Of a stretch of DNA of 64,000 nucleotides, positions 1 to 64,000 are shown in pieces. Both the position numbers and the translations under genes were made by a program. Position 1 is the stretch's first letter; each line of letters starts with the position of its first letter. Source of the stretch: Malacoraja senta (lineage: Eukaryota); NCBI GenBank assembly GCA_038087875.1, contig CM075988.1, positions 2,604,001 through 2,668,000 of the forward strand, read 5' to 3'. The notes under the pieces were generated by a model. That model was not told the origin of the DNA. It searched no databases and worked only from the letters and a program-made list of their open reading frames with translations.

Positions 1-384
1 ACATGGGGGGGGGGGGGACACAATTTCGTGGCGGACATGCGCACGCACACACGCGAGGCTTCGGCCGTGGGCCCTGTGGACGGTAACTTCGGAAGCTGAC
101 CTGGTTGGTGACCAACTCCGAACTCCAGCAACAGCAGCTTCGTCCGCCCCGAATCGCGGGCCTTTCATCGGCCGGCGGGGGCTTCAACATCGGGAGCCTC
201 GATCGCCTCGATGCAGCAGTTTGATTTTAAGCCACGCCGGGTACTGAAAGGCCCCGCAAACGGGCCGATTCAGCCCTTAGAAAGCGTCTGATAAAGTCCG
301 GTTTACAAAACATGGGGGGGATTGTCCCCTACCTCAAAGCATGGGGGGCGGCATTCTCCCCGTCCCCCCAGGATTTCCGCCCAT

Positions 385-965
385 GCCCGCTGTTCCAGGT
401 GTGACTCCCATATATCGGCGAGACCAAGCGCAGGCTTGGCGATCGTTTCACTGAACACCTCCGCTCAGTCCACCTAAACCTGCCTGATCTCCCAGTTGCT
501 AAATACTTTAACTCCCCCTCCCATTCCCACACTGACCTTTCTATCCTGGGCTTCTTCCAGTGTCAGAGTGAGGCCCAGCGCAAATTGGGCCTCACTCTGG
601 GCAACACTTCATATTTTGATTGGGCAACTTACACCCCAGCGGTATGAACATTGACGTCTCAACTTCAAGTTGCCCTTACTTTCTCTCTCTCTCCATCCCC
701 TCCCCCTTCACAGTTCTCCAACCAGTCTTACTGGCTCTGACTACATTTTATCTCTGCTTTGTCGTTACCTTCTCCCAACTAACAATGATTCCATTCCCTT
801 TGTCTTGTTTTCACATCTTACATTTCCTTATAAATACACTTCCTTATCTATGTACTTCCCACTACCCTGACATCTGAAGAAGGGTCTCGACCCAAAATGT
901 CATCTATTCCTTCTCTCCAGAGATGCTGCATGTCCTGCTGAGTTACTCCAGCATTTTGTGTCTAT
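385..965 (+). mobile_element. Penelope-like element (PLE) 3' fragment: GIY-YIG endonuclease remnant plus terminal repeat with degenerate hammerhead core
   Basis: Plus-strand translation gives ..IGETKRRLGDRFTEHLRSV..PDLPVAKYFNSPSHSHTDLSILG..LGNLHPSGMNI (GIY-YIG PLE C-terminus, frameshifted). CTGAAGAAGGGTCTCGACCCAAAATGTC at ~874-901. Confidence 0.8.
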
Positions 966-967
966 CT

Positions 968-1342
968 TTGAGGGTAAGGTTGTTCTGGCACCATTCAGTC
1001 AGACGATCTCCCTCCTGTATTCTGATTCATCTTTATCCATAATTTGTTCAACAACTGTGGTATCATAGATGAATTTAAAGAGTTAGAACTACACAGTCAT
1101 GGGTATAGAGTGAATAGAGCAGTGGACTGACCGCATAGCCTTGAGGTGTACTTGCGCTGATGATTAACAAGGAGGAAGTGTTGTTGCCAATTCTATCGAT
1201 TGTTTTCTTTTCATGAGAAAGTCGGGTGTTGAGGGGGTGATGGTGTTGAATGCCGAGCTGTAGTCAATTAACAACATCTTGACACGTGTTTTTATTGTCC
1301 AAGTGATCCAGTGGAGAGCCAGTCAGATTGCATCCTCCATTG
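968..1342 (-). mobile_element. Rex1/Babar-type LINE RT fragment (degenerate)
   Basis: Similar to the Rex1-type copy at 6323-7235 (the KF.DDTTVV, W..NNL.L and DYSSAFNTI regions on the minus strand). Confidence 0.65.
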
Positions 1343-3475
1343 ATACATAGATACATAGAAAATAAGTGCAGGAGTAGGCCATTCGGCCCTTCGAGCCTGC
1401 ACCGCCATTCAATATGATCATGGCTGATCATCCAACTCAGTATCCTGTACCTGCTTTCTCTCCATACCCCCTGACCCCTTTAGCCACAAGGGCCACATCT
1501 AACTCCCTCTTAAATATAGCCAATGAACTGGCCTCAACTACCCTCTGTGGCAGAGAGTTCCAGAGATTCACCACTCTCTGTGTGAAAAAGTTTTTTCTCA
1601 TCTCGGTCTTAAAGGATTTCCCCCTTATCCTTAAGCTGTGACCCCTTGTCCTGGACTTCCCCAACATCGGGAACAATCTTCCTGCATCTAGCCTGTCCAA
1701 CCCCATAAGAATTTTGTACGTTTCTATAAGATCCCCTCTCAATCTCCTAAATTCTAGCGAGTATAAGCCAAGTCTATCCAGTCTTTCTTCATATGAAAGT
1801 CCTGATTCCCAGGAATCAGTCTGGTGAACCTTCTCTGCACTCCCTCTATGGCTATAATGTCCTTCCTCAGATTTGGAGACGAAAACTGTACGCAATACTC
1901 CAGGTGTGGTCTCACCAAGACCCTGTACAACTGCAGTAGAACCTCCCTCCTCCTATACTCAAATCCTTTTGCTATGAAAGCTAACATACCATTCGCTTTC
2001 TTCACTGCCTGCTGCACCTGCATGCCTACTTTCAATGACTGGTGTACCATGACACCCAGGTCTCGCTGCATCTCCCCTTTTCCTAATCGGCCACCATTTA
2101 GATAATAGTCTGCTTTCCTGATTTTGCCACCAAAGTGGATAACCTCACATTTATCCACATTATACTGCATCTGCCAAACATTTGCCCACTCACCCAGCCT
2201 ATCCAAGTCACCTTGCAGTCTCCTAGCATCCTCCTCACAGCTAACACTGCCCCCCAGCTTAGTCACCCACAAACCTGGAGATGTTGCCTTCAATTCCCTC
2301 ATCCAGTTCATTAATATAAATTGTAAATAGCTGGGGTCCCAGCACTGATCCTTGCGGTACCCCACTAGTCACTGCCTGCCATTGTGAAAAGGACCCGTTT
2401 ACTCCTACTCTTTGCTTCCTGTTTGCCAGCCAGTTCTCTATCCACATCAATACTGAACCCCCAATACCGTGTGCTTTAAGTTTGTATACTAATCTCTTAC
2501 GTGGGACCTTGTCGAAAGCCTTCTGAAAGTCCAGATACAACACATCCACTGGTTCTCCCCTATCCACTCTACTAGTTACATTCTCGAAAAATTCTATAAG
2601 ATTCGTCAGACATGATTTACCTTTCGTAAATCCATGCTGACTTTGTCCAATGATTTCACCACTTTCCAAATGTGCTGCTATCCCATCTTTAATAAGTGAC
2701 TCTAGCTGTTTCCCCACTACCGATGTTAGACTAACTGGTTTGTAATTCGCCGTTTTCTCTCTCCCTCCCTTCTTAAAAAGTGGGGTTACGTTTGCTACCC
2801 TCCAATCCTCAGGAACTACTCCAGAATCTAAAGAGTTTTGAAAAATTATCACTAATGCATCCACTATTTCTGGAGCTAATTCCTTAAGTACTCTGGGATG
2901 CAGCCTATCTGGCCCTGGTGATTTATCGGCCTTTAATCCATTCAATTTACCTTCCCGACGAACCTGGATTTCACTCAGTTCCTCCATCTCCTTTGACCCG
3001 CGGTCCCCTGCTATTTCCGGCAGATTATTTATGTCTTCCTCAGTGAAGACGGAACCAAAGTAGTTATTCAATTGGCCCGCCATATCCTTGTTCCCCATGA
3101 TCAATTCACCTGTTTCTGACTGCAAGGGACCTACATTTGTTTTAACTAATCTCTTTCTCTTCACATATCTATAAAAACTTTTGCAGTCAGTTTTTATGTT
3201 CCCTGCCAGTTTTCTTTCATAATCTATTTTTCCCTTTCCTAATTAAGCCCTTTGTCCTCCTCTGCTGGTCTCTGAATTTCTCCCAGTCCTCTGGTATGCT
3301 GCTTTTTCTGGCTAATTTGTACGCATCATCTTTTGCTTTGATACTATCCCTGATTTCCCTTGTTATCCACGGATGCACTACCTTCCCTGATTTATTCTTT
3401 TTGCCAAACTGGGATGAACAATTTTTGTAGTTCATCCATGCTGTCTTTAAATGCCTTCCATTGCATATCCACTGT
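1343..3475 (-). mobile_element. CR1 LINE copy 1, 5'-truncated, young
   Basis: Minus ORFs 3217-3435, 2259-3164, 1754-2365 and 1437-1895 carry KSPGPD, YLDFQKAFDKVP, GVPQGSVLGP, RPHLEYCVQF and RTRGHSL motifs. Octamer-repeat 3' tail GATACATAGATACATAG at ~1343. Confidence 0.95.
1437..3435 (-). pseudogene. CR1 ORF2 (reverse transcriptase), frameshifted
   Basis: Four ORF pieces in different frames. The catalytic FADD motif is broken at ~2262-2278 relative to copies 2 and 3. Confidence 0.9.
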
Positions 3476-3806
3476 GATCTAGAGTCATTTAATATTTTGT
3501 TCCTATTGCAAGAGCAATGGGCTATAAGATAGGGCTATGATTAGACATCTCCAGTACTATACACATGCAAGGAAGGACAAAAATGCTTTGAAGCAGTTTA
3601 GAGGTTTACTGAGCGGATACCTGTAGCTACAGCTTCGAAGGGCTTGAGACACTGGATGCTGAAATTGTGGGATGGGTATTCCAGGATGCAAGATCAACCA
3701 CTTAATACTGAGCTGAAGAACTACTTACACCAGAAGGTTATGAATCTTTGAAGTTCCTTACCCCAAAACAACTGTAGTTATTCAGCAAGGTTCAGTTTAA
3801 CAATGA

Positions 3807-4057
3807 CATAGAAAATAGAACGGTACAGCACAGGAACAGGCCCTTCGCCCCACAATGTCCATTCTGTACATGCTGCCAAGTTAAAGTAATCTGTCTGTCT
3901 GCACATGATCCAAATCACTCAATTCCCTGTGTGTCCATGTGCATGTCTAAAAGCGTAAATGTCACTATCCTATCTGCCTCCACCATCATCCCTGACAGCA
4001 CGTTCTAGGCACTCACAACATGTGAAACTAAAATCTTGCCCCACACATCTCCTTTAA
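3807..4057 (-). mobile_element. Older CR1-type LINE 3' end
   Basis: ACATAGAAAATAGAACGGTACAGCACAGGAACAGGCCCTTCG tail followed by diverged CR1 3' sequence. Confidence 0.6.
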
Positions 4058-4649
4058 AAAATGAGAGGAAATAAGGGATGTGGAATGAGACAGGAACATG
4101 GTGTTTGAAGAGTTTGTTCTTACTGGGAATGGCAGGACAAGATCAGGAGCTGCTGTTTGCCTCTCGTTTCTTGCTTTATTCTCATGGACCCAGCACTACA
4201 CAAACTGTGGGTGAGGAATGTGCTATTTCAGGATACAGGAGAGGCTTACACAAATCCTGCTGAACATTGGCCACTGGCAACTCTTTTAAAGTCAGGAATA
4301 TCAGCTCTTGGATTGTTTATTGGTTGAAAAGAAAATTAAAATAGATTTTAGAATTGATATTACATCATGAAATCAAGTCTATTCTATGTACTGCTTCTTT
4401 GCCACTAGGGGTCAGGCAGAGACAGCTCTGGAGTTAGATACATACATAATGCAACACAGGCAGAACAATTGTTTCCTTCAGTTTCTACCCATCTATCTTT
4501 ATCTAATGCCAGCAGCATAACCTTTTGTGTGTGTCTCCTATTTTAATGTATCTGTGTCCATCACTCCTTCTGACCACAATCTGGATAAATACAATTGCCC
4601 TGGAATCCCCTTTGGATTTACTCTCTCCTGTTTACATTATCTTATAGAA

Positions 4650-5530
4650 AGGTGAAGCTAGTTGGCGAGGAGTAATCGAGTAGGTGTGAGGGAAAGTTGA
4701 GTGTATCATTCCCTTCGAAAGGAAGTATGAAAAAGCAAATTACGGGTGAAGTGGAGTGAGATTGCAAAATGTTGTGTTATTTAGGGATCTTAATGCATTG
4801 CATACATAGAGTTGACACCTAAATACAACAAATAGTTGCAAGGTTAATGAATGCTAGCCTTTGTTGAAAAGGGTATGGAGTATGAAGATTGGGAAGATTG
4901 GTTGCAATGTTGTCTGGCTTTGGTGTGTACTGCTCACAGTGTTGTCTCGTGGTTAAGGAAGCAATGCAGAGAAGGTTCAGTAGGCTGAACTGCTGGAGTG
5001 TAGATTGAGTCTGTACTCACTGGAGCTTGGGAGAAGAAGAGGTGATCCTACTGAAACAACATTGTGGGCAATTGGCAAGGTGGTGTTGCGAGGATGATTT
5101 CCCCAATTGGGGCATCAAGAGGAGGGGGCATGGTTTACGGGTAAGAGGTCAACTATTTCAGCGGGAGGTATTTCTATTTGAGGGCCATGAATCTTTGGAA
5201 TGGAATACTTTATTGTCACATGTCACTAGGCACAATGAGATTCTTTGCTTGCGTACCCAATGTATACAAATAGCGGCCACCTACGGGGCTGACAGTTACA
5301 AAGCACGCTGACTCCTTCTTTTGTTTCCCCCCCCCCACAGGGGTTCCCCCACGCCGGGAGCTGAGGACAATGAATATGTTCTTGGGAGAGATTGACAGGC
5401 AGATAAATACAAGATTGCCAGTAGATTTGAGGAGAGCAGGAGAAGGGTGCTGGATTGCCCATGATCTTATTAAATGCCCGGAGCAAGGTCACGGAGTGTT
5501 TGTCCAGTGCCTGCTCTTGCTTCTTATGCT
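4650..5530 (+). mobile_element. Degenerate CR1 ORF2 3' fragment interrupted by a short insertion (~5200-5365)
   Basis: Remnants of QRRF, YSLE and RRGHGLRVRG motifs and a CR1 3' UTR. Confidence 0.55.
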
Positions 5531-5599
5531 TCAACTAAATGCCTCAGTTTTGGCTTCTCTGAAAGTGTAAACATTTTGTCTGCATCTGCTCTAACCAGA

Positions 5600-6130
5600 A
5601 ATAAGACAGAGTTATACAGCATGGAAACCAGGCCAACTCTTCCATGCCAACCAAGATGTCCCATTTATGCTAGTCCTAATTGCCCACATTTGGCCAATAT
5701 CTGTCTAAATCTTTCCCATCCATATATTTGTCTGAATGTCTGTCAAACATTGTTATATTACCCACCTCACCTTTCCTCCAGCAGCTCGTTGCATATACCT
5801 TCTGTGTGGAAAATGATGCCCCTTAAGTTTCTACTAAATCTTTCCCCTCTCACCTTAAACCTATGACTTCTGGATATTGATTCCTCGACCCTGAGTAAAA
5901 TACTCTGTGTATTCACCCTACCTATTCTCATCATGATTGAGAGCTACAGTATAAGATCTCAACCTAGCCTGTAAATTCTGAATCTGCCCTCTCCTTATAG
6001 CTCAGGTCCAGGCAACATCCAGCACTCAGTTTAATGACATCCTTCCAACTGCAGGTTGACCAGAATTGAACACAATATTCCGTGCTGCCTCACCGACATC
6101 TTGGTCAATTGTAATATAAAATCCCAATTT
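5600..6130 (-). mobile_element. Older CR1-type LINE 3' fragment
   Basis: ATACAGCATGGAAACCAGGCC tail and CCAGAATTGAACACAATATTC (YCVQFW on the minus strand). Confidence 0.6.
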
Positions 6131-6134
6131 TTAT

Positions 6135-6315
6135 GGGTAGGTGACGTTTCAGGTCAGGACCTTTCTTCAGACAGGTACTTTGTGTTTTATACCTTTTGAA
6201 GAAGGGTCCTGAAATGAAACATCACCTATTCCTTCCACAGATACTGCCTGACCCACTGAGTTACTCCAGCATTTTACGTATTATCCAGGATTCCAGAATC
6301 TGCAGTTCCTTGTAT
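6135..6315. mobile_element. PLE-derived inverted-repeat element with hammerhead-like cores
   Basis: Minus 6141-6170 reads CTGAAGA-A-AGGTC-CT-GACCT-GAAACGTC. A plus-strand degenerate copy at ~6197 is followed by GATACTGCCTGACCCACTGAGTTACTCCAGCATTT, which also occurs at ~920-960. Confidence 0.65.
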
Positions 6316-6322
6316 CCTAACC

Positions 6323-7235
6323 TCAAGTCAAGTCAAGAGGGTTCATTGTCATGTGTCCCAGATAGGATAATTAAATTCTTGCTTGCTGCAGCACAACAGA
6401 ATATTTTAGGCATAAATACAGATCTGATCAGTGTGTCCATATACCATAGAATATATATATACACACGTAAATAAACCGATAAAGTGCAATAGGCTGTTAT
6501 AGTTCCGAGTTTGTTTGAAGTTGTGTTTAATAGTCTGATGGCTGTGGGGAAGTAGCTGTTCCTGAACCTGGATGTTGCAGTACCTTCTACCTGATGGCAG
6601 CGGTTAGATGAATGTGTGGCCAGGATGGTGTGGGTCCTTGATGATGCTGGCAGCCTTTTTGAGGCAGTGACCGCGATAGATCCCCTCGATGGTAGAGCCG
6701 ATGATCGACTGGGCAGTGTTTACAACTTTTTGCAGCCTTTTCCGCTCCAGGACGCTCAGGTTGCCGTACCAAACCACGATGCAACCAGTCAGCATGCTCT
6801 CTACTGTGCACCTGTAGAAGTTCGAGAGAGTCCTCCTTGACATACCGACTCTCCGTAATCTTCTCAGGAAGTAGAGGCGCTGATGTGCTTTCTTTATGAT
6901 TGCATCAGTCTTCTGGGACCAGGAGAGAGCTTTGTAAATATGCACGCCCAGGAATTTGAAGCTCTTGACCCTCTCCACCATCGACCCGTTGATATAAATG
7001 GGTCTGTGGGTCCCCTTCCTACCCCTTCCGAAGTCCACAATCAGTTCCTTGGTTTTGCTGGTGTTGAGAGCCAGGTTATTGTGCTGGCACCATTTGGTCA
7101 AACGGTCAATCTCACTTCTATACTCTGACTCGTCCCCATCTGTGATACGTCCCACAACAGTGGTGTCGTCGGCGAACTTGATGATGGAGTTCGCACTATG
7201 TCCGGCTACGCAGTCATGAGTATAGAGTGAGTATA
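6323..7235 (-). mobile_element. Rex1/Babar-type LINE 3' fragment
   Basis: ORF 6604-7155 (WCQHNNLALNTSKTKELIVDF, FKFLGVHI, KKAHQRLYFLRRL, FYRCTVES) and a (TCAAG)n tail at 6323. Confidence 0.9.
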
Positions 7236-7574
7236 CTCATATACTAATTTCTACTCTATACTAATTTCCCTGACTGATGAAGACCAGCATGCCGAAAACC
7301 TCCTTCACCTCCCTGTCTATCAGTGACGCCACTTTCAGGGTTCTATATACTTACTCCAAGATACCTCTGCTCTACACATTCTCCAGGGTACTACCATTCA
7401 CTTGAAGACCCTTCCCTGGTTTGGTTTACCATGGTCTGACTTCCCAAAATGCAAAACTTCACAAATCTATATCTATCTATCAATACTATTACTAAAACTC
7501 TCATCTTGTCCTCTTCCGGATTCCGTTGTTTTTAAATTTGCACAGAAACGGTACCCTGTATCGCTAGGATTTGA

Positions 7575-8785
7575 GTCCAGAAGCCGTGAGTGAGTGAACT
7601 GTGAGTCCAGAAGCCGTGAGTGAATGAACTGTGAGTGCAGAAGCTGTGAGTGAACTGTGAGCCCACCAGCTGTGAGTGAGTGAACTGTGAGCCCACCAGC
7701 CGTGAGTGAACTGTGAGCCCACCAGCTGTGAGTGAGTGAACTGTGAGCCCACCAGCCATGAGTGAGTGAACTGTGAGCCCACCAGCCATGAGTGAACTGT
7801 GAGCCCACCAGCCGTGAGTGAGTGAACTGTGAGCCCACCAGCCGTGAGTGAACTGTGAGCCCACCACCCATGAGTGAGTGAACTGCGAGCCCTCCAGCCG
7901 TGAGTGAGTGAACTGTGAGCCCACCAGTCATGAGTGAGTGAGTGAACTGTGAACCCACCAGCCGAGTGAGTGAGTGAACTGTGAGCCCACCAGCCGTGCG
8001 TGAGTGAGTGAACTGTGCGTCCACCAGCGTGAATGAGTGAACTGTGAGTCCACGAGCCATGATTGAGTGAACAGTGAGCCCACCAGCCAGGAGTGAGTGA
8101 ACTGTGAGCCCACCAGCCGTGAGTGAGTGAACTGTGAGCCCACCAGCCATGAGTGAGTGAACTGTGAGTCCACCAGCCATGAGTGAACTGTGAGCCCACC
8201 AGCCATGAGTGAACTGTGAGCCCACCAGCCGTGAGTGAGTGAACTGTGAGTCCACCAGCCATGAGTGAACTGTGAGCCCACCAGCCATGAATGAACTGTG
8301 AGCCCACCAGCCGTGAGTGAGTGAACTGCGAGCCCACCAGCCGTGAGTGAGGGAACTGTGAGTCTACCAGCCATGAGTGAACTGTGGGCCCACCAGCCAT
8401 GAGTGAACTGTGAACCCACCAGCCGTGAGTGAGTGAGTGAACTGTGAGCCCACCAGCTGTGAGTGAGTGAGTGAACTGTGAGCCCACCAGCCATGAGTGA
8501 GTGAACTGTGAGTCCACCAGCCATGAGTGAGTGAACTGTGAGCCCACCAGCCGTGAGTGAGTGAACTGTGAGCCCACCAGCCGTGAGTGAGTGAACTGTG
8601 AGTCCACCAGCGTGAGTGAGTGAACTGTGAGTCCACGAGCCGTGATTGAGTGAACTGTGAGCCCACCAGCCGTGAGTAAGTGAACTGTGAGCCCACCAGC
8701 CGTGAGTGAGTGAACTGTTAGCCCACCAGCCATGAGTGAGTGAACTGTGAGCCCACCAGCCATGAGGGAGTGAACTGTGAGTCCA
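7575..8785. repeat. Minisatellite (~26-34 bp unit GTGAGTGAGTGAACTGTGAGCCCACCAGCC) inside Helitron unit A
   Basis: Roughly 40 tandem units with a variable number of GAGT tetramers. It produces the spurious repetitive ORFs at 7473-8944. Confidence 0.95.
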
Positions 8786-9180
8786 AGAATCCATTCGGCC
8801 CACAATGTCTATACTAGCCCTCTGGAAACCAGTCCCTTCGGCCCACAGCACCCATACTGGCCCTCCAGAAACGCCCCGCCCCCACTGGCCACCGCCTTTA
8901 TCTGTCCCACTCTCCCGGCTGCAGGATGCTCCCCCCTCGCCCACCAGCTCCCAATAGCCCCGCCTGAAGCCTTGCTCCTCCCCAGGACGCAGGACACTCC
9001 CCCCACCGGCCCCCGCCTGAAGCCTACCCCGTCCCCGGCTGTAGAAGGCAACAAGAAAGAATGGACTGAATAAATCTCTTTAACGTTTCAATTGTTGTTA
9101 TATTTTAAAAGTTATTCACATTTTAAGCTTTAATAAATCCCCTTTCCACTTGCCGTGCCCGTCAGCTGCACCTGCACAGT

Positions 9181-10057
9181 AATTCAATTCAATTCAATTC
9201 AATTTATTTATCTTTTGGACAAATTTGTCATTTTGACCCCTTGAGGTCCAAACGAAATGTCGTTTCTGCAGCCATACAATACAAAACGAAGAAGACCCGA
9301 GACACAACACAATTTACACATACATCCATCACAACGCTGTGATGGAAGGCAAAAAAAAATGTATCTCTCCACTGCACTCCCCCCCCCCCGATGTCAGAGT
9401 CAAATGCAAAGCCCCCGGCGGGCGATGGTGATTATCCCGCGGCCATTAAAGCCACGCCGGGTGATGCAAGGTCGCGCACCGGGTCTTGGTGTTAGAGCCC
9501 CGGCGCGCGCCCACAAAGTTCGGCGGCCATTCCAAGCCGCGCGGGGGGATAAAGCCCCGCTCCAGGTGCTCTTCAACCCCGCAACTCGGGCGGGAGAAGT
9601 CGCCGCTGCGGAAGCCCCGAAAAGCGGTCTCCCACCAGGGGACCCGCGGGCTTCCAGTGTTGCCGTCCGCCAGACCCGCGGTTGTAGCCTCCGAATCTCC
9701 GGGGGTCGGGTCGCAGCAGCGCTCCACCACAGCTCCACCCGCTCCGGACTCGGCCAGCCCCGTGACGGTGAGTAGTCCGCAGCTCCACAACTGGAGCCCC
9801 AGGTCGTTCCTGCTGGAGGCCGCTCCACGTTGCCCAGCCCCAACGACAACGGAGACCCGACAAAGAAAAGGTCGGGTCTCCCGTGCAGGGGAAAGATTTC
9901 AAAGTTCCCCCCCCCCCACCCCCACCCCCACCCCCCCACACACATACCCCGACAAAAAAAATAATACAAAACGACATAAAAACGAGACAAAAATAATAAA
10001 AAAGACAGACGGACTGCAGAGGCCGCTGCAAACGAAAGTCGCGCCGCCCACCAAAAA
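9181..10057 (-). mobile_element. Non-autonomous retroposon with a Rex1/Babar-like 3' end, inserted in Helitron A
   Basis: (AATTC)n tail at 9181-9203. The minus-strand 3' end GAAACGACATTTCGTTT..ATGACAA..AATAAATTGAATT resembles the Rex1-type tail at ~24690-24757. Absent from Helitron unit B. Confidence 0.55.
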
Positions 10058-10374
10058 AGTCGCTGCGTGTTCTTTGTCACAATGGGAGGGAATGGCTGCG
10101 CGCTGGAGAGCCGCTAAGAGTGGATGGGGGGGGTGGTTTGAGGGGGGGGGGGATGGAGTGAGTGCATGGGGGGAGGGCAAGGGGTGGAGTGGGGGGGGGT
10201 GAGGTGAGGAGGGGGGATCGGGGTGTCAAAACGTGAACCCGTCAGCCGCGCCTGCGCAGTTGGGGGTTATGCATGAGTGGTGGAATATTGGAATTGGTGG
10301 AGAGGTGGAATATTGCATTGAGGGACCAGGCCTCCTGTGTGAGAATGGGACCCAACAGGAACCACTTAGTCTAG

Positions 10375-11748
10375 TATATTTATAAAACTCTCATCTTGTC
10401 CTCTTCCGGTTTGCGTTGTTTTTAAATTTGCGCAAAAATGATATCAGATAGCGCTACAATTCTTTGCCACCTTACTCGCCATTCTCCTGTGCTGCAAGTG
10501 CATCAAGTTTTGTTCCGATCGGCGAAATATTACAAAAGTTATTGGTCTTCTCTACTGTCATTCGCCGGGACGGCGACACCGCTTCCAGCACCCGCTGTCC
10601 ATCACCGGCTGCGAGAATAAAGCTGAAGGCTGTGGGCGGGGCGGGCTGTGTTCGCGGCGGGGAGATCAGCACGACGAGCTGGTAGCCGCCCAGTGCGGTA
10701 GGAGCCGGGGACGGGAGCCGCTGAGTGAGTGCGGTCACACACACCACCTTCCCACAACCCCTCCCCCCCACCACACATACCCCTCCCCCACTCCCACATA
10801 CACACCCTCCTCTCCCCCCACAAATCCCCCTCCCCCCACATCCCCCGCCCACAAACCCCGCTCCCCCCCACATGCCTCCCGCCCACAAATCCATCCCCTC
10901 CCCCCACACCGCTCCCCCACAGCCCCACTTCCCCATACCCCCTCCCCGACACCCCCTCCCCATACAACCCTTCCCCCAGCGGCAGCGGTAGGCCACGCCA
11001 GTGGCAGGGGCAAGCAGCGGCAGAGGTAGGCAGCAGCAGGGGTTGGCCATATTTTAAGAGTTACTAGACCAAGTGCAGACCCGTTGGGTCTGTTCCCCAA
11101 TGCACGTTTGTGGGGGGGGGGGCGGCATGCGGCATCACACACACTAACCACCCCCACACACACACACACTAACTACCCCCCTTGATATTATATTAATATT
11201 ATCAATTTGCTTATTTTACCCCATAACCGCCTTATCCACTGACGCATAGCCCCCAACTCGCAGGCGCGTCTAGAGAGGGAGGGGGGTAGAGAGTGGGGGC
11301 AGAGAGAGAATGGGGAGAGACAGAGTTTTTGCATCTGGTTTTCGAGGAGATACGTTTCAAAAGCAAAATTACACACACACACACACAGAGTTTTAAAAGT
11401 ATATAGATTCACATTTTAAGCTTTAATAAATCCCTTTTCCACTTATCGTGCCCGTTAGCTGCGCCTGCTCAGTAATACCTCCGTGTTCTATGTCACAATG
11501 GGAACCCAATGGGCGAGAATGGCCGCTAAGAGTGGATGGGGGGATTGAGGGGGTATGGAGTGAGTGCGTGGGGGGGGGCAACAGGCGGAGTGGGGGGGTG
11601 AGGGGAGGAGCCGGATCAGCGGCGTCACAACGGGAACCCGTCATCCATGCCTGCGCAGTTGGGGACTATGCGTGAGTGGCGGAATATTGCATTGTGGGAC
11701 CAGGCCTCCCGTGTGAGAATGGGACCCAACGGGTCCCACTTAGTCTAG
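10375..11748 (+). mobile_element. Non-autonomous Helitron, unit B (its first 4 nt TCTA probably at 7476-7479)
   Basis: TATATTTATAAAACTCTCATCTTG head; perfect hairpin GGGACCC-AAC-GGGTCCC at 11721-11737, then CTAG at 11745-11748 followed by T. Confidence 0.8.
11064..11407 (-). mobile_element. Non-autonomous Helitron, unit C, nested in unit B
   Basis: Minus strand starts TCTATATACTTTTAAAACTC and ends with hairpin CAGACCC-AAC-GGGTCTG, CACTTGGT, CTAG. Inserted at A^T with no TSD; the empty site GTTA^TTCACATTTTAAG is present in unit A at ~9111-9127. Confidence 0.9.
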
Positions 11749-11932
11749 TACCATTTGCCATTCCTCGGTCCACATGGCCAGTGGCTCAAAATCCCACTGA
11801 AATTCCTGATACGCATCTTCACAATCCACGAGACACCACTATGATACACCAGGAATCTAGCCACCTGGATCCATGGTGATCAAATCTTCCAGAGCAGCTA
11901 ACTATGCAGAACCTTAGCAGTGCTCCTTCTTT

Positions 11933-12150
11933 CATAAGTTCTAGGAGCAGAATCAGGCCATTCAGCTCATCAAGTCTACTCTGCCATTCAATCATGGCTG
12001 ATCTATCTTTCCCTCTCAACCCCATTCTTCTGCCTTCTCCCCATAACCCCTGACACCCTTACTAATCAAGAATCTATCAATCTCCGACTTACAAATGTGC
12101 ATTGACTTGGCTTCCATTGACGGAATGAATGCCACAGATTTACCACCTTC
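11933..12150 (-). mobile_element. CR1 3' end fragment
   Basis: CATAAGTTCTAGGAGCAGAATCAGGCCATTCAGC..CCATTCAATCATGGCTGATCT CR1 3' UTR, reverse-complementary to the plus copies at ~17450-17550 and ~19600-19717. Confidence 0.75.
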
Positions 12151-12654
12151 TTTTGCTCCCCATGGTGACCTTCGAGATATTCTAATCGGGTGATTTACTT
12201 ACCTTCACCTGTACTGATTGGGGGTCCTAACTTGAATTGTTGACTGTCTTTCCCTCCACAGATGCTGCTGGATCCGCTGTGTTTCTTCAGCAGATTGTTT
12301 GTTACTCCAGATTCCAGCATCTGCAGCCTCTGGGCTCTCCACAACCTCGCAGCTTTTCAATTATTTTCTACAAATGAACCCGCTGCTTTATTTAAAAATT
12401 TTATTTTGCTTATGAGTCTGTTTTTGTGATTTGCTATCCTAATTCTCTTTGGCATTGAAAATATTTACTTTCAATTACTTTTTTGTGTTTCGTTTCTTCC
12501 CTCATTTTTCCAACCGAATTGCATCATATTTTGTTGTATTGGAATCTAATTCTAAACCTAACACGCGGAAACACATTTTGAAAATGTATTAATGTCCTTT
12601 CATCTTGTAGGTAATAACCTCAACACCCAATTTTAAATTGTGCTTTTGTTTTAA

Positions 12655-12950
12655 AGATACAGCATAGAAACAGGCCCTTCAGCCCATTGCGTCATTGCCG
12701 ACTGACGTTCACACTAGTTCTATGTTTCTCATCCAGTCTATGTACATTAGGGGAAATTTACAGAGACCAATTAACGCACAAATCCGACCCTCTTTGTGAT
12801 GTGCGAGGAAATCAAAGCACCTGGCAGAAACCCAGCTGGTCGGAGGGAAAACGTGCAAACTCGACACGGACAGCACCTGAGGTCAGGATCAAACCCGGAT
12901 CTCCCGTGCTGTGAGGCAGTGGCTCTAATGCTATGACACTGTGCTGCCCT
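12655..12950 (-). mobile_element. tRNA-derived SINE (HE1/V-SINE-like)
   Basis: Reverse complement of the SINE at 20445: B-box-like GGTTTGATCC, GTGCTGTCCGTG core and GGGCCTGTTTC 3' end. Confidence 0.75.
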
Positions 12951-13629
12951 GTGGCTGGACTACTGCTGTCACTACTTTGATTTGTGAACCCAAATTATTT
13001 GATAAGTGTTGGACAGCAGTAGCCCAGCCATTGAATCATGGTGATATCATGGTGATACTCCACTCCCTCCTTCCACCATCTGAGTAAACATTAAACTCCA
13101 CTTCCTGATTCCTCCACTTTAGCCACTTTATTGGTGGGTCTTGAACCATGTGATCAGAACGTAGCCATTGCTGCTCCTGGAGTGTGAGCAGTCCATAGTA
13201 TCCTCAACCATTCACACCTCCAGCCATAGCAACCAGAGAGACCAGGGTCTCATTGTGATTGTCACCAATGTGTATCTTGCCTATTGACTGATGGAGATGT
13301 TGCCAACGTCAGAACCTATTTCCTCTGCCTCATTGGTGAGCCACTGTCATGAAACCCAGCTGTGTTTTTTGTCATTCTGTAGCTGGTTCACACTAGCTTT
13401 GTTGCACCAGTGTGGAGGGAGTAAGTGGCAGTACTTGGGTGTCAATAACATTCATTGCTTTGTTCAGCATCGTGTGATATCCTTGCCTGTTGTTGGAGCT
13501 GCATCATCTAGGTAAGTGGAGAACGTTTCATCACATTTCTGTCTTCAAAGGCTTAGGGATATTGGGAGGTGAATCATTTCAACTATTGCTTTAGTAGCTG
13601 CTCTTGTTCAGGATCTGGTCAATGGATAT

Positions 13630-13932
13630 TTAAACTTTACTTTAGACTTTAGAGATACAGTGCAGAATCAGGCCCTTTGGCCTACCGAGTCTGCACTGAC
13701 CAGCGATCATCCCGTACACTAGCACTATCCTACACACTGGGGACAATTTACAATTTTACTAAAGCCAATTAACCTACAAACCTGTATGTCCTTGGAGTGT
13801 GGGAGGAAACCGGAGCACCCGGAACAAATCTCGTGAACGTACAAACTCCGCACAGACAGCACCCATAGTCAGGAGCAAACCTAGGTAACTAGTGCTGTAA
13901 GGCAGCAACTCTACTGCTGTGCCAACGTGCCA
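13630..13932 (-). mobile_element. tRNA-derived SINE (HE1/V-SINE-like)
   Basis: Conserved CCAATTAACCTACAAACC and GGGAGGAAACCGGAGCACCCGG core; (TAAAG)n-like tail. Confidence 0.85.
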
Positions 13933-14104
13933 TCACAATATTGGTGACACAATAAACTGCAGATGCTAAAATCGTGAACAAAAAGGTTAGTTTATAAGAC
14001 ATAGGAGCAGAAATTGGCCATTCAGCCCATCGTCAGATTCAATGGCTATTTTTCTCTCTCAACCCCATTTTCCTATCTACTCCCCATAACCTTTGATGCC
14101 ATTA

Positions 14105-14647
14105 TGGGCCTGTCCCACTGAGGCGATTTTTTCGGCGACTGTCATAGTCATAGCTGGTCACCGAAAAACTGGCGACTGGATCCCCCTACGACAATGTCCA
14201 CAACAACCTACCACCTAGTCGATGTCCAGCTACTGCAAGCTACCGACAACCGGCGACCCATTAAGATGTCCACCTACAACTACAACAACCTACGTCCACC
14301 CGCGACAAGCTACGACAAGGTAAGATAATTCAGTCGCCGGTACCTGTCGCTGGTTGACGTAGGTAGTCGCTAATGGAATTCACCGAAGTCGGCACCGGCG
14401 ACAACCTACGTCATCCTGGCGACAACCTACGACAGCACCAACGTCAGGAGAAGTCAAGCTATGCTTTATTGGCGTCAAGCCAAATGTTGCCGACTGTCGC
14501 TGAAAAGTTTTAAACATTTCAAAATCCAGAGGCGACCAGAAAAACGCTACGATTCTTTGGGCGACTGAGGAGACTACTCATGACCATACAGGCGACACTC
14601 TGGCGACCATGTGGTGACAGCCTAGTCGCCTAATTGGGACAGGGGTA
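14105..14647. mobile_element. PIF/Harbinger-type MITE
   Basis: TIR TGGGCCTGTCCCACTGAGGCGA / TCGCCTAATTGGGACAGGGGTA; TTA duplication at 14102-14104 and 14648-14650; internal CGACAACCTA-like repeats. Confidence 0.8.
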
Positions 14648-14867
14648 TTACTAATCAAGAATCAATTAATATCCACTTTAAAAATACCCAATAACTTGAC
14701 CTCCATTACTGTCTGTGGCAAGAAATTTCACAGATTCACTACCCTCTGGCTCAAGAAATTCCTCCTCATCTCTTCCTGTTATTCTGAGGGTCTGCCCTCT
14801 GGTCCTATACTCTTCCACTACTGAAAATATCCTCTCCACATCCACTCTCTCAGCCCTTCATTATTCG

Positions 14868-15085
14868 TAGAAACAAAGAATTGCAGATGCTGGTTTACAC
14901 AAAAGGACACAAATTGCTGGAGTATCTCAGCGGGTCAGGCAGCATCTCTGAAGAACACGGAGAGGCAATGTTTTGGGTGAAGATCCTTCTTCAGTCTGAA
15001 GAAGGGTATCAACCCAAAACATTATCCATGTTCTCCAGAGATGTTGCCTGACCTGCTGAGTTACTCCGATCACTTTGTGTCCATA
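14868..15085. mobile_element. PLE-terminus-derived palindromic element
   Basis: Inverted arms centred on CTTCTTCAG-T-CTGAAGAAG (~14987-15005), flanked by direct repeat CATTATTCG (14859-14867 and 15086-15094). Confidence 0.75.
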
Positions 15086-15844
15086 CATTATTCGGTAACT
15101 TTCAATGAGATCCTCCCTCATCCTTCTAAACTCAAGCGAGTACTGGCCCAGAGCCATCAAACGCTCCTCATAGTTTAACTCAGGCCCCTTTGTCCCTCAT
15201 CTCACTTCAACCCCAACATGTGTGGTATATGTCCTACACTTACTGGACTCACCAGATCCATCATCTAATATTTAATCAGAATTAGATTCCATCTGCTAAT
15301 GCCCTGCCGAGCTTAGTAGCTGATCAGTTTCTTTCTGCAGCCTAAGATTACCCACTCCAATGTCAGCAACATCACTAATTTTTGTGTAATCTGCAAATTT
15401 ATCTCCTACATTCTCATGGATTTGTACAGCACAGAAACAGACCTTTCCACCCACCTCGTCCATGTCATAGAGTCGTACAACATGGAATATGACCTTCAGC
15501 CCATATGTCATAGTCGTACAGCACAGGATCAGGTCCTTCAGCCCATCATTGTGGCACTGACCATGATGGTGATCTACACCAACCATGCCTGCTGCACGTG
15601 GTCCATGCCTCTCCATTCCCTGCCTGTTCATGTGTCTGAATGAATGCCCCTTAAACATTCCTATCATATCTGCTTTGACTACTTGTCCTGGTAGCAGATC
15701 CCAGCTCTTACCACAGATAGACACAAAGTCCTGGAGTAAATCAGCAGGTCAGGCAGCATCTCTGGAGGAAAGAGATGGGTGTCGTTTTGGGTAGGGATCC
15801 TTCAGCTCTGAAGAAGGGTTCCAACCCTAAAATGTCACCCAAGC

Positions 15845-16450
15845 TTTTTGACTATAGGAGCAAGGAGGTCCTACTGCAGTTGTACAGGGCCCTGGTGAGA
15901 CCACACATGGAGTACTATTGTGTGCAGTTTTGGTCTCCTAATTTGAGGAAGGACATTCCTGCTATTGAGGGAGTACAGCGTAGGTTCACCAGGTTAATTC
16001 CCGGGATGGCGGGACTCACATATGATGAAAGAATGGATTGACTGGGCTTACATTCACTGGAATTTAGAAGGATGAGAGGGGATCTTATGGAAACATATAA
16101 AATTCTTAAGGGATTGGACAGGCTAGATGCAGGAAAAATGTTCCCGATGTTGGGAACCAGCGGTCACAGTTTAAGAATAAGGGGTAGACCATTTAGGACT
16201 GAGATGAGGAAAAACTGGTGAATCTGTGGAATTCTCTGCCACAGAAGGCAGTGGAGGCCAATTCACTGGATATTTTCAAGTGGGAGTTAGATCTCGCTCT
16301 TAGGGCTAACGAGAATTGAGGGATATGGGGAGAAAGCAGGAATGGAGTACTGATTGTGGATGATCAACCCTGATCATATTGAATGATGGTGCTGGCTCGA
16401 AGGGCCGAATAGTCTATACCTGTGCCTATTTTCTATGTTTCTATGTTTCT
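15845..16450 (+). mobile_element. CR1 3' fragment
   Basis: EVLLQLYRALVRPHMEYYCVQFWSPNLRKD and a (TTTCTATG)n tail. Confidence 0.9.
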
Positions 16451-17009
16451 AGTGCGTCAACCAATTAATGCAAACCTGCCATTCACTTTCTTAACTACCC
16501 AATCTACTTGTGTTGCCATTGTCAGGGGGCTACAGGCCACCTCTTGTATTTTACCTCACACTTGACTTGGGCATCCAAGATAGCGTCCAACCTCGGCGAT
16601 TATTTGCGTGCCAGCCATTGAAGCAGACCTACAATCACATATTACTACCGCAACACACTTCTAAATCTCTATTCCTACAGATCTATACACTGCAAACAAC
16701 TTGATTGTAATCATGTACTGTCTTTCTGCTGACTGGATAGCACGCAACAAAAGCTCTTCACTGTAGATCGGTACATGTGATAATAAACCAAACTGACTGG
16801 ATTAAGCATGATCTGCCATTTCTCTGTCCAAATTTCCAAGTGAACTGGTCTAAATCCTAATGTATTTTTTGGCAATACCTTCCATAAGTCCATCAATTTT
16901 TACGTCATCTGTAAACTTGCAAATCAGACCACATACATTTTCATCCAAATCACGGTTATAGGTTGAAAACCAACAGAGGTCCCAGCACTGATCCTCGAGC
17001 AACACCACA

Positions 17010-17555
17010 AGGTTGAGCAATTTTGGCCCCCATATCTGAGGAAGGATGTGCTGGCTCTGCAGAGGGTCCAGAGGAGGTTTACAAGAATTATGCCAGGAAT
17101 TAGTAGGTTACCCTATGATGAGCATTTGTCGGCACTGGGCCTGTACTTGCTGGATTTAGAAAAATGAGGGGGGACCTCATTGAAACATACAGAATAGTGA
17201 ATGGCTTGGATAGAGTGGATGTGGAGAGGATGTTTCCACTAGTGGGAGAGCTTAGGACTAGAGGTCATAACCTCAGAATTAAAGGACGTTCTTTTAGGAA
17301 GGAGATGAGGAGAAATGTCTTTAGTCCGAGGATGGTGAATCTGTGGAATTCTTTGCCACAGAAGGCTGTGGAGGACGTCAGTGGATATTTTTAAGGCAAA
17401 GATAGATAGACTCTTGTTTATTACAGGTGTCAATGGTTATGGGGAGAAGGCAGGAGAATGTTAGGAGGGAGAGATAGATCAGCCATGAATGAATGGCAGA
17501 GTAGACTTGATGGGCCGAATGGCCAACTTCTATTCCTATCACCTCTGACCTCATG
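17010..17555 (+). mobile_element. CR1 3' fragment (second subfamily)
   Basis: MRGDLIETYRIV..RTRGHNLRIKG..VNLWNSLPQ. Confidence 0.9.
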
Positions 17556-17644
17556 ACCACTGGTCTCAGGCCTCCAATCAGCAACACTCCCTCCACCACT
17601 ACCCTGTATTCTGTGGGTAAACCAGTTCAGAACCAAACCACTGA

Positions 17645-18006
17645 GGACGGACTGGACAAGCTAGATGCAGGAAAAATGTTCCCTATGTTGGGCGAGTTCA
17701 GAACCAGGGGTCATAGTCTTAGAATAAAGGGGAGGTCATCTAAGACTGAGGTGAGACATTTTTTTTTCACCCAGAGAGTTGTGAATTTATGGAATTCTCT
17801 GCCACAGAGGGCAGTGGAGGCCAAGTCACTGGATGGATTTAAGAGAGAGTTAGATAAGGGCTAGTGGAGTCAAGGGATATGGGGAGAAGGCAGGCACGGG
17901 TTATTGATAGGGGACGATCAGCCATGATCACAATGAATGGTGGTGCTGGCTCGAAGGGCCGAATGGCCTCCTCCTGCACCCAGTTTCTATGTTTCTATGT
18001 TTCTAT
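17645..18006 (+). mobile_element. CR1 3' fragment
   Basis: GLDKLDAGKMFP..RTRGHSL..VVNLWNSLPQ and a (TTTCTATG)n tail. Confidence 0.9.
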
Positions 18007-18704
18007 GACCCGTGCATCCCACGCACCTTAATCTTCTGGATCAGGCCACCATGAGGGACTTTGTCAAATGTCCACATGGACAATATTCACTGCCCTGCCC
18101 TCTTCAATCAGCTTTGTCAATTCTTCAAAAAACTCAATCAGAATTTGTGAGACAGGACATCCTCCAACCATGCTGACTTTCCCTAATGTCATAATAGCGA
18201 GCTGCTGGAGGAACTCAGCAGTTCAGACAGCATCTGTGGAGCAAAGGGATGGTCAACATTTTGGGTCAAGACTCAGCATTTGTCCTGACCCGTTACGTTC
18301 CTCCAGCAGTTTGTTTTGTGCCTACAGATTACAGAATCAGCATTCTCTATTGCACCCCCCAATAAATCCATGCTTTTCCAAATTGAGTAAATCCTGCCTC
18401 CTAGAACCACTTCAATTAATTCCCCACCACTGATGTAAGGCTGGCTGGCTGATGATTTTCTGGTTTGTCCCTGTGGCCCAACTTAAAGAAAGGAACAACA
18501 GTGGCTGTTCTTCACTCTGTAGGGACCTCGCCTGTCGCTAAAACGGTGCAAAGATCTCTGTCATGGTCCCAGAGATCTCTCCCTTGCTTCCCTCAGTATA
18601 CTGGAGTAGATCCCATTGCACCTTAGGTACATAGCTGATTTCAGCAGGATACAAGACCTTGGCATGAGCCTGGACAATACAGTGCATTGCATGGACACCC
18701 ACCT

Positions 18705-19717
18705 ACTAGGGGAGTTCTGCAGGGCTCGGTGCTAGGGCTGCTGCACTTCACGTTGTATATTTATGATTTGAATGAAGGGATTGAAGCCTTTGTGGCCAAG
18801 TTTGCGGATGATACGAAAATAGGTGGAGGGGCAGGAAGTGTAGAGAAAGCAGGGACTCTGCAGATATGGATCGGTTGGGAGTGTGGGCGGAGAAGTAGCA
18901 GATGCAATATAGTGTAGCAAAGTGTGGAGTCATGCATTTTGGTAGTAGGAATAAAGGCGTAGATTATTTTCGAAATGGGGAGAGAATCCAGAAATCAGAG
19001 GTGCAAAGGGACTTGGGAGTGCTGGTTCAGGATTCCCAAAACATTAATCTGCAAGTCGAATCGCTAGTAAAGAAAGCAAATGCAATGCTCGAATTTAATT
19101 CGAGAGGGCTTGTATACAAAAACAGGGATGGAATGCTGAGTCTCTATAAAGCTCTAGTCAGGTCGCATTTGGAATCATCTGAGCAATTTTAGGCACCATA
19201 TCTGAGGAAGGATGTGCTGTCTCTGGAGAGGGTCCAGAGGAGGTTTACAAGAATGATCCCAGGAATGAGTAGGCTTACATATGATGAGCATTAGATGGCA
19301 CTGGGCCTGTACTTGCTGGAGTTTAAAAGAATGAAGGGGGACCTCATTGAAATGTACAGTATTGTAAAAGACTTGGATAGAGTGGATGTGGCGAGGATGT
19401 GTCCACTAGTGGGAGAGTTTCAGACTAGAGGTCATAACCTCAGAATTAAAGGGCGTTCTTTTAGGAAGGAGATGAGGATGAATTTCTTCAGTCAGAAGGT
19501 AGTGAATCTGTGGAATTATTTGCCACAGAAGGCTGTGGAGTTTGTCAGTGGATATATTTAAGGCAGAGATAGATAGTTTCTTGATTAGTAAGGGTGTCAG
19601 AGGTTGTGGGGAGAAGGCAGGAGAATGGAGTTTGGAGGGAGAGATAGATCAGCCATGATTGAATGGCAGAGTAGACTTGATGGGCCGAATGGCCAAATTC
19701 TGCTCATATCACTTATG
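18705..19717 (+). mobile_element. CR1 3' fragment including the FADD region
   Basis: QGSVLG, KFADDTKIGG, KCGVMHFG, QRDLGVLV and TRGHNL pieces in shifted frames. Confidence 0.9.
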
Positions 19718-20444
19718 AACTCAAGACCCAGACCTTGGCCTCCCCGACAGCTGACACTACACAGCTCCAGTCTAAACCATCTAGACGTCCTCAGCACCAT
19801 AGCTGGATGGTGTCTGTTCCATCTGCCCGTGTATCCAGTGCTCTCAACTGTTGTGAGTATTTGGACCAAATCAAATTGGTTAAAGATTAATAGTCGGGAT
19901 CTTAAGAAAAGTTGAAGACTTCATCCACACTCCACCATCACTGAGAGTGGAGATGATTTTGGAGCCCACAATGTCCTCTGGTGTTGACAACTGTTTGTGG
20001 TAGGACCACCTGTCTGATCTGCTCCACTGCCTGTCTGATTGCTCAGCGTCATCTACACCTTGCTTGTGCTGCTGATGTACACTTGCCCTTTGTTGTAGCT
20101 TCACGAGATCCTAACATTAGACCCTCGCTGCTGCTCATGCCGTGTTGATGGCCAGAGTAGCAACGTTGGCTGTGGAGTCTGATTTTAGTGAGTACAGCAA
20201 CGTGGGGCTATTGCTCAACCGGTCTGTGGGTGTCACCCAGCTTACACACCAGCTCATGGGGATTCACGGTGAAGTCTACAAGATGAATCGATGGAGAGAC
20301 GGGACTGTGTGAACGCTGGGCCTGGTGATGTGCCAGGTAACCCGTCTGCCTTTATTCTTCTTTTCTTTTAAGCTATTTGTTTTGTCCGTGTGGCCAAACT
20401 TCAGAGGGTGTTTCTAATCAGTGCTGTTTCAGTCAGACCACTGA

Positions 20445-20748
20445 GGGTGGTGTAGTGGCATAACAGTAGAGCTGTTGCCTTACAGCGCCAGAGACCCCAG
20501 TTCGATCCTGACTACGGGTGCTGTCTGGATAGAGTTTGGACATTCTCCCCATGACTGTGTGGGTTTTCTCCAGGAGCTCTGGTTTCCTCCCATACTCCAA
20601 AGACCTGCAGGTTTGTAGGTTAATTGGCTTGGTATAAATGTAAATTGTCCCTAGTGTGTGTAGGGTAGTGTTAGTGTGCGGGGATCACTGGTCACCGTGG
20701 GCTCATGGGCCTGTTTCCGTGTGGTATCTCTAAACTAAAAAACTAAAA
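20445..20748 (+). mobile_element. tRNA-derived SINE (HE1/V-SINE-like), full length
   Basis: A-box-like TGGCATAACAG, B-box AGTTCGATCC, central GGTTTCCTCCCATACTCCAAAGAC..GGTTAATTGG domain and (CTAAA)n tail. Confidence 0.85.
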
Positions 20749-21235
20749 CCAGGTCAGGGTGTCTGTGTGTCCTTCCATGATGGGTTTTGACCACAGTCTG
20801 GTCGGGTCATTGCTTCCATCACGGAGACTGGCTTTTCTAAGAGATTAACTACCCCCTGAATTCAAACTGCCAGCTACGATTTTGAATATTGAGGACAAAA
20901 CCCTTGTGATCAGATGTAGAGATGAAGGACTTGGATGCCACTGAGGAAGAATAATTGAGACAGTTCAAATTCAACATTTCCGAGTGGGTGTTGTCCATTA
21001 AGTCACTGGTGGATCGCGGGTGTTAATGGAACACCAGAGGCCTTATTGCTCTGTCTCAGCTCTTTCATGTTCTTTCTTCTTTCCAACACATTATGACATT
21101 TTAATGCTCAGCTTTAACACAAGTATAGATACATAGAAAATAGGTGCAGGAGTAGGCCATTCGGCCCTTCGAGCCTGCACCGCCATTCAATATGATCATG
21201 GCTGATCATCCAACTCAGTATCCCGTACCTGCCTT

Positions 21236-22348
21236 CTATCCATACCTCCTGATCCCTTTAGCCACAAGGGCCACATCTAACTCCCTCTTAAATATAGCCA
21301 ATGAACTGGCCTCAACTACCCTCTGTGGCAGAGAGTTCCAGAGATTCACCACTCTCTGTGTGAAAAAGTTTTTTCTCATCTCGGTCTTAAAGGATTTCCC
21401 CCTTATCCTTAAGCTGTGACCCCTTGTCTTGGACTTCCCCAACATCGGGAACAATCTTCCTGCATCTAGCCTGTCCAACCCCATAAGAATTTTGTACGTT
21501 TCTATAAGATCCCCTCTCAATCTCCTAAATTCTAGCGAGTATAAGCCAAGTCTATCCAGTCTTTCTTCATATGAAAGTCCTGACATCCCAGGAATCAGTC
21601 TGGTGAACCTTCTCTGCACTCCCTCTATGGCTATAATGTCCTTCCTCAGATTTGGAGACCAAAACTGTACGCAATACTCCAGGTGTGGTCTCACCAAGAC
21701 CCTGTACAACTGCAGTAGAACCTCGCTGCTCCTATACTCAAATCCTCTTGCTATGAAAGCCAACATACCATTCGCTTTCTTCACTGCCTGCTGCACCTGC
21801 ATGCCTACTTTCAATGACTGGTGTACCATGACACCCAGATCTCGCTGCATCTCCCCTTTTCCTAATTGGCCACCATTTAGATAATAGTCTGTTTTCCTGT
21901 TTTTGCCACCAAAGTGGATAACCTCACATTTATCCACATTATACTGCATCTGCCAAACATTTGCCCACTCACCCAGCCTATCCAAGTCACCTTGCAGTCT
22001 CCTAGCATCCTCCTCACAGCTAACACTGCCCCCCAGCTTAGTGTCATCCGCAAACTTGGAGATGTTGCCTTCAATTCCCTCATCCAGTTCATTAATATAA
22101 ATTGTAAATAGCTGGGGTCCCAGCACTGAGGCTTGCGGTACCCCACTAGTCACTGCCTGCCATTGTGAAAAGGACCCGTTTACTCCTACTCTTTGCTTCC
22201 TGTTTGCCAGCCAGTTCTCTATCCACATCAATACTGAACCCCCAATACCGTGTGCTTTAAGTTTGTATACTAATCTCTTATGTGGGACCTTGTCGAAAGC
22301 CTTCTGAAAGTCCAGATACAACACATCCACTGGTTCTCCCCTATCCAC
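21236..22348 (-). pseudogene. CR1 ORF2 RT C-terminal part (370 aa open)
   Basis: YLDFQKAFDKVPH, GVPQASVLGP, KFADD and RPHLEYCVQFWSP; separated from its N-terminal part by an insertion and a deletion. Confidence 0.9.
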
Positions 22349-22371
22349 TCTACTAGTTACATCTACTAGTT

Positions 22372-24757
22372 AAGGCTGGGGATTTTAATCACACCAGCCT
22401 TAAGACGATGCTCCCAAAATTCAAGCAATATGTGGATTTTGAGACCAGGGGAGAGAACATCTTTAACTTGGTTTACACCAACACCCCAGAGGCTTACAAG
22501 GCAGCCCCACGCCCTCACCTGGGCCACTCGGACCACATTTCAATGTTTTTAACACCAGCCTACAGACCTCGGCAGAAACAAGCTAGAGCGGAGAGAAAAC
22601 ACACCAGGGTCTGGCCAGAGGGAGCAGCCTCAGCACTGCAGGATTGCTTCCTGCACACTGACTGTGATGTGTTCAGGACAGCGGCATCCTATGATGACCT
22701 CATCAACATCGAGGAGTACGCAGAGACTGTAACCAGCTACATTGCCAAGTGCACCGAGGATGTCACCATCATGAAAACCTTCACTGCACGTGGAAACAAA
22801 AAGCCATGGATGACAGCAGAGGTGCGCTCGCTGCTGAGGGCTCGTGATGCAGCCTACAGAGCCGGTAACACATCCGCTCTTCGATCTAGCAGGACTGCAC
22901 TGGAAAAAGGAATCAGGGCAGCGAAACGCGCCTACGCGGGAAAATCCAGGGACACCTCTGTGACACAGGAGACACCAGGAGGATGTGGAAGGGAATCCAA
23001 ACACTGACGGGGTACAAGGCAAGGCAGCAGGTAACTGACACGGATTCTTCTCTCCCAGATGAACTGAACAACTTCTTCGCTCATTTTGATGCAGCAAACA
23101 CCACACCCAAGGGGAGAGCCAGTCCCTGCATACAAACCGACCAGCCACTCCTGACCATAGACCCGATGGACACACGGAGAATCCTGTCTAAGGTCAACCC
23201 GTGGAAAGCAGTCGGACCCGATAACATCCCAGGACGTGTGCTTAAGGAATGTGCTGAGGAGTTAGCATATGTGCTAACGGACATCTATAACATCTCCCTC
23301 AGTCAAGCCATTGTCCCCACATGCCTCAAAACGAGTACAATAATCCCCATAGCGAAGAAACCAGTTGTTGCCTGCCTAAATGACTACCGCCCTGTCGCCC
23401 TGACCCCAATAATAATGAAGTGTTTTGAACGCCTGGTGAAACCCCACATTACTGCCAGCCTCCCCTCATCGTTACACCCCCTCCAGTTTGCCTATCGCCC
23501 CAACCGTTCTACAGAGGATGCCGTCTCTACCACGCTGCACACAGTGCTCACGCATCTGGAAAAAAGAAACACATACGCCAGAATCCTGTACATTGACTTC
23601 AGCTCAGCGTTCAACACCATCATCCCACAGAGATTGTGGAGAAACTAACCCTGCTGGGCCTCAACACCACCCTGTGTCACTGGATCTTGGACTTTCTGAC
23701 AGAGAAACCGCAGTTAGTCCGTGTGGGCAAGAACACTGCAGGCTCGATCACGCTGAGCACCGGCTCCCCTCAAGGCTGTGTGCTCAGCCCGCTGTTGTTC
23801 ACATTGCTCACACATGACTGTGCTGCCAGATTCAGGGACAATAAGATCATAAAATTCGCGGATGACACAACAGTGGTGGGACTCATCAGCGGAGATGATG
23901 AATCAATGTACAGGGAGGAAGTAAAACAACTAGTGGAATGGTGCGGCAAAAATATTCTAGAATTAAACGTCGACAAAACAAAGGAGATGGTTGTCGACTT
24001 CAGGAGGGTGCAGCCAAAGCATGCACCCCTTAACATCAGTGGCGCCACAGTGGAGAGAGTGGAGAGCATAAAGTTCCTCGGGGTGCAAATTACAGACAGC
24101 CTCACCTGGTCCAGAAACACCACTGGGACCGTCAAAAGGGCCCATCAGTGACTGCACTTACTGAGTAAACTAAAACAGGCCTCACTCCCCACCAACATCC
24201 TCAGGTAGTGAGGGGAGCAGAGAAGATCATTGGCGTCTCCCTACCCTCGGTACAAGAACTTTTCCTGAGCCACTGTTGGAAAAAAGCTCAGAGAATTGCT
24301 AAGGACAAACTGCACCCCCTCCACATACACCTGGATCTCCTGCCATCAGGCAAGAGATATCGCAGCATCAAAGCCCGGACTACAAGACTGCTAAACGGCT
24401 TCCTGCCATATGCTGTGAGGCTGCTAAACAGCCACTCTGTACTCACAGTCACCTGATTCTGCAGCTTGGCACGGACACTATAATAACTGGCACTGGCCAC
24501 TTCAATAACTGGCACTGGCCACTCAAATCAGCCACCCTGGACATGTTTATGATTGGTCTTGCTGTATTTTAACATTGTTTTTATCTATTTTAACTTCATA
24601 CTGTTCCATCAGGGACTGGATTGTTTTTGTTTTTAGTGTTATTATGTGTGAAATGTTTTAAACTTCATGTGCGATGCTCCGGTATTCCCTGGGAAACGTC
24701 TTTTCGTTTTGCACTGTACAACTGTTGCTTGCAAGATGACAATAAAGGAATTGAATT
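22372..24757 (+). mobile_element. Rex1/Babar-type LINE, 5'-truncated in the endonuclease, frameshifted ORF2
   Basis: [64 protein letters not shown] and LLPSGKRYRS; AATAAAGGAATTGAATT tail. Confidence 0.92.
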
Positions 24758-24779
24758 TCCCGACTAACCTGGATTTCAC

Positions 24780-26182
24780 TCAGTTCCTCCATCTCCTTTG
24801 ACCTGCTATTTCCGGCAGATTATTTATGTCTTCCTTAGTGAAGACGGAACCAAAGTAGTTATTCATTTGGTCCGCCATATCCTTGTTCCCCATGATCAAT
24901 TCACCTGTTTCTGACTGCAAGGGACCTACATTTGTTTTAACTAATCTCTTTCTCTTCACATATCTATAAAAACGTTTGCAGTCAGTTTTTATGTTCCCTG
25001 CCAGTTTTCTTTCATAATCTATTTTCCCTTTCCTAATTATGCCATTTGTCCCCCTCTGCTGGTCTCTGAATTTCTCCCAGTCCTCTGGTATGCTGCTTTT
25101 TCTGGCTAATTTGTACGCATCATCTTTGGCTTTGATACTATCCCTGATTTCCCTTGTTATCCATGGATGCACTACCTTCCCTGATTTATTCTTTTGCCAA
25201 ACTGGGATGAACATTTTTTGTAGTTCATCCATGCAGTCTTTAAATGCCTTCCATTGCATATCCGCCATCAACCCTTTTAGAACTAATTGCCAGTCAATCT
25301 TGCCCAATTCACGTCTCATACCCTCAAAGTTACCTTTCTTTAAGTTCAGAACCGTTGTTTCTGAATTAACAATGTCACTCTCCATCCTAATGAAGAACTC
25401 AACCATATTATGGTCACTCTTGCCCAAGGGGGCACGCACAACAAGACTGCTAACTAACCCTTCCTCATTACTCAATACCCAGTCTAGAATAGCCTGCTCT
25501 CTCGTTGGTTCCTCTACATGTTGGTTTAGATAACTATCCCGCATACATTCCAAGAAATCCTCTTCCTCAGCACCCCTGCCAATTTGATTCACCCAATCTA
25601 TATGTAGATTGAAGTCACCCATTATAACTGTTTTGCCTTTGTTGCACGCATTTCTAATTTCCTGTTTGATGCCATCCCAACTTCACTACTACTGCTAGGT
25701 GGCCTGTACACAACACCTACCAGCGTTTTCTGCCCCTTAGTGTTTCACAGCTCTACCCATACCGATTCCACATCCTCCAAGCTAATGTCCTTCCTTTCCA
25801 CTGCGTTAATCTCCTCTCTAACCAGCAACGCTACCCCACCTCTTTTTCCTTTCTCTCTATCCCTCCTGAATATTGAATATCCCTGGATGTTCAGCTCCCA
25901 GCCTTGGACACCCTGGAGCCATGTCTCCGTGATCCCAACTATATCATAATCATTAATAGCTATCTGCACGTTCAACTCATCCACCTTATTACGAATGCTC
26001 CTTGCATTGAGATACAAAGCCTTCAGGCTTGTTTTTACAACGCTCTTACCCCTTAAACAATTATGTTGAAAAGTGGCCCTTTTTGATTTTTGCCCTGGAT
26101 TTGTTTGCCTGCCACTTTTACTTTTCACCTTGCTGCCTATTGCTTCCGCCCGCATTTTACACCCCTCTGTTTCTCTGCTCAC
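24780..26182 (-). pseudogene. CR1 ORF2 N-terminal part (APE endonuclease)
   Basis: ORFs 25745-26182 and 24780-25622 with apurinic-endonuclease motifs. Confidence 0.88.
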
Positions 26183-26334
26183 TCATTTAAGAACCCCACC
26201 ACCTCTTATTCTCTGTTTATTATTGTTTTCTTCTTTCCCCCCTACATGTTGGGTCTGAGTGCTTTCCTTCTCTGCCTCCTGCCTCACACATTGTCTAATA
26301 GCTTTCTCTATTTGAGTCCCTCCCCCCAACCATT

Positions 26335-27549
26335 CTAGTTTAAAGTCTCCCCAGTAGCCTTTGCAGATCTCCCCGCCAGGATATCGGTCCCCCTCAGGTT
26401 CAAGTGCAACCCATCCTTTTTGTACAGGTTGCACCTTCCACAAAAGAGGTCCCAATGATCCAGAAATTTGAATCCCTGCCCTCTGCACCAGTCCTTCAGC
26501 CACGCATTTATCCTCCACCTCGCTCCATTCCTACTCTCACTGTCGCGTGGCACAGGCAGTAATCCCGAGATTGTTACCGTTGCTGTCCTTCTCTTTAACT
26601 CCCCTCCTAACTCCCTAAATTCTCCTTTCAGGACCTCTTCTCTTTTTTTACCTATGTCATTGGTACCTATATGTACCACGACCTCGGGCTCCTCTCCCTT
26701 CCCTTTCAGGATATCTTGGACACGTTGAGACACATCACAGACCCTGGCACCAGGGAGGCAAACTACCATCCGGGTCTTCCGACTGCATCCACAGAATCGC
26801 CTGTCTGACCCCCTAACTATAGAGTCCCCTATTAGTATTGCCCTCCTCTTCTTTTCCTTACCCTTCTGAGCAACAGGACCGGTCTCTGTACCGGAGGCCT
26901 GGCCGCTGTCACTACCCCCAGGTAGGCTGTCCCCCCCAACAGTGCTCAAACAGGAGTACTTATTGTCAAGGTGTACAGCCACCGGGGTACTCTCTAGTCC
27001 CTGCCTGTGCCCCTTGCCTCTCCCAACCGTGATCCACTTGCCTGCCTCCTGTGGTCTTGGAGTGACCACCTCCCTGTAACTCCTCTCAATGACTTCCTCA
27101 CTCTCCCTGACCAGACGGAGGTCATCGAGCTGCTGCTCCAGGTTCCTAATACGGTCCCTTAGGAGCCCCATCTCGATACACCTGGCGCAGATGTGGACGT
27201 CTGGAGGGCTATCAGACTCCATGACTTTCCACATCTGACATCCAGAACAGTAAACTGCCCTGGCCCTCATACTCCCCTTACCCTGGATACAATACATCTG
27301 ACATCCAGAACAGTAAACTGCCCTGGCCCTCATACTCCCCTTACCCTGGATACAATACATCTGACATCCAGAACAGTAAACTGCCCTGGCCCTCATACTC
27401 CCCTTACCCTGGATACAATACATCTGAAATCCAGAACAGTAAACTGCCCTGGCCCTCATACTCCCCTTACCCTGGATACAATACATCTGACATCCAGAAC
27501 AGTAAACTGCCCTGGCCCTCATACTCCCCTTACCTAGGATACAATACAA
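26335..27549 (-). CDS. CR1 ORF1 protein: zinc-finger/coiled-coil + SGNH/GDSL esterase domain, with an N-terminal repeat expansion
   Basis: Open 404 aa. CSGC..CARC, then a leucine-rich coil (IRNLEQQLDDL), then LIGDSIVRG, CLPGA, HIGTND and DGLHLN esterase blocks. Confidence 0.9.
   Translation of the reverse strand: MYCILGKGSMRARAVYCSGCQMYCIQGKGSMRARAVYCSGFQMYCIQGKGSMRARAVYCSGCQMYCIQGKGSMRARAVYCSGCQMYCIQGKGSMRARAVYCSGCQMWKVMESDSPPDVHICARCIEMGLLRDRIRNLEQQLDDLRLVRESEEVIERSYREVVTPRPQEAGKWITVGRGKGHRQGLESTPVAVHLDNKYSCLSTVGGDSLPGGSDSGQASGTETGPVAQKGKEKKRRAILIGDSIVRGSDRRFCGCSRKTRMVVCLPGARVCDVSQRVQDILKGKGEEPEVVVHIGTNDIGKKREEVLKGEFRELGGELKRRTATVTISGLLPVPRDSESRNGARWRINAWLKDWCRGQGFKFLDHWDLFCGRCNLYKKDGLHLNLRGTDILAGRSAKATGETLN
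27231..27547 (-). repeat. 63-bp tandem repeat x5 across the CR1 ORF1 start
   Basis: The unit encodes MYCIQGKGSMRARAVYCSGCQ (21 aa) and the copies are near-identical. Confidence 0.95.
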
Positions 27550-28997
27550 AACAAACTGCTACAATACAGTACAATCAGCAGGGATCTGACTCCCAATCAG
27601 TTGCTCCCTCTTGTCTGCTTCCACCAATCAGCGGCTTCCTTAAGCCCACTTGTTTTTGAAGTGCGAGTGGAACTTGGAATGTTGCAGATTTTGGCTCCTC
27701 CTCCCTCTGCGACCGCTCGGGTGTAGCTCCTCCCTCTGCGACCGCTCCAACGGCTCTCGGGCCTCTGTAAGGAACAAGCCCTGCGCTCCACTTTAACTCC
27801 TACTGCTCGGGTGTAGCTCCTCCCTCTGCGACCTCTCCAACGGCTCTCGGGCCTCTGAGTATCTTCAGCATTTGAAATTCCCACCCTACCAAGAAGTTTT
27901 TGATGTCTCACACTTAAATTAGCATAGATGTCAGTGTATTTAAAATCAAGTGACAGGACCAATGAAGGAAGATTTTTTTTTGGATATCTTTAACTTGAAA
28001 CCAATTTTGTTACTCCAGTTACTTTTTAAAAATCATTTAACATTAATTGGGTACAACAAACACTTTCAAGCAAAAATGAAGCAGATTCTACTAGAGGTGA
28101 ATGAACCTAAGATAGATGCTAAACAGAGAAGAGTTTTGGCTCAGAACACAAAGCGCTGGTGTAACTCAGCGGGTCAGGCGGGAACTCAGTGATTAGAGTA
28201 TAAATTGGTCGAAAATACTTTAATCAATCTGAGAATTCCATATCCCCAAAGACATTTCCTTATAAATTTTTTATTTGAATTTGCATACGTCGAATTTACA
28301 TACTATCTAATTAAAAATAATTAGATAGAGAATAGTGAGCTGAAAATTTTTCGATTCAACTTTGCCACTATTCAGAATCTCACATTGAGGTGCTGGTCAA
28401 TTTAAAGTGTACATATTTTCTTCCAGATTAATCTGTGTATAATAAAACTTCAAAGTAATAGTTTAGAGTGTGTTTAAGATTGCCGTCGTTGCATTGTGTT
28501 TACTGTGTGTTGCCTTTGATTTAAATTTTGAATGTTAGATACACTGTTGTAATACTAGTTTGAATATAGAATCTGTATAAGGATATAGTTTGGTCGGGAC
28601 TGTTGTTCTAATTGGAGTCCGACTCGTGATTGTTCGACCAGGGGTTCGTATCCTTCCGATCGCTGTTTCGGCGAAGGGATTGTTCCGATTGGTTGAACAC
28701 ACCACGAGGAGGGATTAAAATATATTGTGATTTGTTTTTGGAAATGTACAGTTAGCAAATGCGATATTAGGAGAATGCTTGTGGTTTATATAGGAGTGTG
28801 GTTGTGTATGATAGTAATTAGTAGTATAATTTCTTGTCTGCGATTTTGCTTGCATGTTTGGAGCTCATTTGCATGTGTTTGAGTTAAGGTTGCTCTGGGT
28901 ATAGGAGATGGGCTGCGGGAACGTGTTTGATTGTATTTGACTGTTTGATTGTTCCCTGGAGTACCTTAATCTTTGGATGATTGGGGATTGTTAAAAT

Positions 28998-30257
28998 CAA
29001 AGATCCTATAGCAAGCAAGATAGTCCACTCGACGAAAAAGACGTAGTACAGTCATGGGTAGGTTCATTGGTAAATTTCGGCCCCATTTCCGTAACCAGCT
29101 TCTGTTTCCGCCATCTTTGTCTGCCATAGCGGAGCAAAGATACTAGTGCAGAGACAGAAGCCGGTTACGGAAACATCCTCGTAAAAATCAAACATCTTTG
29201 GTAAAAATCTTCTCCTCATTTTCTTTCTGCCTCTCTGCCTCACAATAAAAAGCAAAAAGATGTCTATGTTCCTTCCACAGCGTGTGCGAAGCCTGGCCCG
29301 GATCAGCACGGCTGGGACGCCAGGGTAAAGTTGCGGGGAGGTTTGCAATGTATTTTTATGTAATGTTGTCCCTTGTCTGGGCCTTGTGTCCGAAATAAAG
29401 TTTATCATTATATATACAAATCTGGAGAAATATATATGTGTGTGTTATATGATTTATATACATCTATATCACATTCATATATGTGTGTAGACAAAAGTGC
29501 TGGAGAAACTCAGTGGGTGCGGGTTCGGTTTTCCAGCATCTGCAGTTCCTTCTTAAACATATAGGTGTGTATGTGTGTTCTTTCCTACACAATCTAATCA
29601 GTTGTATGGTCGCTGAATAAAACCATCCATCCTTAAGTTATACATCATTTTTTAATCTAGCTCAAAACAAATTTTACTTTGTTTAGATAACCCCACCATT
29701 ACAGACAGATCTCATTCCACTCTCTGGCTATTGGGAAGACCAAACACATTTTATTGTCGAAAAACAATTCCATAGACTAAAAAAAACATCAAGGAATATT
29801 AAGGAACATTCCGAGATTCCAAGAGCAGAGCAACTGGAATCTTCATATTGCTATTATTTTCCAAATACCACAATTGTGAACAGTGTGATTAGATGAATTA
29901 CAGAGAGCAAGAGTAATACAAAAATCAACTCAAACTCAAACACAGCACATGAGCCATTTAAAAAGAAAAGCTTTAAAAAAAACCTATTAAGAAAGACAAT
30001 TAACAGAATCATAATTTGTTAACATATTAATCTTTAACAAAATGTAACAGAATTATGATTGAACAGAATTATGAATCTAACCCTATATCACACACGCAAA
30101 CTGTCCCCCCCGCTACGCTGATTACACTGCGAGATGGATATACAAAGTCGGGTCGGGTTACTGAAATGGACGAAGAAATAGCCCACGTTCAGCTCCATTG
30201 TGTACTACACGTCAGCCCATTGCATTTAGCAGAAGTGGACTATCTTGCTCGCTATAG
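28998..30257. mobile_element. Non-autonomous inverted-repeat DNA element in the ERV1 leader
   Basis: CTATAGCAAGCAAGATAGTCCACT (29006-29029) vs AGTGGACTATCTTGCTCGCTATAG (30234-30257), 23/24 inverted match; TTAAAAT on both flanks. Confidence 0.7.
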
Positions 30258-30374
30258 TTAAAATTGTGAGAGTTGTGACAGTAGAAGAACTTGAACACTA
30301 GATAGGAAGGATTGATTGTACGATTGTGTTGAGAAAAGTGCGAGACTGCTGGCGCTTCGGAACATTTGGCCATT

Positions 30375-30600
30375 GTTTTTCTTATTTTTGTGTTTCTTAA
30401 TTTTTTAATTTCTTAATTGTGTTTCTTATTTTCTTTTTGTGCTTTTGAAATTGAATTCTGTCCTTGATTTGTGTACGGTGGTGTTTTTATATTTAATTTA
30501 CTCCGATTATGTGTTTTGTATTTTTGTGATTCTATGCCTTGTAAGGTGTCCTTGGGTTTTAGAAAGGCGCCAGTAAATAAAATGAATTATTATTATTATT
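30375..30600 (+). mobile_element. L2-type LINE/SINE 3' end
   Basis: GTAAGGTGTCCTTGGGTTTTAGAAAGGCGCCAGTAAATAAAATGAA(TTA)n stem-loop plus tail typical of the L2 clade. Confidence 0.65.
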
Positions 30601-30692
30601 GTTCTGGAGCGAGCTTGATAGCTTTGGAGATTGAGAGGGAGGTATGAATTCTTAAAAAGGTGTGAGCGGCGTTGATTCCACTGTCTAGAAAC

Positions 30693-32715
30693 ATGGGGAA
30701 TCAAAATCATGTGGAACAAGATATGACTGCTGATTCCGAAAGCCCATTGCAATTAATATGCAGCGAATTTCCACAGAGCTAAACAATTAAGAAACCTTTC
30801 TGGGGTATTAAATAAAGAATTAGGGGACTAATTATGGCCCGAGGGAGGCGTTGGGACATTGAAGGGAGTGAAGTACATTGAGCAAATTATCTGGCAATGT
30901 AGCGATAGTGAGGAGGCAAAGGAGTTAATTGGATTGTGGAAATATTATTATGAGGAACGGAAGGTAAGTAGAGACGCGGAGAGAATGGCAAGTTGGAAGG
31001 AAGCAACTCTGAAGCGTGGAATAGAATTGGAGTATACTGAAGTGTACCGACCTCCAGGCATCTTGAGAGAGGCGCATGGGTGTATTAGAGAGCAGGGGAG
31101 AAGGAAATCTTCCAAAGGGGAACTGGCACCAGTAGGTCTCAAGCTTGAGGACCCGACGGTTGGCGTCAGTTTTGAGGGGGACGATGATGAGTACCTAGAA
31201 GATTGGGAAAGTGTTAAAATTAGAAATCCGCGGCCACCACCTTATTCTTCTTGCGTTCCCATCGCTTCAAATACGCATTGTGTAGCTGGTGAACGTAATA
31301 GACAATCAGATTCTGCAGCACAGGATTCCTTAACCCCGACCGCTCCATTCATAATAAATAGTCTGAGAGTTCACGGTACTTGAAGCAAAACAAAAAGGAT
31401 AACTCAAGTAGTTAAGGACAAAGCAGGTAGAGGAAGGGAACAGAAACCAGGGTATTCTTGCAAGCTTAAACCTAGACGAGTGGACAAGTAGCGGGAGAGG
31501 AAAGTGAGTCATTTAGAAGATACCGTGAACCCCCTAGTGAAGGGGAAGATACATCTGGGGGCGAGACAGCAATTGAAGATACTGAAGTAGTTCTTGATAT
31601 GGCAGAAAGTACAAAAACAAAACAGGCAACTCATAGACAGTTCCCTGTCAGGGAAATGTCATTTCCTCCCTTTGATCCGGCCAATGTAGTGAGTGCAAAT
31701 AATCCCCGTACAATAAGAGTTTATACCGCATGGAAACCCAATGAGATGATGGCCATTTTAAGTCAAATACCCGATCGTAGAAAATCACCTGCTTCTTTTG
31801 TGGATCATCTAAGAACTACAATACACGTATATCACGCATATTCCCGAGATTTATGGGCAGTGATCCAGCAAATAATTACCCCAAGCGAACACACCAGATT
31901 CTTAACAATTCTAGGACATCCGACACATGAAGCTCTAGCAAATATAATAGCAGACAATAGTGCAAGAGAAGAGGCTGTTTTAACCGCCCTTGCAAATACC
32001 CTGCAGAAACCAATTGATTTGGCCAAAATCTTGGATGTAAGACCAAAAAAGGGAGAGGGAGCAGATGAATTCTTAGAACCATTTTCCGAATTATATATGG
32101 ATCAATCGGGTGACTTAAATGATCGAAATGGAGTAAATTCCCCACAGTACTGTGCCATCTTATTGAATTGTCTTCCCACTAATGTAGCTGAATCCATTAA
32201 ATGGACTGGACAGAAAATAGTGCCAGTCAAATGGCTCAGGCAGTAAGATATCACTGGAGGGAAATTAAAAAGCAGGAGAGTCAGCCTACAGTAAAACCAA
32301 AGACTGAATATGTAATAGAAAAGAATTGCCAACATCTGACCCTGAACCATGAATCCCCAGAGTACCAGCAAATTACAGATAGGGAGAAATAAGGGTTCTG
32401 GAATATTTAGATCGATATCATAGAGAAATAACTGCCCTAGAGCCAGTCCCTCAGAGACCAAATTTGTGGAGATACCGATCTTAAGGAGTGGGACAGTGTT
32501 ATACTTGTGGAGGAATAGGTCACTGGAGTACGGAGTACCCAAATAAAGAAAGGAATGAAAGAGGGGGTCACAGAAGAAATTTTCAAGACCAGAGAGAATG
32601 GAGAGATTCCAGAGATCAACGGGATCATGAAGAGCACATAGGGAACTGGCAGGAGAATCAAGAATCAAGAGGACAAATCTCGTTTTCCCAGAATAACCCA
32701 TTCACACGCCTATGA
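30693..32715 (+). pseudogene. gag: ERV1 gag (MA-CA-NC), multiple stops and frameshifts
   Basis: Starts MGNQ (myristoylation-type), then WPEGG, the PPPY late domain, a CA-like region (31599-32246) and the CYTCGGIGHWSTEY knuckle; ends NPFTRL*. Confidence 0.85.
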
Positions 32716-35681
32716 TTAGCAAACCTAATGGTGACTGGATGCAAGTCTGACGAAGAGCCTATATTGTCTCTACAGATAGAAGGAAAAATCTGCACCTTCT
32801 TAGTAGACACAGGCGCATCCATGTCATCTCTCCAATCAATTTACAAACTCCCCGAGTCAAAAGAAATTCAGAACCTGTCCGGGTTTCAAGGACAAGTCTG
32901 CCAGTATCCTCCATCTCTGAGCCAGTTGAAGTAGTATATGGAGGAAAGGCAATCAAACACAGATTTGTGATAACCAATTTGCAATTTGATGGCGAGAGAT
33001 TTGCTCTGTGCTTTCCAAATAAAAATAGAATGTGGTGACAGAGGTATAGTAGTGACCCCCTGGGCTCCCTTACAGCAGTGTTACTCCATAGTGACCCCTC
33101 AATGGTGGTCCTTAGATCTGGACGAAGAACCCCCACTTCATATTACACTGGCTTACAACAGGAGTGGGAAGAATAAAGAGCTGGAAGCCTTCTTTAACTT
33201 CTCAATAGTAGACTTGCAACATGCATTCTTTTCTCTGCCTCTTCACAAAGACAGCCAATATTTGTTTGATTTCACATATAGAGGCCAACAATACACCTGG
33301 ACCAGATTGCCTCAAGGGTTTATCAATTTGCCTACTTTATTTTCCAGGTGTCTACAAGAACAATTGAGTACTTTAAAATTCCCAGTCAAAAGTACTCATG
33401 GCCCAGACCGAGAAAGCACAAGAGGCCTTTGAAAACTTAAAAAGATCACTGATGCAAGCCCCGGCGTTGGGAAGACCATTGTACGACCGACCTTTCCAGC
33501 TCTACTGCACTATATTATCTGAATGTGTAACATCAGTTCTGACTCACATACATGGGGATAGACATAGACCAGTTGCTTATTACTCTTCTAAATTAGATCC
33601 TGTAGCCAGGGGACATCCACTTTGCACTCAAATGTTGACAGCTATATATAATAGTATATACTACAATCTCCAGCAGGAGATTGTAGTATATAGTTCACAT
33701 TCGGTAGTGGCATTGTTTGGGCAGCTTCAGACACAGCACCTAACAATGGCTCACCAAAATAAGTATGAGATCTATCTTATGAACAACCCTAAACTGCAAT
33801 TTAGACATTGTACATTAATTAACCCAGCCTCTTTCCTTGTTTCACCCCCAGAAGAGCAATCAGAAGTGGGACATGACTGTCTATTTGTCATAGAGGAGGA
33901 AACATCTGTAAGAGAGGACTTAAGGGACGCACCTATAGAGGACTCTGACATAACATTATATGTGGATGGGAATACATCTATTGGACCGTGGGGTGAGAGA
34001 TTGTCTGGGTATGCAATTGTTAATCAGGAAGCGGAAGTTGTAGAAGCAGCTGCCTTGGAGTCACATTCAGCACAGCAAGCTGAATTATTTGCTTTAATTC
34101 GGGCTTGTATTACTGGGGGAAATTTAAAAGTAAATATTTACACTGATTCTCGGTATGCATTTGGAGTGGTGCATGATTTTGGACAATTATGGAAAAATAT
34201 TTCTAACTTCTGCAGGAACCCAAATTTCAAATAAACAATTGGTGACAGATTTATTAAAGGCCTTAATGTTGCCAGACAAATTCCTGTTATGAAATGTAAC
34301 GCCCACACTAAAGGACAGACTCCAGTAGATATCGGGAATCGTAATGCCGATTTAGTAGCAAAGAAAGTATCATGGGAACATAAGATGATGGTATCCCTAT
34401 TTGACTTAGTTCAGATAATGGTCCACACTTTATTGGACAAATCAATAAAGAATTTTGTGAACAGCTGGGGATCCAGCAGCAATTGCACTGTGCTTATCGC
34501 CCATCTAACAAGTCCCCCTTGGAAAGACTGATGCCAACCATCCACGAAATAGTTCAATTACAGGAGGAGGCTACTGAAAGGGATAAAGAACGATGGAGAC
34601 AACTTGGGTGTGTACTGGATTGTATGACTGGACTATGGACCACTCCAGCAGGGCAGACTTGCATGACAGATGCATTGGCAATATGGGTTATAGAGTGTAT
34701 GCATTATGCAACCCATTGTGGTGCAAGGGCAGTGATGGACACTCTATTGGCTACTTGGTGGCATCTGAAACTACAAACTTTATCTCAGAAGGTAAGCAGT
34801 AATTGTTTGGTGTGCCAGAAATACAATCCAGGGAAAGGAATAGGATGTGAAGAAGGAAAAACACCATTGCCTAATGGTCCACTTGAGACATTGCAGATGG
34901 ACTATATCAAATTAGAAAGGTGCCAGGGTTCTAAATACGTACTTGTCATAGTCGATGTATTCAGCCGGTGGATCGAAGCCTACCCAACCCTTGATAACAA
35001 AGCGGCTACTGTTGTCAATGTGTTAACGAGAGAAATTGTCCCTAGATTCGGTATCCCTATTTGACTTAGTTCAGATAATGGTCCACACTTTATTGGACAA
35101 ATCAATAAAGAATTTTGTGAACAGCTGGGGATCCAGCAGCAATTGCACTGTGTTTATCGACCAGAGGCTGCTGGACTTGTAGAAAGGTAAATCCGGCCCT
35201 TAAAACTAAATTAGCTAAATTAAAGGCAGAGACTGGACTTGGATGGATTAAATTACTCCCAATAGCTCTATTTCAGATGAGAGTCACGCCTGTAGGGAAA
35301 TCTAGACTGAGCCCAGATGAAATTGTTATCGGTAGACCCTTGAAAACACATTGGAACCAGAATGCGATGAAAATAATCAACTTCTACCATATGACTGCGG
35401 AGATGACTGACTACATTGTAGCTTTGACCAGAGCCTTAAGGGGCTCACATTGTTGAGTAAGAGCAGCCTATAGCGAGATGCCTTTATTAACAGCTCCCAT
35501 TAAAGTGAAACCTGGAGACTATGTCCTTATAAACAATTGCGTAAGGAAAGGATTAGAGGTTCGCTGGGAAGGACTTTATCAGGTTCTCCTAACAACCCCA
35601 ACAGCAGTGAAAGTGGATGGAAGGAATGCTTGGGTACATCTCCACCATTGTAAAAGTATCAGTGAAAGAATGGACTGCTAA
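32716..35681 (+). pseudogene. pol: ERV1 pro-pol (protease, internally deleted RT, RNase H, integrase)
   Basis: Protease FLVDTGAS and NLMARDLL. RT VDLQHAFF and YTWTRLPQGF, with no YxDD. Tether APALGRP and RPVAYYS. RNase H LYVDG, SAQQAEL and IYTDSRY. Integrase HYATH..CLVC, QMDY, VDVFSRW, SDNGPHF and a GPY/F-like C-terminus. Confidence 0.92.
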
Positions 35682-35760
35682 CTTACTTTATCCCAGATTC
35701 TATTAGGAACTTTATACTCTACTATGGATCAAGCACAGATGAACTATCAAGATTGATGGA

Positions 35761-38700
35761 TGATTATTGAAGTTAATACTATCTGTTTAAAAATTATTAG
35801 CTAAAACTGTGATTTATACATGACATGTTATAATGAAACATAGAGGGTAAAATTGTATTATATATCTTAATGTGTGTCCCAGTTTTAATATGTTATGATT
35901 AATTAAGAGAGCGGCGCTAGTTGCTTAACATCAGCAACGGAAGTCGAAACAAGGTTTTCTCCCACCTACAGGTGGGCCACTAGTTACAGTGTCAACTATT
36001 TTAGACACTGTATTTTCACTTTTTTTATTTTTTTTATTTTTATTATCACTTAAATTCACATGTTTGTTTTTTGTGTTTAGGGATAAGCGTAAAAGGAATA
36101 TACCAACAAAATTTAGAAATTTAAAACTCCCCCCAATACCCAAAGACCTGGGATATGGATGCACCACAAAATTTAAAGGTACTATAATTACTCAAAATGC
36201 AAGATGCTAAGCAAAAGAGCCTAGGAGGAGTCTCATTCTGCAGTTGGAATATAAGAGGTATTAATGAACCCATTAAAAGGGCTAAGATACTAGATCAGCT
36301 GAAATTGTACAACTCTGACATTATCTTTTTACAAGAAACTCATCTAAAATCCCATGATCAACCTAGGTTGAGGGCGAAATGGATAGGTCAAACATACCAT
36401 TCTTCATTTACCTCAAAATCTAGATACGTCAATTATTATAAGAAAAGGTATACCATTCAAAGCAAAGAATACTATAACAGACATTGAAGGGAGATACTTA
36501 ATAGTTAATGGAGAAATTCATGATACTCCAATCACTTTGGTAAATATATACGCGCCTAACTTTGACAACCCTCATTTTTTAAATAAAATTTTGAATAGCA
36601 TCGCAGAGTCTAACTATCAAAATGTTATAATAGGAGGAGACTTTAACTGTGTTTTAGATCCGTATTTAGATAAATCAAGCAAAAAACTGAGAGGGAATAC
36701 GAAATCTAAATCTGGTGAATTTTTAAATACTTATATAAACAACACTAATATAGCAGATGTTTGGAGAATTGCTAATCCAACTGGCAGGGAATACTCGTTT
36801 TATTCAATGGTACACAAAACATACTCACATATAGATTATTTCCTGGCAGACACCAAATTAATCCCTCATATTTCTAACCCAACATATCATACAAACTCTA
36901 TTTCAGATCATTCACCATTAACTTTTTTTTTTAAACTGGAAGGGATGTCTAAGAATAAATCGTTCTGGAGATTTAACTCATATCTTAAAAGATCCACAAG
37001 TGAGTATATATTTAAAAGAACAAATGGATGCCTTTTTTGAAATAAATGACACTCCAGACATATCGCCTACTGTATTATGGGAATCTTTTAAAGCATATAT
37101 TAGAGGTATTATAATTTCATACCAAGCTTTTCAAAATAAAAAGAATAAGAATGAACAAAAACAACTAGAGGAACTTATTAGACAAATGGATATAGATAAT
37201 GCTAAAGATCCATCAATAGAAAAACATAATAAAATAATAATTCTGAAATTTAAATTAAATAAACTATTATCAGCCAAACTGATAAAACTTTTTCAAATTA
37301 CAAAACAAGAGTACTTTGAATTTGGGGATAAACCGCATAAACTTCTGGCCCGACAGCTAAAAAAACGTGCAAAAGAACATACGATCCCAAAGATTAAATC
37401 AGATAGAGGGGAATTACTAACTACACCGAAGGATATTAATAAAAGATTTGCACAATTTTATGAGAATCTGTATACATCTAAAATGACAACTGATTCCTAT
37501 AAAATTACTGAGTTTCTGGATAACTGTAATCTTCCAAAGTTAGAGGTGAAGGAACAAGAGGAATTGGGAGCACAAATTTCAATTAAGGAATTAGAAGATA
37601 CAATAAAATCACTAAAGAATGGAAAAACTCCAGGTCCTGATGGATTTACTAATGAATTTTATAAAAATTTCTATGATAAAATTATACCTAGATTACAAAA
37701 AATGTACCAACATGCTTTTAAAAAACAAATACTACCTGATACATTAGCTGAATCAACGATTACATTAATACTTAAAAAAAAACAAAGATATAGAAGAACC
37801 GGGTTCATATAGAGGTATTGCATTGTTAAACACAGATAAAAAAATATTAGCAAAAACATTAGCTAGAAGATTAAGTAAATATATTAGCAAACTAATAAAT
37901 CCAGATCAGACAGGGTTTATCCCGAAGAGATACTCAGCTAATAATATGAGACGTTTACTCAATATAATGCATTCACATAAATTTGAAGAACAAGAATTTG
38001 GGTCCTTTTCTGGATATAGAATAAACTGGAACAAAAGTGAAATTATGACGTTAAAACCTCAAGAATCCACATACTTATTGAAATTCCCCTTTAAAATAGC
38101 AACAGAAAAATTCAAATATTTGGGTATTCAGATTACTAGAAAACATAAAGCTTTATTCAATGCCAATTTTATACCCTTAATAAATAAACTTAATATAATG
38201 ATAAAATTTTGGAAAACACTCCCTTTATCATTAATAGGCAGAATAAATGCTATTAAAATGAGCTTCCTACCACAGTTATTATACCTATTTCAATCTATAC
38301 CAGTATATGTACCAAAATATTTTTTTTCTAAACTGAACGCTAATATTACTAATTTTGTTTGGGATTACAAATCACATAGAATTAAAAAAGAACACTTATG
38401 TAAACCAAAAGATGTCGGGGGACTTTCACTCCCTAATTTTTTGTATTACTATTGGGCAATACATATTAAGAATATAATTTACTGGTTGGATAGTTCAACT
38501 CAACAGACAGAATGGATAAAAATGGAGAAAGAGGATTGTTATCCTTGTAATATAGGAACAATCCTCTTCTCCCCGAAAAAAATGAACAATACAATATATA
38601 AGAAAAACCCAATTATACAAGATACAATAAGAATATGGAAACAAATAAAATTATCCTTAAAATTAAGAAACCTATCATTGTTAACACCGATAGCGAATAA

Positions 38701-41700
38701 TCCTTTATTTAAACCATCTATGATGGATAAAATATATAATCAATGGGAAAGTTTAGGAATTAAAAGGATCGGGGATATGTATGAAATGGGAGATTTATTA
38801 TCATTTCAACAATTACAATTAAAATTTAAACTGAAAAACACTCATTATTTTAAATATTTTCAGATTTGTAATTTTTTGAAGACATACATACAGGGATATC
38901 AAAAAATAACTCCTGATTTACTAGAAGAAGTAATGAATATAAAAGCTGATACACAAAAATTAATATCATATTTATACAATAGTATCTTAAATATCGATTT
39001 ACCTGTGACCGAGGTAATTAGAGAAGAGTGGGAACGGGAATTATTGATAAAAATTACGAAGGCTACATGGGGAAAGTATTTGACATACATTCACAAGTGT
39101 TCGATTAACGCAAGACATAACCTAATCCAATTAAAAATTTTACATAGATTATATTACTCAAAAACAAGATTAAATAAATTTTATCCAAATATATCGCCCA
39201 TTTGCGATAAATGTTTAACCCAAGACGCAACTATAACACACTCTTTTGTTTCTTGTATAAAACTTCATGGATTTTGGAGTGATATTTTCAAAATATTTAC
39301 AAAATTATTTAAGACAAAAATGGAACCCAATAATGAATTGATTATATTTGGGGTAATGGAAGACGGGAACAAATTGAGCTCATCTGAAAAGTCAATTTTT
39401 AATTATGGTTTAATAATAGCAAAAAAATTAATATTCAAATTTTGGAAAAATACACCAATACCAACGCTCAAAATGTGGATTGCAAGTATGTTGGATACCG
39501 CACATCTTGAGGAAATGCGATTCCTCCTAATAGATAAATTTGACCAATTCATAACGAGTTGGTCTCCATTTGTCGTCTTTTTGGAAACATATGGTGCAAA
39601 ACAGGTGTAAAAGCTAATCCGTGACTGCGGATGGTCAAGATTATAAATGATCTCCTATTTTCTTTTCTTCTCTTCTCTTCTTTTATTCTCTTTCTTCTAT
39701 TTTCTATGTCTCAACTTTCTTTTTTCATTCTTTATTTTTATTTTTCACACACTATATATCACATTTTTCTATTTTTCATTACCTAACTTTTTTCTTTTTC
39801 TTCTTTATTTCAAAAAAAAATTTAAATAAGAAGCTGTACATAAAAGGTATTATGAAAATATGATTGTATACAATTGTACTTCTAATAAAATAAAAATATT
39901 AAAAAAAAAAAAAGAATTATCAATTATTTCGCTGGACGCTGAAAAAGCATTTGATCAAGTAGAATGGAATTATATGGATAAAGTATTAGAAAAATTCCAA
40001 TTGGGAAAGAATTTTATTTTATGGATTAAATTACTATATAATAAACCTACAGCTAGAATATTAACTAATAATATATTATCTTCGAAATTTCAACTATTAA
40101 GGGGAAATAGACAAGGGTGCTCATTATCACCACAGTTGTTTGCTCTTATAATTGAACCATTAGCAGAAAAAAATAGAATACATCCCGATATCCATGGGTA
40201 TAATACTAAATACTCAAATAATAAAATATCTTTATAAACGGATGATATATTACTGTACATTACAAAACCTCAAATCACTATACCAAATATATTAAACTTA
40301 ATTGAAGACTTTGGATCTTTTTCTGGATACAGAATAAATTGGAATAAAAGTGAAATTATGTCAATAAAACCGAAAGACTCAACACATCTTTTAAAATTCC
40401 CTTTTAAAATAGCTACAGAAAAATTTAAATACCTGGGAATCGAAATTACCAGAACATATCAAGGTATGTTTAAAGCAAATTTTGAGCCTTTACTTAATAA
40501 ATTAAATACATTAATTAAATTTTGGAAAATGCTCCCGATGTCTTTAATAGGCCGAATAAATGCAATAAAAATGATCTTTCTTCCACAAATTTTATACCTA
40601 TTTCAATCGATTCCTATATACTTACCAAAGAAGTTTAAAAAAAAACTGGACTCAGACATTACTAATTTTATATGGGACTTTAAATCACATAGAATACAAA
40701 GAACACACCTGAACAAACCCAAAGTACTAGGGGGCTTAGCACTCCCTAATTTCATGTATTATTATTGGTCAGTAAATATTAAAAATATGATTCAACTGAT
40801 GGATAATTTTGCTCAGCAAGTGGATTGGATTGTAATGGAGAGAGAGGACTGCTCCTCTAGAAACATTGGAGCGATCCTCCTCTCACCAACGAAACTGAAT
40901 AACATAAACTATAATAAGAACCCAATCATACATAGTACAATCAGAATTTGGAAACAAATAAAACAAAATTTAAAATTAAGACATTTTTCACTTTTATCTC
41001 CCATAGTTAATAACCCTTCGTTTAATCCCTCTACTACAGATAAAGCCTTCATACAATGGGATAGACTAGGAATTAAAACGTTCGGTGACCTGTATGAAAC
41101 TGGAAAATTACTATCATTTCAGCAATTACAAATAAAATATAAACTTGGAAATAATCAATATTTTAAATATTTTCAAATATGTGACTATTTGAAAAAATAT
41201 ATAAAAGATCATTATAATAGCCCAGTAGATGTTTTGGATGATGCAATGCAGATAAAAGCTGATTCAGCAAATTCAATATCATATTTGTATAATATTATCT
41301 TAAATGTAGAAATACCATCTACGGAAGGTATTAGAAGAGAATGGGAACAAGATTTAGCTATTATAATCTCAAAAGAAAAGTGGAATGAATACTTATTAAA
41401 AGTGCATAAATGTTCGATAAATGTAAGACATACTTTAATACAATCCAAAATTTTACATAGATTATACTATTCTAAAACTAAAATCCATAACATTTCCCAA
41501 ATATATCATCAAACTGCGATAAATGTCAATCTCAAGAAGCTACTATAGCGCATTCATTTGTCTTTTGTACAAAAATTCAAAAATTTTGGATTGACATTTT
41601 TGAAATCTTTACAAAATTATTTAAAATAAAACTGATACCCAAAGCAGAATGGATTATCTTCGGAATAACGGAAGATAGTCCAGAACTAAATGTGTTTCAA

Positions 41701-42263
41701 AAGAAACTAATAGACTATGGGTTAATAACTGGAAAAAAGTTAATCCTAAAATTTTGGAAAAATGCTCCAATACCAACTATAAATATGTGGATTTCAAATA
41801 TGTTTGAAACATTACACCTAGAAGAGATAAGACTCCTCCTGGCAGGTAAACCAGACCACTTCCATCTGACGTGGTCGGCATTTATAGAATTATTACAAAT
41901 ATAGGGTGCAAAGGTACTTAAAAAAAACTGAGGTCGGGTAGGGGGGGGATGAAAATTGGAGATTTGGTATGTCCCATTTGCGGGATGCTGATAAAAAAGG
42001 TATTTGTTCTTCTCTTTTTCCTTTCTCTTTTTCTTCTTCTTTTCTAGGGTCTACTTCTTAACTCTTTTTCTTATAGGGTCTTTGTTCTTTCTTGTTGTCA
42101 TGTTTTTTTTTTTTTTTACACTTTCACCTTTTCCTTCACTTTCCTCTTTCTCTTAATCTTATCCTCTCCCTTTATTAATGTAAAAAAAACAACAAATGGA
42201 GTACATTAATTGTAATAAAATATATGTGACGAGTACTAAATTTTTTTTTTTTTTTAATAAAAA
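35761..42263 (+). mobile_element. L1-clade LINE A (5'-truncated in the spacer; APE-RT ORF2 from 36197 to 41904, disrupted)
   Basis: SWNIRG, FLQETH, NIYAPN, GGDFN, SDHSP, GKTPGPDG, SLDAEKAFD and RQGCSLSP. TSD AAGATTGATGGA at 35749-35760 and 42264-42275. Confidence 0.9.
37999..39911 (+). mobile_element. L1-clade LINE B, 5'-truncated, nested in L1 A
   Basis: Begins at FGSFSGYRIN, has its own stop (39610), T-rich 3' UTR, AATAAA and poly(A). AAGAATT at 37992-37998 and 39912-39918; L1 A resumes at LSIISLDAEKAF. Confidence 0.88.
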
Positions 42264-42499
42264 AAGATTGATGGAAGGGATTTGTGCCCATGAAAACTCG
42301 GGAGGTGAAGACTCATCAGATGGGAAACATAAAGCTACGCCCACGAAAACTTGGGAAGCTTGATGAAATTCTTGGAAAATACATCAGCATCTTTTTGTTA
42401 GGATATTTGTTAGAGAGAAGCAGTCATTATTGTATTTTGGTTATCATTAATGATGAGGGTTATCATAATGACCAAATTGAAGACACTACAACATGGAGA

Positions 42500-43020
42500 A
42501 TCCCTGCATTTGTAAGATTTGCTTAACCTTTGTCAGTGGAAAATTACAGGCTGTGAATGGTGCCAGCCAGTCTGAGCCTTAGATTGATATGCAGGAAGGA
42601 GAAATATCCAGGTGTTCTCCTAATTTCTTCCTAATTGAAATTCTGCAAATAAACTTAAATGCATTGCTTTGATTGGATTGCTGCAAAGGAATTGTAAATA
42701 ATTTTGCAAGGCAGTTACCCTGCTGTTTGTTGATTGGCCAAAGTGTGAAGCCCTGGCTGAATTGTTTGTATTCCAGGGTAAATGTTGCATTATTCAGTTA
42801 AACTGACTTCCTTCCAGAAGCTTCCGTAAGAAACATTGTTTGGGACTCTTTGTAATTGGGTTGGGGAACTGTCAATAATACTTGGATGTAATTAATATGT
42901 ATGATTGGTTTGTAAGCCTACAAGTAACAAACAAAATGTGTTGATCACCTCTGGAACGTACATAGTTACAATACCACTTGTTTTAGTGACTGTGAAATGA
43001 AAAAAAAAAGTAATTTAATT
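42500..43020 (+). mobile_element. Probable 3' LTR remnant of ERV1
   Basis: Colinear blocks shared with LTR 44636-45227: TTGTAAATAAT.TTGCA, TGTTGATTGG, CAGGGTAAATGTT, TGACTTC and ATTGGGTT.GGGAA. Boundaries uncertain. Confidence 0.55.
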
Positions 43021-43022
43021 AA

Positions 43023-43740
43023 CTAGATCCTGGAAAACCAATAACCATTGGTGAAAAACCAGTCCAGGCATAAAATTTTGGGCTTCAGCCCCATCCTACC
43101 CTTTGAGCTTCTAGCCCATCCTAACTTAGTTGTGTGGGTTAGTTGTCTGTGCGTGATGTGTGTGTGTGTTAGTTGTCTGTGCGTGATGTGTGTGTGGGAG
43201 GGAAGGAGAGAAGGGAGGGAGGTTGAGGGAGAGAAGGGAGGGAGGGAGAGAAGGGAGGGAGGGAAGTTGAGAAAGGAGGGAGGGAAGGAGAGAAAGAAGG
43301 GATGGAGAGAATGAGAGAAGGGAAAAGAGAGAGGAAGGAGAGAAGGGAGGTAGAGGGACGGCGGCGGGAGCGGATGCCGGGGTCCGGGCGGACGAGTGTG
43401 AGTTGAGGCCAATGTTTGTAAATGTTGCTCCAATCCCCGGCCCGGCCCTCCGTGTATTGTTCACCGCGTCTCCCCGGGGAGAGAGAGGGGTGGAGTCGGG
43501 GCTGTGTGAGTGAAGCACGGTGACTGGAGGGGCGGGAGCGCAGCCCCGGGAGCGTGAGGGAAAGACCCACCTCCCCCTTCTCCAAAGACCCCCTCACACC
43601 CCCTCCTCTTCTACCCCTTTCTTCCCTCTCCACCTCTCTACTCTCTCTCCGCCCCTCTCTCCCCCCTCCACCCGGGGTAGATCTACCTGAGCCGAGAGTA
43701 GATTACTCTGACGCGGGGCCCAATTGGGAGCAATCGGTCC
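43023..43740 (-). mobile_element. Probable non-autonomous Helitron (3' end at 43023)
   Basis: Minus strand hairpin ACCAAT-GGTT-ATTGGT, ~10 nt, then CTAG^T; internal GA-rich simple repeats; 5' end not identified. Confidence 0.4.
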
Positions 43741-43744
43741 AATC

Positions 43745-43912
43745 GGCTTAAGGCCGGCCCTGTGTGGGACAAAACCGGAGATCCCGGAGAAAATCCCGCA
43801 CATGTGACGAGGAGAATGTACAAATCCTGTACAGACAGCACCCGTAGTTGGGATCAAACCCAGGTCTCTAGCGCTGTGAGGCAGCAACTCTACCGCTGTG
43901 CCACCGTGTTGC
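43745..43912 (-). mobile_element. tRNA-derived SINE 5' part
   Basis: Minus strand GGCAACACGGTGGCACAGCGGTAGAGTTGCTGCCTCACAGCGC..GGTTTGATCC. Confidence 0.8.
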
Positions 43913-44120
43913 CATTTCTGTTTTTGGTTTACAGATGTTCTGCATCTGCTGGTATTTGTTTTTCTGTCGCTGGCCTGATATGATACTGTGGATATATTCT
44001 ACACTCTGAATCTTCCCCTTTGCTCTCTTTCCATTGTACTTACGTGTATTTTGGGACAGTATTATCTGACCTGATTGGGGGATAGCAAAGCTTTTTGCTG
44101 TACCTCTCCACACATGATAA

Positions 44121-44635
44121 TCAATATAACTAAAAGTCTCATCTTGGGCACTTCCTGTCTGTGCTGTATATTGATTTTAGACAAAAATGCTACCATATAC
44201 CGCTATGATTTTTGGCCATCTTTCTCACAGTCCTTCTCCCCGAGGATCTTTCCGATTGATGAAAAATATAAAAGTTATGAGTGTTTAAAAAATCTTGATC
44301 AGCTGATTGGTCCTCTTGCCTGTCAATCACCACGATGAAGGTAACACCCCTTCCGGGGGGGGGGCAGGACTATAATACCCCAGATGCCTGGACATGAGTC
44401 AGTGATTCTGGAAGATCGTGAGGGAGAGTGCACAACTGTGATTCTAAGCTGTGAATCAACTGAACTGTGAGTCTGCAATGTACTTGCAATAAATGATTTG
44501 TTAGCCCTTAATGACATTGCAATGAGTTGTTTGGAAATTTGGTGACCTAGACTCTGCTTGAAATGCTATGAAATTTAATTTGGTGGCCTGCACTCTGCCT
44601 GAAATGCTGTGAAATTGAATTTGGTGGCCTGCACT
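44121..44635 (+). mobile_element. Non-autonomous Helitron 5' part, interrupted by the ERV2 LTR
   Basis: A^TCAATATAACTAAAAGTCTCATCTTG head homologous to units A and B; ~40-bp tandem repeats GGTGGCCTGCACTCTGCCTGAAATGCT at 44540-44635. Confidence 0.65.
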
Positions 44636-45227
44636 TGTTAATCCTGGCTAAATTGGACCAGATAGGACTTCAAAATGGGGTTAAGTTTCAGGGTTGCTAG
44701 GAGATTTGGTCAAATTGGAATTACTCTCTGCAGAGCTGGGACAGGCTGCGAAGAGGTGCCAGAGTGTCTGGAGCTTTGACACAATTTTCAAGCAAAGAAT
44801 GGGTGCCCTGCAAACCCTGTCAATCTGGTGCAAAATACATAGAATGGATTTTGGATGGCTGCAAACCAGACATACACATTGTAAATAGTTGTAAATAATG
44901 TTGCAGAGTCTGAATTTGCTAAGTGTTGATTGGATGAGGTGTTGAGCCTTGTCTGGGTTTTCTGTTAATCAGGGTAAATGTTTCCAAGTTGACTTCATCT
45001 CGAAGTCTGTTGTGAATACAATGTATTGAACTGTTGTATCATTGGGTTAGGGAAATGCCTGTTATGTATGGGGTTAATCGATGAGGTAAGGATCAAATCC
45101 ACGGTGGGATAGGTAGAGTGTGATCTGTGGCTCGCATTTGTAAAATAAAATTTAGTTGATTCAAGTGCTTGATTCAGTGTTTTTACTGAAACTAGACTGC
45201 GGGAAGCTTAGAAACGAGCAATTATCA
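44636..45227 (+). mobile_element. 5' LTR of endogenous retrovirus 2
   Basis: TGTTAAT...ATTATCA termini, AATAAA at ~45144, immediately followed by a PBS. Confidence 0.8.
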
Positions 45228-45228
45228 T

Positions 45229-45246
45229 TGGGGGCTCACCCAGGAT
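45229..45246 (+). promoter_or_regulatory. Primer-binding site, tRNA-Pro
   Basis: TGGGGGCTCACCCAGGAT vs canonical TGGGGGCTCGTCCGGGAT (15/18, all three differences transitions). Confidence 0.8.
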
Positions 45247-45909
45247 CTCAAAAGACCCCAAAACACAAGTTTGCGATCAATGGTGTTGAGCTGTTTCGAT
45301 CGCGGGTGCAGAAATTGGGCCCACTGTGCGGTTTTTGTATTGAATTTCGGCACTTCGTGAGTCGGAGCGGATCGATCATTCGCGGGTTTGGGAAATGGTC
45401 TAATCGAGAACATTTGAACAGTCTAGCAAGCACGGGGGAGTGGTTAGCACACCTTTGGGTTGGAAGCCCATAAAACCAGGCTGGGGTTAGAGGCTCTGGT
45501 GGGGTTGGGTTAGAGGCCCTTTGCTTGGTTAGAGGCCTAAAACTGGTGGTAGTTGGGCAGACTGCAGCTGCATTTAACGAGAGCTAAACGTGCTTCATCG
45601 GGCGAGGAGTGGCCCAGGGTTAGACTTGATATCCGAATGGGTGGGGTATTAAAAGACAGGTCTCGCCTTTGATCGGATCGCTGCCAGGAGCGCAAATTGA
45701 ACAGGTGCGCTATGAAAACGGCATCGATAATTTACAGCGCGAAGTGGCTAAGCGCTGGATTCTCGGTACTTAGCAGAGCATGTGCCTGTGTATAGGTATC
45801 CGAGTCTCTCCCTGAAGTTTGGGACGAGGAGCCTCGAGAAGGTACCGATCTTGGATAAACTGGGTATAAATTGGCCGGAATACCCTAGTTTATTCAAGAA
45901 TTTAATTGG

Positions 45910-46463
45910 CTGGAAAAATGCGCCCACACCAACAATAAAAATGTGGACATCAAATATGTTGGAAACATTACATCTGGAAGAGATGAGATTCCTCCTAGTA
46001 GGCAAAGTAGACCAATTTCAAAAGACGTGGTCTACGTTTTTGGACCTATTACAAGCATGAGGTGCAATAGTAATTTAGAAAAACAAATAAATAAATAAAA
46101 GGTATCTGGACCTGGTAATGGGAGGTAAAACAAAAACAGACTTGGTTGGTAGTTCCTTCTCTATGAAGTATGTTATAAGAGTTATAATAGAGCGATTGTT
46201 CCTTCTTTCTTTCTCTTTCTTTTCTAGGGTCTATTTTCTAACTTTACTTCCTTCTCTAACTTCTTTTCTAAGGGGCTTTCTTTTCCCAACACTCTTTTGC
46301 ACTTCACAACCTTTGCGCACTTTCTTCACTTTTCTTACTTCTTTCTTTTTCTTTCTTAAAGTTTAAAAAAGTGAAGCGGTACAAAAAATGTATTAATATA
46401 TACGTGTTGTACATTACTGTAATCTACCGTACTTCTATTAAAAAAACTATTAAAAAAAAAAAA
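45910..46463 (+). mobile_element. L1-clade 3' fragment D
   Basis: WKNAPTPTIKMW..LHLEEMRFLL, T-rich UTR and poly(A); TSD AAGAATTTAATTGG at 45896-45909 and 46464-46477. Confidence 0.9.
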
Positions 46464-46898
46464 AAGAATTTAATTGGGTAATTTTAGCTGATTCGAGAGC
46501 CTGCGTAGTAAACAGATACGCACTAAAAATTAAGAGTTCGAATTCAAGTCTAAATTTGCAGCGAAATTTCCAAGTACTTGATTTCATATTGAAGTTCTGC
46601 GTAAGGTGGGATTTGAATACCTGTATATAGAACTTCGAAGTTGGTGCATGTCAGTGATCGATTCCGAATAGCGGCTGATCAACAGTGAATAGTAACCCTC
46701 TGGTCGATTGTTGATTAGTACCTGATAGTGAAGAGTACCTGAGAGACGGGAGCCTCCCTACTTGATGAAAATTAATCATACTAATATGAGTAACCAATGT
46801 ATTAATCTAATGGATTTTGTGGGATAAGGGGCCTATAGAGATGATTATTATTAACAGATATATAATGTTAATAAGGCTGAAAAGAAATGAAATATAAT

Positions 46899-49800
46899 AG
46901 TAAGATTAAACGAGAACTTGCCAGTTTGAAGTTTGATCTTTATTTTATGAGGAGTTACGTTGGTGATTACATGACGAAGACCCGTCAGGGTGCATGCGCG
47001 TCAATCTTCAAAGCAGCGGTATGAAATCACAGACAACACCATAATTGAAGTAACATATTAAGATGATCAACATGAGAACTACCATTATGACCTTTTTTCT
47101 ATGAGAGGGTTGGGCGTGGCGGGCACGTAATCACCAACGTAACTCCTCATAAAATAAAGATCAAACTTCAAACTGGTAAGTTCTCGTTTAATCTTACTAT
47201 TTTACTTCGGAGTCACGTGAGTGACTACGTGAAGATTTTAAAGCTCTGTGATTTTTATGCTGCAGATCAAAATCCCGGCTTCTCACTGCATCGATTGACT
47301 CCGAGTATCATCAATAATGCTGTAAACATGACATTGCATATCATGCAAAACCAAAACATTTTTATTTTTTGGTCATAAAACAACCAATAAACCCTCTTAA
47401 TGTAGGGGCAACAAACGAAACAGAATTAAGCAGTATTGAAAACAGACTTTAAACAATAGCAACAGCACTTAATATTGAATTGGCAAACAGCCCTCCATCG
47501 GCAATCGGCCGACGGTATTATTGCTGAAACACAAGTTCATTTTTCCAACCTGCGGCTTTTAATATATGGTCGATGGGAATGTCCATCGCCCTGGCTGCGG
47601 ATGTTGCTACTGTGCTAGTGGAATGAGATGTAAACACATAAATGTTAATTCCTGCCTGAACCAAGTCTTGCTTTAACCACCTTGAGATAGTCTGAACTGC
47701 CACTCTTTTATGTTGGCTTCTTGTAACTGACAAATAATCCTGTTTCTTCTTGTCTTAAAGCCCTTGTGGCTTCAATGTAATGTAACAAATGTGTCCTTAC
47801 ACATAAACATGGAGCTGTAGGATATGTTGAGAACACAATCTTAAATCCTGTCACACCTGGCCTGCTTTGTTTGAGCAGGTCATAAATATAAAAAAGAACA
47901 TTCTCTGTATTCACTTCCATTAGCATAGCCAATTTCATGGCTAATTTTAACAAAGTTATAGACGTGACAGGGACCCAATGACGAAGCATGTTAAGAACGC
48001 TTACATCGCAGATTACCATATACCTAGGCTTAGGCGGTTTGGAATTCAAGATTCCTTTCAACCTAGATATGAGAGGGTGAGAACCTATACTTTGTGTCCG
48101 TGTACCTATTACAAGATATGCCGACAAAGCACTTCTAGCTGTATTGATATCAGTATAGCTAAGACCCTCATCATAATAAAGTGTAGATAAAACTCTAACA
48201 CATTTTCAATAACTACAGTATCATATTGAATATTCTTTTGAACACCATATTGTTCCCATTTTTTTACATGTCATATACTGCTTTTGAGTACTCTTTCTCC
48301 AGGCTGCAGTGAGTATATCCACCGTTGGCCTAGAAAGTCCTCGACCAATGTAAGGCATTCTTAAAAACCTGCAAATTAACAGATCAATACGATCACATAA
48401 CGGATGAACTTAACGCATTACTGGATGGTCCATCAAATTCATACTGTTTGGAATCAGCAAAAGGAGGTTGGATCGCTATCTGTAACATCAGAGGGAACCA
48501 TGGTTGAATTGGGCAATTTGGTATCACCAAAACCCCTGAAGCGGCATCCTGCTTGATTTTCTCAAACACCGAGCTATGAGGCAGAATGGTGGGAAAATGT
48601 ACACAAACATATCATCCCAATTTAGTGAAAAAGCATCAATTGTCACTGCCCCTGGATCTGGTGCCCATGAAACATATTTTGGCCTTCCATATAGAAGTAC
48701 TATGTTCTTGAACACATCCTGGTTCAACATCCACTCTGTATTATCACGGAATTTTCGTGAGCTGCCATCTGGTACTACATTAAGTTTCCCTGGCAGATAG
48801 CTCCAATCCAAATATCCATACTCCAGGTCCAATTTTATTTGCCAACCTGTCACATGATAACGATTTGATTCCACCCATGTGATTCATATAAGCAACTGCT
48901 GTAGTGTTGTCTATTTGGCACTGCACATGCAAACTAGTTTTGTTAGTGCCATAAGCCTTGAGTCCATAAAATACTCTTGGTTAATTACCCATGTTTGCAG
49001 AAGCAATGTCCATCTGTATCCACAGCTGGATCTTGTATCAGTAGCACCCCACCCAAGTGCTCTGACATCTGTTTGCAAAATCATGGAAGCTTGGTCCAAT
49101 AACACTTTGGAACTACTAGTGGACATATGCTGAATCCACCATTGTACATCAGCAACAGCCTCTATTGATAGAAGCATAGGTCTATTATAATGACCCCAAT
49201 GTATCCTCAGTGCTTGTTCCTTTGACCTTTGTAATTGTAGATAATAAAGTGGCCACTATTTCCAGCAATTTCCACAGCAGACTCGTCACCTGGCTAATTG
49301 AAGGCTGTGTGTCAGCAATTTAACTTGATACCGTTCTTAATTAGCTCTACCCTTTTTTGCCTGGGCAAGGTCACAATCATGTTGATTAAGTCTATTGTGA
49401 ACCCAACTAGTCAATTTGTGTCACAGGTATTAATTTAGATTTCTCTGGATAGCTTATGAAGCCAAATTTTAAAAAAAAGTGTTTTTTACCAACTACCACT
49501 GATGCTTCAGCTGTTTCCTTTGATTGTCCTACAATCAAGATATTATGTAGTTAAGCCATTAGCACCTGCCCTTGACTTCTCATCATGCCTAGAATAGGTT
49601 TTAACAACTTTGTAATTACTCTAGGAGCTGAAGACAAACGATTAGGCAGTGCATTGTATTGCCATAATTGCCCCATCCAGCTGAATTTTAAATCTTCTAT
49701 CCTGCAAATGAACAGACACTGAATCCAGATCTTTAAGATCTCCTCAAACGTTTCCATCTTAAAATGTCTATACCGTACAAAAAGGTTTAAGACTATTTAG

Positions 49801-51595
49801 GTCCAGTATAATTCTGCATCCTCCACCCTTTTTTGGTCTGGGAAAGATATTGGACACAAACTGATGGCTTTGGTAAACTGCGTTAGCAATTACACATTTA
49901 TTACATAAGCTTGCAAGTTCCACCTGAACTTCCAATTGTTCAGTGATACTGAAGTCAAACTCCTTTTTTGGAACATGTTGCATGGGTAAATCAGAATTTG
50001 CATTAAGCTTTATTCGATACCCTTCAATAACCTTCAGTATAAACATATCTGAGGTAAACATTTAATAGTATCCCATTAGATCTGTCTACATGAGAACCAG
50101 ACCCACTTACGTCCTTACCACCTGGCATTCTTCCCCGGCCTCGAGCTGGATATCTCACCTTCCCTGGCACTGCTACAGCCTAACGCCAACTGCGCTGCAT
50201 CGTAGCTGGACTCGTCCCTTGCCCAGACCAGTCTCCTCGCTTATAGGGATACTTCCTCCAGCTCCTTCGCCTGCTTTGCGAAATCCTCGCCAAACAGCTG
50301 TGCCGGTTACACCGTGCCAGGCTGGCAGAGTGAAGCATATTTAGGGTTGATCGTTGGTCTAAACGCAGTTAATCTCAAAGTGGGCACTCCACAATAGCGC
50401 CACACCTTTTGTTGTAATTTCGTCATGGCCTCTCCATCCACCATCCTGGCAAAGCTCGTTATGCCAGATGCCAGCAACTTTAAAAATATGCTGGAGCTTC
50501 ACCTCCTCCTGGGCTCTCATTTGTATGCCCATCTTGCCCCAAATCTTCCTGTTCCCAACAGGAACTTTTAACAGGCCACAGTTGATTGGGGCTTCAAGCT
50601 TCCTTACTGTCTCATCCATTGTCAGCTCCTGTAGCTGAGGTGAGACTTGGTAATTTATGCTGGTGGCAAGTTCCTCACCCAGAGGCTCACCAGCGTCCGA
50701 CGACATGGCAAACCGTGCTGCACTCGGTGTCAGCTCTGGCTGCTGCATGCCCTCCCTTTGGAAGTCATCATCGGACTCAGGGTCAGAGCGTATCTGCCCT
50801 TCTGCACTCACCTCATGCAAAGAGGGTGCTTTCAAGCAGGCCTCTACTACGCACTGCCGGCGGAGCCTTCCCGACGGCCTCCCGCCCACACAACTCCTCC
50901 TGGAGTGTGGCTTTGTGAAGCAGGCCTCTCCTAGGCACTGCCGGCGGAGCCTTCCCTACGGCCTCCCGCCTGCACAACTCCTCCTGGAGTGTGGCTTTGT
51001 GAAGCAGGCCTCTCCTAGGCACTGCCGGCGGAGCCGTCCCCACGGCCTCCCGCCTGCACAACTCCTCCTGGAGTGTGGCTTGGTGGAGCAGACCCTGTAT
51101 GCGCTGTTCCTTTTGGATAACCGCTGGGGCACGGTATCCTGTCCCCGACGGGACTCTCCTGGCCCGACTCTGCGGAGTCAATGGCCCTGACAGACTTGGC
51201 TTATGCCTACCGCCCGACTGGCGTTGGCTGTGTACCCGGCTGGGCACTTTGCCAAGTCTGTCGCCGCACCGCTACCGGCTTGCGACTCCCCAGAGGTGAC
51301 AGGGTGCCTTTCAGAGACTGCGCTCCCGCAGCTCTCTCTCTCCTTGTCCGTAGCAGGCCTGCACCTTGATGATTTTTTACTTGTTCCTGCATTGTTGGGA
51401 AAAAATACAGCAACAAACTTCTACTTTTTTCCAACTCCTCCAAAGTCCCCCCGACTTTGGTGGAGCTGTAACTACTCACCTGCAGGAGGAGCTCCGTCTT
51501 CCTGCTGCCGGGCGCCAATGCGTCAGACGTAATGACGCGCATGCGCCCTGACGGGTCTTCTTCACGTAGTCACTCACGTGACTCCGAAGTAAAAT
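46899..51595 (-). mobile_element. DIRS1-type tyrosine-recombinase retrotransposon 1, complete ends, decayed ORFs
   Basis: Inverted terminal repeats (~46972-47003 and ~51533-51568) and an internal complementary region at ~47125-47237 matching both ends. Minus-strand gag, RT (CRIILDL, LSSAPRVITK), RNase H (QTD..GWGA), MT (YIFPPF) and YR (FTSHST, GW). Confidence 0.92.
50834..51085. repeat. 84-bp tandem repeat x3 in the DIRS-1 gag region
   Basis: AAGCAGGCCTCT recurs at 50834, 50918 and 51002. Confidence 0.9.
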
Positions 51596-52310
51596 TTAGG
51601 ATGAACACTAACACACTATAATTAATGAAAAGGGGTATAGAATATTATAACATCATAAATCTGTGTGAAGAAAGAGGCGTTAATGATTTGGAAAAGTTCC
51701 AGAGGTTTGGGCTGGAAGACGGTTGTATTTAAGATAAGAAATGTAATCCTTGAAACAGGCTGGTAATTAAGGGACAGATGAATATATTCGGATACAGGGA
51801 CAGGGCATGTGTTTTTATGTTTTACAATTCCACGACTCTGTGATACCGAGCAAGTAACATAGAAGGTTTAAAATTGGGGTAAATAAGAGAATATTTGAAA
51901 TAGTAAAGATGATGATGATAACTTTCTATTGTTGAAACTTTTTTTTCTGTTTTATTCGGCCTGACCAGATAAATTTTTGCTAATGAAAATGTTTTTTTTA
52001 ATTTGACATTGTATTTAGGGGGCTGAACTCAATGTATAATTCCATCTACGGAGGTCAATCAATTTTTGGCCATCATAGATGGCTTCTTGTATTTAGGGTA
52101 TCACCTTTTTGATACCTTAAACTCACTTTTTTTTTTGTATTTACTTTTATGTGGCTTATCTAACAATTTTTCTTTCTTTCTTCACTATTTCTCAACACAC
52201 TTTTCTCTTTTTCTTATGGAGGTTCAATATACGGAGAAGAGGTAAAATGACGTCAGAAGTATGGGATGATACCCACATACCCAAAAGCCTGAGGTACTTA
52301 AACACACCAC

Positions 52311-55300
52311 ATGAAGCAAAATTACCAAAACCTATTTACAATGCAGGATAATAAGGAAAAAAAGAATGGAGGATTCACATTCTGTAGTTGGAATATTAGG
52401 GGTGCGAATGTTCCAATTAAAAGGGGCAAGATTATGGCCCAGTTAAAATCTTTAAATGTGGACATAGCTTTTCTGCAAGAAATGCATACGAAACTACAAA
52501 AACAGATGAGACTAAGGGCAAACTGGATAGGCCAAACTTATCACTCGTCATTTACTGCTAAAGCTAGAGGAACGGCTATTATTATTCGGAAAGGTATACC
52601 ATTTATATTAGAGAACACTATATCTGATAAAGAAGGAAGGTACACGATAGTGGCGGGAGAAATTTATTCTACACCACTGACTCTGATAAATATTTATGCA
52701 CCAAATTTTGATAAACCCCAATTTTTAAAGGAAATTATGGATATAATAGATGAGTATAATTTTCAAAATGTAATACTAGGGGGGGACTTTAACTGTGTTA
52801 TAGATTCATATTTAGACAAATCAATAACATTAAGGAAGGGTAGTGGCAAATCCAAGTCTAGTGAATTCTTAAACACATATATAAAAACACAAATATAACA
52901 GATGTATGGAGAATAGCTAATCCAACTGGAAGGGAATACTCGTTTTGCTCATCAGTACACAAAACATATTCAAGAATTGATTATTTCTTAGTGGATACAA
53001 AATTAATACCATATACGATTAATCCTAAATACCACAATAGTATTATTTCTGATCACTCCCCGTTGACTTTTACTTTAAAACTTGAGGGAATGCCAGGTAT
53101 AAAATCCTTTTGGAGATTTAACACACAAATAGCTAATGACAAATAGCTAATTACGAGTATTTAAAACAGCAAATGAAATTTTTTTTTGAGACAAACGAGA
53201 CACCAGGTATTTCACCATCTCTATTATGGGAATCTTTTAAGGCATTCATCCGTGGAGTTATAATTTCGTATCAAAGTTTTCTAAATAAAAAAAACAGGAC
53301 AGAACAATGGACGTTAGAAAAGGAAATTAAATTATTAGAATTAGGTAATGCAAAAGACCCAACTATAGATAAACATAATAAGATTACATTATTGAAATTT
53401 AAACTTAATCGAATATTATCGGCAAGAGTAATAAGATTATTTCAGATCACAAAACAAGTACAGTTTGAATTAGGGGATAAACCACATAAACTTCTAGCAC
53501 GACAATTGAAGAAGCAAGAAAAGGAAAAAACAATTATTAAAATTAAATCAGAGAACAGGGAACTATTAACTTTACCTAAGGACATTAATAAAAGGTTCGC
53601 TCAATTTTATCAAAATTTATATACATCTAAAACTAAAATAGAAGACAATAAAATTATAAATTTTTTAGATAATTGTAATTTGCCAAAATTGGATATCTTA
53701 GAACAAGAGGAATTAGGAGCTCAGATCACAAGTGAAGAAATAAGAGAAACAATAAAAGAACTGAAAAATGGGAAGACACCAGGGCCTGATGGTTTTAATA
53801 ATTAATTCTATAAAAGATTTCAGGAGTTAATGGTCCCACGATTACTTAAATTATATACTTATGCTTTTACCGAAAATAAATTACCAGAAACTTTAGCAGA
53901 ATCTACAACTACGCTTATACCAAAAAAAGATAAAGATCTAGAAAATCCAGACTCGTAGAGAGCTATATCACTTTTAAACACAGATCAAACATTTTTAGCA
54001 AAGATTTTAGCAAGAAGATTGAGTAAATATATTAATAAATTGATAAACCCGGACCAAACGGGGTTTATACCTAAAAGACAATCATTTAATAATTTGAGAT
54101 GACTTTTTAATATAATGTATTCACATAAAGTGGAAAAGGAAGACTTATCAGTTATATCTTTGGATGCAGAGAAAGCATTTGATCAGGTAGAGTGGCAGTA
54201 TTTATATATAGTACTCCAAAAATTTAATATGGGAGATAATTTTATTAGATGGGTGAAATTATTATATGATAAACCAATGGCAAGAATATTAACTAATAAT
54301 ATGTTGTCTCCAAAATTCCAATTATCACGGGGCAATAGGCAGGGGTGTGTTTTATCACCCCTGCTATTTGCCCTTATGATAGAGCCTTTGGCTGAAAGGA
54401 TAAGAACACATCCGAATATTCAGGGATATAATACTAAGGACTCTAATAACAAAATTTCACTATATGCGTATGATATACTTTTATATATTAGAAATTCAGA
54501 AACGAGTATCCCGAATTTACTAAACGTAATAGAGGAATTTGGCTCTTTTTCTGGATATAGAATAAATTGGAATAAAAGTGAAATTATGTCATTACAGCCC
54601 CAGAAAGCGAATCATCTATTAAAATTTCCATTTAAAATTGCAATGGAAAAATTTAATTATTTAGGTATTCAAGTTACTAGAAGATATAAATCATTATTTA
54701 ATGCTAACTTTAGTCCTTCATTAAATAAATTGAACGCTCTGATTAAATTTTGGAAAACGCTCCCACTATCATTAATTGGCAGAATAAATGCTATAAAAAT
54801 GATAGTTCTACCACAAATAATATATTTATTTCAATCCATACCAATATATATACCAAAATATTTAAAAAAAAAAAACTAGACTCTAATATTACTAATTTTA
54901 TTTGGGACTACAAAGCACATAGAATTTAAAGAAATCATTTGTGTAAACCTAAAGATGTAGGGGGACTTGCACTGCCTAATTTTTTATATTATTATTGGGC
55001 AGTGCATATTAAGAATATCATTTACTAGTTGGACTGCCCTTCTCAACAGATGGAATGGATAAGAATGGAGAAAGAGGATTGTTTTCCGTTCGATTTAGGA
55101 GCGATCCTCTTCTCCCCGATAAAATTGAATAATACATTATATAAGAAGAATCCAATTATACACAATATAATTCGAATTTGGAAACAAATAAAATTAACTT
55201 TAAAATTAAGAAACTTATCATCATTAACACCAATAGTGAATATCTATAAAACATATAGACAATGGGAAAGATTGGGAATTAAAAAGGTGGGTGACATGTA

Positions 55301-56128
55301 TGAAATGGGAAATTTATTATCATTTCAACAATTAAAATCAAAATGTAATCTGAATAATAACCAATACTTTAAATATTTACAGATATGTGACTTTATAAAA
55401 AAATATATACCAAGACTACAGAGCATAATGATAGACCCACTGGAAGAAGTAATGAATATTAAGGCAGACTCACAAAAATTAATCTCATATTTATATAATA
55501 GTATTCTTAATAGAGAATTGCCATCAACAGAGGCAATTAGAGAAGACTGGGAAAAGAATTAATGACAAAAATTTCTAAAGAAACATGGGAGAGGTATTTG
55601 ATATATATACATAAATGTTCGATTAACGCTAGACATAATTTAATTCAATTTAAAATATTACATAGATTATATTATTCAAAAGTTAGGTTGAATACATTTT
55701 ATTCAAATATTTCTCCCATCTGTGATAAATGTCTTTCTCAAAATGCCAATATCACACATTCTTTCGTTTCTTGCACAAAACTTCATGGATTTTGGTGTGA
55801 TATATTTGATATATTCACTAGTTTATTTAAGATAAAAATGGAACCTAATATGGAAATTATTATCTTCAGAGTAATAGGAGATGGAATCAAATTAAATATA
55901 TCCCAAATTTCATTTTTTAATTATGGTTTAATAACAGCAAAAAAACTCATACTTAAATTTTGGAAAAATGCTACTATACCAACACTCAAAATGTGGTTTG
56001 GTAATATGTTGGAAACTGTCCACTTGGAAGAAATGATACTCCTCCTAATAGATAAACAAGACCAATTCTTAACGAGTTGGTCTCCATTTATTGACCTTGT
56101 GGATTCATTTGGTGCAATAGTATCGTAA
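52311..56128 (+). pseudogene. L1 ORF2 (APE endonuclease-RT-Cys domain)
   Basis: ORF pieces 52311-52898, 53173-53805, 54115-54879, 55029-55562 and 55562-56128; the RT YADD reads YAYD. Confidence 0.9.
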
Positions 56129-57068
56129 AGTTAAAAATTCTGGGTTTGGGCGAAAAATGATTAAGAACATAAAAAATCATCGACTTGTGGCGAGGGAGAA
56201 TCTCCTTTCTGCTTCACTTTCTTACTTATTTCTTTTCTTTACTTCACACTCACTAGACTTTCCTTTACTCTTCACTACTTCTTTCTTTCTCATTTCTTTC
56301 AACAACAAAAAAAGGAAGTTGTACAAAGAATGTTTTAATAATTCTGGGAACCTGTAAAAAGGTACCATCAACATGTAATGTACTTACTTCTAATAAATAA
56401 AATATTTAAAAAAACAAAAACAGTGAATAGTACCCCCCTGGTCGTTTGTTGATTAGTACCTGATAGTGAAGAGTACCTGAGAGACGGGAGCCTCCCTACT
56501 TGACGAAAAGTAATCTGAATAGCGAAGGGTACCCCTAATTTTGTCGAACTTAGAGAGGAGGGATAGAGGTCCCCCTATAGAAGCCCAGTCTTAGCGGAGG
56601 GATAGTAACATTCGGGAGGAAAAGTAATCATTTAAGGAATAGTACCCCTCAGCAAAGAGTAAACTAGGAAGGGGAAAATCTTCGGTATCAGAGGGAGACG
56701 TTCACTGCATGATACCAGCGTGACAAAGAAACATAGAAACAAAGAAAATAGGTGCAGGAGTAGGCCATTCGGCTCTTTGAGCCTGCACCACCATTCAATA
56801 TGATCATGGCTGATCATCCAACTCAGTATCATGTACCTGCTTTCTCTCCATACCCCCTGATCCCTTTAGCCACAAGGGTCACATCTAACTCCCTCTTAAA
56901 TATAGCCAATGAACTGGCCTCAACTACCTTCTGTGGCAGAGAATTCCAGAGATTCACCACTCTCTGTGTGAAAAATGTTTTCCTCATCTCGGTCCTAAAA
57001 GATTTCCCCCTTATCCTTAAACTGTGACCCCTTGTTCTGGACTTCCCCAACATCGGGAACAATCTTCC

Positions 57069-58775
57069 TCAATCTAGCCTGTCCAACCCCTTAAGAATTT
57101 TGTACGTTTCTATAAGATCCCCCCTCAATCTTCCAAATTCTAGCGAGTACAAACCGAGTCTATCCAGTCTTTCTTCATATGAAAGTCCTGACATCCCAGG
57201 AATCAGTCTGGTGATCCTTCTCTGTACTCCCTCTATGGCAAGAATGTCTTTCCTCAGATTAGGAGACCAAAACTGTATGCAATACTCCAGGTGTGGTCTC
57301 ACCAAGATCCTGTACAACTGCAGTAGAACCTCCCTGCTCCTATACTCAAATCCTTTTGCTATGAATGCTAACATACCATTCGCCTTCTTCACTGCCTGCT
57401 GCACCTGCATGCCTACTTTTAATGACTGGTGTACCATGACACCCAGGTCTCGTTGCATCTCCCCTTTTCCTAATTGGCCACCATTCAGATAATAGTCTAC
57501 TTTCCTGTTTTTGCCACCAAAGTGGATAACCTCACATTTATCCACATTATACTGCATCTGCCATGCATTTGTCCACTCACCCAGCCTATTCAAGTCACCT
57601 TGCAGCCTCCGAGCATCCTCCTCACAGCTAACACTGCCCCCCAGCTTTGTGTCATCCGCAAACTTGGAGATGTTGCATTCAATTCCCTCGACCAAATCAT
57701 TAATATATATCGTAAATAGCTGGGGTCCCAGCACCGAGCCTTGCGGTACCCCACTAGTCACTGCCTGCCATTGTAAAAAGGACCCGTTTACTCCTACTCT
57801 TTGCTTCCTGTCTGCCAGCCAGTTCTCTATCCACATCAATACTGAACCACCAATACCGTGTGCTTTAAGTTTGTATACTAATCTCTTATGTGGGACCTTG
57901 TCGAAAGCCTTCTGAAAGTCCAGATAGAACACATCCACTGGTTCTCCCTTATCCACTCTACTAGTTACATCCTCGAAAAATTCTATAAGATTCGTCAGAC
58001 ATGATTTACCTTTCATAAATCCATGCTGACTTTGTCCATTGATTTCACCACTTTCCAAATGTGCTGCTATCCCATCTTTAATAACTGATTCTAGCAGTTT
58101 CCCCACTACTGACGTTAGACTAACTGGTCTGTAATTCCCCGTTTTCTCTCTCCCTCCCTTTTTAAAAAGTGGGGTTACATTAGCTACCCTCCAATACTCA
58201 GGAACTACTCCAGAATCTAAAGAGTTTTGAAAAATTATCACTAATGCATCCACTATTTCTGGGGCTACTTCCTTAAGTACTCTGGGATGCAGCCTATCTG
58301 GCCCTGGGGATTTATCGGCCTTTAATCCATTCAATTTACCTAACACCACTTCCCGGCTAACCTGGATTTCACTCAGTTCCTCCATCTCATTTGACTCCCA
58401 GTCCCCTGCTATTTCCAGCAGATTATTTATGTCTTCCTTAGTGAAGACAGAACCAAAGTAGTTATTCAATTGGTCTGCCATGTCCTTGTTCCCCATGATC
58501 AATTCACCTGTTTCTGACTGCAAGGGACCTACATTTGTTTTAACTAATCTTTTTCTCTTCACATATCTATAAAAGCTTTTGCAGTCAGTTTTTATGTTCC
58601 CTGCCAGTTTTCTTTCATAATCTATTTTCCCTTTCCTAATTAAGCCCTTTGTCCTCCTCTGCTGGACTCTGAATTTCTCCCAGTCCTCTGGTAGCCTGCA
58701 TTTTCTGGCTAATTTGTACGCTTCATCTTTTTTTTTGATACTATCCCTGATTTCCCTTGTTATCCATGGATGCAC
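57069..58775 (-). pseudogene. CR1 ORF2 RT domain (568 aa open, intact KFADD)
   Basis: All RT motifs present; frameshift near the C-terminus and a DIRS insertion upstream. Confidence 0.9.
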
Positions 58776-59404
58776 TACCTTCCCTGATTTATTTTTTTGT
58801 CAAACTGGGATGAACAATTGTTGTAGTTCTTCCATGCAGTCTTTAAATGCCTTCCATTGCATATCTACCGTCAACCCATTAAGAATAGTAAGAATAAACG
58901 AGAACTTACCAGTTTGAAGTTTGATCTTTATTTTATGAGGAGTTATGTAGGTGATTACGTGAAGAACCCTGCCAGTGCGCTTGTGCGTCAATCTTCAAAG
59001 CAGCGGTGTGAAATCACAAAAAACAACAACCGAAGTAATATAGTCTCATAATAAAACGAGTAATACAAGAACTTCCATCTGACCTTTATGATAGAGGGTA
59101 GGGTCGTGGTGGGCACGTAATCACCTATGTAACTCCTCATAAAATAAAGATCAAACTTTAAACTGGTAAGTTCTCATTTAATCTTACTATTTTACTTCGG
59201 AGTCACGTGAGTGACTACGTGAAGATTTTAATGCTTTGTGATTTCATGCCGTACATCAATCCTGGCTTCTCACTGCATTGATTGACTCGGAACGAGAATA
59301 ATCAATCATGCATTCATAATAACATTTGTACCACAAATGCAGTAATTCACTTCAATAATGAAATTAATCAGATCCCCTTTAAACCAGAGGAATTTACACA
59401 GAAC

Positions 59405-60400
59405 TTAAAATAGTTTCTGCAAACAATCATTAACAATAGGCCAATGGTAAAAATGTTGAAACATCAACTCATTGGACCACCCGGTGGCTGCGAGGATATG
59501 GTCGACGGGGACATCTTTTGCCCTGGCCGCCGACGTTGCTGCTGCCCTAGTCGAGTGAGACGTAAAAACATAAGTGTTAATACCAGCAGCTGTTAAGACT
59601 TCTTTTATCCATCTGGAAATAGTCTGTATTGAAACTCTCTTGTGTGGTTTCTTGTGTGTGATCAACAACCCAGTTTCCGTATTTCTCAAATACTTTGTGA
59701 CCTCAATGTATTGTAACAAATATGTCTTAACACAGAGACAAGGATCATTTGCATATGCTGCTAGCATAATTTTAAATCCTGTCACACCTGGCCTAATTTG
59801 CTTTAGTAGGTCATAGATATAGAATGTAACCTTGTCTTCAGTTACTTCCATACTGTCTATTTGTAATTTTCCAAGTGTTTGCACTCGTTGTGCTGTCACT
59901 CATGCCATAAGCATGAATACTTTCATACTGAGCTTGGCCAAAGGTAAAGACACACTTGGTGACCATTCACAAAGTAGTTTCAGTACCACACTTACATCCC
60001 AGATTGTCATGTACCTAGGTTTCGGTGGTTTGGAATTAAAGATTCCTTTCATTAGTCTGGAAACAATTGGGTGTGACCCAATTGAGTTTCTTTCTGAATC
60101 CAGAACCAAATGTGAGGACAATGCACTTCTGGCTGAATTAATTGCACTACAACTCAGACCTTCATCATAATAAAGTTTTGACAGAAATTCTAAACATTTG
60201 AAATATCTGCAGTACCATATTGCACATTCTTTTGTACACAGAACTCTTCCCATTTCTTAATATAAGAAAGGTACTGTTTTTGAGTGCTCTTCCTCCAGGC
60301 TGCCGTAAGGATGTCCACAGTACGCTCAGACAGTCCTCGCCCCAGAAAAGGCCTTCTTAAAACCTGCAAATCAACAAATCCAAACGATCATATAATGGAT
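59405..60400 (-). pseudogene. DIRS tyrosine recombinase
   Basis: SAINSARSALS, PKPRY..WDV, TAQRVQTL, LCVK, TISRWI, FTSHSTRAAATS and GW....F..FY. Confidence 0.9.
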
Positions 60401-60767
60401 GTTGTTCCCCTGTTACAGGGTGCAGCAATAAATTACTCCTTTTTGGGACTTTCATCAATATTTGTGTTGTTAATTCTAATATCAACGGATACCATGGCTG
60501 TGTAGGCCAATCTGGTACTACCAATACCCCTGAAGCAGCATCTTGCCTGATTTTAAGCAAACATTGGCTTATGAGGCAGAAAAGTGGAAATATATATGAA
60601 AACATACCACCCCAATGTAGCGAGAAAGCATCAATCGCCACTGCTCCTGGATCTGATTCCCATGAGACATATCTCGATAGCTGATGATTCAGGCTAGATG
60701 CAAACAAGTCGATGTCGGGCATTCCAAATCTGATTACTATATCATTGAATACCTCTCGATTCAACAT
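60357..60767 (-). pseudogene. DIRS DNA N6-adenine methyltransferase-like domain (pol C-terminus)
   Basis: IDLFAS..IDAF..YIFPLF..VPDWPTQPWY; the DIRS-1 equivalent has YIFPPF at 48524-48874. Confidence 0.8.
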
Positions 60768-62288
60768 CCATTCTTATTATCATGGAACTTTCGTGACCTG
60801 GTGTCTGCTATCGTGTTTGGTAGATAGATAGCTGAAATCCAAATGTTCTTTTCAATACACCAAGACCAAAGTTGATTAGCCATTTTGTCACATGACCCCG
60901 ACTTGATACCACCCATATCATTAATATAGACAACTGCTGTTGTGTTTATCAATTTGAACTTGAACATGCCTTTTAGTTGTGTTAGAACATAAGCTTGGAG
61001 TCCATAGAAACATCCTGAAACTCCAAATAGTTAACTCCCCATGTCTGCAGTAACAATGACTCTTCCTGATTCCATCTGCCTCCGCAGCTAGATGCTAAGT
61101 CAGTTGCACCCCATCCTAGTGCACTGGAATCAGTTTGTAATATCATGGAAGGTTGTTCAATCAGCACTTTGCTGGAACTGCTTGAGACATGTAGAATCCA
61201 CCACTGCAGATCAGAAACAGCATTTGTTGTTAGTTGCATGGTTCTATCAAAATGACCAGCATGTATTCTCAGTGCCTGTTCTTTAACTTTCTGCAGCTGT
61301 TGATAATGTAATGGTCCGTATTGGACTGCTGGGAATGCTGCTACTAATTTTCCCAGTACTCGAGCCACCTGTCTGATTGAGGGTTTTTGCTCGTTTAACA
61401 GATTACTGCAATCTTTAATCAACTCCACCCTTTTTTCACTGGGCAAAGTAATTTTCATTTGGACTGAATCAATTGTGAACCCCAAATAATCAATCGAGGT
61501 ACATGGTGTTAACCTTGATTTCTTTGGATGAATTAGAAAACCCCAAACTTTCAAAAGTTGATTTCACAACTGCAACAGATGCTTCTGTTGACTGTTTTGT
61601 CCTTCCTATAATCAGGACATCATCCAAGTATGCCATTAATACATGCCCCTGGCTTCTCAGCAACCCCAGAATTGGTTTTAACAATTTTGTGAATATTCTG
61701 GGAGCGGACGTTAACCCATTAGGCAAAGCTTTGAACTGCCATAACTGGTTCATCCATGTAAATTTAAGATACTTCCTATCTTCTGAGTAAACAGACACTG
61801 AATAATATGTATCTTTTAAATCTATAGTTGCCATATGACATGCTTCTGAAATAAGTTGTTTGGCAGTCACAAATGTCTCCCTTTTAAAATGTTTAAATTA
61901 AACAAAAGGATTCAGACTTGTTGAAGTCTAGAATAATCCCACATCCTCCATCCTTTTTTGATCGAGGGAATATATTTGACACAAATTGGTGAATTTGGTA
62001 GACTGATTCTTCAATAACACCTTTTATATATAGGGTTTGAAACGCAGCTTGAACCTCCATCACTTCTTTTTGTGCAAAGTGGAGAGTTCTGCTAGGAACA
62101 TGCTGGACAGGCAAATCATAATTTGGATTGAATTCAATTCGAAATCCTTGTATACTATTCAGAATTACCACATCTGAAGTAATCTTCTTCCAATTGTTAT
62201 AGAAGAGATGTAACCTGCCTCCAACTTTTGGACTTAACCCGGTTAGTATGTTCCCATGAGAACCAGGTCCACCTACCTCTTGAGTCAT
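60761..62288 (-). pseudogene. DIRS reverse transcriptase-RNase H, frameshifted
   Basis: VGGRL, IDLKDTYY, LPNGLTSAPRIFTK, AYLDDVL, YLGFTID, QTDSSALGWG and NTIADTRSR. Confidence 0.9.
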
Positions 62289-62303
62289 TTGAGTACTCTG
62301 AGA

Positions 62304-63343
62304 TCACTGGATTCTCCCGGAAGCACCCCCACTAGTTCTTGCTCCCGCTGCAGGCCGCCAGCTCCGTCCCTGCGTTAATGAGCGACTTGGTCCTGGTCCA
62401 AGATCCGTATGATGTCTGAAAGGATACTTCCTCTTTACAGACTTTACAACCATTGATGTTTTCATCAATCCTGTTTTCGCTTCATCTTCCAACTCTTTAA
62501 TATGTCTCCCGAGATCCTCTCCAAAGAGTAAGTTGGGTAATTGTACATTACTTGGTTTGCAGAGTGCTGCGAATTTCGGATTCATAGTAGGCCGTATAGC
62601 ACCTTTCCTCAGACAATTGATCTCGAAGTGGGTGCTGCATAGCAACCCCAGTGCTTCCTGATGCAACTCCGTCATCTCTTGGCTTTTATCCACTATTTCA
62701 ATTCTCGAGTTCTCATATTCATACTCAACTCATATTTTCTTGCATTCTCATCCATCTCCTGCTGTTCCAGCTGATGGGAAGCCAAGTAATTTATTAGGGA
62801 GGCCAATTCTTATCCTAATGGCTCTCCTGACCCTGACGGGGCAGCGAATCATACTGCCAGGGGTGGAACATCTGGCAGCTGCCGTTCTTCGCCTTGTACA
62901 GCCTCACCGTCAGAGTCGGGGTCTGAAATCTCATGACCCATGGCACGCTCCTCATCCCTGAGGGTGCATTCTATCAGCCCTGTACCAGGAGCTGTTGAGC
63001 TGCTTCCAGCAGCTTGGATTTCAGTACACTCTTACCTGAGTGTGCTTCGCTCCAACAGCCTATGTAGCAGGCTTTCCATTTGGGCAATACGCTTAAAAGC
63101 ATTATCTAGCCCTGGAGCTTCTTCCATTTCCATTTCCTGGGACTCCTCCTCCATGGCCCGTTTCGATTGAACTTGGTCTTGCGCCCGACAGGCGCTGACT
63201 GCCCCAGGTCCACAGTCGCTATGCTCACCGCTGGCGACTGTACCGGGGTTAGAGGCGGTTGGTCGCTAACCGCAGACTCCCGACTTTTCCGACTTTCTGG
63301 CGGCTGAGTCGCTCACCTCTTCCCCCTGCCCGTTTTTTTCCAT
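62304..63343 (-). pseudogene. DIRS gag-like ORF1 remnant
   Basis: EINCLRKGAIRP..LLFGEDL, homologous to the DIRS-1 region at 50100-50890; located between the ITR and the RT. Confidence 0.6.
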
Positions 63344-64000
63344 GGCGTCTGTGAAAAAAATCCCCACAGACCCACAGTAAATGGACCTGAAAATACTGAA
63401 AAAAGTTTTTACTTACCTTGTAGTTAAAAAACTACAAATCCATTAGAGGAGCTCTGCTCCTCACGTCCGTTTGCGTCAAGGCGTCTGACGTAATGACGCG
63501 CAGACGCACTGGTCGGGTTCTTCACGTAGTCACTCACGTGACTCCGAAGTAAAATCAATTGCCAGTCTATCTTGGCCAATTCACGTCTCATACCCTCAAA
63601 GTTACCTTTCTTTAAGTTCAGGACCCTTGTTTCTGAATTAACAATGTCACTCTCCATCCTAATGAAGAACTCAACCATATTATGGTCACTCTTGCCCAAG
63701 GGGCCACGCACAACAAGTCTGCTAACTAACCCTTCCTCAATACCCAGTCTAGAATAGCCTGCTCTCTCATTGGTTCCTCTACATGTTGGTTGAGAAAACT
63801 ATCCCGCATACATTCCAAGAAATCCTCTTCCTCAGCACCCTTGCCAATTTGATTCACCCAATCTATATGTAGATTGAAGTCACCCATTATAACTGTTTTA
63901 CCTTTGTTGCACGCATTTCTAATTTCCTGTTTGATGCCATCCCCAACTCCACTACTACTACACTAAGCCTGTACACAACTCCCACTAGCGTTTTCTGCCC

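What the first reader, a model, noticed from the sequence alone, without database searches (positions are those of the whole stretch)
33075..33200. Extra HxT (2H-phosphodiesterase-like) module between protease and RT in ERV1
Seen: after the protease end (NLMARDLL) the frame continues ~60 aa as ..PQWWSLDLDEEPPLHITLAYNRSGKNKELEAFF (His codon at 33139). It then jumps in frame to the middle of RT (FSIVDLQHAFF), so the RT N-terminus is missing. Known: hydrophobic-H-x-[T/S]-hydrophobic is the signature of 2H phosphoesterases, which carry two such motifs. Viral members (e.g. MHV ns2, rotavirus VP3-CTD) cleave 2'-5' linked nucleotide messengers, and 2H domains are reported in some fish retroviral polyproteins. 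Inference: this ERV family encodes a Pol-embedded 2H-PDE, possibly an innate-immune antagonist or RNA-end processing enzyme, whose second motif was lost in the same deletion. Only one motif is visible here.
Basis: partly seen in the sequence, partly recalled or inferred. Interest (0 to 1): 0.8.

Follow-up and report, generated by a model that had tools for sequence, protein, structure and literature searches.

The report
Broken CNPase-like domain in fish retrovirus
A dead endogenous retrovirus, likely of a shark or ray, keeps the first quarter of an enzyme domain between its protease and reverse transcriptase; intact relatives are predicted to fold like the host enzyme CNPase and likely open cyclic-phosphate RNA ends, a kind of domain already reported in fish retroviruses but, as far as I could find, never tested.

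Summary
Observation confirmed. The H-I-T-L motif (His codon 33139-41) lies in a decayed class I ERV pol, 63 residues of which run from the protease end to an in-frame deletion at 33197|33198. Contigs from 7 public runs stop matching at exactly that point. About 225 codons are missing against a skate Pol.

Natural relatives in sharks and skates keep the second motif: 10 of 15 proteins have both, 9 of them 60-61 residues apart. Two AlphaFold models of undeleted relatives match vertebrate CNPase best (Z 14.2 and 15.1), far above the 2-5A/cGAMP enzymes rotavirus VP3, MHV ns2, AKAP7, Acb1 and penguinpox PDE (Z 5.0-7.3). They also match walleye retrovirus Env polyproteins.

So the 2H domain is real, but it is CNPase-like, not ns2-like. 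The likely activity is opening 2',3'-cyclic phosphates; this is untested. This copy is dead: about 39 of 140 domain residues survive, and RT lacks its YxDD motif. 2H/CNPase domains are already reported in walleye viruses and teleost ERVs, and five earlier findings of this scan describe the same kind of domain. New member of a known kind; modest interest.

The parts
30832..32715 (+). Decayed gag region in several frames (ORFs 30832-31383, 31476-32246, 32485-32715; the last has a Cys/His zinc-knuckle-like stretch)
   Evidence: ORFs. No Pfam hit for the two ORFs scanned. Assignment from position and the visible Cys/His pattern (inferred).
32713..32715 (+). Single in-frame stop between gag and protease, the layout of class I read-through
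   Evidence: read-through itself is inferred from established retrovirus biology
32716..33050 (+). Retroviral aspartyl protease (DTG motif), frameshifted, with its C-terminal tail and linker
   Evidence: Pfam RVP E 6.7e-6; tblastn with P0006 residues 15-162
33079..33197 (+). N-terminal ~39 residues of a CNPase-like 2H phosphoesterase domain; first motif H-I-T-L at 33139-33150
   Evidence: 68-84% identity to P0002 and P0003 over the stretch and its preceding linker; domain limits from structure alignments of relatives; alignment A1
33197..33198 (+). In-frame deletion junction: the rest of the 2H domain (with motif 2) and the RT N-terminus are missing, about 225 codons
   Evidence: loose ends; protein comparison
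33198..33410 (+). Middle fragment of RT, ending at a second deletion of about 120 codons that removes the YxDD catalytic motif
   Evidence: Pfam RVT_1; P0006 453 to 574 jump; no YxDD in any + frame of 32701-35700
33413..34372 (+). RT connection/tether and RNase H, with breaks
   Evidence: Pfam RT_RNaseH_2 and RNase_H
34390..35681 (+). Integrase (zinc finger, core, MLV-type C-terminal domain), broken; a 114-nt core piece is duplicated at 34390-34503 and 35050-35163
   Evidence: Pfam Integrase_H2C2, rve, MLVIN_C; 98% duplication

Best explanation
The segment is the surviving first quarter of a two-histidine (2H) phosphoesterase domain that this retrovirus family carries between protease and reverse transcriptase; in intact relatives it is predicted to fold like CNPase and likely hydrolyses 2',3'-cyclic phosphates on RNA ends or nucleotides to 2'-phosphates. 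Shown here: the position in Pol, two conserved motifs in undeleted relatives, mostly synonymous variation across family copies, and a deletion that leaves this copy with one motif and no RT active site. Inferred: the domain was made as part of Gag-Pol by read-through, packed into particles and probably cut out by the viral protease. It then opened cyclic-phosphate ends left by host RNases on tRNA primers or viral and cellular RNA, restoring a 3'-OH or removing ends that innate sensors detect. This copy does nothing.
For: Both motifs are present in 10 of 15 relatives examined, about 6 separate lineages; 9 have them 60-61 residues apart. His and Thr of motif 1 are invariant in alignment A1 (8 rows). 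AF2 model of P0004: domain blocks at pLDDT 79-96; best structure match mouse CNPase 2xmi, Z 14.2, rmsd 3.9, 139 aligned, next 7.0; every listed Foldseek PDB hit at E<=0.001 is CNPase or goldfish RICH. Second model, P0008, another lineage: 2xmi Z 15.1, rmsd 2.8, 144 aligned, next 8.1. The ESM Atlas gives 2H families for P0002 30-155: tRNA_lig_CPD 0.93, LigT-type TM 0.48-0.57. 8 of 11 variable sites listed in 33085-33197 are synonymous, against 38 of 113 possible transitions (binomial p about 0.009). A helix follows the motif-2 strand in both models, where CNPase has its family-specific helix alpha7 (PMC4643303). CNPase chemistry and tRNA-healing ancestry: PMC4643303, PMC5434554 (passages).
Against: No activity was measured, and a fold does not fix a substrate: viral 2H enzymes differ in specificity despite a conserved active site (bioRxiv 10.1101/2025.08.21.671373, abstract passage). 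Sequence identity to CNPase is only 11-17%. No Pfam 2H/CNPase family hits any relative scanned, at E<=1 or E<=10. The domain is compact: motif spacing 60-61 against 79 in mouse CNPase. The models rest on shallow alignments (12 and 6 rows) that share members. Matching domains lie in proteins labelled Env in walleye viruses, which argues against a job that needs fusion to RT. The synonymous test uses only contigs at least 85% alike and sites that are not independent.
Confidence: 0.6

Rival explanations
1. It is a 2H domain that destroys an immune messenger (2-5A like MHV ns2 and rotavirus VP3, or cGAMP like poxvirus PDE and Acb1).
For: Same superfamily and motifs; these enzymes score Z 5.3-7.3 against the models. 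Viral 2H enzymes vary in substrate. Placement in both Pol and Env fits an accessory, host-facing role.
Against: CNPase scores about twice as high in both models (Z 14.2 and 15.1). AKAP7/AKAP18, from which the 2-5A enzymes are said to derive (PMC7619455 passage), scores only 5.0-5.6. The Goldstein and Elde paper has no hit for retrovir, walleye, fish, shark or CNP.
Confidence: 0.2
2. It works mainly by binding: a captured CNPase-like module that acts on particle assembly or competes with host CNP, which blocks lentivirus assembly by binding Gag. Catalysis would be secondary.
For: Host CNPase inhibits HIV-1/2 particle assembly through Gag (PMC5434554 passage). The viral domain is closest to CNPase and occurs in both Pol and Env-labelled polyproteins.
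Against: Both catalytic motifs are kept in about 6 lineages whose 2H domains are only 34-45% identical where compared, which argues for retained catalysis. No binding data.
Confidence: 0.15
3. The motif is chance, and the segment is an ordinary protease-RT linker or RT N-terminus.
For: One four-residue motif is weak; no Pfam or PDB sequence hit for the segment.
Against: RT homology in P0002 begins at residue 149. Relatives keep a second motif at fixed spacing. Two models and the Atlas give a 2H fold.
Confidence: 0.03

Closest known systems
2H domains of fish retroviruses (walleye dermal sarcoma virus; Mazumder et al. 2002 as cited in PMC9503650) and CNPase-encoding epsilon-like ERVs of ray-finned fish (Basta et al. 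2009 as cited in PMC4977317)
   Same: A class I-type fish retrovirus carrying a 2H/CNPase-like domain. Models of relatives match WEHV1 Q9WHI8 (E 3e-7) and WDSV A4GTG3 (E 5e-5 to 6e-5) in BFVD.
   Different: Here the domain sits between protease and RT, and the named relatives are cartilaginous fish (Heptranchias, Leucoraja, Amblyraja, Scyliorhinus). The walleye hits are labelled Envelope polyprotein; I could not see where in Env the match lies. I could not read either primary paper, so what they say about position is unchecked.
Vertebrate CNPase / fish RICH catalytic domain (PDB 2xmi, 1woj, 2i3e)
   Same: Two H-x-T/S motifs; best structural match (Z 14-15, 139-144 residues aligned); a helix after motif 2.
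   Different: About 140 residues against about 215; motif spacing 60-61 against 79; 11-17% identity; embedded in a viral polyprotein; activity untested; the window copy is truncated.
Viral and cellular 2',5'-phosphoesterases (MHV ns2, rotavirus VP3-CTD, AKAP7) and cGAMP PDEs (Acb1, penguinpox PDE)
   Same: 2H superfamily fold and motifs; virus-encoded.
   Different: Much weaker structural match (Z 5.0-7.3). They cleave 2',5' links and leave cyclic phosphates (PMC8406329), the kind of end a CNPase-type enzyme opens.

Membership tests
2H phosphoesterase superfamily (family of this ERV) | Two H-x-T/S motifs | tested here: met
   10 of 15 natural relatives have both; 2 stop or leave frame before motif 2, 3 have only motif 2
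2H phosphoesterase superfamily (this window copy) | Two H-x-T/S motifs | tested here: not met
   Only motif 1 survives; deletion at 33197|33198. It is a fragment of a member.
2H phosphoesterase superfamily (family of this ERV) | Two-lobed 2H fold | tested here: met
   Predicted models of P0004 and P0008: the top 14 and top 16 rows of the wide search are all 2H proteins
CNPase/RICH subfamily | Structure closest to CNPase among 2H proteins | tested here: met
   Z 14.2 vs 7.0; 15.1 vs 8.1; Foldseek PDB
CNPase/RICH subfamily | Helix alpha7 after the second motif | tested here: inconclusive
   A helix follows the motif-2 strand in both models; residue-level equivalence was not shown
CNPase/RICH subfamily | Match to a Pfam 2H/CNPase profile | tested here: inconclusive
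   No such family listed for the relatives scanned; identity is 11-17%
CNPase/RICH subfamily | Hydrolyses 2',3'-cyclic phosphate to 2'-phosphate | not testable with these tools
   Needs an assay
2',5'-phosphoesterases (ns2/VP3/AKAP7) | Structure closest to AKAP7/ns2/VP3 | tested here: not met
   Listed at Z 5.0-7.3, well below CNPase
2',5'-phosphoesterases (ns2/VP3/AKAP7) | Cleaves 2-5A | not testable with these tools
   Needs an assay
Class I (gamma/epsilon-like) ERV | MLV-like RT, single in-frame gag-pro stop, MLV-type integrase C-terminus | tested here: met
   P0002 RT is closest to MLV-type RT in the PDB; stop at 32713-15; MLVIN_C E 7e-17
Epsilon-like lineage specifically | RT tree groups with WDSV/ZFERV | not tested
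   No reference epsilon RT sequences were fetched; no tree was built

The most novel reading that the evidence does not exclude
Fish retroviruses captured host CNPase early and kept it catalytically intact across cartilaginous and bony fish, moving it between Pol and Env. It would be a virion-borne RNA-end healing enzyme that opens cyclic-phosphate ends left by antiviral RNases on tRNA primers or viral RNA, and possibly also blunts the host's own CNP restriction factor: a retroviral counter-defence that mammalian retroviruses lack.
Probability: 0.2. Interest if true: 0.7.

Novelty: new member of a known kind. Interest (0 to 1): 0.3.

Why it matters
Retroviral Pol normally holds protease, RT/RNase H and integrase, sometimes dUTPase (own knowledge). 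A conserved CNPase-like enzyme in fish retroviruses is an accessory activity for which my searches found no functional test, and CNPase's own physiological substrate is described as unknown (PMC3290555, search listing). A small viral version would be an easy assay target and could show how retroviruses deal with cyclic-phosphate RNA ends. This locus adds little beyond showing that the domain is in a multi-copy ERV family held by 7 organism labels; it is a broken copy.

Tried and rejected
No host genome is held, so copies could not be compared inside the genome; public contigs were laid instead. No RNA holder was listed; this says nothing about expression.

Sequence-only searches did not reveal the family. 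Pfam gave no 2H hit. The PDB profile search with A2 gave one irrelevant hit at E 0.29. The IMG/VR scan found no relative. The word-indexed homolog searches returned only 1, 1 and 2 proteins. P0011 and P0012 were dropped as chance hits (Ig-like and carbohydrate-binding domains).

The 82-residue spacing in P0002 is an outlier caused by an extra stretch of about 22 residues, possibly a gene-model error; not resolved. No LTR pair was found by self-comparison of 27501-36500 with the window. No env domain was found among 45 of the 61 ORFs of 130 aa or more outside the provirus that I scanned; the 16 left out were mostly repeat-derived or opposite-strand frames.

Literature: 10 searches showed no functional test of the retroviral domain and no report for cartilaginous fish. 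The shark ERV paper PMC4422223 has no hit for phosphodiesterase or CNPase. Mazumder 2002, Basta 2009 and the journal version of Doherty 2025 are not held. I read no supplements; those of the Doherty preprint are closed and may list retroviral 2H domains.

Full report
Observation. It lies in a decayed retroviral gag-pol: protease, RT, RNase H and integrase pieces are found by Pfam, and one in-frame stop separates gag from protease. A strict version of the motif occurs 14 times in 127,996 six-frame residues, so the motif alone proves little.

The deletion. No host genome is held. Public contigs of 7 runs, with 7 organism labels and 7 studies, were laid on the stretch; 803-1333 contigs per run were laid on 1 kb, so this is a multi-copy family. 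Listed loose ends pile up behind 33197 and before 33198, and none of the listed pieces bridges that point (32 listed per call, thousands not listed). Other copies therefore go on with different sequence, and the window copy has a deletion there. Against the natural skate Pol P0006 the window jumps from residue 162 to 388, about 225 codons, and again from 453 to 574. The second gap removes the RT catalytic motif; no YxDD is left in any + frame. The protease is frameshifted and integrase is broken. No LTR pair or env was found. The copy is dead.

Relatives. A search with the segment found P0002 from the shark Heptranchias perlo, 68% identical over 69 residues. RT homology in P0002 starts at residue 149, so the segment is not the RT N-terminus. 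phmmer over 1.84 billion representatives gave 10 hits; 2 were dropped as chance. Named members come from Leucoraja, Amblyraja and Scyliorhinus, so the host is likely a cartilaginous fish (inferred). Of 15 relatives examined, 10 carry both H-x-T/S motifs, 9 at a spacing of 60-61 and P0002 at 82. Two stop or leave frame before motif 2, and three have only motif 2. These are about 6 independent lineages, since the skate records and the P0008 group are near-duplicates. Where compared, the 2H domains are 34-45% identical, similar to protease (40-41% in two pairs) and below RT (67%). Within the window's own family, one search lists 12 variable places; 11 lie left of the junction and 8 of these are synonymous, against 38 of 113 possible transitions (p about 0.009). 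No variant is listed in the first two bases of the His codon or in the Thr codon. This fits purifying selection while the virus replicated, with the caveats that only contigs at least 85% alike were laid and sites are not independent.

Fold. The ESM Atlas placed P0002 30-155 among 2H families by features and by structure. The AlphaFold model of P0004 (12-row alignment) is confident over the domain. Its best match among 48,161 PDB representatives is mouse CNPase 2xmi, Z 14.2, rmsd 3.9, 139 residues; next come drCPDase 7.0, rotavirus VP3 6.6, Acb1 5.8, MHV ns2 5.7, penguinpox PDE 5.3 and AKAP18 5.0. Foldseek lists only CNPase and goldfish RICH at E<=0.001. A second model, of P0008 from another lineage and without RT (6-row alignment, rows shared with the first), gives 2xmi Z 15.1, rmsd 2.8, 144 residues, next 8.1. 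The domain is thus about 140 residues, of which the window keeps about 39 (33079-33197). In the viral model library both models hit WEHV1 and WDSV proteins labelled Envelope polyprotein and the unnamed Q2VF30. The same domain thus seems to sit in Env in the walleye viruses and in Pol here; I could not see its place in Env.

Mechanism. In CNPase one histidine activates water, the other protonates the 3'-O, and a 2'-phosphate is formed (PMC4643303, passages); the enzyme is related to tRNA-healing enzymes (PMC5434554, abstract and passages). I infer the same chemistry for the intact viral domain (about 0.6). It would be made in Gag-Pol, packed into particles and probably released by the protease. 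It would act on cyclic-phosphate ends left by host RNases: on tRNA primers, where a free 3'-OH is needed, or on RNA fragments that trigger RIG-I/MDA5, NLRP3 or TLR8 (PMC8406329, passages). Cleavage of 2-5A or cGAMP is the main rival (0.2); the fold argues against it but cannot exclude it, since viral 2H enzymes vary in substrate (bioRxiv 10.1101/2025.08.21.671373, passages). A binding or decoy role against host CNP, which blocks lentivirus assembly through Gag, gets 0.15. None of these activities was tested.

What is known. PMC9503650 (passages) names 2H domains in fish retroviruses such as WDSV, citing Mazumder 2002. PMC4977317 (passages) says epsilon-like fish ERVs sometimes encode a CNPase, citing Basta 2009. 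Neither primary paper is held, so I saw nothing of them. Term searches in PMC10835031 and the Doherty preprint gave no 'retrovir' hit, and PMC4422223 on shark ERVs has no CNPase mention. PMC7619455 was seen as passages. Ten literature searches showed no functional test and no report for cartilaginous fish; the library lacks most subscription papers, and no supplements were read. Five earlier findings of this scan describe the same kind of domain in other genomes. I saw them before folding; they are not independent evidence, and I tested the CNPase-like fold myself.

Verdict. A real but broken member of a known kind: a CNPase-like 2H domain in the Pol of a fish class I ERV. Interest 0.3; the untested function of the domain is the part worth pursuing.

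Noticed in passing
BFVD hits Q9WHI8 and A4GTG3: The same CNPase-like domain matches proteins labelled Envelope polyprotein in walleye epidermal hyperplasia virus 1 and walleye dermal sarcoma virus, while it sits in Pol in the shark and skate ERVs; it may have moved between genes or been captured twice.
   Followed up: partly
window 34390-34503 and 35050-35163: A 114-nt piece of the integrase core is duplicated (98% identical) and sits upstream, near the RNase H/integrase boundary.
   Followed up: no
window 59408-62729 (minus strand): RT fragment (61493-61897) followed by a tyrosine recombinase ORF (Pfam Phage_integrase, E 5e-8), the layout of a DIRS-type retrotransposon.
   Followed up: no
window 24783-27558 (minus strand): LINE whose ORF1 carries a GDSL/SGNH esterase domain (Pfam Lipase_GDSL_2) and a 63-nt tandem repeat coding a repeated Cys-containing peptide, followed by an endonuclease ORF; CR1-type layout (recalled).
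   Followed up: no
window 36190-41900 and 52300-56125: AT-rich L1-like LINE copies (endonuclease, RT, zf-RVT); one starts about 500 nt after integrase, where env and the 3' LTR would be expected.
   Followed up: no
protein P0018 (Amblyraja radiata): An annotated 'zinc finger protein 271-like' begins with the second half of this 2H domain and an RT before the C2H2 array; probably a gene-model fusion, but exonisation was not excluded.
   Followed up: no
proteins P0002 and P0007: In both shark records the residue after the second H-x-T/S is arginine rather than hydrophobic; whether these copies were active is unknown.
   Followed up: no
window 7544-8829: Minisatellite of about 30-nt units.
   Followed up: no
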